Positions 1 through 64,000 of a stretch of DNA of 64,000 nt are shown here, in pieces. Both the position numbers and the translations under genes were made by a program. The stretch spans positions 5,382 through 69,381 of the forward strand of contig CAIRNR010000007.1 of NCBI GenBank assembly GCA_903879985.1, given 5' to 3'. Origin of the DNA: an uncultured candidate division WWE3 bacterium. GTDB taxonomy: Bacteria; Patescibacteriota; WWE3; UBA101185; UBA10185. Within the stretch, counting starts at the first letter, position 1. The number at the start of each line of letters is the position of its first letter. The notes beneath the pieces are model-generated. The model had not been told where the DNA came from, searched no databases, and saw nothing but the letters and a program-made list of their open reading frames with translations.

Positions 1-15
1 GGCCACAATAAAGGT

Positions 16-996
16 TTAACTAATAAAATTAAACAAATAACCTATCAGCATTACTCCAACTAAAGTAATCACCAAAAAAACAGCTAAAAGTTGCCAACGC
101 ATAACCTTTTTAAGAATCATCAATTCAGGAAAAGACACAGTAACTATTGCCGTCATAAAAGCCAAAGCCGTACCAAGTGGAACACCTTTTTGAACAAGAG
201 CTTCCATAATCGGAATTACGCTTACGGAATTCGCATAAAATGGCGCACCAAGCAATGTAGCAACAGGAACAGCCCACCATGTTCGCATGGATAAATACTT
301 TTCAACCAATGCTGCAGGAACAAAACCGTGAATTAATGCGCCTACTCCAACGCCTAAAATTACATAAGGAAAAACACTTTTTGTAATTGTCATGCCATCG
401 GACCAAAAATACTTTAATAACTCTACTTTGGATAATGCAACTCCCCCATTATCAAACTCAAGCTGTTGCTTAGACTTAAACTTTAATAACTCCGGTTTAA
501 CATACTTATCAAGGTGAAGTTTATGAATTAGCATCCCACCTAACATTGCTACTAAAATTCCTAACAAATTATAAATGATTGTTACTTTTAACCCAAACAT
601 TGCAGGAAATAAATAAAGTGAGGACTCATTTACCAGAGGTGAACTTATTAGAAATGCAAAAGTAACTCCTAAAGGTATACCGGCACCAACAAAACCAATA
701 AATAACGGTATTGAGGAGCACGAACAAAAAGGTGTTACCACACCAAGTAATGCAGCGAATAAATAATCTAGTCCAAACCAACGACGCTTTGCCAAAATGT
801 CCCTAACTTTTTCCATAGGAAAGTAATAGCGCGTTATAGCCATAACATAGTTGATTACGATTAAAAGTAAACCAATCTTAATGACATCATATATAAAAAA
901 GTTGAGAGTATCGCCAAGGTAAGAATTTTCAGTTAAATTAAACCACTTATATGTTACTAAGTCGGAAAAAAGTTGTAGAGGCTTAAAAATATCCAT
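16..996 (-). CDS. multi-TM permease with paired CxC motifs (COG0701/DUF318-like 'predicted permease')
   Basis: 326 aa, strongly hydrophobic throughout, with a 'CSCSS' motif. ATG at 996 was checked. It is the last gene of an arsR / thioredoxin-like / permease operon. Confidence 0.55.
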   Translation of the reverse strand: MDIFKPLQLFSDLVTYKWFNLTENSYLGDTLNFFIYDVIKIGLLLIVINYVMAITRYYFPMEKVRDILAKRRWFGLDYLFAALLGVVTPFCSCSSIPLFIGFVGAGIPLGVTFAFLISSPLVNESSLYLFPAMFGLKVTIIYNLLGILVAMLGGMLIHKLHLDKYVKPELLKFKSKQQLEFDNGGVALSKVELLKYFWSDGMTITKSVFPYVILGVGVGALIHGFVPAALVEKYLSMRTWWAVPVATLLGAPFYANSVSVIPIMEALVQKGVPLGTALAFMTAIVTVSFPELMILKKVMRWQLLAVFLVITLVGVMLIGYLFNFIS

Positions 997-999
997 GAA

Positions 1000-1296
1000 T
1001 TAACAACAACTTCCGCCACCGCAACTACAAGAAGATTTTTGTTCTGTAACTAAAGCACCAAATAAAATTGATTTCTTAATCTTTTCTATATCCTGGGAAC
1101 CACCGATCATGACAGGTTTTCCATTTACTGTTAAAACCGGACTGGTCATTATTCCCATTTCGATAATTTTTGTAACATCGGTTATATATTCCAACTCGAC
1201 ATCATCTTTAAGAGTCAGTTCTGTTATAGCCTGCTTTGTTAACTCAAATAATTTTTTACATGTAGGACAACCTGAACCTAAAACTTGAATATACAT
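1000..1296 (-). CDS. thioredoxin-fold redox-active disulfide protein (Thioredoxin_3-like)
   Basis: 98 aa with a 'GCPTCKK' CxxC motif near the N-terminus and a C-terminal Cys-rich tail 'SCSCGGGSCC'. It lies 3 nt upstream of the permease gene. Confidence 0.7.
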   Translation of the reverse strand: MYIQVLGSGCPTCKKLFELTKQAITELTLKDDVELEYITDVTKIIEMGIMTSPVLTVNGKPVMIGGSQDIEKIKKSILFGALVTEQKSSCSCGGGSCC

Positions 1297-1310
1297 AAAA
1301 CTCCTTAAAA

Positions 1311-1622
1311 TTAATACAACTCAAATAGCAAGTCAGTAACCTTTTTACCTTTAGCAGTCAACGAATAGTAAACGTATAACCCACGTTTTTCATCAGAAAC
1401 CATATCAATGTCTTTTAAATCTTTTAGGTGATGCGAAATTAAACTTTGAGATAGTTCCAGATGTTCCATAATTTCACAAACACAATGATCACCAGCACGC
1501 AATATACAAAGAATTTTTAGGCGGCTTTCTTCGCTCACAATTTTTAATAATGCTGTAATTGTAGCTACTTGTTGTGATTCTTTAGACGATTGTTCGCAGC
1601 AACTGCATGAACTCATGTTCAT
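1311..1622 (-). CDS. ArsR/SmtB family metalloregulator
   Basis: 103 aa. 'RLKILCILRAGDHCVCEIMEHLELSQSLISHHLKDLK' matches the ArsR HTH with the metal-binding CVC motif. Confidence 0.75.
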   Translation of the reverse strand: MNMSSCSCCEQSSKESQQVATITALLKIVSEESRLKILCILRAGDHCVCEIMEHLELSQSLISHHLKDLKDIDMVSDEKRGLYVYYSLTAKGKKVTDLLFELY

Positions 1623-1740
1623 ATAGTATGTCGTCGGTAGAAGGAAGTCAATGGGAAATGGTTGAATTTTTTTGGGGTCGGTAGTGGAGGCTAATCTAAA
1701 CCAATTGGTTGATGTTTTGGTGATGTTTCAAAAAATTGAC

Positions 1741-1792
1741 TTCGCAAAAGAAAAGGCACCCTTATTTTTGTAAGAGTGCCTTATTTGGATGC
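1741..1792 (-). terminator. rho-independent terminator candidate downstream of the GC-rich gene
   Basis: An AAGGCAC...GTGCCTT hairpin, followed on the minus strand by TTTTCTTTTGCG. Confidence 0.45.
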
Positions 1793-1801
1793 ATATCTGA
1801 A

Positions 1802-2830
1802 TTACATGTGAATCATGCTTTCCAGTTTTACGCCAGATATTACCTTTCCGTTATTGATATCCCGTGCCTCGTTGCCTTGTCTGGCCTGTAGCACATAGGT
1901 ATCAGCCCTGATAAGTTGTCCCTCACGCCCAGTATCTCCTTCCAAAATCACACATTCGATGTATTCCTTTTGAAGGTTTTTTTCAGGGTCAGCGAGAAGG
2001 ACCAGCAGAACGTTATCCGCTCGTAAGAAAGCCGGTGTAGCCATTTTTAAGCCCCCCTCAACTTTCCACCAAACCTTCCGAGCCATGACGCCGATCTTTT
2101 CGGTACAGTCTTTGTTGCTAATCCAAACAACACCAACTGGATCGTGTTCACCAACATCGTCAAAGAAGACCGGTCCTTTGCCATAGGCATTGGCGATGAA
2201 GTTCAACAGCCCGTCGGGATCATCAGTAACGAAATCCCAATGTGCTGCAACATCATGCGGACCATCTGGGAACCATTGATGCTCACGATAAGTTCCATCT
2301 TCCATAGGGAAGTATGTACGATTGTGATCGCCCGGTACGTCTCTTATCATACCGTTTTCACGAGCTGCGCAGTTGACCCTATATGTTTCTTCATCGGGAA
2401 AACGCACGCCGACATGGTGAAGTTTGAGCGACTTTACCTCGCGATCATAAAGCGTCAGCAAAGCAAGCAGGCGATCGTGTTCTTGCGCCATTTTGCTTAC
2501 AGCAACGATCGTCCCGTTCAGTGCAACGCCGCCCATCCAATGAAGGCTCAGCTCATTGCTTTCGACTGGAGTCATCACGAGCTTTCCATCAAGACCAGCT
2601 CCTGCAAGGACCAGTTCGCCCATTTTACAGTAAGCTACATGCGGTGCGCGCGAAGTATTTCCTTCCGAAACGATACCCGCCCAGCCACCAAAAGCGACCA
2701 TATCACGGTCGGCTTCGACTGAGGCGACAACCACATAGGCGAAAATTCCCATTGCCTTGCACAGTTGTGCAGCAAATTCGTGGTTATCGTGGATACTCAT
2801 TACAGTATCAGCAGCATCTTCGTAATCCAT
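1802..2830 (-). CDS. hypothetical protein with atypical GC (likely start at internal Met 'MDYEDAAD', RBS AAAGGAGATGAAACA)
   Basis: The ORF is 1802..2950. An AAAGGAG Shine-Dalgarno sits in front of the ATG at 2830. The segment is clearly GC-richer than its neighbours. I recognise no family. Confidence 0.5.
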   Translation of the reverse strand: MDYEDAADTVMSIHDNHEFAAQLCKAMGIFAYVVVASVEADRDMVAFGGWAGIVSEGNTSRAPHVAYCKMGELVLAGAGLDGKLVMTPVESNELSLHWMGGVALNGTIVAVSKMAQEHDRLLALLTLYDREVKSLKLHHVGVRFPDEETYRVNCAARENGMIRDVPGDHNRTYFPMEDGTYREHQWFPDGPHDVAAHWDFVTDDPDGLLNFIANAYGKGPVFFDDVGEHDPVGVVWISNKDCTEKIGVMARKVWWKVEGGLKMATPAFLRADNVLLVLLADPEKNLQKEYIECVILEGDTGREGQLIRADTYVLQARQGNEARDINNGKVISGVKLESMIHM

Positions 2831-3033
2831 TGTTTCATCTCCTTTTTGATGATTGATTATTCCGCAAAATATTTGTTGCGGTTTTGGATAGCTAATATGC
2901 ACAATTATAAGTGAAAATAGCTTTTTGGTCAAACTATAGGATAACTGCACACAACAGTGTAGCTTCTAGGTAAAACTCTTCGGATCGATTATTCGTTTGG
3001 GTATACTGAAAAAGTTTCGATGTAACAATCTAA

Positions 3034-3150
3034 ATTACTTGGGGTGGCTTCCTAACAAAGTTTAGAACTGCAATTGAGGAAAACATTAACTACATTCCCA
3101 AATATCCAGAGTTTGAAGATGTAGCCATTTTGAACAAGAGATTTATATAA
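3034..3150 (+). pseudogene. copy 1 of orphaned 3' fragment of the serine-recombinase gene (…ITWGGFLTKFRTAIEENINYIPKYPEFEDVAILNKRFI*), begins at att core TTGGGGTGGC
   Basis: About 105 bp, roughly 90% identical to 4888..5004. The substitutions are synonymous or conservative in the + frame. There is no start codon. The core matches the antisense 3' end of tRNA-His. Confidence 0.7.
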
Positions 3151-3279
3151 CATTGTTCTTGTAACGCTGAAAACCACTGCAGTAACAGGCTTTTACTTAT
3201 AAATAATTTTTGATACAATGACGAAGTCAAATAACTTGAGCTGGAATGCTCTAAACCTAGTAGATAAAGGAGAAATACA

Positions 3280-3420
3280 ATGTCCAAAAATGGTCCTGAC
3301 GATGATGAAGATGAGGACACCCCAGATCCCGAAGACAACGACGCTGATGGTATCGGTGATGACGGTCAAGACGACTCGGGCGACGATGACAGTGACGACA
3401 GCGATACCGACGATCAATAA
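3280..3420 (+). CDS. 46-aa extremely acidic (poly-Asp/Glu) mini-protein
   Basis: A perfect AAAGGAG RBS sits 8 nt upstream of the ATG. The product is MSKNGPDDDEDEDTPDPEDNDADGIGDDGQDDSGDDDSDDSDTDDQ*. It is followed directly by a strong terminator. It is absent from the ORF track because it is shorter than 60 aa. Confidence 0.55.
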   Translation: MSKNGPDDDEDEDTPDPEDNDADGIGDDGQDDSGDDDSDDSDTDDQ

Positions 3421-3444
3421 TCGCTGAACTCGCAAAGCACTAAG

Positions 3445-3490
3445 TAGCTAGACACCAACCTAAAAGTTATGTCTAGCTATTCTTTTATTT
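3445..3490. terminator. bidirectional rho-independent terminator
   Basis: A perfect 10-bp stem TAGCTAGACA/TGTCTAGCTA with a 15-nt loop, then TTCTTTTATTT. It sits between the stop of the acidic gene (+) and the stop of the M16 gene (-). Confidence 0.65.
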
Positions 3491-3500
3491 GGCGTAGGTT

Positions 3501-4793
3501 TTATAGGTTGATTTTAATGCTTTGTACGAAAGCGTCATCTACAGAACCTGCTAAAGATAAATACCAATTGTTAGCTGTAAGGTATTTTTCAGTTACTCTT
3601 TTTATGTCCTCAATTGTTACTGATTCTACTTCTTTAAGGTAATCCTCAATTGTCCATGTATCATTTGGGTAATATAAATCTCTATAGTCATGCACATCTA
3701 CCCATGCTTCAGAGGTCTGCATCTTAGTTTTAGTTGATTTTGTTAGTCTGTTTTTAACTAATTGCAGTTCATCTGCTGTTGAACCTTCACTAGCCATTCT
3801 TTTTATTTCAATGCAAATTATATCTAATACTTCTTGCAATTTGCTCTTTGCAACCGATGTAGTTATGTTAAACGCACCGCCATCAACAAAAGAACCATTA
3901 TTTGAATTTATAGAATAAATAAGACCACGTTCGTAACGTAATTTCTTTATCAAAACACCTGTTCTTCCCCCCGCTAAAATACTTGCTAATAGACTTAGAG
4001 TTCTAGTGTCACTATTAGCCATATTCGGAGTTCTAAAACTTAAGCGGGTCTCTATACTTTTATTATCAAAAAAAGCGTATTCAATAACCTTATCCCTAAA
4101 AACGGGTAAGTCATTTTCAAAGATAGGTCTTTCGCCTTGAGGTAAAGATAGGTGCTTTTCCAATAGAGGTAGTAAGGTATCTTTACTTAAATCACCTGCA
4201 ACAATTATTGTAGCCAACGAGCTTTTAATAAACTTATGATAAAAACCTAGCATATCCTCTTTAGTTATACTTCCAATTGATTCTGCCGTGCCCAGATTGG
4301 ATTTTCCTACAACCGTTTTCTGATAAACAAGTGGTCTGGATATTTCCACTAACATTTTACTTGGATTTGATTTTTTAGATTCTAGCTCACGCAAAATTGC
4401 CCCACGCTCTTTTTCAATAGTTTTTTCATCAAATAGTGCATTTAATAGCACATCTGATACCAGTCTAATAGCCGACTCCGTGTCATGTGGGTCACCAAGA
4501 GAAACATTTATATCTAGCTTATCTGAACTTGTTGAAGCACCTATAGAACCTCCTAAGTCCTCAATAAAACCTGCCATTATATCTTTTGTAGGATAGGTTT
4601 TAGTACCTGCTAAGAGCATATGTTCCATAAAATGTGCTAAACCCTCTTTGCCTTCTGGGTCAAATCTTGAACCTGCAATAAAAGTAATAAGTAGGTGTAC
4701 AGGCATTTTAGTTCTATTAAATAGCACTACATGCGTTCCAGACGATAAATTAAAGGTTTCTCTTTTTACATTGAAGTCTTCTAGGGTAAACAT
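3501..4793 (-). CDS. M16 family zinc metallopeptidase (pitrilysin/insulinase-like), active-site HxxEH present
   Basis: 430 aa. 'HFMEHM' is the inverted zinc-binding motif, and the downstream E-rich region is typical of M16. ATG was checked at 4793. Confidence 0.8.
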   Translation of the reverse strand: MFTLEDFNVKRETFNLSSGTHVVLFNRTKMPVHLLITFIAGSRFDPEGKEGLAHFMEHMLLAGTKTYPTKDIMAGFIEDLGGSIGASTSSDKLDINVSLGDPHDTESAIRLVSDVLLNALFDEKTIEKERGAILRELESKKSNPSKMLVEISRPLVYQKTVVGKSNLGTAESIGSITKEDMLGFYHKFIKSSLATIIVAGDLSKDTLLPLLEKHLSLPQGERPIFENDLPVFRDKVIEYAFFDNKSIETRLSFRTPNMANSDTRTLSLLASILAGGRTGVLIKKLRYERGLIYSINSNNGSFVDGGAFNITTSVAKSKLQEVLDIICIEIKRMASEGSTADELQLVKNRLTKSTKTKMQTSEAWVDVHDYRDLYYPNDTWTIEDYLKEVESVTIEDIKRVTEKYLTANNWYLSLAGSVDDAFVQSIKINL

Positions 4794-4887
4794 ATTGCTA
4801 TGATAACACTATTTAGTATGCTTATCCTTTATGTTAGTTCTAACCTTGATTTGGGGTAATTAGTTTTATGTTGATGTGACAATTTAG

Positions 4888-5004
4888 ATATTTTGGGGTG
4901 GCTTCTTAACAAAGTTTAGAACTGCTATTGAGGAAAACATTAACTACATTCCCAAATATCCAGAGTTTGAAGATGTAAGCATTTTGAGCAAACGCTTTAT
5001 TTAG
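4888..5004 (+). pseudogene. copy 2 of orphaned 3' fragment of the serine-recombinase gene (…IFWGGFLTKFRTAIEENINYIPKYPEFEDVSILSKRFI*), begins at att core TTTGGGGTGGC
   Basis: The 11-bp core is identical to 17392..17402 inside the tRNA-His 3' end. The reading frame continues the serine recombinase ORF exactly (…SIWGG|FLTKF…). Confidence 0.7.
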
Positions 5005-5185
5005 TCTTTTCCGCTCCTATCTTCTTATTAAGCTCTTTTCGCTGTTCTGGTGTCATAGCTATAAATCTATCTATCATAAAATTAGCCAACTTATACATAT
5101 GCTCAACAGTTTTTACGATTTGTTCATCAGACATGCCTTTTGCAGTATCTCCAAGTATTGATTTAGCCTTTTCTAGCGTTACCAT
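4997..5185 (-). CDS. small hypothetical protein (62 aa; alternative start at Met18)
   Basis: The ORF is open, but there is no clear RBS. It overlaps the next small gene by 23 nt. Confidence 0.3.
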   Translation of the reverse strand: MVTLEKAKSILGDTAKGMSDEQIVKTVEHMYKLANFMIDRFIAMTPEQRKELNKKIGAEKTK

Positions 5186-5340
5186 CTGTTTCTTTCTTTT
5201 GAATTGGTTTGGTAATAACCTTCATAAAGTTAAAAAGTCTGTTTGCTTTATCAAAGGCTTCTGCGTCACTAAGCTCAACTCCAACCTCTTTTTTATAAAT
5301 CTGCTTAAATTCATCTATCGCTTCTTTTGGTAGTGTCATA
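5163..5340 (-). CDS. small (~59 aa) protein, paralogue of 14027..14218 (shared '…F(K)xxYxKxxGVEL(S/T)xxExxxKANxLxNF…')
   Basis: The start is placed at the internal Met 'MTLPKEAIDEF'. It aligns with the 63-aa product at the other end of the element. Confidence 0.45.
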
Positions 5341-5418
5341 CATAAAATAATACCCTCATAATGGCACTTCTGGTATATAATCCTGCTTAGGTATAGCAAA
5401 ATTAGGATAAATATAAAG

Positions 5419-6834
5419 ATGATAACTAAGACAGACTTTTTAGCTTATATAGACGCACCACGCCACTTTTGGGCTTTAAAAAACAATAAGTATGACCTAA
5501 CCCTATCCGATTTTGATAAACACCTGATAGAACAAGGCTACATAGTAGAAACTAAGGCGAGGGAATACGCTCAAAGATATCTGTTACCCAATTATTCAAC
5601 TGATGAAACTGACTTAGTTTTTCAAAGAGCTTGTGAAGACGGTGAATTTCAAGCTAGGTCTGATATTTTGATTAGAAACTCAACTACTAATAAATGGGAT
5701 ATTTACGAAGTAAAAAGTGTAACCAAACCTGAACCAGAGCATTATTATGACGCATGTTTCCAAACAATCATCTTTGAAGAGAACTTGGATATTGCAAATG
5801 TTTTTATCCTGCATGTGAACAATGACTATATACGAGAAGGTGATTTTGACTTGGGTTTGTTTATAAAAACAGAAGATGTAACTCAAAAAGTGAAAGAGTT
5901 AAAGGAAGACACCTTGAATAAAATGAAGGATTGCCTGTTTTTAGTTAGTACAGATAACTATAAACTCGCTACAGAGTGCTTCAAACCTAAGGAATGCCAC
6001 TGCAAAGAGCTTTGCTTTCCTAACCTACCAGCAGATTCAATCTACAATCTATCAAGAATTACAGAAAAGAAGATTTTAGAACTACGAGATAACGACATTT
6101 TGAATATAACCGATATACCTGATGACTTTAGTCTAACTTCAAACCAAAGGGTACAGGTGGCGGTAGCCAAAAGAAACGAAATACTTATAAATAAACAAGC
6201 CATTAAAAATGATTTAGAAGCACTCACCTACCCTCTATATTTTCTTGACTATGAAACCTACCCCTCTGCAATTCCAATGTATGACGGGTATAAACCTTAT
6301 CAACATATGGTGTTTCAATACTCACTACATATTTTAAAAAACCCAGACGATAAAGAGCTACAACACTACGAGTATGTTGTAACAACGCAAAATGAACCGT
6401 GCAAAGAGCTTCTAACACACATGAAACAGCATATTGGGGAAACAGGCAGTGTAATTGTTTGGTATAAACCATTTGAATGTTCCAGAAACAAAGAGATGGC
6501 AGAACTATGCCCAGACTTTGCTGATTTTATGGAATCGGTTAACGACAGGGTATACGACCTAATGGACATATTTAAAAATAACTATTATGTAGACCCAAAG
6601 TTTAAGGGCAGTAACTCAATTAAAGATGTTTTGCCTGTTTTAGTTCCAGAACTCAACTACAAAGCCTTAGATATTCAAAGTGGCACAATGGCAATGACTG
6701 GTTGGTACGAGATAGTTTATGAGAATAAAGACCAAGTAGAAAAAGATAAAATACTAAAAAATCTTTTAACTTATTGTGAGCAAGATACTTTAGCGATGGT
6801 AAAAATTTTGGAGTTTCTGACCAAGTTGGCATAG
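5419..6834 (+). CDS. two-domain nuclease: N-terminal Cas4/RecB-like PD-(D/E)xK domain + C-terminal DEDDy-type 3'-5' exonuclease-like domain (DUF2779-like architecture)
   Basis: The N-terminal part has 'DILIRN…WDIYEVKSV' (D…EVK) followed by a Cys cluster 'CFKPKECHCKELC'. The C-terminal part has 'LDYET', 'DLMD' and 'YCEQD', which match the ExoI/II/III motifs. Confidence 0.55.
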   Translation: MITKTDFLAYIDAPRHFWALKNNKYDLTLSDFDKHLIEQGYIVETKAREYAQRYLLPNYSTDETDLVFQRACEDGEFQARSDILIRNSTTNKWDIYEVKSVTKPEPEHYYDACFQTIIFEENLDIANVFILHVNNDYIREGDFDLGLFIKTEDVTQKVKELKEDTLNKMKDCLFLVSTDNYKLATECFKPKECHCKELCFPNLPADSIYNLSRITEKKILELRDNDILNITDIPDDFSLTSNQRVQVAVAKRNEILINKQAIKNDLEALTYPLYFLDYETYPSAIPMYDGYKPYQHMVFQYSLHILKNPDDKELQHYEYVVTTQNEPCKELLTHMKQHIGETGSVIVWYKPFECSRNKEMAELCPDFADFMESVNDRVYDLMDIFKNNYYVDPKFKGSNSIKDVLPVLVPELNYKALDIQSGTMAMTGWYEIVYENKDQVEKDKILKNLLTYCEQDTLAMVKILEFLTKLA

Positions 6835-6902
6835 TTACCAATACTAAGGCTTTTCTAAAAACTATTAGACTTGTAGAATGTTAATGGAGTTATTATATAA
6901 AT

Positions 6903-9257
6903 ATGAACACTATAAAGATTAAGCAATATCTTGATAAACAACAAATAAAGGTTGTAGAACTATACGATTTTGAAAACAAGAAGGTAAGGTATTCAGAAAA
7001 AATCAAGGGTTGGAAAATTGATAAATTCAGAGGTGATGAGGAAATAGTACGAGCTTACATTTTAGCTAAGCTAGTTAACGAACTAGGCTACAAACCAGAA
7101 AACATTGAGCTTGAGAAAGAATACGATATTGGCAGACCTAAAGTAAATAAACCCCGAATTGATATTATTGTTAGAGACGATAACGGAAACGCTTTTCTGT
7201 ATATAGAGCTAAAAAGCCCCCTAGATTACGAAAAAGACAAAGACGAGGTAATAGAAAAACAACTATTTAACCTAGCGTCACAAGAACAAGGTCAAGGCAG
7301 AAAAGTAAAATACTTAACACTATATTCAGTAGAAATTGTTAATGACGAAATAAAAGATAAAACAATCCTTATTGATTATGAAAAATTTAACTCCTTTGAC
7401 CAATGGAAAGAGATACGAAATTATGCAGATGAACTACCAATACGCTACGGAAAAGCCCAGAAAGAACCTTATGTAAAGGGCGGAAAGAAAGATTTAGATA
7501 GCAATTTTTCTCATACACAGCTAGATGCTTTGCGAAAAAATTTACATAATGTACTTTGGGGTGGTGGTGGAACAGACGACAATGATGTATTTTCCTCACT
7601 GGTTAATATAATTCTTGCAAAAATCCAAGATGAGAGTGAGAAAAAAGTTAGTGAAGTTTATGATTTCCAAATCAGGTCATATCAAGACGGCGACAGCTTT
7701 GAGAGCAATGACCAACTATTTGACAGAATAAATGCACTATATAGGAGAGCCTTACACGATAGACTTAATGTTGATGGAGCTAAAATAGCCAAGTCTTACA
7801 TAATTGACGAAAATAAATTTTCTCTTAACAAATTAAAGTACACAGTTTCAGAGCTTGAGAGATTATCATTTGTTGAAGGAAAAAATCAACTTACTGGAAA
7901 AGACATTTTAGGAGACTTTTTTGAGGGCATAATTAGAGAAGGATTCAAACAAAGCAAAGGACAGTTTTTTACGCACATCAATGTAGTTAAGTTTATTCTT
8001 TGGGGGTTACAACTGGATAAATTAGCTACAGAAAAGGTAAATAAGGAGCAAGAATTACCTTATATTATAGACCCAAGTGCAGGTAGTGGGACTTTCCTTA
8101 TTGAGTACATGAAGTACATTACTCAAAATATAAAATACCGATTTAAGAACAAGCTAGATACTTCATATAATATCCAGAAAAAACTTCAATCATGGTTTTA
8201 CCCTGATAATTTTGAGAACAAATGGGCAGAGCAATACATATACGGTAGTGATATTAACTTTAATCTAGGTACAGCTACAAAAGTTAACATGATACTACAT
8301 GGCGATGGTTCAGCTAATGTATTTGTGAAAGACGGATTATTGCCTTTTAACTTCTATAAGAATTTATTAGCGGATAGCACACCAGATAATACCTACTATG
8401 ATAAAGATGTAAACGGTAAATTTGATGTAATAATAACCAATCCGCCATTTAGTGTTGACTTAGATAACGATACAAAGAAAAGTGTAAAAAAAGACTTTAT
8501 ATTTGGGGATAAGAAAAATTCAGAAAACCTATTTATTGAAAGATACTACCAACTACTTAAACCTAACGGTAGGTTTGGAATAGTATTACCCGAAAGTGTA
8601 TTTGATACTACGGAAAATAAGTATATCCGCTTATTTATATACAAATACTTCAAAATTAAGGCAATAGTCTCACTACCTCAATCCACATTTGAGCCTTTTA
8701 CTAGTACAAAAACCAGTCTATTGTTTGCTCAAAAGAAAACTAAAGCAGAGATACAAGAATGGGATAGCCTTTGGACAAAGTATTCAAATGAGTGGAATAC
8801 TCTGAAAACTAGGGCTAATAATCTAGTGGACACATACACAAGTGAGAAGGATAGAAATAAACTAACTTCTATTAGAGACCTTAACGAAGGCGAAGAAAAA
8901 GAGATTCTTAATAAAATACTCAAAAACTACATAGAAAAAGAAGATGCTAACCTTACACCTAAAGCACTTGTTGAAAAGTATGAAGGTGAATTAAAAGAGC
9001 TTTGTAAATACGATGCTGACACAAAAGAAGCCTATGGCTTTGTAAATACTTGGTGGGTATTTGGAGAGGTTTCAAAAGAACTAAATTATAAAATTCTTAT
9101 GACAGAGATAGCTAATGTCGGTTACAAGAGAAGTAAAAGAGGCGAAAAGCCTATGCCAAACGAGTTGTTTAGAGAAGATGATAAAGGACAGGTTTTAGTA
9201 GATGACGGGATACTAGAAACAGCTTTAGACTATCTTAGAAATTTAGAGTGGGAATAG
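6903..9257 (+). CDS. BcgI-like type IIB restriction-modification A subunit: N-terminal PD-ExK endonuclease domain fused to gamma-class N6-adenine DNA methyltransferase
   Basis: 784 aa. The N-terminus has 'IDIIVRD…FLYIELKSP' (D…ELK). Methyltransferase motif I 'DPSAGSGTFL' precedes motif IV 'IITNPPFS'. A specificity-subunit gene follows. Confidence 0.75.
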   Translation: MNTIKIKQYLDKQQIKVVELYDFENKKVRYSEKIKGWKIDKFRGDEEIVRAYILAKLVNELGYKPENIELEKEYDIGRPKVNKPRIDIIVRDDNGNAFLYIELKSPLDYEKDKDEVIEKQLFNLASQEQGQGRKVKYLTLYSVEIVNDEIKDKTILIDYEKFNSFDQWKEIRNYADELPIRYGKAQKEPYVKGGKKDLDSNFSHTQLDALRKNLHNVLWGGGGTDDNDVFSSLVNIILAKIQDESEKKVSEVYDFQIRSYQDGDSFESNDQLFDRINALYRRALHDRLNVDGAKIAKSYIIDENKFSLNKLKYTVSELERLSFVEGKNQLTGKDILGDFFEGIIREGFKQSKGQFFTHINVVKFILWGLQLDKLATEKVNKEQELPYIIDPSAGSGTFLIEYMKYITQNIKYRFKNKLDTSYNIQKKLQSWFYPDNFENKWAEQYIYGSDINFNLGTATKVNMILHGDGSANVFVKDGLLPFNFYKNLLADSTPDNTYYDKDVNGKFDVIITNPPFSVDLDNDTKKSVKKDFIFGDKKNSENLFIERYYQLLKPNGRFGIVLPESVFDTTENKYIRLFIYKYFKIKAIVSLPQSTFEPFTSTKTSLLFAQKKTKAEIQEWDSLWTKYSNEWNTLKTRANNLVDTYTSEKDRNKLTSIRDLNEGEEKEILNKILKNYIEKEDANLTPKALVEKYEGELKELCKYDADTKEAYGFVNTWWVFGEVSKELNYKILMTEIANVGYKRSKRGEKPMPNELFREDDKGQVLVDDGILETALDYLRNLEWE

Positions 9258-9258
9258 T

Positions 9259-10653
9259 ATGGCACTGAAACAGTTTACAACTGATTTTAAAAGCATCGGT
9301 AACCAAGAGTTTCTAAGACCAAATGTCGGCTATAGATACTTTTTTGATATTAAAAAATCAATGGTATTTAAAAACCCGATAACTACCCAATTGAAATACA
9401 TATTAAAACCATTACTTTCAAATAAAATTCCAAAGGGTGAATTGGATAGTAGAGAAATTCTAGTTGATTTGGCAAACATTGAAAGAAGATACAACTCACT
9501 AGTAAACCTAGAGGAAGTTAATCAGATTGGCTCGGACAAAAATATACTAAACTTCGGCGATATAGTAATACCTAAGATTCAACCACAAATGGGTAACATT
9601 TTTCTTAATACCGACCATACTAGGTATGTAGCTTCAACGGAGTTGCTTGAATACACGGTATGCCAAGACCATAACCCAGTATTTGTTTACTACTTAATAA
9701 CTTCCAAACAATTTCTAGCTGACCTTGAGAGGCTTGAGGGTGGAAAAACACACAGGAGAGTAAATCCCACAGACCTTTTAAAAATAAGAATACCTACCCT
9801 TAGTAAAAGACACCAAGACCAAGTAGTTACCGAAATTGAGCCAATAGCCATAAAAATTCAGGCACTTAAAACGGATATTAAACCACAACAAGAAATTATA
9901 GATAAAGTTTTTGTACGGGAATTTAAATTTAATAAAGCAAATTTTGACCAACTATCAAAAATTAAAATGTATGAAACTACTTTTTCAGAGTTCGCAAATA
10001 ACATAGATGTTCGCTATAGCGTCAAATTCCATAGAAATGCTGGTGCATTTGTCTTAGCGGAATTAAAGAAAGTAACTAACAAAAAGATTAAACACTTCAT
10101 TGCAGAACCAATTGTATTGGGTACTAGTGTATCCCCTTCGGATTACGACGAAAACGGCGATTATTACTACATATCAATGGCAAATATAAAGAACTGGAAA
10201 TTTGAAAACGATGACGCAAAACTTGTTTCAAATGAGTATTCAAAGAAAAACCAGAATAAAACAATAGCTTTAAACGATATTTTAATTGCCCGTTCTGGTG
10301 AGGGAACAATTGGGAAAGTTGCTTTAATAGAAGATGAGGAACTACTGGGCATTTTTGCGGACTTTACAATGAGAATTAAGTTAAAAGACTATAACCCAAC
10401 ATTTGCCTACTACTATTTTAGAACAACTTACTTTCAATACCTGATTGAAATTAACAAGAAAGGTTTAGGCAATAACACAAACATCTTCCCAAGCCAAATT
10501 CAAGAACTCCCCATGATGGATATTCCATTAGCTAGACAAGAAAAAATAGTTCAAGAGATTAAAAAAGAGCTAGAAGAACAAAATGTTATTAGAAGTTCTA
10601 TAGAGCAAGAAAGAGCAAAGATTGATGAAATTATTGAGAAGGCAATACAATGA
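9259..10653 (+). CDS. restriction-modification specificity (S/B) subunit with two target-recognition domains
   Basis: 464 aa. There are HsdS-type conserved spacers 'IRIPTLSKRHQDQVVTEIE' and 'IPLARQEKIVQEIKKELEEQ'. The start overlaps the stop of the upstream gene. Confidence 0.75.
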   Translation: MALKQFTTDFKSIGNQEFLRPNVGYRYFFDIKKSMVFKNPITTQLKYILKPLLSNKIPKGELDSREILVDLANIERRYNSLVNLEEVNQIGSDKNILNFGDIVIPKIQPQMGNIFLNTDHTRYVASTELLEYTVCQDHNPVFVYYLITSKQFLADLERLEGGKTHRRVNPTDLLKIRIPTLSKRHQDQVVTEIEPIAIKIQALKTDIKPQQEIIDKVFVREFKFNKANFDQLSKIKMYETTFSEFANNIDVRYSVKFHRNAGAFVLAELKKVTNKKIKHFIAEPIVLGTSVSPSDYDENGDYYYISMANIKNWKFENDDAKLVSNEYSKKNQNKTIALNDILIARSGEGTIGKVALIEDEELLGIFADFTMRIKLKDYNPTFAYYYFRTTYFQYLIEINKKGLGNNTNIFPSQIQELPMMDIPLARQEKIVQEIKKELEEQNVIRSSIEQERAKIDEIIEKAIQ

Positions 10654-11378
10654 ACAAATTTAAAACATCAGCTATAACCATACTCACCGAAACAGGTAAA
10701 CCCCTACACTATAAGGAAATAACCCGTCTAGCACTTGATAAAGGAATTTTAGTTACTGATGGTGCAACTCCTGACGCTTCAATGAACGCCCAAATAGTAA
10801 TGGATATAAAACAAAACGGTAAACTCTCAAATTTTATTAAGACAGAGCCTTCCACCTATGGTTTAAACCCAAATATACAAAAAGCTGTTAATGAGCCAGA
10901 GGAAGACATAGCGCAAGAGGAAAAACAAGCCGTAGATAGCGGTTATATCGGAAAAGCAGGAGAATACATAGTGTGCAGTGAACTGCTTTTTAGAGGATTT
11001 AATGCCAGTATTATGAGTGTTGATACAGGTGTTGATATTGTAGCTACCAAAGAAAGCCGACTGTATGGCGTACAAGTAAAGACTGCAAGACTTAATAAGT
11101 TCAATACTTATGTTTTTGATGTTCGCAAGGTTTCATTTGAGAGACACAGTAGTGGTAGTACATTTTATATTTTTGTTCTATATAGCGAGAAGAAAACTAA
11201 TTTTCTGATTCTCCCCTATTTTGAAATTGAAAAGAAAGTACATGACAAAGTTATACTAGAAGTTGGTCACGGACTACGCTACAGAATAAACATTAAACTG
11301 CGTAATGACAGCGTATATCTTGGAACTTTAGACAATGAGATGAACTACTTTTTGAATAATTGGGCGGTGCTAAAGTAA
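10650..11378 (+). CDS. Mrr-like restriction endonuclease (HARE-HTH/Mrr_N winged helix + Mrr-type PD-(D/E)xK catalytic domain)
   Basis: The N-terminal 'GKPLHYKEITRLALDKGILVTDGATPDASMNAQIV' fits HARE-HTH. The C-terminal 'GEYIVCSELL…VDTGVDIVATK…YGVQVKT' fits the Mrr_cat D-x-G-x-D…QxK pattern. There is an ATGA overlap with the S subunit. Confidence 0.55.
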   Translation: MNKFKTSAITILTETGKPLHYKEITRLALDKGILVTDGATPDASMNAQIVMDIKQNGKLSNFIKTEPSTYGLNPNIQKAVNEPEEDIAQEEKQAVDSGYIGKAGEYIVCSELLFRGFNASIMSVDTGVDIVATKESRLYGVQVKTARLNKFNTYVFDVRKVSFERHSSGSTFYIFVLYSEKKTNFLILPYFEIEKKVHDKVILEVGHGLRYRINIKLRNDSVYLGTLDNEMNYFLNNWAVLK

Positions 11379-11496
11379 ACAACTTATTTAGGTAAAAACT
11401 ATCCCCGTATGACAACAAATAAATAGATTGACTTATAAAATTGCGGTATAATAGCCGTATTCCTGCCTATGTTAGTTAACGAATATAAATATAAAA

Positions 11497-12681
11497 ATGA
11501 CAAAAAGACAATTTACAATATCGCACTTTGTGCAGAATATAAACATAGACTTGCTAGAGGCTTATTTTAATCAAGCTAATTTACCTTTCCCAAACAATTT
11601 AAAAACTACAGACAAAGACAAAAAACCAAATGCTCAAGATATTGAAACGCTTATAAACTCACTTGAGACTAAAGCTCAAGAAAAAATAAACAACGATTTC
11701 ATAGATATTAACGAGCTGTCCTATGACGGCGGTATTCTTTCAATTATTGATGTTGGAAATGTTTACAACATCAATTTAACCGAAGAACTAAGTAGCCTTG
11801 AAGATAACACGAACCAAGCACTTTACTGCTTTCTAAACCATAAAGGGGTATTTGAAAACGCCTCAAAAATAGCTTACTTTGAAAGACTTTCATCAAAAAC
11901 TGTTAGAAACGATATGGTTAAAAAGACAGCACAAGAAGTCTCAAATGAAGAAGTTAAAAATGCCTTAGAAACCGAACTTAAAACATATTTTAAACAAAAA
12001 GACGGTAGAGGCGAAAATTGTAAAATTGATGTTACAATCTACAAAAATAGAGTGTTTTATCGTGCGTATCCTCAAAACTATTCCCAGTTTTTATTTGATT
12101 ACGATGAAGAAGGTAAATACAGACGAAGTGTAGTTAAACCTGTCTTTGAGGTTATTTTTATCTATTATCCAGACGATGGTAGATTAGAACTTAGTGTTAA
12201 CTTTAGAAATAAACGCAGACGAGAGCTAATTGAAATTTTTAGCCGAATTGTTCTAAAAGATGACCGCACGATTAAAGACGAACTGCAAACTTACGATTTT
12301 GACAGGATAGTTTCTCCTGATTTTACTATGCCCACTAAACTTGAAGATAAAGTATCTTGGGCTTACCTAAAGCAATTAAGACTAAGCTACAGATATACTA
12401 CTGCAAGAAAAATTACACTTGAAGTTGATGACAAAAATACCGATGGAGCTAAAGCAATTCACGAAATGATTAAAGAGTATGGGCTTAATACCGAACAATT
12501 GTTTGTAACTCAAGCAACTTTCAAGATTAAGTTTGAAGGAGCAGGTAATAAGGGTAGCGTCACAGCTATGATTACATATCCCGACAAGTGTAACCTATCG
12601 GACATTGCAACACACCAATTGGCTAAAGATTATATAAAATACTGGAAATTGGAGTTATCAGATAATGAAGGAAATAACTAA
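11497..12681 (+). CDS. hypothetical protein (394 aa), no recognisable motifs
   Basis: A long ORF with a perfect TATAAT at 11447..11452 upstream. It overlaps the next gene by 17 nt. Confidence 0.5.
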   Translation: MTKRQFTISHFVQNINIDLLEAYFNQANLPFPNNLKTTDKDKKPNAQDIETLINSLETKAQEKINNDFIDINELSYDGGILSIIDVGNVYNINLTEELSSLEDNTNQALYCFLNHKGVFENASKIAYFERLSSKTVRNDMVKKTAQEVSNEEVKNALETELKTYFKQKDGRGENCKIDVTIYKNRVFYRAYPQNYSQFLFDYDEEGKYRRSVVKPVFEVIFIYYPDDGRLELSVNFRNKRRRELIEIFSRIVLKDDRTIKDELQTYDFDRIVSPDFTMPTKLEDKVSWAYLKQLRLSYRYTTARKITLEVDDKNTDGAKAIHEMIKEYGLNTEQLFVTQATFKIKFEGAGNKGSVTAMITYPDKCNLSDIATHQLAKDYIKYWKLELSDNEGNN

Positions 12682-13600
12682 TTTCGCCAATTATTTAGCG
12701 GTAAACCAAGATACTAGCTTTTCAGAAAGTATTTTGAAAGTAAATCTACCAACAATTTTCCAAACACTAGTAGATAGAGGCATTTTAGCCCCTACAACAC
12801 CCGTAGATAGCGTGAGGTGCAAAGAATGTGACTTAGACCACCTAGAACAAGTAATTGAAGTAAACCACCGATACTTTACAAAATGCGAATACAGCGAAGA
12901 CGCCTCGTTATCAGAAGTTCAACTAGACGAACTAAATGGCTATCGCTTTAGTTTGAGTGCTTTACTGGCTTGGATAGCAGAAACCTTAGTAACGCAAACC
13001 GACATTAAACAATTGAATGATGCTACTTGGGGTATAGGCAAAAAGGCTACACAGAACATTTATTTTATTAAATCAATTGACCAGAAAGAAGCTCAAAACG
13101 AAGTAAAGAAAATTAACACCGAAAATAACATATTTCTATGGTTGGGAGTAAATTCACCTGTTGGGTATTCAACAACCGAACTAGTATCAATACAGGAAGT
13201 AATTAAAATTAGTAGTAAAGGCTTGGAAGTTCAAGCTATTAAAGTTAAATCTAAAAAAGCTAAACCAAACCAGAAAGATATTGTCTTAGATAAAGATATT
13301 GTAATAACAAACAATTTCTATCTTCTACTTAACCTTGAAAACGGTGCTTTTAATTATAAGGTAAAAACATTACCACAAACATATAGAATAGTTAGATACC
13401 TGTATGACCAAAGAAAATATGGTAAAGCGTATACCTCTAAAGAGCTAAGCGAAGCTCTACAATTGGATAATCCAAAGGTTATTCCAACCAGAATAAAAGA
13501 ACTAAACAACAAATGTGAGGAACATAAAGTCAAAAGTATTGTACTCACATACCCAAATAATACATGGGCATTAAACCCAGATTTAACTTGTTTTAATTAA
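12665..13600 (+). CDS. hypothetical protein (311 aa), possible C-terminal winged-helix
   Basis: GGAG sits 10 nt upstream of the ATG. The gene is translationally coupled to 11497..12681. 'YRIVRYLYDQRKYGKAYTSKELSEAL' looks wHTH-like. Confidence 0.5.
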   Translation: MKEITNFANYLAVNQDTSFSESILKVNLPTIFQTLVDRGILAPTTPVDSVRCKECDLDHLEQVIEVNHRYFTKCEYSEDASLSEVQLDELNGYRFSLSALLAWIAETLVTQTDIKQLNDATWGIGKKATQNIYFIKSIDQKEAQNEVKKINTENNIFLWLGVNSPVGYSTTELVSIQEVIKISSKGLEVQAIKVKSKKAKPNQKDIVLDKDIVITNNFYLLLNLENGAFNYKVKTLPQTYRIVRYLYDQRKYGKAYTSKELSEALQLDNPKVIPTRIKELNNKCEEHKVKSIVLTYPNNTWALNPDLTCFN

Positions 13601-13674
13601 GGTCACTAAAGTAGTCACAAAATCATAATGTGACTTAACATTTCCATAAATAAGAAAAATATAGATGTAGTAAT

Positions 13675-13706
13675 AGAGCCATATAGTAAGGCTCTTTTTT
13701 GTTTTT
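13675..13706 (+). terminator. rho-independent terminator after the 311-aa gene
   Basis: An AGAGCC…GGCTCT hairpin followed by TTTTTTGTTTTT. Confidence 0.6.
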
Positions 13707-13773
13707 ACCTAAAAACTTGACAGAGCATTTTTGTGACCAATATCACTAACGCATAGAAAGTTCAAAGATAAAC

Positions 13774-14037
13774 ATGAAAGAAAATAAAGATTTATTTACA
13801 ACATATAACCTAAACTTTTCGGCAGTTCTTATAGCTAGTGGCATTAAGTTACAAGGAGTTAATAACGGGCTTGGGTCTAAGTCTCTCTTTTGTTTTGAAA
13901 ATTCTCTAAAAATACAGGATATAAACGACAAGTATTGGAGAAAAGAATTAAAGATTGAACCTCAATTACTCTTTGATAGCTTGAAATTCCTTAAAAACAG
14001 ATTGTATAGCGGTTTGGAGAATAACGATGGTTTCTAG
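13774..14037 (+). CDS. small hypothetical protein (87 aa)
   Basis: The ORF is preceded by a TTGACA -35-like hexamer at ~13717. It overlaps the next gene by 11 nt. Confidence 0.4.
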   Translation: MKENKDLFTTYNLNFSAVLIASGIKLQGVNNGLGSKSLFCFENSLKIQDINDKYWRKELKIEPQLLFDSLKFLKNRLYSGLENNDGF

Positions 14038-14218
14038 AGAAGGCTTAGTGAAATTTAAAGAACTTTACGCCAAGCGTTATGGAGTTGAACTTACTGAAAA
14101 GGAAGTCTCCGAAAAAGCTAACCAATTACTTAATTTCTATCGGGCAGTTTTTAGAGAACCAACAAATATAAAAATAAATATAACCTATGAGCAAAAAATA
14201 CGAAGTAAGAAAAATTAA
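14027..14218 (+). CDS. small protein (63 aa), paralogue of 5163..5340
   Basis: Shares the conserved 'YxKRYGVELTEKEVSEKANQLLNF' block with the protein at the other end of the element. Confidence 0.45.
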   Translation: MVSREGLVKFKELYAKRYGVELTEKEVSEKANQLLNFYRAVFREPTNIKINITYEQKIRSKKN

Positions 14219-14603
14219 AACAAAAAGGTCTTACACCTTTAAAGAAATAGCAGATTTGTTTGATGTCCATGTACGCACTATTCAAGCATGGCATGTAGAC
14301 GGATTAGTAACTCTTGAAGGTAGTAACAATCCATATCTAGTTATGGGTATTGATGTACAAAACTATATTAAACAGCAAAAACAAAAGCACAAAGTAGCTC
14401 TTAAAGAAAATGAGTTTTACTGCATAAGCTGTAGAAAAGCTGTTACCCCAACAGAAGTTTTTTCAAATTCAAATGGTATCAAAATGGGTGGTAATAAACA
14501 GTCGGTTATATTGAGCGGTGTTTGCCCAACTTGTAACCGAAAAGTGAACCGATTTACAACAAACGAACAGTCTATTTTAGAGGGGAAAAGCAATACTATA
14601 TAG
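14187..14603 (+). CDS. HTH + C-terminal zinc-ribbon protein (excisionase/recombination-directionality-factor or regulator candidate)
   Basis: 'YTFKEIADLFDVHVRTIQAWHVDGL' is MerR/Xis-like HTH. It also carries CxxC…CxxC ('CISCRK…CPTCNRK'). It lies immediately upstream of the two recombinase genes. Confidence 0.45.
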   Translation: MSKKYEVRKIKTKRSYTFKEIADLFDVHVRTIQAWHVDGLVTLEGSNNPYLVMGIDVQNYIKQQKQKHKVALKENEFYCISCRKAVTPTEVFSNSNGIKMGGNKQSVILSGVCPTCNRKVNRFTTNEQSILEGKSNTI

Positions 14604-14659
14604 GCACTAGAATATCCCTTTGAAGACTGACATTAGTAATTAGTTATTTAGGAAACAAT

Positions 14660-15745
14660 ATGAACAAATATAAAACGAAAAATGAAAAGATAAAGAGAAG
14701 ATATTTTAAATGGTTAAAAGATGCCGAAGGTTTTGCACCTGCTACCATTGAAAGCATTGAAAAAGCCTTATGGGATTACGAAGCATTTAGCCAAGAAGAT
14801 GACTACGCAAATTTTAACGACAAGATGGCTCAAGGGTTTAAAAAATGGCTCTCGGAAAAAAAGCTACAAAGTGGTGAAACCATCAACCTTTCAACTCAAT
14901 ACGATAGGCTTAGACACCTTAAAAAGTTTTTTACTTGGTTATCTGGACAGGTTGGTTATAAATCAAAAGTTGACCCCTACGATGCAAATTATCTACGCCT
15001 TGATAAAAAATTGGCAAAAATTGCAACTGCACCTAAAGTTGAGGATTACCCAACACTTGAGTATGTTAAAAAGCTATGTGATTCAATTGAAATTAAAAGC
15101 GAAATTGACCAAAGGGATAGAGCTTTAATTGCATTCACATTGTTAAGCGGTATGCGAGATAAAGCTATAATCACACTTCCACTTGGTTGCTTTAATCCTG
15201 AAACTTATCAAGTAAAACAATATCCTTCCGAAGGTGTGCAAACCAAGTTCTCTAAAACTATTGATACGGTCTTGTTTCAATTTGATGAGAAGCTATTAAG
15301 CTATATTGTTGATTGGGTTAAACACTTAAAAGAAAATAAAGTATTTGGTATTACTGACCCCTTGTTTCCATCAACTAAAATTGAGCAAATGTCTAAGACT
15401 GAATACATATTTGAGGCTAAAGGTGTTGAACCTATATTTTGGCGTTCAACAAGCACAATGTGCAAGATATTTGAGGAAAGAGCTAAGTTTGCTGAACTTA
15501 AATACTATTCACCTCATAAGTTCCGCCATTCTGCTACTAGATTGGCTACGGACAGTTGCAAAAGTGCCGAGCAAATTAAAGCTGTAAGTCAAAACTTGGG
15601 TCATGAGCATGTGAGTACAACGCTTTTAACCTACGGAAGACTTACACCTTATAGAGTGCGTGATGTTGTGACCGAGCTAAATTTCAAGAAAACAGAACGA
15701 GACGAAAAGATTGAGGAAATTAAAAAACTAATGTCACAGATATAA
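14660..15745 (+). CDS. tyrosine-type site-specific recombinase/integrase
   Basis: 361 aa. The C-terminal catalytic signature is 'FRHSATRL…LGHEHVSTTLLTYGRL' (R…HxxR…H…Y). The N-terminal part is a SAM-like core-binding region. Confidence 0.85.
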   Translation: MNKYKTKNEKIKRRYFKWLKDAEGFAPATIESIEKALWDYEAFSQEDDYANFNDKMAQGFKKWLSEKKLQSGETINLSTQYDRLRHLKKFFTWLSGQVGYKSKVDPYDANYLRLDKKLAKIATAPKVEDYPTLEYVKKLCDSIEIKSEIDQRDRALIAFTLLSGMRDKAIITLPLGCFNPETYQVKQYPSEGVQTKFSKTIDTVLFQFDEKLLSYIVDWVKHLKENKVFGITDPLFPSTKIEQMSKTEYIFEAKGVEPIFWRSTSTMCKIFEERAKFAELKYYSPHKFRHSATRLATDSCKSAEQIKAVSQNLGHEHVSTTLLTYGRLTPYRVRDVVTELNFKKTERDEKIEEIKKLMSQI

Positions 15746-15791
15746 TATAATTAACTTGATACTATAAACTTATAATTGTAAGGTTATTGTA

Positions 15792-17471
<1,680 letters not shown>

Positions 17472-17571
17472 ATAATAACCCTGCCATTATATCAGCAATG
17501 CGGATACGTCGCTAGGACGACTAAACAGCAATGCTGATGCGTCGCTAAGCCATGTAGCCACCAACGGCAAC

Positions 17572-19005
17572 CTAATTCGTCTTCGTCAAATGCCAGTTCG
17601 CAAAATCCAAGAATCGGTCGGAGTACGTATGCGTATACTTCTCCCCTATTCCATTAAAATACTTGCTGACGTAGTAATGAGTAAACGGATGGTACAGGAA
17701 TATAGCCGGAACCTGCTCTGTTAGCGTCTTTTGGAACTCGTTGTAGTGAACTACTCGTTTTTCGTTGTCTAACTCGTCACGGCCAGCCTCAAGAGCACGA
17801 TCGGCACGTACTTGGTCAAACCCAGTAATATTTAGTCCGGGTGGATTTTTTTGCGCAGAATGCCACAAAACGTAGCGATCAGGATCTCGGCCAACCTCTT
17901 GTCCGTAAAGCAAAACTTCAAAATCACGTGGATTTACAACCTGATCAACAATATCTTCAGGTTTAACAACTTTGATATTTACATGAATACCCAGACTGGA
18001 TTCCCATAATGCCTGAACTTCCTTAGCTAATTGTTTATGCGCGTCGATGTCTGGAACCGTAATGGTTAAGTTAATATCTCCAAGGTTTTCCTTAAACTTA
18101 TCGTCGTATTTATCAACTTCAACCGCACGGTCCGTAAATAAACTCCTACTGATTGGTCCTTGCGCACTAATACCGTAAGGAACAATAAGCTGGTCTATTG
18201 GCAAAACCTTTTCTAGCTTTTGGCGAACTAACACATCCTTCAACTTATCATTACGTAAGTTAAAAAATAAGGCGTAGTAAATACCTTGAATTGGGAATTT
18301 ATGGTCATAAAAATTATCGACAATGTGCTCGGTTGGTGATAAAAATGCTTGTATTTCTCCTAACCGTGCCGCTGTAGCAAGTTCATCATCGTTTGAATAA
18401 TACCTAAATACTATTTTTTTAATTTCATATTTACTACTTGTTGTAACTAAAGTTATCTGTTTTAACAATTTACCGGTACGTTGAATACGTGCAATTCTAA
18501 AATCGCCATTAGAAATAGGAGAAAGTGGGTTATTTTTCTCAACTGCTTGCGTAGGCATAATCCCGATAGTCAACAAACTTAAAAACGGCGAATATTTATT
18601 TGGAAGCGTAAATCTAACCGTTAAATCATCGACCTTATCAGTTGCAACACCGGTTAAATCGTCTACGTTAAATGAAGTATAAATAAGGTCATCAGCTGTA
18701 ATTTTTTTACCACTTGTCCAATATTGATTATCTTTTATCTTAATTGTATAGACCAAACCATCATCAGAAACCGACCATGTTTCTGCTAAATCAGGGATTA
18801 TTGCGCCATATATATCGTACTTAAACAACCCTCTATAAATTAAATTGGAAATAGTCTTTTCGTTTTGGTTTCGTGCTTGATTTGGCAAAAATGATGCAGG
18901 CTGTATATCTACACCTTCAATGTAAGTTGGTGTAGGTGCAAAGGCTAAGATAGTTGTGTATATAGACAGGATTATTGACGTTATAAAAGCTAATATGGTC
19001 GACAT
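17572..19005 (-). CDS. ABC-transporter substrate-binding protein, family 5 (Opp/Dpp-like), lone
   Basis: 'LFKYDIYGAIIPDLAETWSVSDDGLVYTIKIKDNQYWTSGKKITADDLIYTSF' matches the SBP_bac_5 signature region. It has an N-terminal hydrophobic anchor. Confidence 0.7.
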   Translation of the reverse strand: MSTILAFITSIILSIYTTILAFAPTPTYIEGVDIQPASFLPNQARNQNEKTISNLIYRGLFKYDIYGAIIPDLAETWSVSDDGLVYTIKIKDNQYWTSGKKITADDLIYTSFNVDDLTGVATDKVDDLTVRFTLPNKYSPFLSLLTIGIMPTQAVEKNNPLSPISNGDFRIARIQRTGKLLKQITLVTTSSKYEIKKIVFRYYSNDDELATAARLGEIQAFLSPTEHIVDNFYDHKFPIQGIYYALFFNLRNDKLKDVLVRQKLEKVLPIDQLIVPYGISAQGPISRSLFTDRAVEVDKYDDKFKENLGDINLTITVPDIDAHKQLAKEVQALWESSLGIHVNIKVVKPEDIVDQVVNPRDFEVLLYGQEVGRDPDRYVLWHSAQKNPPGLNITGFDQVRADRALEAGRDELDNEKRVVHYNEFQKTLTEQVPAIFLYHPFTHYYVSKYFNGIGEKYTHTYSDRFLDFANWHLTKTN

Positions 19006-19146
19006 CTAAGTTTCATTTTATCAAAATTGTCCAAGTATTGCTAAAATAGGGGTTAAACTGGTAATATAGCAATGTTTGTAGCTTTAAAGTAAGCTTTTCA
19101 AACACACCGCGTCACTGTACTCGCCTAATGGCTCGTTTCGTTCCGC

Positions 19147-19221
19147 GGCCCCATCGTCTAACGGTTAGGACATCAGGTTTTCATCCTGGTAATCGGAGTC
19201 CGACTCTCCGTGGGGTCACCA
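19147..19221 (+). tRNA. tRNA-Glu (TTC)
   Basis: Acceptor GGCCCCA/TGGGGTC, anticodon stem TCAGG/CCTGG with loop TTTTCAT, and an encoded ACCA. Confidence 0.8.
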
Positions 19222-19343
19222 TGGACAAGTTCTTCACTGTAAGTGGAGGTTTTTGTCCATGTGATTTTGCTAGGTAGTGGACTAGCCTTAGCGAGTCCTA
19301 CAATTACGTAGCAAAGCGAAGTAATTGCTTTGATATACTCAAA

Positions 19344-19362
19344 ACTCTCCGTGGGGTCACCA
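19344..19362 (+). repeat. 19-bp direct repeat of the tRNA-Glu 3' end (ACTCTCCGTGGGGTCACCA), 122 bp downstream of the tRNA
   Basis: Exact duplicate of 19203..19221. The intervening 122 bp holds a 9-bp perfect inverted repeat CATGGACAA/TTGTCCATG. Confidence 0.7.
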
Positions 19363-19372
19363 ATAATAAGGT

Positions 19373-19939
19373 TTAATAAATAGGACTACTCACAGCATAA
19401 CAATTAACAGGATCGTTAGCAGGATTCACCTCACAAAACATACCAGGATTACCCAAAGCAGGGCCAACATTTCCACACCAATTCGGATCACTATTACTAA
19501 GCGGATTTTCCATTTGCGTTGCCAAAACATATTTACTACCATCTAATGGCGCGTAATACGTATAAGGACCAGCCGTTGTAGGATCATTTCCATCGCAGAG
19601 ACTTGTAGCACTTGGATATAAAGGATCAACAGGAACCTTGTCCATGTAACCATTTAATGCCTGAGACGTTAGATCGGATCCTGTTATACACATAAAGCCT
19701 GGGTTTTGTGAGGATGCACAATCCTGGCGACCCGACGGATATTGTTGATGATCTGCAAAATAAGATTCAAGCGCAGTCTGAATTTTGGATAAATCTGCCT
19801 TTCGTTGGCTATCCCGAGCTTTTGAGCGAATACCATTAACATTTATTAACGTCAGCAAAACACCACTTAGAATAGCTAAAACAGTAATAACTACCAAAAG
19901 TTCAATTAAGGTAAAACCTGAAGATTTTTTATTTACCAT
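19373..19939 (-). CDS. type IV pilin-like protein (prepilin N-terminal methylation/cleavage motif)
   Basis: The N-terminus 'KKSSGFTLIELLVVITVLAILSGVLL' is a class III signal peptide. The C-terminal half is Cys-containing and variable. Confidence 0.7.
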   Translation of the reverse strand: MVNKKSSGFTLIELLVVITVLAILSGVLLTLINVNGIRSKARDSQRKADLSKIQTALESYFADHQQYPSGRQDCASSQNPGFMCITGSDLTSQALNGYMDKVPVDPLYPSATSLCDGNDPTTAGPYTYYAPLDGSKYVLATQMENPLSNSDPNWCGNVGPALGNPGMFCEVNPANDPVNCYAVSSPIY

Positions 19940-19968
19940 GTATTAATCATATACATGTACAAGAGTTT

Positions 19969-20781
19969 TTAAAAGGTCAAGAATTTACTATTTTCCACAA
20001 GAGCACCACTCTCAGGATCAGCCAACTTAATTTGATCCAGCATATCTACAAAGACACCTTCGCTTATGCAAATTTCACGGGTAGCTTCAAGATTAATATC
20101 AAAAAGCCAAGACAACATATTTACATACGCGTCTGTTCTATTTTTTAAATGCGCATGCGTAACAACTTTTCCATCTAAAAATCTTTCTAATACTTCCGTA
20201 GACACAAGTCCCGGTCCCATATCAAAAAATGAAAACATGTTTTGCGCATATTCCAAAATTGCTAGTTTATCAGCATCTCTGGTAAATTTTGCGTAAATAC
20301 TATTGTAAGGATAAAACAACTTGTTGTGCCATTTAACAGCCTCAATTATTTCAGCTTTTTCAGGCCATTGCGCTGCCACCAAATGTGCACCTAAATCTCC
20401 ATGGTCAACTTTTGAATCAGTATCCGATAATGTTCCTGTAAGAGCTTGAGGAAATCTCCCAATGTCATGCAAAAATGCACAAACGTACGCAGTTGCTTCA
20501 TTTGGAATTTCATTTTGAGATTTTTGTAATATATTTTGTGCTGCCTGAACAACTTCATGAGTATGTAATATTTTATAAAGACACATGGTTTTCTCTTTGT
20601 TAACAGCTTTGGAATAACTATCAAGTATTATCTGGGTTGCCCAGTCTATTATTTCTGTTGGAATCTCATTGGTTATTTTGCGAGAGCCTTTAAAAAGTTC
20701 ATCAATCCAAGTAGACACTTCTCCAACAGTTTTATCCTTAGAAAGAATAAATTTTAAGTCTTCAGGGGATCTGGTTTTCAC
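19969..20781 (-). CDS. HD-domain phosphohydrolase family protein
   Basis: Shows the '…LHTHEVVQAA…' and '…AFLHDIGR…' H/HD motifs. Confidence 0.55.
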   Translation of the reverse strand: MKTRSPEDLKFILSKDKTVGEVSTWIDELFKGSRKITNEIPTEIIDWATQIILDSYSKAVNKEKTMCLYKILHTHEVVQAAQNILQKSQNEIPNEATAYVCAFLHDIGRFPQALTGTLSDTDSKVDHGDLGAHLVAAQWPEKAEIIEAVKWHNKLFYPYNSIYAKFTRDADKLAILEYAQNMFSFFDMGPGLVSTEVLERFLDGKVVTHAHLKNRTDAYVNMLSWLFDINLEATREICISEGVFVDMLDQIKLADPESGALVENSKFLTF

Positions 20782-20865
20782 TGGGTTATTTTATCGCGGA
20801 TGTATATAAAAAGAAACGGGACCTGTGTAAAAATATACGACAGATCCCGTTGGCCTAAGCGAAAC

Positions 20866-21267
20866 TTACTTTAAATACAAGCTCGCAAAGGCTAGTTGAA
20901 TGCGCCCGGCTGAGTTAAGTTGTTCTTCCATATATGTGAAACCCAACTTTTCGGCCAGTTTTAAAATATCGGTCTCCGCAGGAAAAGGTGCCTTTCTGAA
21001 ACCATACTTTATGTGGTTTACCCACGTATAACCGCGTCTACCATCAGTAATGTTGCAGTAGTTGGGTAAAATCATGCATTCCAACACTGCGTTTGGGTAT
21101 TCCCCAGTGACTTGCCGAATTACAAAATATACGTACACCACATCGGTACAACACTTTCTACGGTAATCTGCATATTCAATGCCTACCAACGATTTGCCAA
21201 GTACTTCGACAATCATTTGCATCCACTCCAACGATCCCGACTGAACATCCTTAAAATCCTTTGTCAT
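20866..21267 (-). CDS. hypothetical protein (133 aa)
   Basis: The ORF is open, but there is no confident family assignment. Confidence 0.35.
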   Translation of the reverse strand: MTKDFKDVQSGSLEWMQMIVEVLGKSLVGIEYADYRRKCCTDVVYVYFVIRQVTGEYPNAVLECMILPNYCNITDGRRGYTWVNHIKYGFRKAPFPAETDILKLAEKLGFTYMEEQLNSAGRIQLAFASLYLK

Positions 21268-21390
21268 TTCCGCTCCTTTTCTAGATTCCGAACATTTTAC
21301 CCTAATTATTATAAAATCTGCAAACTATGTTAGTCATAGCAAAATTATGATATTTCAACATGAAATAAAATATGTATAATCAAGATCAAT

Positions 21391-22974
21391 ATGATGAAAA
21401 AAGTTTTAAGAATTTTACCTTTTGTTTTTATATATTTTCTTGCATTATTTTTTAGATTTACAAAACTAGGCTACTCAGAATTTCAGGGTGATGAAACTTC
21501 AGCACAAAATTATTTATTTGGAAACCAAGATTTTATCAAGTTTTTATTTACACGCCAGGTCGGTCCGTCACAATATATTATTTCCTACATTTCAAATTAT
21601 TTATTACACTTTGTAAATTTGTCTCCTGAATTATTTATTCGAATACCTTTTGCTTTTGCAGGTATTACTGCTGTTATAGCCTTATACTATGTGGTTAATA
21701 AATTCTTTGACCGCACAACAGCATTAATTGCAACTACACTGGCAGGTACGTCTGGATTATTAATTGCTTTATCCAGAATTGTGCAATATCAATCGTTTGT
21801 AATTTTACTTTCAATCGTTTGTGTCGGAGTCTACTTAGTATATTTAGAACGAGATCACAATATTTTATACAGCACAATATGCGGAATATTATGCGGTGTT
21901 GCGTTGCTTTTTCATTACGACGCCTTGGCATTTATTATTCCAATTATTATTCACGCCATTTTAAACAAAGATTATAAAGGAATAGTTGTAATTTTGGGTT
22001 TTACCGGCATTATTTCAAGCCTATTTTATGTTCCCTTTGTTTTATACCCAGGTTTTAGTAGCACATTTGACTATTTAATCGGAACCAGGATGAACTCATC
22101 GCCAACTCAAGATTCTATATGGTCCTCGCTAAAAATATTAGAAATGTATCATTCAAAGGAATTGTTAATGCTAGTAGGAATTGCCCTAGTTATTGCGCTA
22201 TTGAAAAGAATTAAAAATTCTACTACAACGTTTACAATATTACTTTCACTCACAGTTGATTTAATTTTGATAAGAGTTGGTATTGGAACAAGAATTCCTT
22301 GGGTGGTTTACGGATCAGTTATATGCGCAATCGCAACATTGTATATGTATTGCTTTAAAAAAACAGAAAAGGATTTACAAGATAACGCGCTTAAATTGAT
22401 AACTATTTGGTTTGGTATATCTTTTATTTTTTACGGAATGTTATTTTCAATGCCACTTACGCACATATATACTTTCTTTATCCCTCTATTTATATTGATT
22501 GGCTTTTATTTAAAAATCGCATTTGTGCGAGCAGCGACATTTCAGAAAATTGGCATAATAGGGTTAGCACTTTTTGGATTAGTCTCAGCGGTTTCGTTTA
22601 ATTATCAAGCCTTCATAGATACAACAAGAGAATATCCATGGGAGCAAAAAAAATATGTTTTTGGCTTAATGCCTAGCTATATCGCCGACGGACAAAATAT
22701 AGATGATATTTTTGGTTTTCCATACAACCGTGGGTGGAAAGGAATCGCAGGAGCTATTACCGCCATTAAGAAATTTGCCACCGTAACCACTTATGGTTCA
22801 AATGAAAAATACAGACTTACAAAATATTACATTAGAGATTTAAGTTACGTAGATAAAGATCCCGATATCTATGTTTACATTTATAAGACGCAAAACTTAG
22901 TACAAGCAGCGTCAACACATCCTGCCGAAATACCACTTGTCACAACCGGAGACTATGAAATATATCTTAAATAA
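21391..22974 (+). CDS. large multi-TM glycosyltransferase-like protein (GT39/ArnT/PMT-like)
   Basis: 527 aa with more than 10 predicted TM segments. The N-terminal region is typical of dolichyl/undecaprenyl-phosphate sugar transferases. Confidence 0.5.
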   Translation: MMKKVLRILPFVFIYFLALFFRFTKLGYSEFQGDETSAQNYLFGNQDFIKFLFTRQVGPSQYIISYISNYLLHFVNLSPELFIRIPFAFAGITAVIALYYVVNKFFDRTTALIATTLAGTSGLLIALSRIVQYQSFVILLSIVCVGVYLVYLERDHNILYSTICGILCGVALLFHYDALAFIIPIIIHAILNKDYKGIVVILGFTGIISSLFYVPFVLYPGFSSTFDYLIGTRMNSSPTQDSIWSSLKILEMYHSKELLMLVGIALVIALLKRIKNSTTTFTILLSLTVDLILIRVGIGTRIPWVVYGSVICAIATLYMYCFKKTEKDLQDNALKLITIWFGISFIFYGMLFSMPLTHIYTFFIPLFILIGFYLKIAFVRAATFQKIGIIGLALFGLVSAVSFNYQAFIDTTREYPWEQKKYVFGLMPSYIADGQNIDDIFGFPYNRGWKGIAGAITAIKKFATVTTYGSNEKYRLTKYYIRDLSYVDKDPDIYVYIYKTQNLVQAASTHPAEIPLVTTGDYEIYLK

Positions 22975-25030
22975 CAAGTTTCGCTAAACGCTTATACTGC
23001 CAAGCAAATAAAGATACGAAGAAAAACAATATACCTACACCGTAATAAAAGTAATATGGCGTAAATATAAACTCAACTTTGTGGTCACCTGCGGCCAAAT
23101 CAAAGTTCATAAATACGCCGCGGGTATCGAGAGCGGTTTGCTTGCCATCTACGTATAATCTCCATTCAGGATCGGATTTTAAATAGGTAACAATAGTTTG
23201 TTGAACATTATTTTTCACATTCATTACAATGTGCCCCTCGCTTTTTACAACATAAGAACTGGAAGGATCAATGTTTGATAACAAGTCAGTGTTTGGATTT
23301 TCGTTAATTGTAAGTGTTCTGTCAGCTTCGGTTTTGGGTTGAAACACTGCGACCACACCAAGAGCTTGAAATTTAACTACATCATCATATGTTTGCGTAC
23401 TTTTACTAACAACGTGTTTATAACTTGTTAGATCAACTTGATTCAACAAACGCATGTAATTATTTTTTGTAAAGTTACTATAACCAAACGGAGACCACGA
23501 TTTTACAAAAAGATATTCCATGCCTACCAATCCCGAACGCGTAATAATTCTTTGGTTTGTATATTCCGTAGGTATTTGTACAACTTTTTCGCGATCACGA
23601 ATATCCATGATTCGGTAGTTCAACACGTCTTGGGCGAACAAAAATAAATCAGCAAATACAATAAACACAACAAGCGCCGAAATATACATTAAATATTTAG
23701 GTTTAAACTTTTTAACTAAAACAACGCCAACACATAATAGAACCGTAACGCCAATCAAAATTAACCAACGATTAAAATCATCTGTAGCTCGCAAGTGGGT
23801 AATATTTGCGCGCATATAATTTGCCATCGAGCCTATTTCATTCACTTCAAGACTCATATTTATTTTTATTAAAAAGAATATATAAGCTACGGGTGCTAAG
23901 GTTAAAGCCAGATTAATTAAATAATCTTTCTTTTGTAGCTTCTCAAAGGGATTCGAAATAAAACATGCGGCCATAATTCCAAAAGCAAAGGAACCCAAAA
24001 ACACTGTCCTTTCCCAATACCTAAACAAATCTATCAAAATTAATTTATTTACCAACAAGAAAGGCTCGTTATTTAAAAACGAAAGTAAAACCACTAGCCA
24101 AACCAGGCTATAACAAAAATAATAAAGCTTGTTTCGTTTTAGGAATATAAAAGCAAAAGCGCCGATAATTAGCACTGAAATTCCCATGTAATTATAAATT
24201 TCTGTGTACGTAAAACGCTGACCTACTAAATAACCATCATAAGATGCCCAACGTTTAAATAAATATGGATAGGCAAATGTTCCTGCCGCATTGGGCATAA
24301 GCGAGCCTTGTAAGTAGGAAACCCCGCCATCGCGATATCCGTCTTTAAACAAAAAGTAATTTGGAATTAACAAAGGTACCGTAAGAATTAAACTTAAAAA
24401 GCCTGTGATTCCGAAATACAAAAAGAATCGTTTTACACCAATATCCTTAATATGGACCAACGCATAAAGCACCAAACCAAAAATAATTATTAACGGAAAC
24501 TGGATATGTCCCCAGTAAACAGCATCGGCAAGAGCTAGTGCCTGAAACACAATATATTTAAGTTGTTTTTTCTCTATAAAAATATCCAAAAGTAAAAAGT
24601 GTAACGGCGCTAAATACGTAATAAGTATTACGCTCAAGTGAACTTGATGATTCAGCATGAAAAAACAAAAGTAGTAAGCCAAATTGGCGACTGCAAAACC
24701 TAGTATGTTAACGTTTTTACGCTTTAGTAGGAGATAAATAGAAATAGAGCCTATTAGATAACAAAGTATGTGAATGATCTTATACGAAAGCATTGGTCCA
24801 AAAACCAATATTCCAGCAATATTAAAAACGTTTAAGTAAGAGTTTTCCATGTCGGCATATATCGGAGTACCTGAAAATATTCGTTCTGACCAAAAAGGAA
24901 AGCGATGCTGGGTTAAAATGATTTCACGTAAATACGCACGGACCGGATAATATTCGGTAACCATGTCACTTCCCCAAAAACCAAAATTAGGGGAAAAAAC
25001 CTTGTAAAAGAAGACTACGTACATTAACAA
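22967..25030 (-). CDS. YfhO-family membrane glycosyltransferase-like protein
   Basis: 687 aa. The N-terminal 'YYPVRAYLREIILTQHRFPFWSERIFSGTPIYAD' resembles the YfhO N-terminal signature. It has many TM segments and a C-terminal soluble domain. Confidence 0.55.
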   Translation of the reverse strand: MLMYVVFFYKVFSPNFGFWGSDMVTEYYPVRAYLREIILTQHRFPFWSERIFSGTPIYADMENSYLNVFNIAGILVFGPMLSYKIIHILCYLIGSISIYLLLKRKNVNILGFAVANLAYYFCFFMLNHQVHLSVILITYLAPLHFLLLDIFIEKKQLKYIVFQALALADAVYWGHIQFPLIIIFGLVLYALVHIKDIGVKRFFLYFGITGFLSLILTVPLLIPNYFLFKDGYRDGGVSYLQGSLMPNAAGTFAYPYLFKRWASYDGYLVGQRFTYTEIYNYMGISVLIIGAFAFIFLKRNKLYYFCYSLVWLVVLLSFLNNEPFLLVNKLILIDLFRYWERTVFLGSFAFGIMAACFISNPFEKLQKKDYLINLALTLAPVAYIFFLIKINMSLEVNEIGSMANYMRANITHLRATDDFNRWLILIGVTVLLCVGVVLVKKFKPKYLMYISALVVFIVFADLFLFAQDVLNYRIMDIRDREKVVQIPTEYTNQRIITRSGLVGMEYLFVKSWSPFGYSNFTKNNYMRLLNQVDLTSYKHVVSKSTQTYDDVVKFQALGVVAVFQPKTEADRTLTINENPNTDLLSNIDPSSSYVVKSEGHIVMNVKNNVQQTIVTYLKSDPEWRLYVDGKQTALDTRGVFMNFDLAAGDHKVEFIFTPYYFYYGVGILFFFVSLFAWQYKRLAKLVI

Positions 25031-25195
25031 GGAAATTAAAATTGCAATTATTATAGGTTTTGTCTTTAGTAGTTTTAGTATTGAATTATTATATCAGTTT
25101 AATTTTTGCAACGTTTCCAGACCTGTAGTTAGTATTTTGCGTATGTGCGCTATAATGGCGGTATCCAAATTCGGAAATAGAAAGAGAGGAAAAGA

Positions 25196-25639
25196 ATGAA
25201 CGCGATACTTATAATAAGTGGTAAACGTGGCAGCTACGATTACACGATGTGGCTTGAAGATGCTATACAAAAATATGTGTTGCAAAAAGAGCTAGAACAC
25301 ATCAAGGTAAGAACCGTTGCTTTAAACGAAGTGGTGGCCATATCTCAAAGGGAACTTTCCCACTTTACAATGGCCATCGTTGATATGGGAAAAACTCCAG
25401 AAAAGGACATTGAGCTGGAAACCATCAGCATGCTACGGTTCCTTAAAGAATCCGGAATTTACTGCATCGTTGTACATCGGTTTGACGTAACTCCCAGTTT
25501 TGTGAGGGAGATTCTGCGCGCCCGCGGAATTAATCCACGGCATGCCCACGATATTTTGGATGGCCGACATTCAATTGAATCCGTGGTAAAAGATGTAATG
25601 TTGCAATTAAGTTACGCGGTAGTACAAAAATCAAAATAA
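25196..25639 (+). CDS. hypothetical protein (147 aa)
   Basis: GAGAGGAAAAG RBS. I recognise no family. Confidence 0.4.
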   Translation: MNAILIISGKRGSYDYTMWLEDAIQKYVLQKELEHIKVRTVALNEVVAISQRELSHFTMAIVDMGKTPEKDIELETISMLRFLKESGIYCIVVHRFDVTPSFVREILRARGINPRHAHDILDGRHSIESVVKDVMLQLSYAVVQKSK

Positions 25640-25751
25640 TAGACGAGTAAATATAATGAAAACAAAACCCTTCTCGACAAAAGCGCGAAGGGTTTCTTTT
25701 TACGCATTTATATTACTAGCAACTTTAATCAATGCCTTGTAAAATCAACAT

Positions 25752-27698
25752 ATGGTCACAATTTTAGATTTTTATTTATCTACACTATTGTTCGCGATTC
25801 CGGGCTTTTTATTTATTCACAAACTATTTCCCAAGAACGCAGGTAAAAACTATGCATTTAGTAGAATATTTGGACTTCTTATAATTTCCTACCTTTCATG
25901 GATATTTGCGTACGTTCTTAGAATTAAAATCACGACTGTTTCAATACTTGCCCTTGTTTTTGTAACAACATTATTAGGACTTTACCTAAATAAAAGTATT
26001 CTGAAAACTTTATTAAAAAAATATTACAAACCGGTGTTACTATACGAGCTTTTGTTTATTATATTTTTCTCCGCAATGCTTTTGTACAGATCGGCGACAC
26101 CCAACATTGAAGATATTGAAAAATTTATGGACTTTGGAATTTATAACGGGCTGTATCGAGCCGAAACTGTTCCGCCAAAAGACGTGTGGATGAGTGGAAA
26201 GATAATTAACTATTACTATTTCGGACAATATTCACTTGTAACCATAAATAAAATTAATCATATTGATACCGCTGTTTCATATAATCTAAATGTAGCGTTA
26301 ATTTTTGCCAGTGCAGGCGTCATGCTTTTTGCCATTTGTTTTGTAATAACAAACAATTTTTTTGCGTCGTTATTTGGTGCGCTCTTATTAATAGTAGCCG
26401 GCAACATAGACATTATGTTCCACGACCTTTCAGGAACAACTACTGGTTATTTTTATGCTGATGCACGAAGCTTAATTAAATACACAATAAACGAATTTCC
26501 GGCTTACAGCTTTTTAATTAGTGACCTTCACGCACATATTATTGATTTACTTTACGTAGTATTAATGCTTGGTCTTACAGTTAACTACTTTTTTACCGCC
26601 ACCGAAGAAACAAATATATTTCAGCTCGGCGTATTGGCACTTAGCTTGGGAGCTCTTGGTGTAACAAATACTTGGGATCTAATCATTTACGCCCCACTAG
26701 TGTTTTTGATAACGCTATGGAAACACAGGCTAAAAGTGCCGGAGATATTTGCAGTAGCACCAATTTCAATTCTTCTTTTTTTGCCTTATTACATTGATTT
26801 TAATTCGGCCACTTCAGGCGTAGGAATTGTGACACAAAGAGATGAAATTTTACCAATAATGAAAATGTTCGGATATTTCTTTATGGCAAGTCTTTTGTAC
26901 GTTACCTTTTTTGTAAAAAACAAATTTGTAAAGCCAGAACATAAGCTTGTTGGATTATTTTTTATGTACGCACTTTTTTTAGTTTGCGTGCCGGAAGTCG
27001 TTTTTTTAAAAGATATATATTTTAAATTAAATCCACCCTACTCTCGTGCCAACACTGTCTTTAAAGTGTGGTATCAGGCTTGGGTTTTGTTTTGCATTGC
27101 TACAGCTTGTGCGTATTTTTACCTGATAAAAAGATTTTGGCCAAAAATTAAAAAGATTAAGACCTTCCCAATATTTTTACCATTTATCATGGATGTAGCA
27201 TTACTAACTTTTTTTGTGTTTAAATATCCTATAAATAGCGTTCGATATATAACCGGGGATACATACGAAAACAAAGGACTAAACGGTGAGGACTACCTTA
27301 AATCTTATTCACTTGGCGATTACATACTTATAAAATATCTGAATCAAAACATTACTGGGCAACCGATTATTTTAGAAGCAGCAGGATCTTCATATACCCA
27401 TGATTCTGTTATATCTTCATATACAGGACTTCCTACTGTAATAGGTTGGTCCGATCATGAACTTGGGTGGCGCGCCGATTGGCCGTATATTGCAAACCGC
27501 CTTGGTGATATCGAAATAATGTATAAAAGCTCTGACATCGAAAAGGTTTCAGAATTAGTTAAACAATATGGTATTCAATATGTAGTCATCTCAGGAACAG
27601 AGCGCGCAAAATACGGTGCAAACGCCGGAGAAACTTTAAAGGAACTATATTCTACAATATACGAAAGCGACGGCGTGACTTTGCTAAAAACAAACTAA
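25752..27698 (+). CDS. large multi-TM membrane protein with C-terminal extracytoplasmic domain (glycosyltransferase-like, DUF2298-like)
   Basis: 648 aa. An N-terminal block of ~12 TM segments is followed by a soluble tail. Confidence 0.45.
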   Translation: MVTILDFYLSTLLFAIPGFLFIHKLFPKNAGKNYAFSRIFGLLIISYLSWIFAYVLRIKITTVSILALVFVTTLLGLYLNKSILKTLLKKYYKPVLLYELLFIIFFSAMLLYRSATPNIEDIEKFMDFGIYNGLYRAETVPPKDVWMSGKIINYYYFGQYSLVTINKINHIDTAVSYNLNVALIFASAGVMLFAICFVITNNFFASLFGALLLIVAGNIDIMFHDLSGTTTGYFYADARSLIKYTINEFPAYSFLISDLHAHIIDLLYVVLMLGLTVNYFFTATEETNIFQLGVLALSLGALGVTNTWDLIIYAPLVFLITLWKHRLKVPEIFAVAPISILLFLPYYIDFNSATSGVGIVTQRDEILPIMKMFGYFFMASLLYVTFFVKNKFVKPEHKLVGLFFMYALFLVCVPEVVFLKDIYFKLNPPYSRANTVFKVWYQAWVLFCIATACAYFYLIKRFWPKIKKIKTFPIFLPFIMDVALLTFFVFKYPINSVRYITGDTYENKGLNGEDYLKSYSLGDYILIKYLNQNITGQPIILEAAGSSYTHDSVISSYTGLPTVIGWSDHELGWRADWPYIANRLGDIEIMYKSSDIEKVSELVKQYGIQYVVISGTERAKYGANAGETLKELYSTIYESDGVTLLKTN

Positions 27699-27700
27699 CT

Positions 27701-28243
27701 ATGGAACCAAATAAAATTATTCGATCGAAAAGAAGAACACTAGCAATAGAAATAAGTCCTCGCGCTGAACTTATTGTCCGCGCGCCCAACAGACTTCCTG
27801 AAAACCAAATCGTTAAATTTATAGAGCAAAGGTCGGCGTGGATTGAAAAACACATTCAAGAAGCAATTAAAAATGTTAATCGCGCTAAACCTGAGGAATT
27901 AAATCAAGATATATTAGTTTTAAAAAGACAAACAAGACAAGTTGTAAAAATTAAAGTGGAACAGTTTTCCAAAATAATGGGACTGAAATATCAAGATATT
28001 AAAATAAGCAAAGCCAAGTCAAAATGGGGATCTTGCTCGCCCACAAATAATCTTTCGTTTAGTCGGGTTCTTGCTGCTCTTCCGGAAACAGTTTTAGACT
28101 ACGTGGTCATACACGAACTTGCGCATATTAAACATAAAAATCACATGCAACAATTTTGGAACCTCGTTCAAGAATACTGTCCAGACTACAAAAATCAAAG
28201 AAGGTGGCTTAGAGAACACGCGTACTTGTTGGAACTGGCATAA
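27701..28243 (+). CDS. YgjP-like/DUF45 (WLM-like) zinc-dependent hydrolase
   Basis: 'DYVVIHELAHIKHKNH…FW' is the HExxH(x)H signature of the DUF45 family. Confidence 0.65.
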   Translation: MEPNKIIRSKRRTLAIEISPRAELIVRAPNRLPENQIVKFIEQRSAWIEKHIQEAIKNVNRAKPEELNQDILVLKRQTRQVVKIKVEQFSKIMGLKYQDIKISKAKSKWGSCSPTNNLSFSRVLAALPETVLDYVVIHELAHIKHKNHMQQFWNLVQEYCPDYKNQRRWLREHAYLLELA

Positions 28244-28259
28244 GGTATAATACAAAGCT

Positions 28260-28712
28260 ATGACCGAACAAAACACACCAGAAACACAAACCGAGCAGAA
28301 ATTTACATGCATACACTGCGGCATAACCATTGAAGTAACACCTTTTATGGGAACAAATAACCGTAACCATTGCCCAACTTGTTTATGGTCAAAACACGTT
28401 GATGAAACAACAGGTGATCGAAAATCAACTTGTGGCGGCGCTATGGAACCAATTGGATTAACTTTCAAAAACGCTACAGGTGGTGCAACTGGTGAACTAA
28501 TGTTAATTCACGAATGCATGGAATGCGGGAAATTTAATATAAATAGAATAGCTGCCGATGACGATATAGATGCTATTAAAAAAGTGTTTGAAAATTCACT
28601 ACTTCCCGACATACGCTCAATAAGTAATAAACTTAAGCAGCAAAACATTCACTTAGCGACATATAAAGATTCCGAAGAAGTTCACACCCAACTTTTTGGT
28701 AAGAACAGTTGA
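28260..28712 (+). CDS. RNHCP-domain zinc-ribbon protein
   Basis: 'NNRNHCPTCLWSKHVDE' matches RNHCP, and there are extra CxxC pairs ('CIHCG', 'CMECG'). Confidence 0.6.
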   Translation: MTEQNTPETQTEQKFTCIHCGITIEVTPFMGTNNRNHCPTCLWSKHVDETTGDRKSTCGGAMEPIGLTFKNATGGATGELMLIHECMECGKFNINRIAADDDIDAIKKVFENSLLPDIRSISNKLKQQNIHLATYKDSEEVHTQLFGKNS

Positions 28713-28743
28713 TTATATTTTGGTCCACCTTTATCATATAAAA

Positions 28744-29376
28744 ATGTATATCGTCCTTGAAGGAATAATTGGAACTGGTAAAACTACGCAATCAAAAAAA
28801 CTTGCTGAATACCTGAAACAAAAATTTCCTGAAAAAGAGATTGTAACTACACGTGAGCCGGGCGGAACTGAAATTGCGGAAGTGATTCGTAAAGTTGTTC
28901 AAGGCACAGAATTCGAAGAAGAAATGGAATGTGTTTGCGAAGCATATTTGTATGCAGCTTCGCGTGCACAATCGTTACGAAAGATTGTTAAACCAGTAAT
29001 AGATAGAGGTGGCATAGTCGTTTCAGACAGAAGTTTTATTACCAGTTTAACAAACCAAGCATTTGGGCGTGATCTGGGTTTACAAAAAGTTTTGGATATA
29101 AACTTACCGGCCGTTGCCGAGATAATGCCGGATTTAGTATTATTCATGGACTTGGATATTAAAAAAGGTATGCTCCGAGCCTTTGACCAAAAAGGCGATA
29201 AATTCGAGTCTTTAGGTGAAGATTTCTACCAAAAAGTCTATAACGGTCACAATGAAGTAACCAAATTACCGATTTTTAAAGATAAATGGCTAAGTATCGA
29301 CGCGGATGGTACTATTGACGAGGTCTTTGAACGAGTTAAACTGGCTGTTGAGTCTTTTTTATTAAATCGTGTATAA
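28744..29376 (+). CDS. tmk: thymidylate kinase
   Basis: 'MYIVLEGIIGTGKTTQ' is the P-loop, 'TREPGGT' follows, and there is an LID region. The start is placed at the internal Met of ORF 28696..29376. Confidence 0.85.
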   Translation: MYIVLEGIIGTGKTTQSKKLAEYLKQKFPEKEIVTTREPGGTEIAEVIRKVVQGTEFEEEMECVCEAYLYAASRAQSLRKIVKPVIDRGGIVVSDRSFITSLTNQAFGRDLGLQKVLDINLPAVAEIMPDLVLFMDLDIKKGMLRAFDQKGDKFESLGEDFYQKVYNGHNEVTKLPIFKDKWLSIDADGTIDEVFERVKLAVESFLLNRV

Positions 29377-29398
29377 TGCTAAGGTTTTGTACTGGTGC

Positions 29399-29473
29399 GG
29401 GGGCGTAGCTCAGTGGTAGAGCATCTGCCTTTTAAGCAGAGTGTCGTGGGTCCGATCCCCACCGCCCTCACCA
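29399..29473 (+). tRNA. tRNA-Lys (TTT)
   Basis: Acceptor GGGGGCG/CGCCCTC, D-arm GCTC/GAGC, anticodon loop CTTTTAA, T-arm GTGGG/CCCAC, and an encoded CCA. Confidence 0.85.
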
Positions 29474-29618
29474 TAATTTCATTGTTCTACCAGACGCACT
29501 CTCTTATAGATATATACATCAAAAATACCAAACTAAATAAAAGATAACTTACAAATCAAAGCGGTGATATAATTTTATTGAACATAAAACGAATCTAGCT
29601 TAGGAAAGGAGAACTACT

Positions 29619-29771
29619 ATGTCCCCGTATCACGGTCCTGGAGAAGGTGACGAGGAAGAGTCCGCCGGTGAACAAGAAGAAGCCGCACAAACTGAGGAAG
29701 AACAGCTTTGGTCTCAGCGTGAGGAAGAACTTGAAGCACAGGGCGGATATACCGGCGACGAAGAAACTTAA
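29619..29771 (+). CDS. 50-aa acidic (Glu-rich) mini-protein, paralogue-like of 3280..3420
   Basis: GGAAAGGAG RBS. The product is MSPYHGPGEGDEEESAGEQEEAAQTEEEQLWSQREEELEAQGGYTGDEET*. The opening 'MS..GP' plus acidic run is the same as in the other copy. It lies 145 nt downstream of tRNA-Lys. Confidence 0.45.
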   Translation: MSPYHGPGEGDEEESAGEQEEAAQTEEEQLWSQREEELEAQGGYTGDEET

Positions 29772-29869
29772 ACAATGAGTTTACCTACCGGCATTAGCGT
29801 CATCCGTGGAGTGAGCAGATTTCAAGTTTTATAAACCTACGAGTCTGCCCACTCCAAAATTTTACACAT

Positions 29870-30316
29870 ATGATGTACATAAAATATTTAGACCAAGCAA
29901 AAATAGTTGGAAAATTCCAAACAATTGAGCAAATAGTAGCGGTAAAACCTCGTGTTGTTGAGGCAGTTGGATATCTTATAAAAGAGGATGATTCAGGATT
30001 TTTCATCGCCGCCACAATAAACGGACCTCAATATAACAATGTGTTATTTATTCCAAAAGAAGCAGTAGTAGAAGTTGTTAAAGAAACTGCTCAAAATTCA
30101 AACAACAATATGTTTGTTGAAATGGAATACATTGAAACACAGGGTATGGATAAAATATCAAAGGATAAGTTAGAAACAATGCCTAAGCCTCCTATTGTTA
30201 AGATTTGCGGATTTTTAGCTGTGGAAACCGAAGATACAATGTATATTGCTCAAGAAAAAAATACAGACGGTGCTTTTAGGACGATAACTCTTATTCCTAA
30301 AAAATATATTAAATAA
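29870..30316 (+). CDS. hypothetical protein (148 aa)
   Basis: The ORF is open, with no family assignment. Confidence 0.4.
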   Translation: MMYIKYLDQAKIVGKFQTIEQIVAVKPRVVEAVGYLIKEDDSGFFIAATINGPQYNNVLFIPKEAVVEVVKETAQNSNNNMFVEMEYIETQGMDKISKDKLETMPKPPIVKICGFLAVETEDTMYIAQEKNTDGAFRTITLIPKKYIK

Positions 30317-30325
30317 CAATATTCA

Positions 30326-31504
30326 CTAACGATAACCCTGCAAAACCCTTACTAAATTCTCATAAACAGCGGCATTTAGTAAATTGCCAGGAATCATATT
30401 CCAACTATAAATATAGACCAGTGGTATTACAACTAACATCAATAGCTTTGACCTGCGCGTCTGAAACAAATTACTTAAGGGTATCACTATAGTAAACGGC
30501 GCAATAGCCAGTAAACAGCGACTCAAATCAGTATGAATAACGAAAAGCATTAATAAAAAATATACTAAGGAATACTTAAAAAGCACTCCTCTATTACGGA
30601 TCTGATACAGACCAAATCCGTATAGTAAGTACATTAACAGATAAAACTCAGCAGAATGTGTATTTGCACTTTTTGAATACGCTACAAAAATTTCAAAAGG
30701 ATAGCTACCAAATAACCTTGAGTTATAAGACATGTACGCAAAAAAATCCCCGAATACGTGTTGATAATAGAAAAATGTAAGGAATAGCGGAATACCCCCA
30801 GCATAAATAATCCAAAGATTCCTATCACAAACTAATTTTTCTAGAAAGCTGTAAATCTGCACTATATATCCTTTGATATTTTTGGTAGCCGTGTGTTTTC
30901 GATTTTTGTAATGCTCAAAGAATAATTCAGTTAAATATATAGGTATCAATAAAATTCCGAATATTCTAGTAATACTGGCCAACCCAGCAAATAAAGAGGC
31001 CAAGGCATATTTCTTTTTATAAAAACATAATAATGATGTGATTAATAAGGCCAAGAAAATTCCTTCGGTAGCACCAAGATTGCGATATATTAAAATTCTA
31101 GGAGGCAAAAACAAAAGAAGGATTGCCGCCCAAAACGGTTGCTCCACAAGCTTAAGTTCTTTTACGAACAGATAAAAGATAACTGACAAATATATTGAAG
31201 AAATTATAGATACAAGCAACATCCCAATTTCATATCCTGAAAAAAAAGACATAAACCTTATTAACAGTGGATAAAAGGGTAGATGGCAAGAAAAGTAGGA
31301 AGGAGGGATTCCATAAAAGCTTAAGGGATTATTTTCGGGAATAGAATACAAGGTTTTCGCTACATACATGTAATTTGGGCCATCCCAATATCTTGTTAGA
31401 ACACTGATATTGTTACGAAATGGAAAATATAGTGCTAATGCTGCGATCAAAGTAATGAGTATTAGTATATAAATTTCGTTGAGATTTTTAGCTTTGCTGT
31501 TCAC
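30326..31504 (-). CDS. multi-TM membrane protein, glycosyltransferase-like (DUF2029/GT87-like)
   Basis: 392 aa and hydrophobic throughout. Confidence 0.4.
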   Translation of the reverse strand: MNSKAKNLNEIYILILITLIAALALYFPFRNNISVLTRYWDGPNYMYVAKTLYSIPENNPLSFYGIPPSYFSCHLPFYPLLIRFMSFFSGYEIGMLLVSIISSIYLSVIFYLFVKELKLVEQPFWAAILLLFLPPRILIYRNLGATEGIFLALLITSLLCFYKKKYALASLFAGLASITRIFGILLIPIYLTELFFEHYKNRKHTATKNIKGYIVQIYSFLEKLVCDRNLWIIYAGGIPLFLTFFYYQHVFGDFFAYMSYNSRLFGSYPFEIFVAYSKSANTHSAEFYLLMYLLYGFGLYQIRNRGVLFKYSLVYFLLMLFVIHTDLSRCLLAIAPFTIVIPLSNLFQTRRSKLLMLVVIPLVYIYSWNMIPGNLLNAAVYENLVRVLQGYR

Positions 31505-31590
31505 GTTCTTTATTATCTCATTTCTTTATGAAATAAAAAAAGACCACCTACTTTTTACAAAATAGATGGTCTAAAACAAAAACATTGGCG

Positions 31591-32139
31591 TCAGCAGAGT
31601 TCCGTAATTTTCCGACGAAATTCCACAAACGTGATTTCACCCTTATTGAGCCGTGCGAAATCGGGCATATACGAAGGCAAAAGCTCCGGTGGGTCAGCGA
31701 TAATCCCAGAAATCTTGAGAACAAGATCATTTTGATTGCCAACTTTGCAGGTTTTCAGAGCTTTAGACAAGACACGGCGCCGGTACATCATTCCGTTAGC
31801 GATTTTGATTAACGCACTAGGCAATATTTGATCGTCCACGCAACGCACTCCAGGTCTCTGGGGCTTTGTATCAACAACCGGCATGTACCAATAGATTATT
31901 GGGGGCAAGATGCCTTTGTGTGCGTCAATCGGTTTGCTCAATGTGTCACCGTAGGCGTAACAAACCATAAGCGAAATTTCCCGGCGGCGCATTACTTGAA
32001 GCGCTTCCTCAAAGGTATCTGCTGCAACGCTGAAACAGCCTGCATCCTCAAGCGCATCTCTGAAAGCGCTCATGTAATGCCGTGATTGAAAATCACCTAC
32101 ATACAGAATCACCACGGGTGTATGTCCCTTTTTAGCCAT
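31591..32139 (-). CDS. hypothetical protein (182 aa) in GC-rich island
   Basis: The segment has elevated GC. The N-terminal 'PVVILYVGDFQSR' has a Rossmann-like look, but I can assign no family. Confidence 0.45.
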   Translation of the reverse strand: MAKKGHTPVVILYVGDFQSRHYMSAFRDALEDAGCFSVAADTFEEALQVMRRREISLMVCYAYGDTLSKPIDAHKGILPPIIYWYMPVVDTKPQRPGVRCVDDQILPSALIKIANGMMYRRRVLSKALKTCKVGNQNDLVLKISGIIADPPELLPSYMPDFARLNKGEITFVEFRRKITELC

Positions 32140-32176
32140 TACTCACTCCTTTTAGTCTTATGAATGTGAATCAGTT

Positions 32177-32458
32177 TTAGTGTAGCCCTGGAACATCGTT
32201 TAAGATGGTTGCTTTAACTGCATAGTAACCGACATGCTTAAAGCCTTTTATGGTCTTATAATCACTATGCTGTGCCGGCGTTGAAATTTTCCAACATCCT
32301 TCCAGCGAATGTTCCGCGCCATACTTGAACAACGCAACTAAAATCTCCCCTGGTTTAACACGGTTGACTAAATCCTCAAACGTAGTTTCAACTAACGGGA
32401 TACCTTGCTGCGTAGCTACACCATAGGCTTCGTTTCTGCCTAAGTCACCAGAATACAT
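32177..32458 (-). CDS. hypothetical protein (93 aa) in GC-rich island
   Basis: The ORF is open and co-directional with 31591..32139. Confidence 0.4.
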   Translation of the reverse strand: MYSGDLGRNEAYGVATQQGIPLVETTFEDLVNRVKPGEILVALFKYGAEHSLEGCWKISTPAQHSDYKTIKGFKHVGYYAVKATILNDVPGLH

Positions 32459-32587
32459 TGTACCCTCCTAATCTATTGTAGTTTATTGAATCTAGGCGAT
32501 TTTAAACTCTTTTGATTTTAATTACAATTACCGCTTTTTGTGTGTTTTTGGTATACTACAGGGTACAAAATACTAAAAGAAGGAGGC

Positions 32588-32857
32588 ATGATGGGTCTGT
32601 TTGATTCACTGGATATGACGTTAACATGGGATTTCCTGGGAGTGAAGGAAATACCAGCAGGAAAAGCATTGATTATTAGCTACAAAAGAACCCTAGGATT
32701 TGATAGAGGTTCTGTCTATGAGGCTAGGATTACAAGCCAGAAAGAACTTGAGTTAAAAATTGAACACATCGGAGAATTCGAAGACACTCTGGATGCGTTA
32801 ATAACTTCAAAGGGCCTCAAGTACCAGGTTTTGGAAATGAGCTGGAAAGATATCTAA
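32588..32857 (+). CDS. hypothetical protein (~89 aa)
   Basis: AGGAGG RBS at 32581..32586, with ATGATG following. Confidence 0.4.
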   Translation: MMGLFDSLDMTLTWDFLGVKEIPAGKALIISYKRTLGFDRGSVYEARITSQKELELKIEHIGEFEDTLDALITSKGLKYQVLEMSWKDI

Positions 32858-32874
32858 GAAATAGGGAGAGAAAA

Positions 32875-33285
32875 ATGAAAAGTAAGTTTGTTCTAGGTTT
32901 AGTAATCGCTGGGCTGATCCTGCTATTAGGAATTATTATAGCAACAACCCTGGCACAGCTAGACGTGGCCAATAATGTAACCGACACTAAGGCCCAAATA
33001 AACGGCATTGCCTATGCAGCCGTCCTGGCGTCGTTCTTGCTGATTCCGTTGATGATTCTGCAATTCGCAAGAAAGCCAAAGATGCAAGCGTATGGGATCA
33101 TTGCATGCTGGGGAATCGTCTTTGGAACTTTCGGTTACCAGTTTCTTGGTATCACAGGCGTGTATTATCAGCTATTGGTTCCAGAAATCGGAAAATTAAT
33201 TATCTTTACAGGCATAGCCCTCTGTTTCGGAAGCTGCTTGTACGGATTAATTGGACATCATTTTCACCGGCTGAACTTCGCCTGA
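32875..33285 (+). CDS. small integral membrane protein (4 TM)
   Basis: GGGAGAGAAAA RBS, and hydrophobic. Confidence 0.45.
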   Translation: MKSKFVLGLVIAGLILLLGIIIATTLAQLDVANNVTDTKAQINGIAYAAVLASFLLIPLMILQFARKPKMQAYGIIACWGIVFGTFGYQFLGITGVYYQLLVPEIGKLIIFTGIALCFGSCLYGLIGHHFHRLNFA

Positions 33286-33410
33286 AAATCGATTCCGCAA
33301 CACAAAGCTCTAGTTAATAAAAAACTGGAGCTTTTTCTTTTCCCCTAATTTTTTCTTGCAAAACTACCCTGCTAGCTTATAATACCAACCTGTAGAAGGA
33401 GACGTAACCA

Positions 33411-33809
33411 ATGGAAAGTTTCAGATTTGATGAAAGATTGTGTATTAACTGTGATAGTCCATTACCAGCAGGAGCCGTATTGTTTTGCAAAGTGTGCAAA
33501 CCATCGAGTTATCCGGTAAGACAACGTGATCCGCATGAGCAAGATATTGTGGGTAACCTTAAACACTGCGACATTGCATATATTACGCCCGACACCGTGT
33601 TCCGCCATAAAAACAACAGACTGTATATATTGGACAGCTGCCGCTTTTATTTGGAACCGCATGATGATGCCAAAGTTCGGATTAAACGCCACGGCGGGCT
33701 AGTTTTGATTGATCGCTGTAGCCTTGGAAACTATAACTATCCCTGGCGCAATGGTGAAATGGATGACTGGAATCATATGATTTTGGTTGATTTAGTACAA
33801 TCGTTTTAA
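33411..33809 (+). CDS. hypothetical protein with N-terminal CxxC…CxxC zinc ribbon
   Basis: AGGAG RBS. The zinc-ribbon residues are 'CINCDSP…CKVCKP'. Confidence 0.45.
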   Translation: MESFRFDERLCINCDSPLPAGAVLFCKVCKPSSYPVRQRDPHEQDIVGNLKHCDIAYITPDTVFRHKNNRLYILDSCRFYLEPHDDAKVRIKRHGGLVLIDRCSLGNYNYPWRNGEMDDWNHMILVDLVQSF

Positions 33810-34106
33810 GACCTCTTATTTGTATCCTAAAGATACTTTAGGAGGTTATTTTTTTGATAAAACCACGATTCCGCACAATACCCTATAGTTTGACTAATTA
33901 GGCAGAATAACCTATAATACAAGGTGTTTCCAAGAAAGCACATTTAAAAAAGAATGTGGTAAGGCTGCGGGTAATTAGTGATTTAGACCACTAAATTGCT
34001 GATTGTCCGCAGTCTTTTGTCCTCATGACTCAAGATCCTAAGGGAGCGTTCCACACGCTTGCGGTGATGTTTTCACAACATGAGTAAGGTGACACAGGAG
34101 GTCACA

Positions 34107-34838
34107 ATGGAAAACAAAGTTATTGAAAAAGGCAACAAAAATGAAGAAGGTATCCAGAACACTGAGATACGGGCCGCTGTGATAGCGAATCGAAAAATGA
34201 TTGAAAAGAAGCTTCGCATTTTTTCGATCATCATGGTTGTATTGGTTGTGCTTGTAATTATTATCATTACACTTGCCAGCGCGTTGAACTCGATAAAATC
34301 AATCACCAACACTAACGGTATGATTGATCGAGCTATTGCTGCAAACAATAACAAGGCCACAATCATGAACTCCCTCGAAGTCGTTAACCTGATCATGGAT
34401 AAACGGGAAAAACGGATGCTGTTCCACATTGAGCAGACCACAGATAAATTCAATATCGAAATGCTGGGATCAAACTTAAAACATTTTAAATATGGCGCCA
34501 CGAACTGTGCAAAAGTTGGCGACTTTACCAGCATGAATGAAACTTCCCAGGAAAACGAATACGTAACCGAAGGCAAAGGCATCTGGATCTCGATTCAACT
34601 TTGCGGAGAAGGATATACTATGGTGGCTAATTCCCAAAACCTGGATCCAACCATAGCACTGCTTTGGATGCCCGAAGAAGCAATGATCGGGGTAACATCC
34701 TTCCGGGATTTTGAATACGCAGTCCGGAAGTACGCAATCGTTTATCATATCAACCAGGAAAGATTATCAATTTTGCTGGATATGGATGTAAACGCGCTAC
34801 CTCCAAATCAATTACTGCCCAAACCCCCAGCCCAATAA
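34107..34838 (+). CDS. membrane-anchored hypothetical protein (single TM + extracytoplasmic domain)
   Basis: AGGAGG RBS before 'MENKVIEKG'. It has one TM helix, 'IMVVLVVLVIIIITLASAL'. Confidence 0.45.
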   Translation: MENKVIEKGNKNEEGIQNTEIRAAVIANRKMIEKKLRIFSIIMVVLVVLVIIIITLASALNSIKSITNTNGMIDRAIAANNNKATIMNSLEVVNLIMDKREKRMLFHIEQTTDKFNIEMLGSNLKHFKYGATNCAKVGDFTSMNETSQENEYVTEGKGIWISIQLCGEGYTMVANSQNLDPTIALLWMPEEAMIGVTSFRDFEYAVRKYAIVYHINQERLSILLDMDVNALPPNQLLPKPPAQ

Positions 34839-34953
34839 TAACCTGCTGGGGCCATTTTAAAAAAATGTACGAACAAACCCCTTTTGAATAAAAACAAGAG
34901 GGGTTATTTTTTGCGCCAATCAGCGAAAAACACAAAAAACGCGATATTTCTTG

Positions 34954-35775
34954 CTAACCAAATCTCTTTACAGACAAACTAACATCCATAAACTCCTCAA
35001 TCCTCTCCAAAGCTTTAGTTCGTCCTGCAACCGTTCCAAAGTGTCCCCCATTTTCAATAACAGGCACAGCATCGTCTCCCATATCCTTTTTAAACTCCTC
35101 TACTCTGGCGTAATCCACATAAATATCTGAATTTCCAAACACGAATAACGTTGGATAGCGTTCATCCAGTTTTGTCTTTTCCTCGATTATTTTTAAAATC
35201 ACCAATGCTGATTTGTTATCAAACTGCAATAAAGCCTCTAAATCACCTGCGGAAACATTAATCCCAATTCTTTCGCTTAATATTTTTAAAATATCACTGG
35301 CACAAGCTTTTTTATAAATATCGGCAGGTAGCGCATCGCAAACACGTAACCCGATCTTTCCGGTTTCTGTGGCAACGCTATTACAAAAGTTAATTGGTGA
35401 TGACCATAAAGCTGTGGGTACAATTTTTCCTGAATCTGCAAACAACGAAGCGGCTTCCAAAGCTATTAATCCACCAAATGAAAATCCAATAAAACCAAAG
35501 TTATCCAAACCTAGCGCATCAACCAAATCCTTAACATATTGCCCGTACCCAGTAACATTTGTAATTCCATACATTGGAAGATATCCGTGGCCCGGTAAAT
35601 CCAGCAAAATAAAACGATAATCCTCAGGAACTGAATCTAGTAAGTCATTTATAGCGTCTTTGTTACTTGTGGCACCATGTAAAAACACAATAACTTTTTT
35701 ACTGTCACGTCGCCCAATATCGTAATACTGGTATTTTTTGCCTTTTATAACTTTATCTATTTGCTGCAAGATCAT
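34954..35775 (-). CDS. alpha/beta-hydrolase fold protein
   Basis: The 'VIVFLHGATSN' oxyanion region and the 'GFSFGG' nucleophile elbow are present. The track ORF starts at a TTG at 35850. The ATG at 35775 is given as the conservative start. Confidence 0.65.
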   Translation of the reverse strand: MILQQIDKVIKGKKYQYYDIGRRDSKKVIVFLHGATSNKDAINDLLDSVPEDYRFILLDLPGHGYLPMYGITNVTGYGQYVKDLVDALGLDNFGFIGFSFGGLIALEAASLFADSGKIVPTALWSSPINFCNSVATETGKIGLRVCDALPADIYKKACASDILKILSERIGINVSAGDLEALLQFDNKSALVILKIIEEKTKLDERYPTLFVFGNSDIYVDYARVEEFKKDMGDDAVPVIENGGHFGTVAGRTKALERIEEFMDVSLSVKRFG

Positions 35776-35846
35776 AACTAAAGTATAGCGTAGAAAAAAT
35801 AAGGATTCTGTTTTTTGGGCAAAATCCTTATATCTCCCACCTATAC

Positions 35847-36059
35847 TCAAACCTGTCGAAATTCATAGATGTGACTCCATGCTTCATTTGATATAACAAC
35901 AAGCTTACCGGCATATCTTCCTGTATTAATGCCAAAAGCGTTATTGCTAAACTGTTCAAGCACTGTGCCTTCTTCTAATATCAACGTCACACCACAATGA
36001 TCTACCCATAACCAATCGCGTACCTTGAAAACAATCCTTATGTCAACTTGTGTAGGCAT
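35847..36059 (-). CDS. small hypothetical protein (70 aa)
   Basis: The ORF is open and overlaps the hydrolase gene by 4 nt. Confidence 0.3.
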   Translation of the reverse strand: MPTQVDIRIVFKVRDWLWVDHCGVTLILEEGTVLEQFSNNAFGINTGRYAGKLVVISNEAWSHIYEFRQV

Positions 36060-36143
36060 AAATCATCTCCTTTTTATATTGTTACTATATTATGGATACG
36101 CAGAAATATATACGTCAAGAGTAATTGTCAGTATAATGAATTC

Positions 36144-37232
36144 ATGGATACGCCCACATCCTCAAGTGCTCAGTCTATAGCGGAACAAATCTTATATAAC
36201 GTTTCCGAAGGTATCTTTGCCGTTGATACCAATTACAACATCACTATTTTCAACTCTATTCTCGAAAAAATGCTTGGTCTAAGTAAAGAAAGCGTTATAG
36301 GAAAACCTTTTGATAAGATTATTTCCGTAGAATCAAAAACCAAAGAACCAATAGACCTTAAACAATATTTCTTTAAAACACAAGCTTTGTTTGATGTAAT
36401 TTTAAAAGGTCCCACTCAAAACTACTACGTTAATATTAAGTTCTCAGGTCTAAAGACTGAAACAAATACTGCCGAATGTTTAATAACAATGTCGGACACA
36501 ACAAAAGAAATCTCACTTGATAAAGCAAAAGACGACTTTCTGGCATTGGCCTCTCACGAACTTTTCACACCGCTTACAATTATTAAAAGTTATTTGTGGA
36601 TGTTAAATACTAATCAAGACGGAATCTTAAATGAAAAACAAGCCGAGTATGCTAACAAGGCATATCACAGTACTGAAACTTTAATTTCAATGGTTTCAGA
36701 CATGCTCAATGTTTCGCGACTTGAACAGGGAAGATTAACTTTTAATTGTAAAGCCGGAAAAATAGTTGCTACCGTTCAAGAAGCATTAAAAGGTTTTGAT
36801 ATTAAAGCTAAAGAAAAAAACATTAACTTAAAGTTTGATATCTCACAAATTCACACTGAGTTGGACGCATTTTACGATGAGGAAAAACTTAGAGGTTGTA
36901 TCGTAAATTATTTAGCCAATGCTATTAAGTTTACAAAAGAAGGTGGAGTAACTATAAAAATAGAAACGGATACCGATTTTGTAAAAATCTCTGTAACAGA
37001 TACTGGGGTTGGGGTTTCTGATAAGGATAGGTCAAAACTTTTTTCTAAATTTGGTAAAGGCGAAACATCTTACAACAAAATTGTAGAGTCTGGCGGAAAC
37101 GGATTAGGACTTTATATAGTTAAAATCTACGTTGAAGCAATGGGCGGACAAGTTGGTTATAATTCTGACGGTGATTTTAAGGGAAGTACGTTTTGGTTAA
37201 CTGTACCAAAGCACACAGTTCTGCACGATTAA
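36144..37232 (+). CDS. sensor histidine kinase (PAS-like N-terminus + HisKA + HATPase_c), orphan
   Basis: The H-box 'LASHELFTPLT', N-box 'NYLANAIKFT', G1 'DTGVGV' and G2 'GGNGLGL' are all present. There is no adjacent response regulator. Confidence 0.8.
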   Translation: MDTPTSSSAQSIAEQILYNVSEGIFAVDTNYNITIFNSILEKMLGLSKESVIGKPFDKIISVESKTKEPIDLKQYFFKTQALFDVILKGPTQNYYVNIKFSGLKTETNTAECLITMSDTTKEISLDKAKDDFLALASHELFTPLTIIKSYLWMLNTNQDGILNEKQAEYANKAYHSTETLISMVSDMLNVSRLEQGRLTFNCKAGKIVATVQEALKGFDIKAKEKNINLKFDISQIHTELDAFYDEEKLRGCIVNYLANAIKFTKEGGVTIKIETDTDFVKISVTDTGVGVSDKDRSKLFSKFGKGETSYNKIVESGGNGLGLYIVKIYVEAMGGQVGYNSDGDFKGSTFWLTVPKHTVLHD

Positions 37233-37239
37233 GTAAAAA

Positions 37240-37605
37240 TTACTTAACTTGTTTTAATTCTTTAATTCTCATTGCAGCTCTACCTACTTTATCTCTTAAG
37301 TAATAGAGTTTAGCTCTTCGAACTTTACCGTGTTTAAGAACTTCAATTTTATCGATATTAGGGGATTTTAAGACGAATATTCTTTCGACACCTACTGAGT
37401 CAGCAGCAATTCTTCGGACTGTGAAAGTCTTGGAAACGTCTGAACCGTGTCTGCAGATAACAATACCTTCAAATGGTTGAATACGTGTGTGGTCACCTTC
37501 AATAATTTTGTAGTGAACTTTAACAGTATCGCCGGCTCTAAAGTCGGGTAATGTTTTTTCTTCTTTAGTTGTTGTTGCGGTTGCGACCGCTTGAGTTTCT
37601 TCCAT
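37240..37605 (-). CDS. rplS: 50S ribosomal protein L19
   Basis: The '[26 protein letters not shown]…RRAKLYYLR' region is a conserved L19 sequence. Confidence 0.85.
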
Positions 37606-37635
37606 AAGCGGAGAAAGAATACCAAATTTATTTGA

Positions 37636-39750
37636 TTATTTCAATGTTTTGCTACTAACTGGCATTTTGACATTTACTTTAATATCTAAAATGTCGTTAT
37701 TTGCTGTTACTGCAACTAAATCACCTTCGACAATTTCGCCAGAAATAAGCTTACTTGAGATCGCGTTGTCTAATTCTTTCTGAACTAAGCGACGTAATGG
37801 CCTTGCGCCGTACTCTTCGTTGTACCCATGTGCGACCATGTAATCTATAGCTTTGTCGTCAACAGAAAGTGAAACACTTTGGTCAGCAAGCATTTTTTCG
37901 GTCTTTTGAACCAATTTTCGAGTGATCTGTTTGATATGATCCATGCTTAAACTGGTAAATATTACGATTTCGTCGATTCTGTTCAAAAATTCAGGCTTAA
38001 AAGAGTCTTTTAATATAGAAAATATTCTTCGATCTATATCTTTTAAAGCTTCTTCCTTAGATTTAGACTGATTACCTTGATCAAACCCTATTTCTTGGCG
38101 TCTCAAGAACTCTGAGCCAACGTTTGAGGTCATAATCATAATAGTGTTCTTAAAGTCCACCGTGCGTCCCTTACTGTCAGTTAGACGCCCATCTTCCATT
38201 ATTTGTAATAAAGCGTTAAAGGTATCTGGATGAGCTTTTTCAACTTCATCCAAAAGTACTATTGAAAATGGTTTACGACGAACTGTATCAGTGAGTTGAC
38301 CGCCTTGGTCGTAACCAATATATCCTGGAGGCGCGCCGATAAGTTTACTCACACTATGCTTTTCCATGTATTCACTCATATCAAGTCGCACAATCATATC
38401 TTCGTTACCATACAAAGCTTCAGCTAAAGCTTTGGCAAGTTCTGTTTTACCTACACCGGTTGGACCTAAGAACAAAAATGTTCCGATTGGTCTTTTTGGA
38501 TCTTTTAAACCTGCGCGAGCGCGGCGAATTGATTCGGACAAAACTTTTAATGCGGTGTCTTGACCAACAATTCGTTGTTTTAAAACCTCTTCCATCTTTA
38601 ATAATCTTTCACGTTCGACGACATTTAGTTTTTCAAGGGGAATTCCTGTAGCTCTTGCTACAACTTTTACAACGTCTTCTTCTTTAACATCAGGAACTTC
38701 TTCAAGTTTTGTTTTTGTCCAAATATCCATTAACTCAGCTTTAACTTTTTCAAGTTCAGCAATTCTATCTTTTGTAGTTACTTTGTCGCTTGCAGATAAA
38801 TCTTTTTGGCGTAATTTATTTTTTAAAGCATCAACTTCATCTTCAACTTGTTTTAAGTTTTCAGGTTCCCGAACTTGGGAAAGTCTAACTAATGCACAAG
38901 CTTCATCAATTAAGTCAATTGCCTTATCTGGTAAAAAACGATCACTTATATAGCGATCACTCATTTTCACGGCGGCTTTTATAGCTTCATCGGTTATTTT
39001 TACATGATGGTGACCTTCGTATCTTTCGCGTAAACCCAAAAGTATAGCGACTGTATCTTCTGTGGTTGGTTCTTCGACCATAATTGTTTGGAATCTTCTT
39101 TCAAGAGCGGCGTCTTTTTCAATATATTTTCTGTATTCATCTATTGTGGTTGCACCTACCATTTGGAATTCACCACGTGAAAGTGCGGGTTTTAAAATGT
39201 TTGCAGCATCTAAAGAACCTTCGGCACCACCGGCTCCGATAACAGTATGAAGCTCGTCGACAAACAAAATTATTTGCCCGTTTGCGTTCATAACCTCGGT
39301 GATAATATCTTTTAAACGACCTTCAAACATTCCACGATGAGATGTTCCGGCAATTACCGATGCCAAATCCAACATGAAAACTCTTTTGCCGCGCAATGGT
39401 TCTGGTACTTGGTTATTAATTATTTTTTGGGCTAAACCTTCAACAATAGCTGTTTTACCAACACCTGGATCTCCTATTAAAACAGGATTATTCTTTGTTC
39501 TTCGGGATAAAATATGGATAACACGTTCAATTTCGTTTTTACGACCAATAACAGGATCGAGCTTTCCTTCTCGAGCCATCTGGGTAAGATCACGACCGAA
39601 TTTATCAAGTTTAGAAGCGGAGTTAGAAGTTTCTTTCATGACTTCTTCGTAACAAACTTCGCACAAGGCCATGTACACTTGCTTTCCTTCGATGATCTGG
39701 TTTATAGGTATTTTAGCAGGACGTTGTCCACATCTGTGACATAAAACCAT
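37636..39750 (-). CDS. Clp/Hsp100 AAA+ ATPase (ClpC/ClpE-like) with N-terminal zinc finger
   Basis: There are two Walker A sites, 'GDPGVGKT' and 'GPTGVGKT'. The N-terminal 'CHRCGQRP…CEVCY' is a zinc-binding motif as in ClpE/ClpX. Confidence 0.8.
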
Positions 39751-39883
39751 AAAAGTATATTAGCACTCTAAGTTTCCGAGTGCAAGAGTTTGAAATTGTT
39801 TTAGTAGCGTGTTTTGTGAAAATAATATTGTTTTTAGAAAAAAAATGGACGGTAAGTTTTTTTTACCGCCCTTATAAAATGCA

Positions 39884-40366
39884 TCACAGTTTAATTCTTG
39901 ATACCTTATACGTTCCGTCATTGCTAAGGTAGTACTCATAACTGTATGCTGCCGTTTGTGTATCATCTATAGATGAAGTTTCCAGAGCCAGATATCCCAA
40001 ATCGTTGAATTCAAAATATTCAGCACACTTTTGGCCGCTACGATTATCGTAGATTATTTTAGTCAGTCTGCCCTCCTGATTCCAATAGTACCAGCAAATT
40101 GTCCGCTGCTCTTTTTTAGAAAAACTTTGGGCGCGTACCGGACAGGAACCCGTGGTCGATAAAACACCCAAACCTGAAAGCCAGCAATCAATTTTGATTC
40201 GCCACAATTTGCGTTTTGGGTAGTAAACGCTGGCAGAAGGGGTTTCGGGAAACCACATTTTTAAATGGTGAATGTATTCTTGAACAATATATCCCAGTAG
40301 CAACACTAACAAAAAGGCTACCAGGAACCAAAAGGTCCATCCATGCAAAAAATCCGTAAAAGCCAT
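39884..40366 (-). CDS. hypothetical membrane protein (160 aa)
   Basis: An N-terminal TM helix and W/Y-rich. Confidence 0.4.
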   Translation of the reverse strand: MAFTDFLHGWTFWFLVAFLLVLLLGYIVQEYIHHLKMWFPETPSASVYYPKRKLWRIKIDCWLSGLGVLSTTGSCPVRAQSFSKKEQRTICWYYWNQEGRLTKIIYDNRSGQKCAEYFEFNDLGYLALETSSIDDTQTAAYSYEYYLSNDGTYKVSRIKL

Positions 40367-40440
40367 AATATCCTCTCCTTAGTATAGGTTATGTTTCCTG
40401 GAATATACTACAGAATTGAAATAAATGGAAACAAAAAATC

Positions 40441-42313
40441 TTAGTGCTCCCAAACATCTCCAACACAAGGATCGGACTTTACAACAACCTTATGAATAAA
40501 TAACTGTGCAGCTCGAACCATTTCGTCCGACTGAACTTGTGCCCAATAATCAGCTTGATCTTCTCGTACTTCCGAAACTATTTCATCGTGAACAGTAAGA
40601 ATCAATCTGGCATCAACACCTTCTTTTTTCATACGTTCCTGCAAATAAACTAATGCGTACTTAACTGCGTCTGCATTTGTTCCCTGAATTGGGTGGTTTT
40701 TTGCTTCGCGCTCTATAGAAGAAACTTTTTTTCGGTAATCAGGATCATCTTTTTCTACTTTGTGATACCAGCGTTTGCGTCCTGCAGGAGTTTCACTATA
40801 ACCAAGCTGAACTGCGCGCTTTGCAATTCGGTCCAAAAAGGTTTTAACACTTGGATAAGATGCAAAATACTTACTGATATATTCTTCACCTTGTTCTTTA
40901 GTAATAGGCGTTCCTGTTTCGGCAGCGATTCGTCCAGACAAACCCATGGCACCCATTCCATACATCAAACCAAAACCAATTGGTTTGGCAATTTGACGAA
41001 GCTGTGGATATTTCTTTTTAAAATCATCACTGTAAGGAACGTTAAACATTAATGATGCCGTGTATGAGTGAATATCTAATCCTTGGTTTAAAGCGTTTAT
41101 CATTTTTTCGTCTCCACTAAGTTCTGCTAAAATTCTCATTTCAAAACTTGAGTAGTCTGCTGTTACTAATTTATAACCGGGCTGTGGATTAAAACAAGTT
41201 CTAAATGGAGCTTCTGCTGAATTACGCGGAATTTGTTGAAGGTTTGGATTGTTACAAGAAAACCTTCCCGTTGCAGCACCAAGCTGATTATATTCTGGGT
41301 GGAATCTTCCGGTTACAGGATTCATCTTAGCTAATAAACTTTCTCCAAACGCAGACATTAACTTTGCATAACCACGATATTCTCTAAGAATTTTTACAAC
41401 AGGATGACTTACACCTTGTAAAATACCATCACCCGTTGAAGGAACATTTAACTTTAATCTATTATTTAAAAGGTCCATTAACTGAACGTTACTGTTCATA
41501 TTAATAATGTCAGCTTGGTTACCAAACAGATCGATCATATTTGTTTTGTAGTACGGCTTTATAGACTCCTGAAAATCTTTAGCAAGTTGACTTCGCTTAA
41601 CTTCCAAGTTCTTCATTATTTCTCGCCATCTCGCAACATCAATATAAATTCCATTAAGTTCCATTTCTGCAACAACACGTGTGGTCGCAAACTCAAGCTT
41701 GGCAATATTCAAAAAGTTTATGCTTTGATAACTGCTGCAACTGAGCTTCAAATATTGGAAACATTATTAACGTATCAATAGCACCGTACTTTAATTGATC
41801 GTCTGTAAGTCTGGAATTTTTTGACATTGTAATAAAAGTTTCTCGTATTTCCTTACTCATATTGTAATTCGCATACTTCATCGCCAAATCTTTAAGTTTG
41901 TAATATCCGGCACCAAGTCCTGCGTTTAAAATAGATTCGGTCAACATCGTGTCATATAAATTAGCCATTTCTATTCCAGTGGTCATTTTAATTTGCTTAT
42001 AATCAAACTTTCCGTTATGCAAAATTTTAATTATTTGTGGATTTTCCAATAAAGATTTGAAACGTGGGATTTCGCGTAAATTAAGTAGGCGTGCATCAAA
42101 GATCCAAGTTTTATGATCGTTACCAATTTGAATAGTAAGTAACATTGTTTGAAATGGATCAAGTGAATTACTTTCAACGTCAACGCCTAAAGCTTTTTCT
42201 TTTTCCAAATCATCAATAGCTTTGTTTGCTTCTTCAACCGTTGTTATATAAACGTATTCAGGATTTTGTGGGTCAAACTTTAGTTCCTTAACAATTTCTT
42301 TGGTTGGGTCCAT
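40441..42313 (-). pseudogene. polA: DNA polymerase I, Klenow-like (3'-5' exonuclease + family-A polymerase, no 5'-nuclease domain), interrupted by a frameshift in an A5/T5 homopolymer at 41711..41715
   Basis: The exonuclease ORF 41693..42313 and the polymerase ORF 40441..41751 overlap by 59 nt in different frames. Removing one T from the T5 run gives a continuous '…LSKHKLLNIAKLEFATTRVVAEMELNGI…'. The polymerase motifs 'RQIAKPIGFGLMYG' and 'LTVHDEIV' are present. Confidence 0.6.
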
Positions 42314-42435
42314 GGCTGTATGATATCAGGTTTAGATTAGAGTTACGTGCAACGTTGGTTGGGATTTTGCTTTTACTAGCAATTGTGTTATTTTTGCAGG
42401 AATAGACTAGTCATAACCAAAAAGGAGTGTGAAAA

Positions 42436-42741
42436 ATGTCAGAACTTGGTTACTTACCAAAACGTGGTATTAAAACTTGGATAGTTGCTGTTTTATGGCC
42501 GGTGCTTTTGTTTTTGACGGGAATACTCAGCGGTTGGGGAATGACGTTATCTGCAGCAATTTGCAGGCCAATGGAACATGTGGTTACAAAGGGAATTTTT
42601 GTGGTCGTCACAATTCTCGCCGGGGTATTGAGCTTTGAGTACGCGCAAAGATTGTCCAGCAATAGATTTGTGCAAATCATATACGCTCTACTCTGTCTGT
42701 TCGCGTTTTTTGTGGCATGCTTTGTGCTTAAGTTAAATTGA
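42436..42741 (+). CDS. small membrane protein (101 aa)
   Basis: Three hydrophobic helices. Confidence 0.4.
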   Translation: MSELGYLPKRGIKTWIVAVLWPVLLFLTGILSGWGMTLSAAICRPMEHVVTKGIFVVVTILAGVLSFEYAQRLSSNRFVQIIYALLCLFAFFVACFVLKLN

Positions 42742-42877
42742 AATGAATGTTTTTTTGTAACGCCCTGCGTAATTATATTTCGTGGGGCGCTTTTTTGTGG
42801 TGGTTCTAGGGCCTATAGCGTTTGACTTTAATACAGCTAGTTGTTAAAGTGGTCAAAATAGAAAAAAAGGAGCGATT

Positions 42878-43450
42878 ATGACAGATCGAATAGCAACAGG
42901 TACTGTTAAAGTATCTAAATATGGAACCTTCAACCGAGGTGGCTATGGTCAGGAATATTTTAGCGAGCGGCTGCTCGGACATCAAAGTCCCAACTATTAT
43001 GTAAACACATTCGTTGGTGACTTTGTTGATATTGTTGATGCAAAAGGCAAATTGGTTATAACGATGTGCCTCTCTGATTTCAATCGTGTAGACAACATTT
43101 CCGGCCAGCATGAAGTTATGAGCGGCGGATGGCTGGTAGACTCTTTAAGGTCACAAGCCAAGTACATCAAATCGGGAATTACATCTCTCGACTTTGAAAT
43201 AAGGCAGCGCAAGACTCTCATAGCCAGAATACTTGCCGCAGAAAAAGGGCACAGGGGAAGTTTTATCGATAATTCGCCATTTTACAAAGTCGACGCAAAA
43301 AAATATCCGCGTGGCCGCATGCTTATGCTATTAGTGTTAAACGGCATGAAAGATTTTCGGGTAATTGATTCCAAAGGATATATTGTACCTGCCGAGAAAA
43401 AATATCCATTGGCAGGAGATGCTCCAATTAGGGATCATGATTTCTGGTAA
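42878..43450 (+). CDS. hypothetical protein (190 aa), moderately GC-rich
   Basis: AAAGGAG RBS, and no family assigned. Confidence 0.45.
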   Translation: MTDRIATGTVKVSKYGTFNRGGYGQEYFSERLLGHQSPNYYVNTFVGDFVDIVDAKGKLVITMCLSDFNRVDNISGQHEVMSGGWLVDSLRSQAKYIKSGITSLDFEIRQRKTLIARILAAEKGHRGSFIDNSPFYKVDAKKYPRGRMLMLLVLNGMKDFRVIDSKGYIVPAEKKYPLAGDAPIRDHDFW

Positions 43451-43484
43451 AAATATTGCACGCAATAGGCGCCTAACAATTAAA

Positions 43485-44834
43485 TTAAAGTTGTTGGGCG
43501 CTCTTCTTTTCCAAAGCTGCAACAATTAAACCACGAGTAACATCCGGAGCAGCCTTACCTTGAGTTTCACGCATAACTTGGCCAACTAAAAATTGAACAG
43601 CATTTTGTTTTCCGGCCTTAAAATCTTCAACCGCTTTTGGATTTGCAGAAATTGCTTTTTCTACTGCCGCACTAATTGCAGCTGAATCATTAATAACCTC
43701 AGAACTTTTCTTTAACATTTCATCAACTTGATCCACAGTCATTTCTAAAGTTTCTTTTTTATTTAATAAAGTGTTTGCTACTTTACGACCTTCGTTTCCC
43801 TTTTTAACAATTGCTTCAAACTTTTCAGCGAGGTCTTTACCACCGAGATCAACAAGTGCGTGAGCAACTTCTTTTGTTAAACCAAAATCTCTTACTAAGC
43901 GATCCTTCATTTGCTGAGGTAATTCTGGTAACAAAGATTTGAGTTCATTAATATAAACTTCATCAAAAAACATAGGTGGGATATCAGGTTCTGGAAAATA
44001 TCTGTAATCGTTTGCTTCTTCCTTACTACGTTGTAAAACAGTTTTTCCAGTTGCTTCGTTATAACCTCGGTTTTCTTGCTTTGGTGTTTCGCCTTTTTCT
44101 AATAATTCTCGTTGACGAACAACCTCAGCCAAAACTGCTTTTTCCATAAATCTAAATGAATTAATGTTTTTTACTTCGACTTTATATTTTGGCAATTCGT
44201 TTCGAGCTTCCATGTCGGCGGTTCGCAAAGAAATATTTGCCTCAAGTCTCATTTGGCCTTTTTCCATATCGGCATTACTAATTCCTAACGATCGTGCAAT
44301 ATTTTGAAGTTGTTTGCAGTAATCAACGGCGTCATCAAGAGTTTTAAAAGTAGGAGCTGTAACAATTTCAGCAAGTGGAATACTGGATTTATTGTAGTCA
44401 ACCAAAGTTTTACCGCCTTCGTGAAGTGATTTAGCAACATCTTCTTCAAGGTGTAGTCGTTCAATATCAGCAACGTTTCCAGATAACAAGTCTAAATGAC
44501 CGTTTTCACAGAATGGTTGTTTGTATTGGCTTATTTGATAACCTTTTGGCAAGTCAGGATAAAAGTAATGTTTTCTGTCAAAGCGAGAGTTTTGGTTTAA
44601 TGTACAGTTTAAAGCTAATCCAAATAATTGAGCTTTTCTTATGGCTTCAAAGTTTGGAACCGGAAGAGCGCCTGGTAAACCTAGGCAAACCGGACACACA
44701 TGAGTATTAGGTTCAGCTTGCCATATATCAGCGGAACAACCACAAAACATTTTTTGTTCTGTCATTAGCTGTACATGAACTTCTAAACCTAAAACTAATT
44801 TGTAACTACCTAATAATTCGAGCTCTTTGGTCAT
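43485..44834 (-). CDS. gatB: Asp/Glu-tRNA(Asn/Gln) amidotransferase subunit B
   Basis: 'LVLGLEVHVQL…KMFCGCS' is the GatB N-terminal signature, and there is a C-terminal YqeY-like tail. Confidence 0.85.
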   Translation of the reverse strand: MTKELELLGSYKLVLGLEVHVQLMTEQKMFCGCSADIWQAEPNTHVCPVCLGLPGALPVPNFEAIRKAQLFGLALNCTLNQNSRFDRKHYFYPDLPKGYQISQYKQPFCENGHLDLLSGNVADIERLHLEEDVAKSLHEGGKTLVDYNKSSIPLAEIVTAPTFKTLDDAVDYCKQLQNIARSLGISNADMEKGQMRLEANISLRTADMEARNELPKYKVEVKNINSFRFMEKAVLAEVVRQRELLEKGETPKQENRGYNEATGKTVLQRSKEEANDYRYFPEPDIPPMFFDEVYINELKSLLPELPQQMKDRLVRDFGLTKEVAHALVDLGGKDLAEKFEAIVKKGNEGRKVANTLLNKKETLEMTVDQVDEMLKKSSEVINDSAAISAAVEKAISANPKAVEDFKAGKQNAVQFLVGQVMRETQGKAAPDVTRGLIVAALEKKSAQQL

Positions 44835-44836
44835 AG

Positions 44837-45538
44837 TTATACTTTAAAATGTAAATTTCTAAACACTACCTGGTCAAATACTATATCATCAAAACCAAGA
44901 ATAAACTCAACAATTTTTGATACTTGCTCAGGCTTCATAGCGTACGTCATATCACGAGAAGCGCCACTATTTGCAAAAAGTCCTGTATCTATTAAACCGG
45001 GATAAATACCAACAACGCCAACATTATACTTCTCCAAATCTTTTCCTAAAGCTTTTGTAAACCCTGTGATGGCCCACTTTGAAGCACTATAAATACTGCG
45101 ATCTTCTTTTGTTTCGATACCATCAATTGATCCAATATTTATTATCTTTCCGGATCTTTGCTTTTTCATAACTCTAACAACAGCTTTTGTCATGTTTATT
45201 GTTCCAACAGAATTCACCAACATGACGCGTGCAATATCAGAATAATCATTATCGTCCAAGTCGCCACCAACCCAGACTCCAGCGTCATTAATTAAAACAT
45301 CAATGTGACCAAACTTTTCTTCTACTTCTTTAACTACTTTTTGAACTGAAGCAACGTCCGTAATATCACATAAATATGAGTGGCACTTTAACTCTTCAGT
45401 GGTGTGTTCCAACGAAACTTTTTCATTAGACAAAACAACAACAGTATTAGCAATATCTTCTTTGAGTTTTCTGGCTAACTCTTTACCTAAACCTTGCGAG
45501 CCACCAGTTATTAAAATAATTCTTTTTTCAGCTGACAT
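44837..45538 (-). CDS. short-chain dehydrogenase/reductase (SDR)
   Basis: 'ILITGGSQGLGKELA' (TGxxxGxG) and 'YSASKWA' (YxxxK). Confidence 0.75.
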   Translation of the reverse strand: MSAEKRIILITGGSQGLGKELARKLKEDIANTVVVLSNEKVSLEHTTEELKCHSYLCDITDVASVQKVVKEVEEKFGHIDVLINDAGVWVGGDLDDNDYSDIARVMLVNSVGTINMTKAVVRVMKKQRSGKIINIGSIDGIETKEDRSIYSASKWAITGFTKALGKDLEKYNVGVVGIYPGLIDTGLFANSGASRDMTYAMKPEQVSKIVEFILGFDDIVFDQVVFRNLHFKV

Positions 45539-45547
45539 ATTTAAAAG

Positions 45548-45940
45548 TTAAACGCGTAAACCAAGAGTTTGTAATGCCCTTTGTAAATTATTTATTGCCT
45601 CTGTTACCATAAAATGTGGGGGTTCAAATCCTGCTTCGTGACTTATATTGTTTCTTAACTTGTGCGCTTCCCAAATTTTTTGGTAAGTAATAGGATCAAA
45701 TTTATCTCTGGAGTTTTTTAATCTTTCGCCCATGGTTTCTCCAACTGCAATATCCCGTAATGCGGTATCCATACATCTATCCGCAGTAATTAAAGCTTGT
45801 TTTAAATCAGAAGGACCTCTTTTTAAGAGTAACGCACGCACAGTATCCCAGTCGTAACTGATTTTCTTTTCTGTTTCTTGGCTAACAGAACCTCTTGAAG
45901 CGGCGCCTGCAGATGAAAATAAAAAATCAAAAAATCCCAT
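45548..45940 (-). CDS. hypothetical protein (130 aa)
   Basis: Open ORF inside the gatCA…gatB operon. Confidence 0.4.
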   Translation of the reverse strand: MGFFDFLFSSAGAASRGSVSQETEKKISYDWDTVRALLLKRGPSDLKQALITADRCMDTALRDIAVGETMGERLKNSRDKFDPITYQKIWEAHKLRNNISHEAGFEPPHFMVTEAINNLQRALQTLGLRV

Positions 45941-45941
45941 A

Positions 45942-46127
45942 TTAGTATTTCTTCATACGAATCAAAATAAATATGAATAATATGAATAAATATGATGCTA
46001 AATTAAAGGTTAGCAAAGTTCCAATAGGCAACGAAAAAAGTGCTTTGCCCGTTAGCTTCATTAGTACGTAACTATCTACGCCTAACATTATAAAAAAAAG
46101 TAAAACGCCTATTCCTAATGTTTGCAT
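45942..46127 (-). CDS. small membrane protein (61 aa)
   Basis: Two TM helices. Confidence 0.3.
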   Translation of the reverse strand: MQTLGIGVLLFFIMLGVDSYVLMKLTGKALFSLPIGTLLTFNLASYLFILFIFILIRMKKY

Positions 46128-47569
46128 TATTTTAGTCCTTCCAAATTTGGTTTATTTAAATGGTAGTCAGTTGCCTTCTGGAATGCATATGCAACCGCAC
46201 CTAATTTATTTTCGTCAAAGTGTTTACCAATAAGTTGCACACCAACAGGCATGTTATCGCTTAATCCACAAGGAATACTAATACCTGGTAAACCGGCAAT
46301 AGCGCTTGGTTCAGCCAAAACATCCATTAACTCACCAAACATAGGAGATTTTTCAGGATCACCTAAATTTAATGCAACACAGGGCATGGTTGGACCAATA
46401 ATCATATCTACTTCATTAAACGCTTTATTAAAGTCGTCCACAATAAGCGTTCGAACTTTTTGAGCTTTTGAATAATAGGCATCGTAATAACCTGCACTTA
46501 AAGTATAAGTTCCAAGCATAATTCTTTTTTTGGATTCAAAACCAAAGTTTGTACGATCGTTTCCATAACGAATTCCGTCGAGTCTGGCCAAATTAGAAGA
46601 AACTTCGGATCTTTGTAGAATTGTGTAAACGCCAATAGAATATTTTGGACTTAGTAAATCCATTTCAACTATTTGAGCACCAAGCTCTTTAAACTTTTCT
46701 ATAGCTTGTTCAACTTTTTCGCGAACACCTGGCTCAAGTTCTATTTCAAAGTAAGATTTTGGTTTACCAATTTTTATTTTACTTAAATCAATGTTATTTA
46801 AATTTGCAAAATAATCTTCAACCTCGGTTGGTGACGAAGTTGCATCCAACGGATCTTTACCTGCAATTATTTTTAAAACGTACGAGGCATCTTCAATTGT
46901 TTTTGCGATGGGTCCTGGCGAGTCTGTTGATGAAGCCATTGCTACAACACCATATCTACTGACACGACCATAAGTTGGTTTAAAACCCGAAGCACCACAC
47001 CAAGCAGCGGGGCCACGAATACTTCCCGCAGTTTCGCTTCCTGTTGAAAAAATACACATGTCCGACATAACGGCGGAAGCAGAACCACCTGAGGAACCGC
47101 CCGGAACTTTGTTTTTATTCCAAGGATTTATTGTTTTAAAAAAGTCTGAGGTTTCAGTAGATGAACCATGGGCAAAGGCGTCCATATTTGTTTTACCTAA
47201 CATAACAGCACCTGCATCTTTTAGTTTTTGAGTAACTGTAGATTCATACGGAGGTATGTAACCTTTTAACATGTTAGAACTTGCAGTTGTTTGAACACCT
47301 TTTGTAGAATAGTTATCTTTACAAGCGTAAGGAATTCCAAGAAGTGGTTTTTCTTCGAAAATTTCCGGACCGTGGGAGTTTATTAATAAATCAGCTTCTT
47401 CGGCTTCTGCTAATGCGCGATCTTTTACTAAGGTTACAAAAGCTTTTACAACGTCATCATATTTTTCGATTTGCTCAAAACAAGCTTGGGTTAAAGCAAC
47501 ACTCGTAAACGTCTTTTGTTTAAGTCCTTCGAGAGCTTCAATAATTGTAAGTTCGTTAAGTTGTTTCAT
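46127..47569 (-). CDS. gatA: Glu-tRNA(Gln) amidotransferase subunit A (amidase family)
   Basis: Amidase signature 'GGSSGGSASAV' and the catalytic Ser-cisSer-Lys region. Confidence 0.85.
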   Translation of the reverse strand: MKQLNELTIIEALEGLKQKTFTSVALTQACFEQIEKYDDVVKAFVTLVKDRALAEAEEADLLINSHGPEIFEEKPLLGIPYACKDNYSTKGVQTTASSNMLKGYIPPYESTVTQKLKDAGAVMLGKTNMDAFAHGSSTETSDFFKTINPWNKNKVPGGSSGGSASAVMSDMCIFSTGSETAGSIRGPAAWCGASGFKPTYGRVSRYGVVAMASSTDSPGPIAKTIEDASYVLKIIAGKDPLDATSSPTEVEDYFANLNNIDLSKIKIGKPKSYFEIELEPGVREKVEQAIEKFKELGAQIVEMDLLSPKYSIGVYTILQRSEVSSNLARLDGIRYGNDRTNFGFESKKRIMLGTYTLSAGYYDAYYSKAQKVRTLIVDDFNKAFNEVDMIIGPTMPCVALNLGDPEKSPMFGELMDVLAEPSAIAGLPGISIPCGLSDNMPVGVQLIGKHFDENKLGAVAYAFQKATDYHLNKPNLEGLK

Positions 47570-47575
47570 ATAGCT

Positions 47576-47866
47576 TTACTCGCGGTCAAAAACGCCTTTG
47601 GTGGAAATAAGACCGTTTGTAACTTCTTTGGCATTTTGCAAAACTTCTTCTTTAGTTAGAGTTGCTCGATTTTCCAAACCTTGTTGAAAAACATTAACAA
47701 GGCCAGTTACTTGATAGGTTTCAGCAACATCCTTAGTATCTAATTCTTCAAGGATTTTAATGTAGTCGATTGTTTGGCTAAAAAGCGAGGCAAAGAGTTC
47801 CTCTTGACCTGAAATGTCGAGTTTGGCTAAAGTCGCTATTTTTACAACGTCATCTTTTGAAATCAT
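47576..47866 (-). CDS. gatC: Glu-tRNA(Gln) amidotransferase subunit C
   Basis: 96 aa. 'ISKDDVVKIATLAKLDIS' matches the GatC N-terminus. It sits immediately upstream of gatA. Confidence 0.7.
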   Translation of the reverse strand: MISKDDVVKIATLAKLDISGQEELFASLFSQTIDYIKILEELDTKDVAETYQVTGLVNVFQQGLENRATLTKEEVLQNAKEVTNGLISTKGVFDRE

Positions 47867-48011
47867 ACTAAGACATTTTAGCAGTATTCAATTGGTTTAT
47901 AAAGGTTTTGGCTCCGGAATTGAATCCTGACAATAACCTGTAGGAAGTTGACTTTTGCCACTAACAACATAAAATGACCCTACCAAAAATATAGTGCTAA
48001 GGAGAGAACAA

Positions 48012-48674
48012 ATGGATGTACCGTGCGAGAAGCATATTACCCAGGCGGTAGTTGCTGCAGTCTATTGGCGAGAGAATAAAGGCAAATTGAACACAGCTTT
48101 GGAAATACTTAAGGGAACTCTAAATTGCATTCCAAGCTCCAGAAACATACCCATGGCAAAGACATTGGTTTACGGCCAAATGGCAATTACTCTGGAAAAG
48201 ATGGCTAAGTACGAGGATATGAAAAAAATCTGTGAGCAGATGATTAAAGAGCTGGATTATCGACACGCAGCTTTCTATCACAGAATGTTATCCGAGTATT
48301 ACCTTCACACCGGAGACGTCAAATTTGCGCTCATTCAGGCACACGAAGCGTATCGTTTGGCCAAGAAGTATAACCTGCCAGACAGAGTGTGGTACTCCCA
48401 TCAGGTTGTTACTACATTGTCGGTGCAACCTGGGATATCAAAACACGCAATGGAGCAAACGGTAGAAAAGGAGCGACGTGATTTGCTGTATAGCCTTAGC
48501 CTAAACCCAACAGAAACTGAGCGTGATGTTTGGGCATTAAGCGCGTATTTCAGTGCACTCCGTTATAACCGGAAACTGCTAAAGAAATACAAAACATCGT
48601 GGGTAATAAAACAACTATTTACGGAGCGATTTTGGATTAGAGTGTTTCGGATGGTAACAAAAAGGCACAGTTAA
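48012..48674 (+). CDS. hypothetical protein (~220 aa), helical/TPR-like
   Basis: AGGAGAG RBS, and no family assigned. Confidence 0.4.
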   Translation: MDVPCEKHITQAVVAAVYWRENKGKLNTALEILKGTLNCIPSSRNIPMAKTLVYGQMAITLEKMAKYEDMKKICEQMIKELDYRHAAFYHRMLSEYYLHTGDVKFALIQAHEAYRLAKKYNLPDRVWYSHQVVTTLSVQPGISKHAMEQTVEKERRDLLYSLSLNPTETERDVWALSAYFSALRYNRKLLKKYKTSWVIKQLFTERFWIRVFRMVTKRHS

Positions 48675-48676
48675 AG

Positions 48677-49582
48677 CTACATCGTCTCTAATCGACGTAT
48701 GCGTTCTTCAATCGGGGGGTGAGTGGAAAATAAATCAGCCATAAACCCTCCGATATTATTTTTTAGGGGATTTGTAATATATAAATGAGCCGTTGCGCCA
48801 TTTGCTTCCGCTATCACGCTATTAGCACCAGCTAACTTTTTCAAAGCATTTGCCAAACCCGCAGGATACCTTGTAATAAGTGCCGCAGTTGAATCGGCCA
48901 AATACTCACGGTGACGACTTATTGCCAGCTTTATTAAAGTAGCAATAATCGGACTTAAAATTACAAAAAAGATCCCAATTAACAATAAAAATCCCCCACC
49001 CTCAGAATCATTACCTCGGCGGCGACGTCCACCACCATAAAACATTCCTCTGGTAAACCAATCTGCTAACAAAGTAATAGTTCCAACCAATACACTGACA
49101 ATAGACATTAAACGTATATCGTAATTTCCAATATGTGACATTTCATGCGCTACAACACCTTCGAGTTCGCGCTTTTCCATGTTCGAAACAATTCCGGATG
49201 TAAAGCAAATTGCCGCATGATTTGGATCACGACCAGTGGCAAATGCGTTCATAGCAGAATCATAAATAATATATACCCTAGGTTTTGGAATACCCGAGGC
49301 AATAGACATATTTTCTACTAAATTATGTAGGTCTGGAGCTTGTGCAGGTGTAACTTCGTGTGCACCAGATATGGCCAACACTATTTTGTCGGAATTGTAA
49401 TAAGAAACCCAACTGGATATTCCGGAAACTATTAAAGCCAAGCCAGTAAAACCAAAACCATTGTCACCGAAAAAATAGTAGCCAATAAACCAACCAACAA
49501 AACTTACAACGGCTACAAAAGCAACCATAATAACAACGGTATCACGCTTATTAGAATCGATATTCTGATAGATATTTGGCAT
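48677..49582 (-). CDS. htpX: M48 family zinc protease HtpX
   Basis: 'HEMSHI' is the HExxH motif. It has N-terminal TM helices and a Gly/Arg-rich C-terminal tail. Confidence 0.8.
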   Translation of the reverse strand: MPNIYQNIDSNKRDTVVIMVAFVAVVSFVGWFIGYYFFGDNGFGFTGLALIVSGISSWVSYYNSDKIVLAISGAHEVTPAQAPDLHNLVENMSIASGIPKPRVYIIYDSAMNAFATGRDPNHAAICFTSGIVSNMEKRELEGVVAHEMSHIGNYDIRLMSIVSVLVGTITLLADWFTRGMFYGGGRRRRGNDSEGGGFLLLIGIFFVILSPIIATLIKLAISRHREYLADSTAALITRYPAGLANALKKLAGANSVIAEANGATAHLYITNPLKNNIGGFMADLFSTHPPIEERIRRLETM

Positions 49583-49602
49583 CAGTTAACTCGTTAAACT
49601 CT

Positions 49603-50148
49603 TTAGAACTGAACTTTAACGGCCTCTCGTTCGGCAGGTTGAGCTTCAAAAAAAGCTTCTTCTTTGTAACCAAACATTGATGCTAAAAGGTTGCTTGGGA
49701 ACATAACAAGCTTCTCGTTATATTCTCTAACAACAGAGTTATAAAATTGTCTTGAATAGGACACTTTATCTTCGGTATCAGAAAGTTCTTTTTGCAAGTT
49801 TATAAAGCCGTCTTGAGCTTTAAGTTCAGGATAAGCTTCGGCAACAGCAAACAAAGATTTTAATGCACCGGACAGTTGGTTGTTAGCCTGATCAGCTTGT
49901 GTTGGTGTTGTAGCAGACATCAATGACGCACGAGCTTGTGTAACGTTTTCGAATACTTCTTTTTCGTGCGTGGCATAACCTTTTACGGTTTCAACAAGGT
50001 TTGGGATTAAATCTATACGGCGTTTAAGTTGAACGTCTATTTGACTCCAAGCTTCTTTAATTTTTACCTTTAAAGAGGCCAAAGAATTATATACAGACCA
50101 GACGAAGAGTAAGGCGATTGCTATTAGCGCTAAAAGTATAATCATCAT
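49603..50148 (-). CDS. lemA: LemA family protein
   Basis: An N-terminal TM helix plus the conserved 'YNSLASLKVKIKEAWSQIDVQLKRRIDLIPNLVE' block. Confidence 0.75.
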   Translation of the reverse strand: MMIILLALIAIALLFVWSVYNSLASLKVKIKEAWSQIDVQLKRRIDLIPNLVETVKGYATHEKEVFENVTQARASLMSATTPTQADQANNQLSGALKSLFAVAEAYPELKAQDGFINLQKELSDTEDKVSYSRQFYNSVVREYNEKLVMFPSNLLASMFGYKEEAFFEAQPAEREAVKVQF

Positions 50149-50230
50149 TTATTTTCCTCCAAATTTATAGATACTGAATGTATTTTACTCTCGTGTCTGA
50201 GATTTTGCACAAGTGGGTTATAAAGAAGTT

Positions 50231-51988
50231 CTAAAGATTTCTAACGTTTAACGCCTTAACAAAATCCTCAAAATGAAGCGTATTAATAACATTCTGCTTT
50301 TCGGCCCAACCTCGACGGGCATCATCTATTCCACACTTTGTAAAATAAAGCTGATCTATAGCGTGGGCATCACTACTTAAAATCATTTTTACATCCCAGC
50401 TTATTGCTTCCTTAATAAGGTCGTCGGTTAAATCAAGGCGGTCGGGTTGCGAATCTATTTCCAAAATTTTTCCGTTATCACGTGCGGCTTCAAAAATTTT
50501 ATTCCAGTTTGGATCTACGGGATCACGTTTGTTTATAAGTCTACCCGAAGGGTGTGCCAAAATATTTATGTAAGGATTTTCAAGCGCACATATCAAACGT
50601 TTTGTCACAGTATCGCGATCTTGGTCAAAAGATGTGTGAATTCCGGCAATAGCGTAATCCAATAGTTTTAAAAGTTCGTCGGGCAAACCTAACGTAGCAT
50701 CAGCTAATATATTTACCTCATAACCAAACAAAACTTTAATCTTATTTTGTTTTTTGTTTATAGCATCAATCATTTGACGTTTTTTATGTACTACTGCTGC
50801 CACCTCGTCAAAACCACGACTCATAACACTTGGCGCGTGATCGGAAATTCCAATATATTCGTAACCCATATGAATTGCTGCTTCCACCATTTCTTCAAGA
50901 GTAGCCAATCCATCGGAATCGGTTGTGTGAGTATGAACATCCCCTCGAATATCTTTAAGTTCTATTAACTTTGGTAACTTGTTGACTTTTGCGGCCTCTA
51001 TCTCACCGTGACCACTACGAAGCTCGGGCGGAATTAAAGGTAAACCCAAATGGTTATAAAACTTTTCCTCAGTATCAAACTGCAATAGCTCGTCGTTTTG
51101 CTTAATGCCGTACTCAGACAAAGACATCTTTTTTTCTAAAGAATAACTGCGTAACAAAATGTTGTGCTGTTTTGATCCAGTTGAATATTGCAACATTGCG
51201 CCGTAAGCCTCGGGTTCGGTAACACGAACGTCAACTTGCATTCCGTTTGTTAAAACAACACTCGTTTTTTTGTCACCAACAACTAAGGTTTCAGCAATTT
51301 CCGGAAATTTTGCGAAGTGTTCAAAAATTTTAGCTGGTTCGCGTGTGGAAATAATAAAATCCAAATCACCTACCGTTGGGCTACGACGACGAAAAGAACC
51401 TGTGGACTCGATTTGCAGAACACAATCAAGCTCTTTCATGTATTCATATACACGGAAAACAATTTCTTCGGCTCTAACTAATAAAGTTCGTTCTTTTTCG
51501 TTCTTGGTCATTTTTAACTGATCAACCGATTCCAAAATATCTTTTTCTGATTTTTCACCAAACCCTTCGATTTTTTGAACTTCACCCTTTAAAGCGTGCT
51601 CTTTTAATTTTTCTATAGCTGTTTCTCGAGAATTTAACTTAAACGCCATCGCCAACTTAAATGCTTTTCGAGCACCAATACCACGAATGCCTATTAGCGA
51701 AAACATTCCTTGAGGTAAATCTTTTTGAGCTTCTTCAAATTCCACAACTTTTCCGGTTGTAAACAATTCGTTTAAATGGCCTTGTAACGCAGGTCCAACC
51801 CCTGGAATATCTCCAAGCTTTTTGTTTTCCCACATATCGTAAATGGAAACTGTTAAGTTGTCTAAGATTGAAATGGCATTTTGATAAGCCCGTACGCGGA
51901 AAACGTTGTAATTCTTAACGTCCATAACGGCGAGCATCTCTTTTAATAGCAATATGACTTCTTTATTGGACAAACGATAGTTCGTCAT
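50231..51988 (-). CDS. DNA polymerase X family protein with C-terminal PHP phosphoesterase domain
   Basis: The Pol-beta-like HhH and palm regions are followed by the PHP motif 'HTHTTDSDG'. Confidence 0.8.
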   Translation of the reverse strand: MTNYRLSNKEVILLLKEMLAVMDVKNYNVFRVRAYQNAISILDNLTVSIYDMWENKKLGDIPGVGPALQGHLNELFTTGKVVEFEEAQKDLPQGMFSLIGIRGIGARKAFKLAMAFKLNSRETAIEKLKEHALKGEVQKIEGFGEKSEKDILESVDQLKMTKNEKERTLLVRAEEIVFRVYEYMKELDCVLQIESTGSFRRRSPTVGDLDFIISTREPAKIFEHFAKFPEIAETLVVGDKKTSVVLTNGMQVDVRVTEPEAYGAMLQYSTGSKQHNILLRSYSLEKKMSLSEYGIKQNDELLQFDTEEKFYNHLGLPLIPPELRSGHGEIEAAKVNKLPKLIELKDIRGDVHTHTTDSDGLATLEEMVEAAIHMGYEYIGISDHAPSVMSRGFDEVAAVVHKKRQMIDAINKKQNKIKVLFGYEVNILADATLGLPDELLKLLDYAIAGIHTSFDQDRDTVTKRLICALENPYINILAHPSGRLINKRDPVDPNWNKIFEAARDNGKILEIDSQPDRLDLTDDLIKEAISWDVKMILSSDAHAIDQLYFTKCGIDDARRGWAEKQNVINTLHFEDFVKALNVRNL

Positions 51989-51991
51989 TGC

Positions 51992-52711
51992 TTATATTTT
52001 AGCATCCAGCAAGGCTTTGATGTAATCGTATTCCTTTTTAATGTCCTCTTTGGTTGTCGTACTTACACTTTCTATTATTATTGGAATATTTGTCGGGAAT
52101 TTAAACGACATTATGTTTGAATCAGGCTTACTTAGTATAAGATGATGATTACCTTGTGCCTGCGTTACAAAACTGAGATGAAAGTGAGCCAGACGTGCTC
52201 CAAAGTGCTCTAAGAAGTCGGCGCTAAGCTGCATTGTTGGATCAACAGTATGAGCATGGCCTAAATCTAAAACCAATTTTGCAGATGGGCAAATTTCGAA
52301 AACTTTAGCCATTTGATCAACGTTGTTATAACCCTTTTGTCTAACATCCATATTTTCAAAGGCCGCCAACGAACCTAGGGAACTTTCAACAAGTTTAAGG
52401 TTTGTAGTCTCGTTTGGGTGTAAAACAATTGCTTTTGCCTTTAACAGCTTAGCTAATTCTTTAAGTTCGGCCACTTGTTCTGTAACATTGCCAACTTCAT
52501 AAAGTTGTTTTGGAGCATGAATGGAAACGTACTTAAAAGTTTGAATAACCTTGAGAAGCGCTGAACTTGGATACCAACTTAACATGTCTACCGTGGGCAG
52601 ATTAATTTCAAGCGCATCCGTAGAAATACCACTATAGAAGCGGATACGTTCTTCGTATTGTTGCATCAACTTCCATAAGCAACCCGTAGAAAACCCCAAA
52701 GGATAGGACAT
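51992..52711 (-). CDS. TIM-barrel sugar-phosphate isomerase/endonuclease IV-like protein
   Basis: 239 aa with weak resemblance to the xylose-isomerase-like fold. It is co-directional with PolX. Confidence 0.35.
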   Translation of the reverse strand: MSYPLGFSTGCLWKLMQQYEERIRFYSGISTDALEINLPTVDMLSWYPSSALLKVIQTFKYVSIHAPKQLYEVGNVTEQVAELKELAKLLKAKAIVLHPNETTNLKLVESSLGSLAAFENMDVRQKGYNNVDQMAKVFEICPSAKLVLDLGHAHTVDPTMQLSADFLEHFGARLAHFHLSFVTQAQGNHHLILSKPDSNIMSFKFPTNIPIIIESVSTTTKEDIKKEYDYIKALLDAKI

Positions 52712-52841
52712 TTCTTCACGATAACACAGTTACGCCAAAACCTGAACTATTATTGACCTGTCAAGGTTTTGTTGATAACATAAGGCCAATTGCGAGGTTC
52801 GCGAGTTGAGGAATTGCGCAAAAAAGTGAGTTTTGGTTCAT

Positions 52842-52918
52842 GGGGTCGTAGCTCAGCTGGTTAGAGCGCCGCACTGTCACTGCGGAGGTCGCGGGTCCGA
52901 GTCCCGTCGATCCCGCCA
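52842..52918 (+). tRNA. tRNA-Asp (GTC)
   Basis: Acceptor GGGGTCG/CGATCCC, anticodon loop CTGTCAC, discriminator G, and an encoded CCA. It is followed by an 11-bp-stem hairpin at 52914..52945. Confidence 0.85.
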
Positions 52919-53090
52919 GAAATTATGCACAGCAAATTTCTGGCGTGTGTTTAGATGTCCAAAAATTATTGCCTACTGGCAAACTTTTGGCGTGAATTTA
53001 AGTCAGATCGTTTTTGAGGCCAAGTTTTTTAACTTGTTTTCGTTCTGCCTAATAAAACCAAGTTATACACAAATAAGGAGGTGTATTTAG

Positions 53091-53603
53091 TTGGCAGACA
53101 ATAAAAGTCACGTAAAGCAAACCCCATCGAAAGACGGAATAGCTCTTGTAGTAGGAGCCCTTTTTATACTCTCTCTAGTTTTCGCAGCATACAATTACTT
53201 TAATAGAAATAACGATAAAACGGTAACGGTTGTAGACGATAATCAAAATGTTGTTACAAAAACAAAACCCACAGGAACTGTAGGAGATAAAGCAGCAGTA
53301 GATACCAAAACAGCTCAAGCTAAACAACAGGCAACAACAGCCGAAAAACAAAACGCAACAGTAACAACAACCACACCAGCATCAACAGGAGCTTGGGTAG
53401 CAAATAACTACAAACCAGGTGATATTAAAGGTGGATCTTATACCGTAGTTAAAGGCGACACACTTTGGGAAATCGCAGAAGCAGCTTATGGCGACGGAAG
53501 AATGTGGACCAAAATCCGAGATGCAAACTTGGATCAAATCCAAACGTTACCAAATGGTACCAAAGCTTTAATTAAACCGGGTCAAAAGTTAGTTCTACCT
53601 TAG
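53091..53603 (+). CDS. LysM-domain protein (N-terminal TM + Thr/Ala-rich linker + C-terminal LysM)
   Basis: 'YTVVKGDTLWEIAEAAYGDGRMWTKIRDAN' is a LysM motif. Confidence 0.7.
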   Translation: MADNKSHVKQTPSKDGIALVVGALFILSLVFAAYNYFNRNNDKTVTVVDDNQNVVTKTKPTGTVGDKAAVDTKTAQAKQQATTAEKQNATVTTTTPASTGAWVANNYKPGDIKGGSYTVVKGDTLWEIAEAAYGDGRMWTKIRDANLDQIQTLPNGTKALIKPGQKLVLP

Positions 53604-53759
53604 GACTATTGATTGAGAAAACTGAGCACTGCGGCCGCGGTGCGTAACAGACAAAAATAATTTTTAATATGTGATAGGTGTTCCCACTGACGATGCACAA
53701 GGTGGGAACATTTGTTGCTATAATAAAAACGCACGTGGCGCATAGTATATACGAGCTTT

Positions 53760-53834
53760 GCGGATGTAGTTCAGTGGTAGAATGCCTCCTTCCCAAGGAG
53801 GAGATCGCGGGTTCGAGTCCCGTCATCCGCTCCA
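53760..53834 (+). tRNA. tRNA-Gly (CCC)
   Basis: Acceptor GCGGATG/CATCCGC, anticodon loop TTCCCAA, T-arm GCGGGTTCGAGTCCCGT, and an encoded CCA. Confidence 0.85.
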
Positions 53835-53979
53835 AATACTGGTTGGTACCTTTAGGTAACAAACAGGATTTTGAAACTGTAAGGGACGAGAAAGCCGGAG
53901 GAAGCGTAAGCGCCCGAGGCGGGGTCGAATGCTTTTGTGTGTTGTGAGTGAAACGAACTACAAACAAAAGACATGTGAC

Positions 53980-54002
53980 CGAGTCCCGTCATCCGCTCCA
54001 AA
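53980..54002 (+). repeat. 23-bp direct repeat of the tRNA-Gly 3' end (CGAGTCCCGTCATCCGCTCCAAA), 143 bp downstream
   Basis: Exact duplicate of 53814..53836. Confidence 0.7.
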
Positions 54003-54004
54003 CT

Positions 54005-54559
54005 ATGAAACAGCAGATAACACTAAAATACACAGAAAAACCTACCGAAACAGATTTTGCCAAGTATAACGAATTTGCCGCAAAAAACTGGGGCAAAAGT
54101 AATGACTCAGCGGAAGATGCTGCAAAAAATTTCTTTGATAAAAACAAATCTGTTGTTACTGCCTATATAAACTACGAACTTGTAGGATTATGTTTCATCC
54201 ATTTTAGAACAACTAATTTTAACGGTAAGAATATTTCTTTTGCGGGTATCGGCGGCGTTGTTACACATAAAGAATTTAGACATAAAGGCATAGCAACTAA
54301 GCTACTACAAGAAGCAATCCAAAAAATGCAGGATAAAGTTGTGGATATAGCATTATTAGCAACTGACATTCCGCGATTAGGGAAATTGTATTCAATCGTA
54401 GGATTTGTTCCGTTGAAAAATACTTATGTTTTTGATGATATTAATGACGTAAGAAAACCGGACCCAGGTGGAATGATTGCCCCGATTTGTTCTCCAGAAA
54501 TCTATAGCGAAATAGTTAATTCTCCAGAAGCGTTATTTGTTGGAAAAAGCGCTTTTTAA
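54005..54559 (+). CDS. GNAT family N-acetyltransferase
   Basis: 'FRHKGIATKLLQEAIQ' is the acetyl-CoA binding motif A. The start is placed at the ATG after the tRNA-Gly repeat. Confidence 0.6.
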   Translation: MKQQITLKYTEKPTETDFAKYNEFAAKNWGKSNDSAEDAAKNFFDKNKSVVTAYINYELVGLCFIHFRTTNFNGKNISFAGIGGVVTHKEFRHKGIATKLLQEAIQKMQDKVVDIALLATDIPRLGKLYSIVGFVPLKNTYVFDDINDVRKPDPGGMIAPICSPEIYSEIVNSPEALFVGKSAF

Positions 54560-54603
54560 TCTTTTCCATACGCGGGTGTTGCTCCATGACGCGTTAAGAG
54601 AAA

Positions 54604-54936
54604 TTACTTTTTAATAACAAAGCCATCATACATAACAATCAGAGTTGTACCCAATAATCCCCAGTAAATAGGCATATACACGGGAATACCATAAAATTGT
54701 GGATTAGTGTAAAACCATGCGTGTGCAAAATTAACTAATAAAATTTCTGCAAGCGCTCCTCCAAAAAATAATACACCAAACCACAATGCTTCTTTCTTAA
54801 TTGGATAGAAATAATGCTTAGTTAACGAAATAACCAACAACAAAATCGAAAGCATAACTGTAAATCCATGCAAAAAAAGTATACTCAATGTTGCAAAAAT
54901 TATAACAATCAGAGAAGCAAAAAATTTAATATTCAT
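54604..54936 (-). CDS. small membrane protein (110 aa)
   Basis: Four TM helices. Confidence 0.4.
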   Translation of the reverse strand: MNIKFFASLIVIIFATLSILFLHGFTVMLSILLLVISLTKHYFYPIKKEALWFGVLFFGGALAEILLVNFAHAWFYTNPQFYGIPVYMPIYWGLLGTTLIVMYDGFVIKK

Positions 54937-54993
54937 AGTGTTTATGATAGCTTAACTATAAAGCAAAACCAAAACAGTTTCAAAAAAATCCGA

Positions 54994-55302
54994 TCAACGA
55001 AAAAAATACGGACGCCACCTCATATATAAAGAGATAACATCCGTAGGGTAAAAAAGCATTATCCTGTCAGCTGACCCTTGTAGCCGTCGCTCGCAAAAAT
55101 ATCCAAGAATACAGCGGCGATCAGTATCCTCGGGTTTTACTGTAAACTTTTTACCCGGAAGTGCGTTCAACAGATCTTCCAAAAATTGAATGTCTGCTGG
55201 GGACCTCGCGGGCCACGAAAAGCTTATGGGTATACTTTTACCTACTGGTAAATCAATAAGCCGGCTATCTCGCATAAGATAGTCAAAACCGGCATGATTC
55301 AT
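54994..55302 (-). CDS. hypothetical protein (102 aa), GC-rich
   Basis: The ORF is open, with no family assignment. Confidence 0.3.
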   Translation of the reverse strand: MNHAGFDYLMRDSRLIDLPVGKSIPISFSWPARSPADIQFLEDLLNALPGKKFTVKPEDTDRRCILGYFCERRLQGSADRIMLFYPTDVISLYMRWRPYFFR

Positions 55303-55460
55303 AGCACAAATCTCCTTTTTTACTAAACTTATAGCATTTTACAGGCAAGCTTCTTAAAACACAAATCCAAGACTGAGAATCCTAAATGGTATAATGCATC
55401 ATTATATAAATTAAGACTAAAGGTAGCGAAGAAAAACTACCGGCATCTGGAAAGTTAAAC

Positions 55461-56933
55461 ATGACAGAAAATAAAGGATTAAATGCGCTTAAACCGCATG
55501 AAGTATTTAAGGGCGACGTAAAGATAATTAAAAAGAGTAAACCCGGACCAGTAGTATTTATTGTAACCAACGGTATTGGTGCCGCCGAAGCTGTAAAAAA
55601 AGACTCCGACTTTAAAGTTGGCGACGTAGTTTACATTGAAGGCGAAGTTAACGAACACAAGGGACGAATCCAAATCGAACTTGATGTAATCCAAAATTCC
55701 AACGTAAATTTTGACGAAATAATGATTAATAGAAGTAGACCTACTAGAACTGAGTTTAGTATTCCTTCTGATCGCTACGAAAAAATGAAAGACGTTATGA
55801 TCGGCATTGCCGCCAGAATACGCTTAGCAATACTCGAAGGTCAGCCGATCATGATTAGACATCACAACGATTCCGATGGTATTTCCTCAGGACTTAGTTT
55901 AGAACACGCATGTTTAGGATTAATGCAAGAACTTGGTATCGATTCAAGATATTTACTATTTAGAAGTCCTTCGAAAGCTCCATATTATTCCGCCGGAGAC
56001 GTACTGCGAGATATGGTTTTATCTAAAAGATTTATAGAAGAAGAATCAAACGTGACACCATTAATAATAGTTGCCGATAACGGTTCAACTCCTGAAGATG
56101 CTTTTGGTTTAAACATATTAAAAACTCTTGGATACGAAGCCATGGTTATAGACCATCACAACCCAGTTGTACTTAACAACGGCATCACATCGGTTGATGG
56201 TTACTTATCACATCATTTAAATCCCTACAAATTAGGTTTAGACAGCAAAACATCCGCAGGACAACTTTGCTACGAAATTGGTAGATTTGTTTACGAAAAG
56301 TTTGATGAACCAATTATTCCTGCAGTAGCCGGAATCTCTGACCGATGTGACATACCAGAAACAGACAGATACATAGAAAAAACAGGGATGTCCCGAGAAG
56401 AATTAGGCAAAATAGGTACAGCTATCGACTACATTTCATACCAACTAAAGCATGACGCTGGAAAAGGTGTATATGAACAACTTTACCTTAACAATGATTT
56501 TGTTCAGTTAATAAACGCAGAGGTATCAAAGGGTTTTGAATCTCAGCTTCAAAGTACTCTCCCCTACTTAAGAACACAGGAAATTAACGGAATAGTATTT
56601 TCAACAATTGACGTTGAAAAATACACGATGAGATTTACCTATCCAGCTCCAGGATCTGTAATAAGTAGAGTTCACGAAATAACAGCGGCAGAATTTCCAA
56701 ATTCTCCAGTTTTAACATTGGGATATATGTCGGATATGATAATTATTCGTGCCAACAAACCTGTGTTACCAGTTGGAACAATACTTGAGAAGCTAAAAGA
56801 AAAGTTTCCAAACGCTAACGTAGATGGTGGTGGCCACGAAATGGCCGGCACAATACGCTTTGTTACAGCTCATAGAGACAACTTGCTTGAAGAAATTAAA
56901 TCTATGGTAAAAGCTTTGACTGTGACGGAATAG
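55461..56933 (+). CDS. DHH-family phosphoesterase with N-terminal OB-fold (RecJ/GAN-like)
   Basis: Motif I 'HHNDSDGISS' and motif III 'VIDHHNP' are present. A predicted OB-fold region (~aa 20-90) precedes the DHH core. Confidence 0.65.
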   Translation: MTENKGLNALKPHEVFKGDVKIIKKSKPGPVVFIVTNGIGAAEAVKKDSDFKVGDVVYIEGEVNEHKGRIQIELDVIQNSNVNFDEIMINRSRPTRTEFSIPSDRYEKMKDVMIGIAARIRLAILEGQPIMIRHHNDSDGISSGLSLEHACLGLMQELGIDSRYLLFRSPSKAPYYSAGDVLRDMVLSKRFIEEESNVTPLIIVADNGSTPEDAFGLNILKTLGYEAMVIDHHNPVVLNNGITSVDGYLSHHLNPYKLGLDSKTSAGQLCYEIGRFVYEKFDEPIIPAVAGISDRCDIPETDRYIEKTGMSREELGKIGTAIDYISYQLKHDAGKGVYEQLYLNNDFVQLINAEVSKGFESQLQSTLPYLRTQEINGIVFSTIDVEKYTMRFTYPAPGSVISRVHEITAAEFPNSPVLTLGYMSDMIIIRANKPVLPVGTILEKLKEKFPNANVDGGGHEMAGTIRFVTAHRDNLLEEIKSMVKALTVTE

Positions 56934-56953
56934 CCACATATACTTTTAATGTT

Positions 56954-57664
56954 ATGAAAACTGCCCGAGTAAAAACAAAGAATCAAAAAGGAAGTGTTGT
57001 ATTAGTGCTGCTCACCGGGGTTTTAGCGATAGTACTTCTGATTGTAGTTTTTATCAAAATATATCCAATTATTACGCACAAACCGAACGTCCTTACACCA
57101 TCAGTAGTAACAAACGTTATGCCACAGCCAACAGAAAACGTTAACAATGCTAACGCCACACCACAATGGAAATTATTTACCAATACCAAATATAACTACA
57201 TTATCTCTTATCTTGATACCTATAGCGTAGATAAATCAGACGGAAAACCGGGCGATCCTACAACGTCACCTGAAATTCATTTTTCAAGCAACGACACAGG
57301 TTTTGGATTTTCAATAAAAGTTTGGGCAAATCCAGATAACATAACACCAAAAGCATATTTTATTAATGAAATGGCTCAAGAACAAAAGGACCAGGCCGAT
57401 TGCATAAAACAAAATACCGGTAAGGCCTGTATGCCGGTAACTTTAAAAGACCTGGCAAAAACACAATCAGAAACTACGTTAAAAGGATTAAGCGCATATA
57501 AATTTTCGATGTTTAAATTTGACCACTCGGATGAATGTTATATAGTAACAAAAAACCAAAACTTTTATCAGTTATGTTTTGATAACAGCGACCCCAATGA
57601 CCCAGATATCGAAAAGCACGTAAAAATATACAACGAAATGCTTCAATCTTTTAACTTTCTTTAA
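56954..57664 (+). CDS. secreted/membrane-anchored hypothetical protein (236 aa)
   Basis: An N-terminal TM/signal sequence, with no family assigned. Confidence 0.4.
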   Translation: MKTARVKTKNQKGSVVLVLLTGVLAIVLLIVVFIKIYPIITHKPNVLTPSVVTNVMPQPTENVNNANATPQWKLFTNTKYNYIISYLDTYSVDKSDGKPGDPTTSPEIHFSSNDTGFGFSIKVWANPDNITPKAYFINEMAQEQKDQADCIKQNTGKACMPVTLKDLAKTQSETTLKGLSAYKFSMFKFDHSDECYIVTKNQNFYQLCFDNSDPNDPDIEKHVKIYNEMLQSFNFL

Positions 57665-58191
57665 TAAAGTCCCGGATTCTTAAAAGGAATCAGAGCCAAC
57701 ACCACCGCAGGCTCGTAATAAGTCGTACGTGTTATAACATCACCAGTTAAAATACCCACAGAGCCATTTGATTGTTTAGAATTTTCCCGCTTAAATAACA
57801 TATCGTCGGCAACTCCAAGTTCATATCCTGATTTAATTAGTCTAATTATTTCTTTAGGCAGAAAAAATGAACCAGTACGACCTTTACCAACTAAGCCACT
57901 TTTCGACTTAATAACAATCCAAGCGAAAGCTTCCATTTCGCCATTTTTCTCTTCTAAACCACCTTCAAGACCAACCCAAAAATCAGCATCGGGAACAAAT
58001 TTGTGGGCATTTTCTACCCTCGTATAAGCGCCTCTAAGTGTTTCTTCCTCGGACATAGGTTGTGCAGGCACACCCGACTCAACGTTAACTCCTTCTATTT
58101 GAAAAAGTTCTTCCGGAAACATTTTTAAAAAACCTTGCTGTGTTGTATTTATTTTTACGGGATTTTTAGAAGCAACTATAATTCTTTTCAT
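57661..58191 (-). CDS. inosine/xanthosine triphosphatase (YjjX/NTPase_I-T family)
   Basis: Aligns by eye along its whole length with E. coli YjjX: 'VESGVPAQP', 'EETLRGA', 'ADFWVGLEGG'. Confidence 0.7.
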   Translation of the reverse strand: MKRIIVASKNPVKINTTQQGFLKMFPEELFQIEGVNVESGVPAQPMSEEETLRGAYTRVENAHKFVPDADFWVGLEGGLEEKNGEMEAFAWIVIKSKSGLVGKGRTGSFFLPKEIIRLIKSGYELGVADDMLFKRENSKQSNGSVGILTGDVITRTTYYEPAVVLALIPFKNPGLY

Positions 58192-59114
58192 AATACTTTA
58201 GAATTATGCTCAAGCTCAGCAATACGCTTTTTGAGCTCAACCATCTTAATTTCTCTATCTACAAAAACCTTATTGAATCTTAGCAAGTCCTCGTTTTTTT
58301 CTTCAGTTTCTTTTTTCGCCTTTTCTAATGCCGAGTTAAAAGTCGCCTGCTCATCAATTTTCTTACGTAGCTTTAGTAACATAGCGTTAAATGAAGTAGA
58401 AAGACTACCGGTTTCATCATTCATATGCAAAAGATAATCTTTAACGTTAACACTTAGGTCATCATCATCTGCAATTTTTTTCGCAGTATCGGCCAAGGTT
58501 ATGATTGGAGATATAAGTTTATTTGAAAAGACAAAAGCACATCCTACAGCTACCGCTGAAATTAAGAATGAAATTAAGCCAAATGCATATAACAAATTAG
58601 TTTTGGTTTTTTGTATATCCTTTGTAACCGATGCGAGTGTCTTGGTTTCAGTAAGTATTAACACATCAATACTTTGTTGCACATATTCGAACTTTGTAGT
58701 CTCGGCCTGATAAATTTCGGATATTCCAGTTATATCGCCACTTTGGGCTAGCTTATTTTTTGCCAATTCGATTTCCTGAATAATTGTGGACAATGAATTC
58801 TTTGCACTTCTGTATGCAACTATTGATTCCTCAGTTGTATCAGTTTGAGTGTCTAATTTTTTTTCTATACTCTGAATATCATTTATTCTTTGGTAATAAT
58901 TCGAATAATCATTCGACTTAAAACCATTATATGCGTCCTGAACCATTCCGCTTGCAGCGTCACTTAAAGCCTGCTCCTGAACTATATTGTTACTGATTTG
59001 TTCGTATTTGCTTGTTAATGTGTAATCAAAAACTCCAACCAATAATAACAACGTCAACATGATAAAAATGATTGCAATATAGGATACCAGTAGCTTTGTT
59101 TTTATAGAGTTCAT
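58188..59114 (-). CDS. membrane-anchored coiled-coil signalling protein with HAMP domain
   Basis: An N-terminal TM helix, a second TM at ~aa 170, then HAMP-like 'ISPIITLADTAKKIADDDDLSVNV…SFNAM'. Confidence 0.5.
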   Translation of the reverse strand: MNSIKTKLLVSYIAIIFIMLTLLLLVGVFDYTLTSKYEQISNNIVQEQALSDAASGMVQDAYNGFKSNDYSNYYQRINDIQSIEKKLDTQTDTTEESIVAYRSAKNSLSTIIQEIELAKNKLAQSGDITGISEIYQAETTKFEYVQQSIDVLILTETKTLASVTKDIQKTKTNLLYAFGLISFLISAVAVGCAFVFSNKLISPIITLADTAKKIADDDDLSVNVKDYLLHMNDETGSLSTSFNAMLLKLRKKIDEQATFNSALEKAKKETEEKNEDLLRFNKVFVDREIKMVELKKRIAELEHNSKVL

Positions 59115-59119
59115 AAATA

Positions 59120-60241
59120 CTATTTTCCGTAAACTTCGGCGTGGGTATGGTAATTATCCTTGATGACTGTTGCGTCTATGTTATCTTTTGTTACTCCAAT
59201 AGGATCAAGTAACAAAGAAGGCACGTCGCTTAAACCATTATTTATTTGGGCGTTCGTTGATACAGGTGTACCAGCTACCAATTTGATTGCCGAAGCCACA
59301 GCAGCATCAGCTAAATTATTAACCGACTTATATACAGTAGACGTTTGTGTCCCTTGAATTATTCTTTGGATAGCGGCCAATTCTGCATCTTGCCCGGAAA
59401 CAGGAACCACACCAGCTAAAGAATGTTCTTGCAATGCTTTAATCGATCCAAATGCAGTTGAATCGTTCGCGCAAATAACACCATCCACCGCGCCGTTTGT
59501 ACTATCCAAATATGTCTTTAAGTTTTGATAAGCGTTTTCCGGTTTCCAATCAGGCGTTGATTTATCAAACACCACCTCGATTTGGCCTTTATCTAAATAA
59601 GGATGCAGTACCTCGAAACTTCCCTTTTTGAGCAATACAGAATTGTTATCGGTATCAGCACCACCGATGTAAGCAATTTTTAATTTTTTTCCTTGATTTA
59701 GTTTTGGGCTCAACGCATCCATAACGGATTGGGCTTCCAACTTACCAACTTTCTCATTATCAAAGGAAACATAAAGGTCTATAGGTGAGTCCGTAATTAA
59801 GCGATCGTACGAGATAACTTTAATACCTGCTTTATGCGCCTCAGCAACTACAGCTGTTAGAGAAGCTGCATCGTATGGAGCAATAACCAAAACATCTACC
59901 TTTTGAATAATCAAGCTTTCTATTTGTGAGATTTGTTTAGCCGAATCGTTATTTGCTGACTCTACATCAACACTTACGCCTAGTTCTTTAGCTTTTGTCA
60001 AAAATTCAGCCTTATCTTTTTGCCAACGTTCTTCTTGAAGAGTTCCCATGGAAAAACCAATTAAAACCTTGCTATTTGTGGTAGTTCGAGGAATCTTTAC
60101 AGTATTTTTGAGTGAAGGAGTTACATATAATAGAACGCCTCCAACAACTAGTAAGCTGACTAGGACTCCTAACAGTATAAATACAAGGGAAAAACCTGAA
60201 TTATTCTTGACTGACATATAGTTTGGGGTAGTTTTGGGCAT
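59120..60241 (-). CDS. periplasmic sugar-binding protein (ABC-type, RbsB/XylF family)
   Basis: 'GTLQEERWQKDKAEF…VLVIAP…AGIKVISYDRLI' is Peripla_BP_1-like. The track ORF begins at a TTG. The ATG at 60241 is given as the start. Confidence 0.65.
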   Translation of the reverse strand: MPKTTPNYMSVKNNSGFSLVFILLGVLVSLLVVGGVLLYVTPSLKNTVKIPRTTTNSKVLIGFSMGTLQEERWQKDKAEFLTKAKELGVSVDVESANNDSAKQISQIESLIIQKVDVLVIAPYDAASLTAVVAEAHKAGIKVISYDRLITDSPIDLYVSFDNEKVGKLEAQSVMDALSPKLNQGKKLKIAYIGGADTDNNSVLLKKGSFEVLHPYLDKGQIEVVFDKSTPDWKPENAYQNLKTYLDSTNGAVDGVICANDSTAFGSIKALQEHSLAGVVPVSGQDAELAAIQRIIQGTQTSTVYKSVNNLADAAVASAIKLVAGTPVSTNAQINNGLSDVPSLLLDPIGVTKDNIDATVIKDNYHTHAEVYGK

Positions 60242-60374
60242 ATATAAATAGTAGCACAATTTATATTTTCAAGTCCCAAATCATGTGCCAACAACACGCT
60301 ATAAGTTGTATTGCACGTGGTCATGAGCTATAATCTCGAGATCTTACAATAACAATAAGGTAAAAGGAGCGAAA

Positions 60375-60908
60375 ATGTCAGACGACAGAATTTTGGTAAA
60401 ACCGTTATCCAGCTTTTTATTATGGTTGAATAAGCTATTAAAACCGCTAATGATCCTGGTTGGTGGAAATAGTAAGGAATCTCCACAAGAGACACATCCC
60501 TACAGTTCGATGCCCTGGTTACGTACTTCTGTTGCACGAAATCTTTGTGTCAAAAGTACATCGGCGGAGCTGCCTCCTGCTATGTTCAGCAACAAAAACC
60601 CATGTACTCACATGCCGATTTTGAACAAAATATTTAATGCTCAAGTTGCTTGGACCCATTATATGGTGCTAAGTGTCGAGGGACGCATGAGTACCGATGT
60701 ATGGTTTGTTGGTTGGCTATCGCCGGATAACTGCCAAGTTAGCCGCTTACCCTTGGCCGACAACGAAATGGTAAGAGTGCTCATGGCCAACCAAGGAAAA
60801 CCTGTGTATTTTTTTGGAGTTAACAGGTACGGCGATCAAATACCATTGTCATTGGTAGATACCGGTGAATTAGGCGACGGGAAATTCTCAACAATTCGAC
60901 TATTTTAG
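60375..60908 (+). CDS. hypothetical protein (177 aa)
   Basis: AAAGGAG RBS, and somewhat GC-rich. Confidence 0.45.
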   Translation: MSDDRILVKPLSSFLLWLNKLLKPLMILVGGNSKESPQETHPYSSMPWLRTSVARNLCVKSTSAELPPAMFSNKNPCTHMPILNKIFNAQVAWTHYMVLSVEGRMSTDVWFVGWLSPDNCQVSRLPLADNEMVRVLMANQGKPVYFFGVNRYGDQIPLSLVDTGELGDGKFSTIRLF

Positions 60909-60923
60909 GAGAGGAGGAAATAA

Positions 60924-61181
60924 ATGGATGCCGAATACGTGGTAAATAAACTAGGCAGTAACAAGGATATTGCCACAGGAAAGTTTCAATTCGAGAATGC
61001 CTCACAATTAAAGTCCAAAATTTTAGGGCTAAAAATACAAAAGGGCTACGCTGCCATGGTAACCGTGCCAGACGAAATTCCTCGGAAACTTATTCCAATT
61101 GTAAAAGAGCTTAAGCTCTTATTGGGAAGCCAATATAGCGTAGCGCAAAATGGTTACGTTATTGCCATTGAAAAACGTTAA
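60924..61181 (+). CDS. hypothetical protein (85 aa)
   Basis: GGAGAGGAGG RBS. Confidence 0.45.
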   Translation: MDAEYVVNKLGSNKDIATGKFQFENASQLKSKILGLKIQKGYAAMVTVPDEIPRKLIPIVKELKLLLGSQYSVAQNGYVIAIEKR

Positions 61182-61197
61182 AATTTTCTACAAAAAA

Positions 61198-61243
61198 AGC
61201 CTCGAATTTTTGCTCACGCGAATCCGAGGCTTCATTTTTTTCT
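61198..61243 (+). terminator. rho-independent terminator
   Basis: An AGCCTCG…CGAGGCT hairpin followed by TTCATTTTTTT. Confidence 0.6.
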
Positions 61244-61350
61244 ACACAGCAATCGCATAAAATTAATCAATTATTTATTTATAAGTAGCTAAATTAGTAC
61301 AAACTTTAATTGCTTCATTTAACCCGAATTACTCCTATGATTTAATGTAA

Positions 61351-64000
61351 ATGAAGTTTGCCCGATTCCTAAAAACGATATTATTTTCTGTTCTATTTGT
61401 AGTTGTATTTGTTGCACTGACTCCAAAAACTTTTGCTGATAATGTATGCTCTCCGAATTTTCTAGTATTTAAATGTCAAAAAACTGTAAGTAGCGATTGG
61501 GATTCTTGTTTAAATCAGTGTAGAGACACGTGTGGAGTAGGAAACGACGAATGCATAGCTGCCTGTCCTGCAACTTGTGCTTCGACCGGAATAGTTAATA
61601 GGGACAATGGAGATAAGGACGCAATTTGTAACACCGGATATGTACAACATCCGGATACATGTTATACAGCATGTAAAAATCTTGGCTATACCAGCGATTC
61701 TGAATGTAACAAATTATGTACAGATAATTTAAACGCGGATCAGTCAAACCAAAATGCATACCAACAAGAAGTTATAAATGATTATTTTGGATGCATCGCT
61801 AATCCAGACAGTACACCCCAAACATGTGCTGCAAACACTTCCCTAACGTGCGGTCCAAATGCTACATGTCTACAATCTTGTACAGACCAAGGCAACAACG
61901 CAAGAAGATGCTACGGAATGTGCACGGCAAATAATTTTGATACCTGCACGAGTGTATGTAATTTGTATCACGACGCAGATTTCACTAGTTGCGATGAAAT
62001 GTGTAATCCGTTTTTAAATTCTAAACCCGAAATTACATTAATGGAAAATAACAGACACATATATGTAGCCGATAATCCAATTATCAATATAACAGGAAAT
62101 ACTACAGACTTTGTGAATATACAAGATGTTCAGTGGAGAATGCAAATAGACGGCGCTGAGGAAAATGATAATTGGCAATCATGCACACCAGTAGACGGTA
62201 ACTTTGATTCAAGAGACGAAGATTTTAGCTGTAGCATTACTAACTTAGTCGACTGGAGTTTGCAAACTGTAGAAATAAGAGCAACCAACATTGCGGAGTT
62301 ATCAACAGCACCGGCAGATTACGGACTTGCAAGAATCCAAGCAACATTTTTAGGAAAACTACTTTCGTGGTGGAATTTTGATAATACTTGGGATATCGGT
62401 GACACAATCGGAAACTTCCCTACAGCAAACCCCACCGACCATTTAACTGCATCTGTTGGCGCGGACGGAATACCGGCGGATTATTTTGATGGAACAGTAA
62501 AATACAACGTCCCGGATCCTGATGGTTTAGCAACTTTTGACGGTGAAGATAAACAATTCACAATAAAAGTAAGGTTAAAACCAAGCAGCTCGGGTTTGGG
62601 CTCAGAACAATACGTTATCGCAAAAGGCGGTGAAGCACCAAACTTAGATCCTCCTGCATGGAGAATAGTTATTGATAGTAATATGCGAGCTTACGGTGAA
62701 GTTTTTTGGGGAACACATTTAGGAAATGACTATTCAGAACGTGTAGGGGGACAAGCCGAAACTACACTTACTCCAGATGAATGGAACGAAATAACTTTAG
62801 TATGGAATTGGACCTCAGAAGATATTGGAATAAAAGTTAACACCAATGGCACAGTTCATAAACACTATTGGACAGCAGACACCATTGCACCATCTACTCA
62901 ACCGATAACAATAGCTGGAAGACCAGACAACGATAATGAAATGTTTATTGGAAGCATTGATACCGTTCGCATATTTACCGAAGCGGAAATTGGAACAAAC
63001 GCACCAATAATTATTTTAAACGATGGCAGCCATACAACTCATAAAACTGTTTTTACAATTACCGGTTCAGCCGACGCATCACAAATTGATTGGGGTCCCG
63101 TCGTTAGTGGTGTTCAATATTCTATTAATGATGGCGCCAACTGGTCAAACTGCGACCCAACCGACGGCACATACGACTCCGCAATAGAAGGTTTCACTTG
63201 TAGAGTTTCCGGAATTACTGGAGGAAATGATTATCATATTAAATTTAGATCCATCGATACTTCTGATCCACAAAATATTACTAAACCAGCCGACTATAAA
63301 AACTACGACCTAACTTTATTGTCCGGGGATAACTCACCTATTATAACTTTAGATAGTGGCGAACATGTAACCACAAACAATTCTTTTATTATCAGCGGAT
63401 CAGCCGACGCATCACAGATTGAAGACGGACCGGTAGTTAGCGGCGTTCAATTTTCATTAAACGCCGGTGGAGATTGGACCAATTGCTCCGCAACTGACGG
63501 TACTTACAACACCGCGATTGAAGCATTTTCATGTAACTTAACTGGCTTAGCGTCTGGTACAACTTATCATGTAAAACTCAGATCAATAGACACTTCTGAT
63601 CCACAAAATATAACCGAAGCACAGTATTACCATAACTATGACCTAACAACAGTAACCGAGGGTATAAACCTAGAAAAAACTGCGGCAGTAGCAACAAGCG
63701 ATACAGTAACCATAAACGGTACAGCTGTAAATTCTAATAATATCGGTGATGTACAGTGGTACCAAAACGATCAAGATGGCTGGACAAGCTGTATGCCAGA
63801 TGAACAACAAGCCCCAAGTCAGTTAGTAAATTTTTCATGCGTAGTCACAGGTATAAATAGTTCAAGTTACTTTGTAGTTTACATAAGAGACATTGATGGT
63901 AACGGAAATCCAATTGCGGAATCAGACTACGGAAAAGTTCGAATTCAAGCAGATTTTTCAAATAAATTAGTAGCCTGGTGGAATTTAACTGGCGGCTCAA
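61351..64000 (+). CDS. large secreted Cys-rich surface protein with repeated Ig-like modules and LamG/ConA-like lectin domains (5' partial; runs off window)
   Basis: Signal peptide 'MKFARFLKTILFSVLFVVVFVALTPKTFA'. The frame is open to the window end. Four ~45-aa 'W…C…DG.YD…E.F.C' repeats and two '(S/A)WWNFDN/WWNLTG' LamG-like starts are visible. Confidence 0.65.
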   Translation, partial: MKFARFLKTILFSVLFVVVFVALTPKTFADNVCSPNFLVFKCQKTVSSDWDSCLNQCRDTCGVGNDECIAACPATCASTGIVNRDNGDKDAICNTGYVQHPDTCYTACKNLGYTSDSECNKLCTDNLNADQSNQNAYQQEVINDYFGCIANPDSTPQTCAANTSLTCGPNATCLQSCTDQGNNARRCYGMCTANNFDTCTSVCNLYHDADFTSCDEMCNPFLNSKPEITLMENNRHIYVADNPIINITGNTTDFVNIQDVQWRMQIDGAEENDNWQSCTPVDGNFDSRDEDFSCSITNLVDWSLQTVEIRATNIAELSTAPADYGLARIQATFLGKLLSWWNFDNTWDIGDTIGNFPTANPTDHLTASVGADGIPADYFDGTVKYNVPDPDGLATFDGEDKQFTIKVRLKPSSSGLGSEQYVIAKGGEAPNLDPPAWRIVIDSNMRAYGEVFWGTHLGNDYSERVGGQAETTLTPDEWNEITLVWNWTSEDIGIKVNTNGTVHKHYWTADTIAPSTQPITIAGRPDNDNEMFIGSIDTVRIFTEAEIGTNAPIIILNDGSHTTHKTVFTITGSADASQIDWGPVVSGVQYSINDGANWSNCDPTDGTYDSAIEGFTCRVSGITGGNDYHIKFRSIDTSDPQNITKPADYKNYDLTLLSGDNSPIITLDSGEHVTTNNSFIISGSADASQIEDGPVVSGVQFSLNAGGDWTNCSATDGTYNTAIEAFSCNLTGLASGTTYHVKLRSIDTSDPQNITEAQYYHNYDLTTVTEGINLEKTAAVATSDTVTINGTAVNSNNIGDVQWYQNDQDGWTSCMPDEQQAPSQLVNFSCVVTGINSSSYFVVYIRDIDGNGNPIAESDYGKVRIQADFSNKLVAWWNLTGGS

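Follow-up and report, generated by a model that had tools for sequence, protein, structure and literature searches.

Two genes that overlap by a few nucleotides follow a restriction-modification (R-M) locus on a mobile island, and they raise the question of whether they form a new anti-phage system or belong to the island itself. Within the window, the whole stretch of 64,000 nucleotides analysed here, gene A (11497..12681, + strand, 394 aa) and gene B (12665..13600, + strand, 311 aa) both begin with ATG. They are real genes, as shown by full-length homologues with 26-70% identity to A and 32-59% to B. A preliminary description had proposed them as a candidate novel defence module. That proposal stands insofar as A-B is a coupled, self-contained transcription unit without known function on an R-M-carrying mobile island, but defence is not the best-supported reading. 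The reading we favour, at a little under an even chance, is that A-B is a DNA-binding complex in the backbone of a tRNA-integrating mobile island, with a regulatory or maintenance role, and not exchangeable defence cargo.

The pair has transcription and translation signals of its own, and those proposed earlier from the letters alone held up on closer analysis. Re-reading of the open reading frames and sequence places the B start codon (12665-12667) ahead of the A stop codon TAA (12679-12681), an overlap of 17 nt, with a putative ribosome-binding site GGAG (12651..12654, + strand) within the 3' end of A and 10 nt ahead of the B start codon. The putative -10 box TATAAT (11447..11452, + strand) is part of a GTATAAT motif that is kept in seven of nine aligned related islands and differs by one base in the remaining two. 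The sole -35-like candidate, TTGACT, lies 13 nt upstream of it and not the usual 16-18, so a consensus scan makes no promoter call here. The 5' leader (11463..11496, + strand) is conserved across the same nine loci and includes CTGCCTATGTTA (11463-11474; conserved form CTGCCYATG), a possible operator, and a conserved region of AATAAAWATAAAWATG type that precedes the A start codon. Motifs of the AATAAAWATAAAWATG type also occur ahead of two other island genes (repeat families D3 and D11, both represented in the leader).

An intrinsic-terminator-like hairpin (13675..13706, + strand) closes the unit, with the stem AGAGCC / GGCTCT and a 9-nt loop followed by TTTTTTGTTTTT; a terminator scan limited to loops of up to 8 nt did not report it. 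It is energetically weak (-8.4 kcal/mol, z = -1), yet hairpin and T-run are kept with differing loops in the related islands L001, L002 and L005 and partly in L019. The spacer between B and the next gene (13602..13745, + strand) contains GTCAC/TGTGAC repeats at 13602-13634 and 13732-13737 and a TTGACA at 13717-13722 that is invariant across the loci compared. From their sequence, these elements look like the promoter and a candidate operator of the downstream recombination operon, and B may bind the repeats.

Domain annotation of the neighbours agrees with the placement originally described, between R-M and Mrr-like genes on one side and a recombination module on the other. Upstream (6903..11378, + strand) are an N6 methylase with an HSDR_N domain (from 6903), a specificity subunit (from 9259) and a gene with HARE-HTH and PD-(D/E)XK domains (from 10650). 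Downstream, all on the + strand, are a DUF5659 gene (13774-14037), an HTH/Zn-ribbon gene (14187-14603), a tyrosine integrase (14660-15745) and a large serine recombinase (15792-17459), the last of which reads into the tRNA-His gene (17394..17470, - strand) that forms the right-hand end of the island. No long att repeat was found; the left end shares just 11 nt with the 3' end of tRNA-His (E = 0.4).

This position had been taken as the mark of defence cargo, an argument that comparison with related islands overturns. The order A-B-DUF5659-HTH-tyrosine integrase-serine recombinase is unchanged in about eight Saccharibacteria island variants, whereas the genes upstream of it are swapped: type I-like M/S genes with PD-(D/E)XK, type III Mod/Res in either orientation, GmrSD with two Dcm and an HNH gene, or copper-resistance and disulphide-bond (Dsb) genes. 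The boundary between the variable and conserved parts falls at the A promoter (blastn breakpoints 11413-11463), and the conserved block extends from 11413 or 11463 to 17473, starting at the -10 box or about 30 nt upstream of it. A-B is present in all related Saccharibacteria islands examined, which were retrieved with A, whereas other genes take the place of the R-M or metal-resistance genes beside it. Among these loci, the pair lacks the variable occupancy expected of hotspot cargo and is, like a core gene, conserved across variants and collinear with recombinase or replicase genes. All loci in this study were retrieved with A as the query, a search to which elements of the same backbone without A-B are invisible; the broad family alignments contain no conserved stretch usable for locus retrieval.

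The same comparison bears on the idea that A-B belongs to the upstream R-M system as an accessory component. The pair does share its strand with the M, S and PD-(D/E)XK genes and comes immediately 3' of them. Yet other islands have the same pair (64-69% / 43-48% identity) after type III genes in either orientation, after GmrSD/Dcm/HNH genes or after non-defence genes, and the pair has a separate conserved promoter. We regard an accessory role as very improbable, and we reject A-B as an R-M component because the type of the adjacent R-M system varies between islands. We also reject the idea that either protein is the serine recombinase's directionality factor, since the pair also occurs with tyrosine integrases alone (L010, L014, L029). 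Island L005 was considered as a cargo-free minimal element, a view weakened by the recurrence of its upstream Dsb genes beside A-B in L040, which suggests that they too may be cargo.

We found A-B on mobile elements of Saccharibacteria, Planctomycetota, Gammaproteobacteria and other bacteria, and it occupies a similar junction in other phyla, on a plasmid and in a prophage. In eight loci (L010, L011, L013, L014, L028, L029, L039 and L040), the genes 3' of A-B encode Toprim, DUF927, D5 or PrimPol replicases and/or tyrosine or serine recombinases. Locus L016, on contig MTKZ01098444.1, has a tandem Toprim_2/serine recombinase element, which may carry an A-B pair of its own. On a Ca. Tenderia plasmid, where the two genes are Tel_16815/Tel_16810, and in prophage L038, the pair lies among defence-type genes, in L038 between these and prophage tail genes, and no replicase or integrase occurs within about 10 kb on that side. 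Searches of phage records with A (tblastn) gave no match, and those of plasmids gave one, obtained only with the distant family member P0100 as the query.

A recognisable defence gene is directly upstream of or adjacent to A-B in about 12 of 20 distinct contexts, as a raw count. The systems concerned, from several phyla, include R-M, SNF2/PLD, DUF499/DUF1156, GmrSD, HerA and ubiquitin-like systems, and A-B also adjoins copper-resistance and Dsb genes. A search of 36 diverse A, B and fusion sequences against PADLOC-DB v2.0.0 gave no consistent match to any model, the stray matches being one to mad1, a 60-position HTH-type profile, and one chance match to Cas6; neither A nor B of this island matches a system component in that database. 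The preliminary description would have given way to homology with housekeeping or phage structural proteins, or to a pair confined to non-defence contexts; we found no such homology, and A-B often adjoins defence genes. The argument from defence cargo fails instead because the R-M genes are exchanged, the breakpoint lies at the A promoter, copper and Dsb genes can be the neighbours, no effector signature is present and PADLOC gives no consistent match.

The proteins themselves were described as lacking any recognisable motif, and so they do. Neither A nor B has a Pfam, NCBIfam or PADLOC match above threshold, a Walker A/P-loop or a membrane segment, and profile searches of both against PDB sequences found nothing. 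For A, a Pfam scan taken down to E <= 0.1 for RdgC gave no match. A sub-threshold match to F-actin_cap_A (E = 1.5e-4) was dismissed as noise, the corresponding CapZ fold match being very weak. The sole family match of A is phrog_37634 (function unknown; full length, E = 1e-25). The A family comprises 1,747 clusters at 50% identity without a Pfam, NCBIfam or PADLOC model, and its members are named only 'hypothetical protein' in their sources. Among 155 members, the conserved positions are R171, G172, C175, D194 (N in the protein studied here), P362 and hydrophobic residues including L367, with no conserved catalytic residue set.

The structural model of A (pLDDT = 83) has an N-terminal helical domain (approximately residues 1-130) and, after it, alpha/beta domains whose putative fold is RdgC / CENP-N(Chl4)-like; structure searches with the model lead to this fold class. 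Among PDB entries the model resembles CENP-N/Chl4 and RdgC most closely (E = 3-6e-3, probability 0.9-0.97), and among viral proteins those of the phage RdgC type (E = 1e-5 to 1e-3, probability 0.97-1.0); the TM-scores are low (0.22-0.36). RnlA and CapZ appear among the weak matches. The fold class predicted by the model is a DNA-gripping one that includes lambda RexA.

RdgC is a recombination-associated, nucleoid-associated DNA-binding ring protein, and RdgC proteins are the best fold matches of A in two libraries (PDB 2OWL and 2OWY, and the phage RdgC-type proteins). Both proteins lack an enzymatic signature, and DNA gripping is the expected activity of each. In contrast, they share no sequence or profile similarity: the Pfam RdgC domain (PF04381) is absent from A, and hhalign of a 31-sequence A family profile against E. 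coli RdgC gives a probability of 0.1%. A is about 90 aa longer, with the extra N-terminal helical domain, and whereas RdgC is a solitary chromosomal gene, A is carried by mobile genetic elements and always accompanied by a Zn-ribbon/HTH partner. In the PDB, the highest-ranking fold matches, which cover A almost from end to end, are CENP-N and CENP-L (Chl4/Iml3), inner-kinetochore proteins of eukaryotic chromatin whose heterodimer grips DNA. They have the same architecture as A, a helical N-terminal domain and then RdgC-like domains. Here the likeness is in fold only (9-12% identity, E ~3e-3).

E. coli RdgC inhibits RecA functions through DNA binding (PMC11077077). An RdgC-like coat of this kind could shield an incoming or excised element from RecA/SOS or host nucleases, and A-B might then be an establishment or anti-defence system, consistent with the fold and with the many kinds of mobile element that carry the pair. 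We consider this quite improbable: A has no sequence relation to RdgC, and general DNA coating needs no sequence-specific partner with a variable HTH.

Lambda RexA offers the closest functional analogy to A for the regulatory and the defence readings alike. It is encoded by a mobile element, belongs to the RdgC/Chl4/Iml3 fold class, binds DNA non-specifically, and has a dual role in exclusion and in biasing the CI/Cro switch of its own element (PMC11077077). The RexA structure paper (PMC11077077) was also the only literature found that joins RdgC with phage defence; nothing relevant was found on DUF5659, RdgC-like proteins or Saccharibacteria islands. At the sequence level, hhalign of the A profile against RexA gives a probability of 0.3% with no shared Pfam family, and the top 50 PDB fold matches of A include no RexA chain. 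The partners also differ: RexB is a small multi-pass membrane protein, whereas B (maximum 19-residue hydropathy 1.07) is modelled as a soluble alpha/beta protein of 311 aa with Zn-ribbon-like and winged-helix parts.

It is on this fold class, shared with a phage-exclusion protein, that a new two-protein exclusion or anti-phage system would be built, with A as a RexA-like protein sensing foreign DNA or replication intermediates and B as a DNA-binding or effector partner. Defence systems adjoin the pair in the contexts counted above, across several phyla and including a plasmid and a prophage accessory region, and, like successful defence genes, A-B stays with mobile elements whose backbones are unrelated; its own promoter and terminator, and the faster divergence of A and B than of the recombinases, fit as well. 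Against it, constant occupancy in fixed position and orientation relative to the backbone, beside varying neighbours that include copper and Dsb cargo, is the opposite of hotspot cargo. The pair also lacks a nuclease, NTPase, membrane or NAD-type effector domain, a conserved catalytic set, a RexB-like membrane partner and a consistent PADLOC match in the 36 family members. We judge such a fixed payload of many mobile elements rather unlikely, and its widest form equally so, in which a RexA/RdgC-fold sensor with a Zn-ribbon/HTH partner in place of a membrane channel is a near-universal payload of islands, prophages and plasmids across several phyla, the reduced-genome Saccharibacteria among them.

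Protein B consists of three parts. The N-terminal module (approximately residues 1-115) contains C52-x2-C55...H59...C74, is Zn-ribbon-like and is conserved across the entire partner family; the middle part is basic and beta-rich; and the C-terminus (approximately residues 237-290) is a winged helix resembling those of LexA, OmpR-type and DtxR-type proteins in a model built on five sequences (pLDDT 73). The middle and C-terminal parts have a pI of 9.3. The C-terminus varies within the family: in this B it is a winged helix, and 2 of 15 partners have HTH_17. With this C-terminus and the basic middle and C-terminal parts, B is probably a DNA binder. Both A and B evolve faster than the recombinases, and B diverges fastest of all genes in the conserved block (36-57% identity vs 61-85% for the recombinases), as expected of a specificity determinant. 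The rapid evolution of A and B is equally consistent with an arms race.

A B-family gene follows A in every readable locus, and its start overlaps the end of A in nearly all of them. A jackhmmer search from B through about 2,400 ORFs of 35 loci converged on the ORFs immediately 3' of A and on fusions, recovering the C-terminal halves of two fusions and the fused ORF in L013 with zero decoys. The two natural A::B fusions are P0054 and P0073; the second half of P0054 aligns with the N-terminal module of B (hhalign probability 91%, E = 9e-7). On these sequences, the pairing of A with B is obligate.

Coupled pairs with one HTH partner are also found among AbiE (AbiEi/AbiEii) and other two-gene toxin-antitoxin or Abi modules, so that A-B might be an addiction module stabilising the island, with A as a DNA-clamping toxin and B as an autoregulating antitoxin. 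A bicistronic, translationally coupled unit with its own promoter and an HTH in one partner would suit this, as would RnlA among the weak fold matches of A and a weak AbiEi_4 match of one B homologue. In L009 and L019, A is frameshifted while B is intact, a typical pattern of toxin-gene decay, and the rest of the element is apparently intact, which indicates that A is dispensable at least in the short term. The contigs of L009 and L019 may, however, derive from one population. A-B differs from these modules in having no nucleotidyltransferase or toxin domain and no match to a toxin family, in placing the HTH partner second with a C-terminal HTH, and in its natural fusions; both proteins are large, and A lacks conserved catalytic residues. 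An addiction module is accordingly improbable in our estimation. Taken jointly, a Rex-like exclusion or addiction role is a possibility of some weight, on the unlikely side.

We return to the backbone complex as the favoured reading, to which the obligate pairing, the fixed position, the same junction elsewhere, the fold of A without an enzyme signature, and the DNA-binding features and fast evolution of B all point. From position and fold, we infer that A and B form a two-protein DNA-binding complex with a regulatory role. In such a complex, the non-enzymatic A, of the RdgC / CENP-N / RexA fold class, would grip or encircle duplex DNA, and B would be the specificity subunit, docking onto A through its Zn-ribbon-like module and reading element-specific DNA sites with its variable C-terminal (winged) HTH. 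The conserved leader at the A promoter is one candidate site, and the GTCAC repeats that overlie the recombination operon's promoter are another. A-B would most likely control or stabilise the element, possibly by deciding whether it stays integrated or turns to excision or replication, much as RexA biases CI/Cro, or alternatively by organising and protecting the element DNA. Observations that sit against the backbone reading are the low TM-scores, the missing profile signal to E. coli RdgC or lambda RexA, the defence neighbours in about 12 of 20 contexts, and the plasmid and prophage pairs amid defence-type genes. The A frameshifts in L009 and L019, the A-based retrieval of loci and the arms-race-compatible evolution belong with them.

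Similar architectures are found in P4-type satellites and tycheposons, small tRNA-integrating islands with recombinases, often a primase-helicase, and an exchanged cargo region. A-B behaves like the conserved gene that edges such a cargo region. We know of no A or B homologue in P4-type or tycheposon element families, and the adjacent tyrosine and large serine recombinases and DUF5659 are particular to the Saccharibacteria elements.

The pair is thus not clearly a new immune system in its own right, and a defence or exclusion role, suggested by the presence of lambda RexA in the fold class, is less likely; if that reading were true, A-B would be a new immune system without a classical effector. 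For the mining of defence islands, the locus is a caution that adjacency to defence genes can mean membership in the backbone flanking a hotspot. What it adds is an unannotated family (about 1,750 clusters at 50% identity) with an obligatory partner on mobile elements of several phyla. As A-B marks the edge of the cargo region, it can serve as a landmark for locating small tRNA-integrating islands and their exchangeable defence or resistance genes and for setting their boundaries, also in CPR bacteria, whose mobile elements have been little described. Should the regulatory reading be true, the DNA-gripping fold of RdgC, RexA and kinetochore proteins would gain a role in the control of mobile elements.

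Genes A and B make up a new two-gene module, widespread and without annotation, which marks the edge of the cargo in mobile islands. The preliminary description had recognised no motif in either protein, and neither matches Pfam, NCBIfam or PADLOC, carries a Walker A motif or has a membrane segment. The sole match of A is phrog_37634 (function unknown; full length, E = 1e-25). A word-indexed search returned 19 A clusters and 4-5 B clusters. When the A profile was run exhaustively with HMMER, it recovered far more: 1,747 representative clusters with E <= 1e-3, of which 439 have E <= 1e-30. Members of the A family are nearly all full-length (380-430 aa); none of the eight sampled contains a Pfam domain, and none of the 20 looked up has an informative source name in the cluster tables. 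Every readable locus keeps the A-B pairing. Two of the A-family proteins, P0054 (698 aa) and P0073 (687 aa), are natural A::B fusions. The second half of P0054 resembles the N-terminal module of B, including CxxC...H...C (hhalign probability 91%, E = 9e-7). These fusions are Rosetta-stone evidence that A and B act together.

The open reading frames (A, 11497-12681, 394 aa; B, 12665-13600, 311 aa) have exactly the coordinates and lengths first reported. The sequence also shows the 17-nt overlap, with the ATG of B at 12665 and the TAA that ends A at 12679-12681, and the GGAG ahead of B (12651-12654). The promoter and terminator proposed for the pair are likewise present: a TATAAT -10 box at 11447-11452, and a terminator at 13675-13706 (hairpin AGAGCC, 9-nt loop and GGCTCT, then TTTTTTGTTTTT) that recurs in relatives. 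A generic promoter/terminator scan reported neither signal, and the sole -35-like hexamer of the A promoter is 13 nt from the -10 box. Alignment of nine related loci shows conservation of a GTATAAT box, the leader CTGCCYATG and a AATAAAWATAAAWATG start region. The hairpin and T-run also occur, with differing loop sequences, in L001, L002, L005 and in part L019 (loci on other contigs retrieved with A-family queries), and an invariant TTGACA follows the hairpin in the loci compared. Since both signals are conserved in relatives, we regard them as real, and A-B as its own transcription unit.

Two further sequence features occur nearby. An AT-rich motif, AAYRAATATAAAWATAAAWAT, is found at 5407-5425, 11478-11503 and 14161-14181, directly 5' of the start codons of a DUF2779 gene, A and an HTH/Zn-ribbon gene; it could be a leader common to these genes, or merely the translation-initiation context of this genome. 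GTCAC/TGTGAC repeats lie within 13602-13745, just past the B stop and between TTGACA (13717-13722) and the DUF5659 start, with three of the 27 TGTGAC sites of the 64-kb window inside 125 nt. These repeats may act as the operator of the recombination operon.

Close homologues are on contigs assigned to Saccharibacteria, and the gene order is identical in every variant: A, an overlapping B, DUF5659, a small ORF, an HTH/Zn-ribbon gene (~150 aa), then genes for a tyrosine integrase and a large serine recombinase. Comparison of the window with the island loci by blastn gives conserved blocks at 5034-6880 and from 11413-11463 to 17473, the latter running from the A promoter through tRNA-His, and the restriction-modification (R-M) genes fall in the non-homologous gap between them. 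Upstream of A, the window has DUF2779, a methylase with specificity subunit, and HARE-HTH/PD-(D/E)XK; L001 and L002 have DUF2779 and type III Mod/Res, oriented oppositely in the two loci; L008 has GmrSD, two C5 methylases and HNH/MTaX1; L006 has copper-resistance genes; and L005 has BacA and Dsb genes. Within the conserved block, A and B are among the fastest-evolving genes, B being the fastest: across five loci, identity to the window proteins is 69-85% for the tyrosine integrase, 61-83% for the serine recombinase, 43-69% for A and 36-48% for B. The B protein of L019, where A is frameshifted, is 57% identical to that of the window. In L009 (491-1676) and L019 (257-1442), the same frameshift divides A into ORFs of 213 and 195 aa, with B and the rest of the element intact; the two contigs may come from one population. 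An intact B beside a broken A hints at an addiction module, a reading that the natural fusions argue against and that we consider improbable.

The restriction cargo of the window (6903-11378) is unusual, comprising a 784-aa protein with an HSDR_N nuclease-like N-terminus and N6 methylase, a specificity subunit, and HARE-HTH + PD-(D/E)XK; an HsdR helicase is absent. Among MADS models, mad2 (E = 1e-30) and mad5 (E = 4e-22) also match the methylase and specificity subunit. The DUF2779/RecB-like (UU173-family) gene (5419-6834), also found in L001 and L002, forms with two small minus-strand ORFs (about 5000-5345) a second conserved block, left of the cargo region, which in L008 is reduced to a 255-nt remnant (4894-5147). 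Membership of A-B in the upstream R-M system is contradicted by the comparative context.

The left end of the island is tentatively placed by an 11-nt repeat, TTTGGGGTGGC, at 4892-4902 and 17391-17401. Direct repeats of 131 nt (89% identity; 3019-3149 and 4873-5003) flank a peptidase M16 gene, and their 78-nt core resembles the 3' end of the second large serine recombinase gene of L016 (3254-3336). The copy at the left edge of the island starts with TTTGGGGTGGC, an 11-mer of the tRNA-His 3' end and a candidate att core, with which the island would span about 4892-17470. The large serine recombinase ORF (15792-17459) overlaps by 66 nt with the tRNA-His gene (17394-17470), which has the opposite orientation, and the ORF's last ~20 residues are translated tRNA-His sequence. 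The last 19 nt of tRNA-Glu at its 3' end (ACTCTCCGTGGGGTCACCA, 19203-19221) are repeated exactly 141 nt downstream (19344-19362), which looks like the footprint of another integration or excision event at this tRNA gene.

Distant homologues have the same junction on different backbones. The genes on the two sides of A-B are SNF2-PLD upstream and a Toprim-like gene and tyrosine integrase downstream in L010 (Pirellulales); a 238-aa ORF and D5 primase-helicase, HTH_17 and serine recombinase in L011; ResIII and DUF5659 and PrimPol in L013, an A::B fusion; and DUF499, DUF1156 methylase and SNF2 and Toprim, DUF927 and tyrosine integrase in L014 (an IMG/VR contig). Type I R-M precedes and an unknown 862-aa protein follows the pair in L022, HerA precedes and a methylase and PrimPol follow in L028, and in L029 the contig starts upstream of the pair and a tyrosine integrase follows. 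L039 has type III R-M, GmrSD and UvrD upstream and RepB, ParB, serine recombinase and tyrosine integrase downstream; L040 (683-kb contig) has Dsb and copper genes, then Toprim_2 and serine recombinase; and L038 has prophage tail-like genes, then a type IIG methylase and SNF2. In L015, the Candidatus Tenderia electrophaga plasmid (CP013100.1, 4862-7309), DUF499 and DUF3800 lie upstream and multiubiquitin-JAB-E1 and KfrA downstream; the multiubiquitin-JAB-ThiF(E1) operon is 3' of A-B, and the DUF499 ATPase with a ~330-aa partner, 5' of it, also adjoins A-B in the unrelated L014. The Dsb (DsbA/thioredoxin) and copper (CopA, CsoR, cupredoxin) modules directly upstream of A-B in L005 (6950-9100), L006 (3855-6270) and L040 (1030-9070) are mutually homologous on two different backbones, and apparently represent non-defence cargo of A-B islands. 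In L016 a second element (Toprim_2 primase and 561-573-aa serine recombinase, 1-3351) lies in tandem, left of the A-B island; its backbone is about 51% identical to that of L040 (12796-18281), where an A-B pair of its own precedes Toprim_2, so at least two Saccharibacteria element families carry A-B.

A-B therefore has two strong associations, defence-type neighbours on one side and replication/recombination genes on the other. The pair is constant in all loci (every locus having been retrieved with A as query, a search that brings up only those elements of a backbone that carry A), and it keeps one position and orientation with respect to the backbone, whereas adjacent systems are exchanged. 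Together with the non-defence neighbours, this sets A-B apart from hotspot cargo. The preliminary description had proposed a candidate novel defence module from island position. This is supported in part, the association with defence-type genes being strong and extending to many other loci, but defence is not the most likely reading, given a constant pair with exchanged neighbours that also lies beside non-defence cargo (the Dsb/copper genes of L005, L006 and L040). A PADLOC check of 36 diverse members gave no consistent match.

In the structural model of A (pLDDT 83, pTM 0.56), alpha/beta domains come after a helical N-terminal domain of about residues 1-130. Foldseek found nothing below E = 1e-3 in the PDB; the best match is CENP-N/Chl4 (E = 3e-3, probability 0.9-0.97, near full length), followed by RdgC (E = 5e-3, probability 0.93-0.96) and, more weakly, RnlA and CapZ, and BFVD matches are phage RdgC-type proteins (E = 1e-5 to 1e-3, probability 0.97-1.0). 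TM-scores are low (0.22-0.36), which fits a multi-domain protein of flexible domain arrangement but allows no assignment beyond fold class. In the published structural study of RexA (PMC11077077), RdgC, Iml3/Chl4 and lambda RexA share this DNA-binding fold, and RexA is reported both to exclude phages and to bias the lambda switch. Compared by profile, the A family gave no signal with either E. coli RdgC or lambda RexA. Conserved over 155 members are hydrophobic positions, R171, G172, C175, D194 (N in the window protein), P362 and C365 (76%), and these positions lack a typical catalytic constellation. The main rival reading, a Rex-like exclusion system carried as fixed payload, could account for this RdgC/RexA fold class, the fast evolution of A-B, and plasmid and prophage contexts with no replicase or integrase nearby, but A-B has no effector domain and consistent PADLOC matches are lacking across the 36 members; we consider it unlikely. 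An establishment or anti-RecA function is speculative and very improbable.

The model of B (pLDDT 73, alignment of 5 sequences) comprises an N-terminal module of helices and a beta-hairpin that carries C52, C55, H59 and C74, then a basic middle part rich in beta structure, and a C-terminal three-helix unit. Locally, this last unit resembles winged helices: that of LexA (probability 0.93; 1.8 A rmsd across 53 residues), the DNA-binding domain of the OmpR-type protein AdeR and, less strongly, CadC and ScaR. Conservation in the partner family is confined to the N-terminal ~115 residues; the C-terminus varies, and 2 of 15 partners have a recognisable HTH_17. The N-terminal parts of both proteins are acidic (pI about 4.5), and the central domain of A and the middle and C-terminal parts of B are basic (9.3-9.4).

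Backbone features, a DNA-gripping fold, a DNA-reading end in B and candidate operators make a backbone DNA-binding complex, regulating or maintaining the element, the best-supported model, which we hold tentatively. In this model, A would grip DNA through a fold that has no catalytic residues, the variable end of B would serve as its DNA-reading head, and the candidate operator repeats at both promoters could be bound; from a DNA-binding pair in the backbone we infer switch or maintenance control. An experimental test of A-B would be worthwhile, because either outcome is informative.

Follow-up and report, generated by a model that had tools for sequence, protein, structure and literature searches.

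A probable genomic islet: a GC-rich patch of six small genes from rare protein families between tRNA-Lys and rplS in a candidate division WWE3 bacterium

The 64-kb stretch of DNA analysed here (the window), from an uncultured candidate division WWE3 bacterium that probably has a small genome and lives in freshwater lakes, carries six small open reading frames (ORFs) in a GC-rich patch between positions 31550 and 34850 (Table 1). All six had been listed in a first-pass annotation and are confirmed, although two starts were corrected: g88 begins at 32591, and g243 at 34107 instead of 34080, a choice on which the ribosome-binding site, public gene calls and an alignment with the homologue at locus L094 agree, the upstream ATG being missing in that homologue. 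The genes recur in conserved form among the gene calls of 16–30 public contigs, and each is preceded by a strong Shine-Dalgarno (SD) sequence (AAAGGAG, TAGGAGGG, GAAGGAGG, AGGGAGAG, GAAGGAGA, CAGGAGG), in agreement with the AGGAGG-type sites reported at first sight. The divergent two-plus-four layout described earlier gives way to a different organisation: the patch is made up of four self-contained, independent units (g93-g182, g88-g136, g132 and g243), each closed by a terminator-like hairpin. Terminator-like sites are enriched, with 9 found against 3.1±1.4 expected, and promoter-like sites were identified for only two of the four units (g132 and g243). Within the pairs the genes are spaced by 37 nt (g93-g182) and 17 nt (g88-g136), with one terminator-like hairpin per pair.

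Table 1. Features of the GC-rich patch and of the interval in which it lies (positions in the window)
Feature	Position	Strand	Description
tRNA-Lys(UUU)	29399..29473	+	ARAGORN, Rfam; left edge of variable interval
Variable interval, tRNA-Lys to rplS	29474..37239	.	7.7 kb; one 119-aa gene instead in L104
Terminator-like hairpin of g93-g182 unit	31541..31572	-	14-pair stem then T-run; left edge of GC-rich patch
g182	31591..32139	-	182 aa; modelled receiver-fold (CheY-like) N-domain and ~60-aa C-terminal extension
g93	32177..32458	-	93 aa, small, soluble; rare ~93-aa family with GIP... / PGEvLVAL motifs
Divergent intergenic region	32459..32590	.	between two minus- and four plus-strand genes; weak promoter-like matches on both strands
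g88	32591..32857	+	~88 aa, small, acidic, soluble
g136	32875..33285	+	136 aa; membrane protein, four hydrophobic segments (hydropathy, family alignment)
Terminator-like hairpin behind g136	33304..33334	+	
Promoter-like site upstream of g132	33356..33383	+	TTGCAA-16-TATAAT; consensus match only
g132	33411..33809	+	132 aa; N-terminal CxxC-x11-CxxC zinc-ribbon and beta-rich C-domain
Terminator-like hairpin behind g132	33825..33843	+	
Promoter-like site of g243 unit	33890..33918	+	TTGACT-17-TATAAT; 11/12 matches
Structured 5' leader of g243	33955..34106	+	~29-bp hairpin (33959-34018), two small hairpins, SD in GACxxAGGAGGTC
g243	34107..34838	+	membrane-anchored protein; single TM segment predicted at about aa 38-58
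Terminator-like hairpin behind g243	34876..34905	+	right edge of GC-rich patch
rplS (L19)	37240..37605	-	right edge of interval; synteny with relative restarts (rplS-clpC-polA)

None of the six proteins matched a family in Pfam, NCBIfam, PHROGs or PADLOC, so the earlier description of the ORFs as unannotatable stands, and PDB sequence and profile searches returned insignificant matches only. They define six rare protein families, all absent from Pfam. Homologues of g93 are solitary in L099 and L106, and the g88 family occurs as a solitary protein, a tandem duplicate, a fusion to a TM tail and a fusion to an extra domain, the last on a phage-like contig. The C-domain of g132 is present in three copies, without the ribbon, in the homologue P0019. 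Within g136 an allelic tract (32979-33156) has 27 synonymous changes against 10 non-synonymous ones (pN/pS 0.12), and by this measure the gene is under purifying selection. The C-terminal domain of g243 carries a conserved Cys pair and a C-terminal motif, YxINQ..L..L..D...LP.NQ.L.; the AF2 model of this protein is poor (pLDDT 56), and on its predicted topology the large C-terminal domain is most likely extracytoplasmic.

A structure and profile search of g182, proposed in the first-pass annotation, succeeded in its structural part. In Foldseek the AF2 model (pLDDT 80) matches receiver domains of response regulators best (E = 2.5e-4, TM ~0.68), and the N-domain resembles receiver and pseudo-receiver domains in its modelled five-stranded alpha/beta fold; the profile matches were insignificant, the best PDB hit being a response regulator at E=0.2, and Response_reg (PF00072) in Pfam gave no match. 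The C-terminal extension is modelled as four helices and is present in this protein only, its homologues being stand-alone proteins of ~115 aa. Unlike response regulators of PF00072, g182 has an invariant Ala at position 62, at the end of strand 3, in place of Asp, and the alignment and model DSSP place no Thr/Ser past strand 4 and no Lys past strand 5; its family also has its own signature, G-x-LPP-x-x-Y, which sets it apart from receivers. On this model, g182 is likely a phosphorylation-independent receiver-fold protein acting as a regulator. We infer functional roles for the island proteins from weak structural and sequence features of this kind.

The leader of g243 folds more stably than shuffled sequences (z = -4.8), with an energy of -32.8 kcal/mol on the plus strand against -16.9 on the minus strand. 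An equivalent hairpin lies 87–91 nt before the ATG of the g243 homologues in L094 and L107, giving three examples in all (window, L094 and L107), among which 13 of the 29 pairs are altered on both sides and 92.5% of cells pair, compared with 40–47% when the partners are slid. No Rfam covariance model matched the leader at E<=1, and a search with a covariance model built on the hairpin turned up no other copy in 198 kb of compared sequence; for the other five families, different hosts share no conserved sequence either upstream or downstream. The hairpin was also considered as an integron attC site and rejected, as it lies upstream of a gene and past a promoter-like site, occurs once and has no R'/R'' consensus; a covariance-model score of 87–91 bits on the plus strand against 28–36 on the minus strand also counts against it. 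Structured 5'-UTR leaders include hairpins that are processed by RNase III or control translation. The g243 leader resembles them in being long, strand-specific, covarying and at a fixed 87–91 nt from the start of a single gene family, and differs in matching no Rfam family and in being known here from sequence alone. Without a clear U-tract, it is not a canonical attenuator, and the hairpin would most likely control mRNA stability or translation. This covarying leader RNA, absent from Rfam, is a new item and the only thing out of the ordinary in the patch.

The shift in base composition that first drew attention to the patch is borne out. Its GC content is 41.9%, against a mean of 36.7% for the whole 64 kb (sd 2.1 points over 3.3-kb segments), the highest of all 3.3-kb segments and a value reached by only 0.08% of sliding positions. 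In a 400-bp profile GC climbs to 0.47 at ~31600 and drops under 0.39 beyond ~34900, both steps coinciding with gene boundaries. GC3 is 0.40–0.49 in the six genes against a median of 0.295 in the other ORFs (Mann-Whitney p=2e-4), and at their four-fold sites GC reaches 0.482, compared with 0.259 for 26 native genes (chi-square 80, p=3e-19). The sliding-window and codon-usage plots that had been suggested as a check thus show a peak over the patch and raised GC3 rather than a flat profile, and the GC shift sits in synonymous sites. This is the deviant composition and codon usage by which genomic islands are recognised; the dinucleotide relative abundance of the patch is host-like (rank 63 of 122). 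Expression-driven codon bias was discarded as the source of the high GC3, because native, highly expressed genes for ribosomal protein L19, the chaperone ClpC and GatCAB have a GC3 of only 0.23–0.29.

The patch occupies part of a variable interval that also contains g148, a GT-C-like 392-aa protein, an alpha/beta hydrolase, g70 and an orphan PAS histidine kinase. The closest relative found, L104, was the sole relative compared, over 20 kb. Its positions 10506-10621 are 91% identical to the tRNA-Lys region of the window, and the homology ends there; the order in L104 is RNHCP, tRNA-Lys, one 119-aa gene, rplS, clpC and polA, with ClpC sharing 87.5% amino acid identity with that of the window. 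Searches of these 20 kb by tblastn with 11 genes of the interval found none of them. The proposed comparison of presence and absence in relatives therefore agrees, for this one relative, with the absence from close relatives that characterises genomic islands. Because the whole interval differs in L104, including 2.1 kb of low-GC genes between tRNA-Lys and the patch, the 3.3 kb cannot be separated as a clean insertion. The mobility genes and flanking direct repeats of a classical genomic island were not found: 29–36.5 kb contains neither an integrase or transposase gene nor flanking repeats, and no tRNA-derived or att-like direct repeat lies downstream of tRNA-Lys. No presence/absence polymorphism was seen, and a diverged g136 allele is present in the population. 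Since all conspecific contigs carry the island, its acquisition is not recent at the strain level.

An exhaustive HMMER search of 1.84e9 representatives found 3–5 homologue clusters for each protein, at 27–49% identity; this library is clustered at 50% identity, at which orthologues of 50–90% would be hidden for five of the six proteins, and for g182 no other 90% cluster was found among 5.8e9. None of the 24 homologues has a match in Pfam. They are solitary in eight independent contexts (L093, L094, L095-98, L099, L100, L102, L106 and L107), with no second island family up to 10 kb on each side. Both pairs are broken elsewhere, with the g182 N-domain lacking g93 in L093, g93 lacking g182 in L106, g136 lacking g88 in L100 and g88 lacking g136 in L102. 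Homologues are mostly GC-richer than their own hosts (gene against rest of locus, 0.495/0.336 in L094, 0.529/0.418 in L107, 0.444/0.353 in L100 and 0.423/0.378 in L106), those in L095 and L102 lying in contigs of ~45% GC, and members of the g243 family are 24–38% identical yet GC-rich in three hosts. The g243 homologue in L094 adjoins a 551-aa serine recombinase, and Mrr- or AbiEii-like genes are found in the same regions as some homologues. The 126-kb contig L102 has 30 of 31 genes co-directional in the 20 kb examined; it encodes a 308-aa protein that matches 219 phage genomes, and homologues of both g88 and a second ORFan of the window (20866-21267). Neither single proteins nor family alignments retrieved a homologue from IMG/VR, tblastn of an 875-aa concatenate gave no match among INPHARED phages or PLSDB plasmids, and a genome-contig scan with g182 gave none either. 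The same type of scan with ClpC returned distant Bacillota and other homologues at <=58% identity, of no use for synteny, and a metagenome-contig scan with the hydrolase returned one 36%-identical match on a 2.7-kb contig.

The signature of the patch extends to other genes of the window, where a Pfam family is present in none of the 15 ORFs with GC3>=0.38 and in 37 of the 49 remaining ORFs (p=1e-7). As all 15 high-GC3 ORFs are without a Pfam family, the six-gene island is the largest cluster within this wider class. No paralogy was detected among the island genes or between them and the other GC-rich ORFans of the window, and no shared flanking motifs were found among the GC-rich units. Relative to L104, the window has a 635-bp insertion between clpC and polA that encodes a GC-rich 160-aa ORFan, a single-cassette precedent inside the same 64 kb. 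High synonymous GC is a near-perfect marker for family-less genes in this streamlined host genome, and offers a simple handle on the gain of accessory envelope and regulatory genes in ultra-small symbiotic bacteria.

Horizontal acquisition, as argued in the first-pass annotation, is supported by the foreign synonymous GC, the absence from L104 and the rare, patchy and GC-rich homologues. The patch is probably a mosaic genomic islet of four units and six unrelated rare families that were laterally imported and do not form one machine. The six genes would have arrived once this lineage had separated from its nearest sequenced relative, out of a pool of GC-richer genes (~45–50% GC) that may circulate among low-GC genomes taken as similar in type, and probably also among their large phages; no donor was found for them. 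Given that their homologues do not co-occur, they would act as separate accessory functions instead of one co-evolved machine, and their most likely net role, though speculative, would be to adjust the cell envelope and its regulation at the level of strains or species, in other words a part in host-cell or phage interaction.

Arrival in one event, as an integrative element or prophage at a tRNA-Lys hotspot whose integrase and att sites have since been lost, would fit six contiguous genes of similar GC3 and a variable interval that begins exactly at the tRNA-Lys 3' end; the serine recombinase in L094, the g88 homologue on the phage-like 126-kb contig and a clear integrase-bearing element at tRNA-His in the same window point the same way. 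We nevertheless consider this history unlikely, with no recombinase, att repeat, phage hallmark or PHROG family within 29–37 kb, no similarity to viral contigs in IMG/VR or INPHARED, the low-GC, native-like g148 and GT392 standing between the tRNA and the patch, and the six families unlinked elsewhere. Descent as native, fast-evolving, lineage-specific genes, with a GC content set by constraints on each gene, for instance from RNA structure or amino-acid composition, is slightly less probable still. The presence of the six genes in all strains, the host-like dinucleotide signature and the diverged g136 allele, which shows residence in more than one lineage, are compatible with it, and the GC-rich g243 family in three hosts could mean selection for GC and not repeated transfer. 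Against this stand a four-fold-site excess in all six unrelated genes, their absence from the corresponding interval in L104, the patchy, singleton distribution of each family, and the clean single-gene insertion between clpC and polA that bears the same signature.

The divergent layout had earlier suggested a toxin/immunity or small defence module, which could have, for example, g93-g182 as a pair and g88-g136-g132-g243 as a membrane-associated system; the small genes in a variable region near a tRNA, the two bicistronic pairs and the Mrr- or AbiEii-like neighbours of some homologues could be read in its favour. The results leave this idea very little probability. Both pairs share with type II toxin-antitoxin systems only the layout of two small adjacent genes; recognisable toxin or antitoxin domains were not found in Pfam, NCBIfam or PADLOC, nor is either pair kept as a pair elsewhere. 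A PADLOC-DB 2.0 scan gave only noise at E>0.01, searches of the six proteins revealed no effector domain, whether toxin, nuclease, NTPase or other, and the cluster is split by four separate terminator-like hairpins. Homologues of the six families never occur together in the eight contexts, whereas a co-evolved module would predict the reverse. This mainly negative result indicates that a compositional island of small family-less genes near a tRNA does not on its own amount to a defence or toxin system; co-occurrence of homologues elsewhere is a test that separates that reading from an islet, and here it fails.

An integron cassette array was also rejected, owing to the mixed orientation, the unit-specific promoter-like sites, a hairpin before one gene only and the lack of an integrase. 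More broadly, and in our view improbably, the 15 GC-rich ORFans could be a distinct class of autonomous one- or two-gene cassettes that move between Patescibacteria and their large phages, inserting without a site-specific recombinase and keeping the ~45–50% GC of the donor pool from host to host. Entry between core genes might then occur by, for example, transformation and microhomology-mediated illegitimate recombination, and g243-type cassettes, if this were true, would bring with them structured regulatory leader RNAs of a new class.

Among known systems, a phage 'moron' cassette is a gene that brings a promoter and a terminator of its own and has a composition unlike its surroundings. The units of the islet resemble morons in being self-contained, with a terminator-like hairpin at the end, promoter-like sites for two of them and a composition unlike the flanks, and g88 and another ORFan of the window have homologues on a phage-like 126-kb contig; they differ in lying in a chromosome without a surrounding prophage and in having no IMG/VR or INPHARED match. 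Genomic islands and individually transferred genes, exchanged mostly between Patescibacteria, are reported to account for as much as 13% of genomes in that group (PMC12455944), and a 'novel gene pool' has been associated with genomic islands (Hsiao et al. 2005, as cited in PMC12455944). The islet is unlike the Patescibacteria islands in its size of only 3.3 kb, in lacking an integrase, transposase and direct repeats, in being GC-richer and not AT-richer than its host, and in its four units with never-linked homologues. Like those islands and islets, it combines atypical composition with a tRNA-adjacent variable interval, is enriched in family-less genes and has homologues scattered patchily across other low-GC genomes, and it looks like an ordinary genomic islet with some novel families.

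The GC-rich patch at 31550-34850 is best described as an ordinary small genomic islet, made up of family-less accessory genes in four independently expressed units and located in a tRNA-adjacent plasticity zone of this CPR genome (see table). Its GC content is 41.9%, compared with 36.7% for the whole window, which ranks top among all sliding 3.3-kb windows of the 64 kb. The profile is not flat; it rises at ~31600 and falls after ~34900, with both edges at gene boundaries, and the GC-rich island of ~3.3 kb proposed in the first-pass annotation is therefore borne out. The shift sits at synonymous sites: the six island genes have GC3 of 0.40-0.49, where the other ORFs have a median of 0.295 (p=2e-4), and at four-fold degenerate sites their GC is 0.482, compared with 0.259 for a set of 26 native genes (p=3e-19). 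GC3 is low in the native highly expressed genes L19, ClpC and GatCAB, and expression-linked codon bias is therefore ruled out as the source of the higher GC3 in the island. The dinucleotide relative abundance of the island is unremarkable.

All six ORFs (named here by protein length) are present as initially described, except that two start codons, of g88 and g243, were amended on the basis of SD positions, public gene calls and homologous-locus alignment. The strong ribosome-binding sites noted at first reading were confirmed, with an AGGAG-type SD in 6/6 genes. The ORFs were also rightly called unannotatable, as none of the six proteins matches Pfam, PHROGs, PADLOC or NCBIfam; their isolated domains are likewise without a family match, and no paralogy was found among the six genes. 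The region has more terminator-like hairpins than expected (9 observed, 3.1±1.4 expected); they sit 3' of g182, g136, g132 and g243, while good promoter-like sites lie upstream of g132 and g243. The proposed 'two-plus-four' layout hence holds for the ORFs and not for their grouping, as these signals divide them into four separate units: g93-g182, g88-g136, g132 and g243.

Structure prediction, recommended in the first-pass annotation for g182 and g132 in particular, gave for g182 a model (pLDDT 80) of a five-stranded receiver-like domain followed by four C-terminal helices, for a protein on which Pfam is silent. In structural comparison its closest matches are receiver domains of response regulators (E 2.5e-4, TM ~0.68). 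Strand 3 ends in an invariant Ala, and neither the Thr nor the Lys position shows conservation, which would make g182 a pseudo-receiver that carries a G-x-LPP-x-x-Y signature of its own. Its homologues are stand-alone proteins of ~115 aa, the C-terminal helices being unique to g182. An orphan histidine kinase (PAS-HisKA-HATPase) is encoded 4 kb away in the same variable interval, and the scanned window ORFs include no canonical response regulator; a link between the kinase and g182 is unsupported. Of the other proteins, g136 has four hydrophobic segments, and g132 combines a CxxC-x11-CxxC ribbon with a C-domain of which one homologue has three copies. g243 has a single TM segment; its C-terminal domain, which we take to be extracytoplasmic, is conserved and has a Cys pair and the tail YxINQ...LP.NQ.L. 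The predicted model of g243 was of too low quality for use.

Upstream of g243, a ~29-bp hairpin lies between a near-consensus promoter-like site and the start codon. Its folding energy is -32.8 kcal/mol on the + strand, where it is far more stable than on the opposite strand (-16.9), and its z-score is -4.8 against shuffles. A matching hairpin occurs 87-91 nt upstream of the start codon in both g243 homologue loci examined (the metagenome loci L094 and L107). Over ~150 nt the L094 leader gives a strong alignment with that of the window (local-alignment z=27), at roughly 70% identity by eye, and the leader nucleotides are far better conserved than the g243-family proteins, which share only 24-30%. 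In L107 the helix is kept and the sequence is different. Covariation is seen in 13/29 pairs changed on both sides, and 92.5% of cells pair, compared with 40-47% when partners are slid (0/500 shuffles attained the observed pairing values). Rfam gave no match, a covariance model found no further copy in the locus sequences examined, and none of the other five island families has conserved flanks. As the leader is known from three examples only, at loci unrelated to one another, it is a candidate cis-regulatory leader and not an established family.

The first-pass annotation read both composition and content as horizontal acquisition and likened the genes to toxin/immunity or small defence modules. 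In an exhaustive HMMER search of 1.84 billion representatives, with the six proteins concatenated as one query, each protein had only 3-5 homologue clusters at 27-49% identity, and 0/24 homologues has a Pfam family; a word-based search with g182 recovered its own cluster only. The genomic context of eight homologues was inspected, with tblastn of all six families against each locus, and every homologue stood alone, with no second island family beside it; the pairs g93/g182 and g88/g136 were likewise not conserved. Of the evidence against a co-evolved toxin/immunity or defence module this weighs most, and with no PADLOC match that reading is not supported. Horizontal origin, on the other hand, is supported by the foreign-like synonymous GC, by absence from the closest relative found (L104), and by rare homologues that are mostly GC-richer than their hosts (0.495/0.336, 0.529/0.418, 0.444/0.353 and 0.423/0.378 for homologue/rest of locus); others are in contigs of ~45% GC. 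In L094 the g243 homologue adjoins a large serine recombinase. Around the island itself, no integrase, flanking repeat or tRNA-derived repeat was found. A 20-nt direct repeat, with one copy 64 nt past tRNA-Lys and the other within a GT-C-like gene, is probably due to chance in AT-rich sequence.

A g88 homologue is carried by L102 (ENA ERZ26692762 ctg82996, 126 kb, ~45% GC), possibly a large phage and donor pool. In its first 20 kb (1-20645), 30/31 genes are co-directional and nearly all without family, a PurA/PurZ-like gene is present, and a 308-aa protein matches 219 phage genomes; another GC-rich window ORFan (20866-21267) likewise has a homologue in that 20 kb. Among the phages that share a protein with L102 are mycobacteriophages of ~154 kb. 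Searches of IMG/VR, INPHARED and PLSDB found nothing, which counts against a phage origin.

Contigs from lake metagenomes (BUCK21 assemblies; MAG GCA_903994745.1) are identical or 98-100% identical to the window, and all carry the island; the BUCK21 label probably points to the StratFreshDB lake data set (10.1101/2020.11.12.379446). L104, with amino-acid identities of 87.5% (ClpC), 84% (PolA) and 86% (L19), has the order RNHCP, tRNA-Lys, a single 119-aa gene, rplS-clpC-polA. In the window, 7.7 kb and 11 genes separate tRNA-Lys from rplS, none of which was detected in 20 kb of L104, including the syntenic interval, so that the presence/absence comparison agrees with acquisition. From gene order, the GC-rich patch is nested in a larger plasticity interval beginning at the tRNA-Lys 3' end; as this whole interval differs from L104, no clean 3.3-kb insertion can be isolated. 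We infer that the island was acquired once the L104 lineage had branched off, and before the present population diversified.

Strains share an identical island save for two short tracts of ~20% divergence, one of them in g136, and tracts of like kind occur in the native genes DUF2298 and RNHCP. Whether in island or in native genes, the tracts resemble imports by homologous recombination from a diverged lineage. Changes in the g136 tract number 27 synonymous and 10 non-synonymous (pN/pS 0.12), and hence g136 is under purifying selection and is also carried by a diverged lineage. Independent metagenome assemblies stop within the first 270 nt of g243, which suggests population-level sequence variation there.

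Table. Coordinates of features in the window and of leaders in homologous loci.
Feature	Position (strand)	Remark
g182	31591-32139 (-)	
g93	32177-32458 (-)	
g88	from 32591 (+)	amended start
g136	32875-33285 (+)	
g132	33411-33809 (+)	
g243	34107-34838 (+)	amended start
Promoter-like site	33890-33918	near-consensus
Structured 5' leader of g243-family genes	33955-34106 (+); L094 7432-7582; L107 9502-9651	conserved hairpin
Assembly ends	34113, 34142, 34271 or 34371	5' end of g243
Variable interval	29474-37239	tRNA-Lys to rplS
Direct repeat	29537-29556; 31172-31191	19/20 identical
Histidine kinase	36144-37232	
Divergent tracts, island	32979-33156 (g136); 32830-32910	10-21% nucleotide divergence, mostly synonymous; strains otherwise identical
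Divergent tracts, elsewhere	25683-26150; 27029-27341; 28439-28776	as above
Other ORFs with GC3 ~0.38 or more	1802-2950; 20866-21267; 25196-25639; 39884-40366 (-); 42436-42741; 42878-43450; 47994-48674; 54994-55302; 60375-60908; 60924-61181	no Pfam family
Insertion relative to L104	39806-40440	635 bp
polA	40441-42313	ORFs 40441-41751 and 41693-42313
Mobile element	5419-17470	
Tyrosine integrase	14660-15745	
Large serine recombinase	15792-17459	
tRNA-His	17394-17470	

Elsewhere in the window, tRNA-His is adjoined by a clear case of an integrated mobile element, whose low GC resembles that of the host. It encodes two recombinases, a DUF2779 protein, an Eco57I-like N6-methylase/restriction fusion, a HARE-HTH+PD-(D/E)XK protein and DUF5659, and has the most atypical dinucleotide signature of the window. 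polA is present as two overlapping ORFs in different frames, and as one gene (623-625 aa) in a conspecific contig and in L104; the split is apparently a frameshift or assembly error in the window sequence.

The novel content of the islet is modest, consisting of six new rare families, the putative pseudo-receiver and the candidate leader RNA. Across the window, 0/15 ORFs with GC3>=0.38 (island included) has a Pfam family, compared with 37/49 of the rest (p=1e-7), and most of the GC-rich orphans outside the island come with an SD and a terminator of their own. A 160-aa ORFan among them, with both signals, is carried by a clean insertion relative to L104, which lies between sequence upstream of clpC and the stop codon of polA; both junctions show a short TTAGT microhomology. 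Similar GC-rich family-less ORFans were also seen in other low-GC loci. This makes the island the largest cluster within an apparently genome-wide class of GC-rich genes without a family. Such a class fits published reports attributing up to 13% of such genomes to genomic islands and to genes transferred singly, with the exchange mostly among Patescibacteria (PMC12455944).
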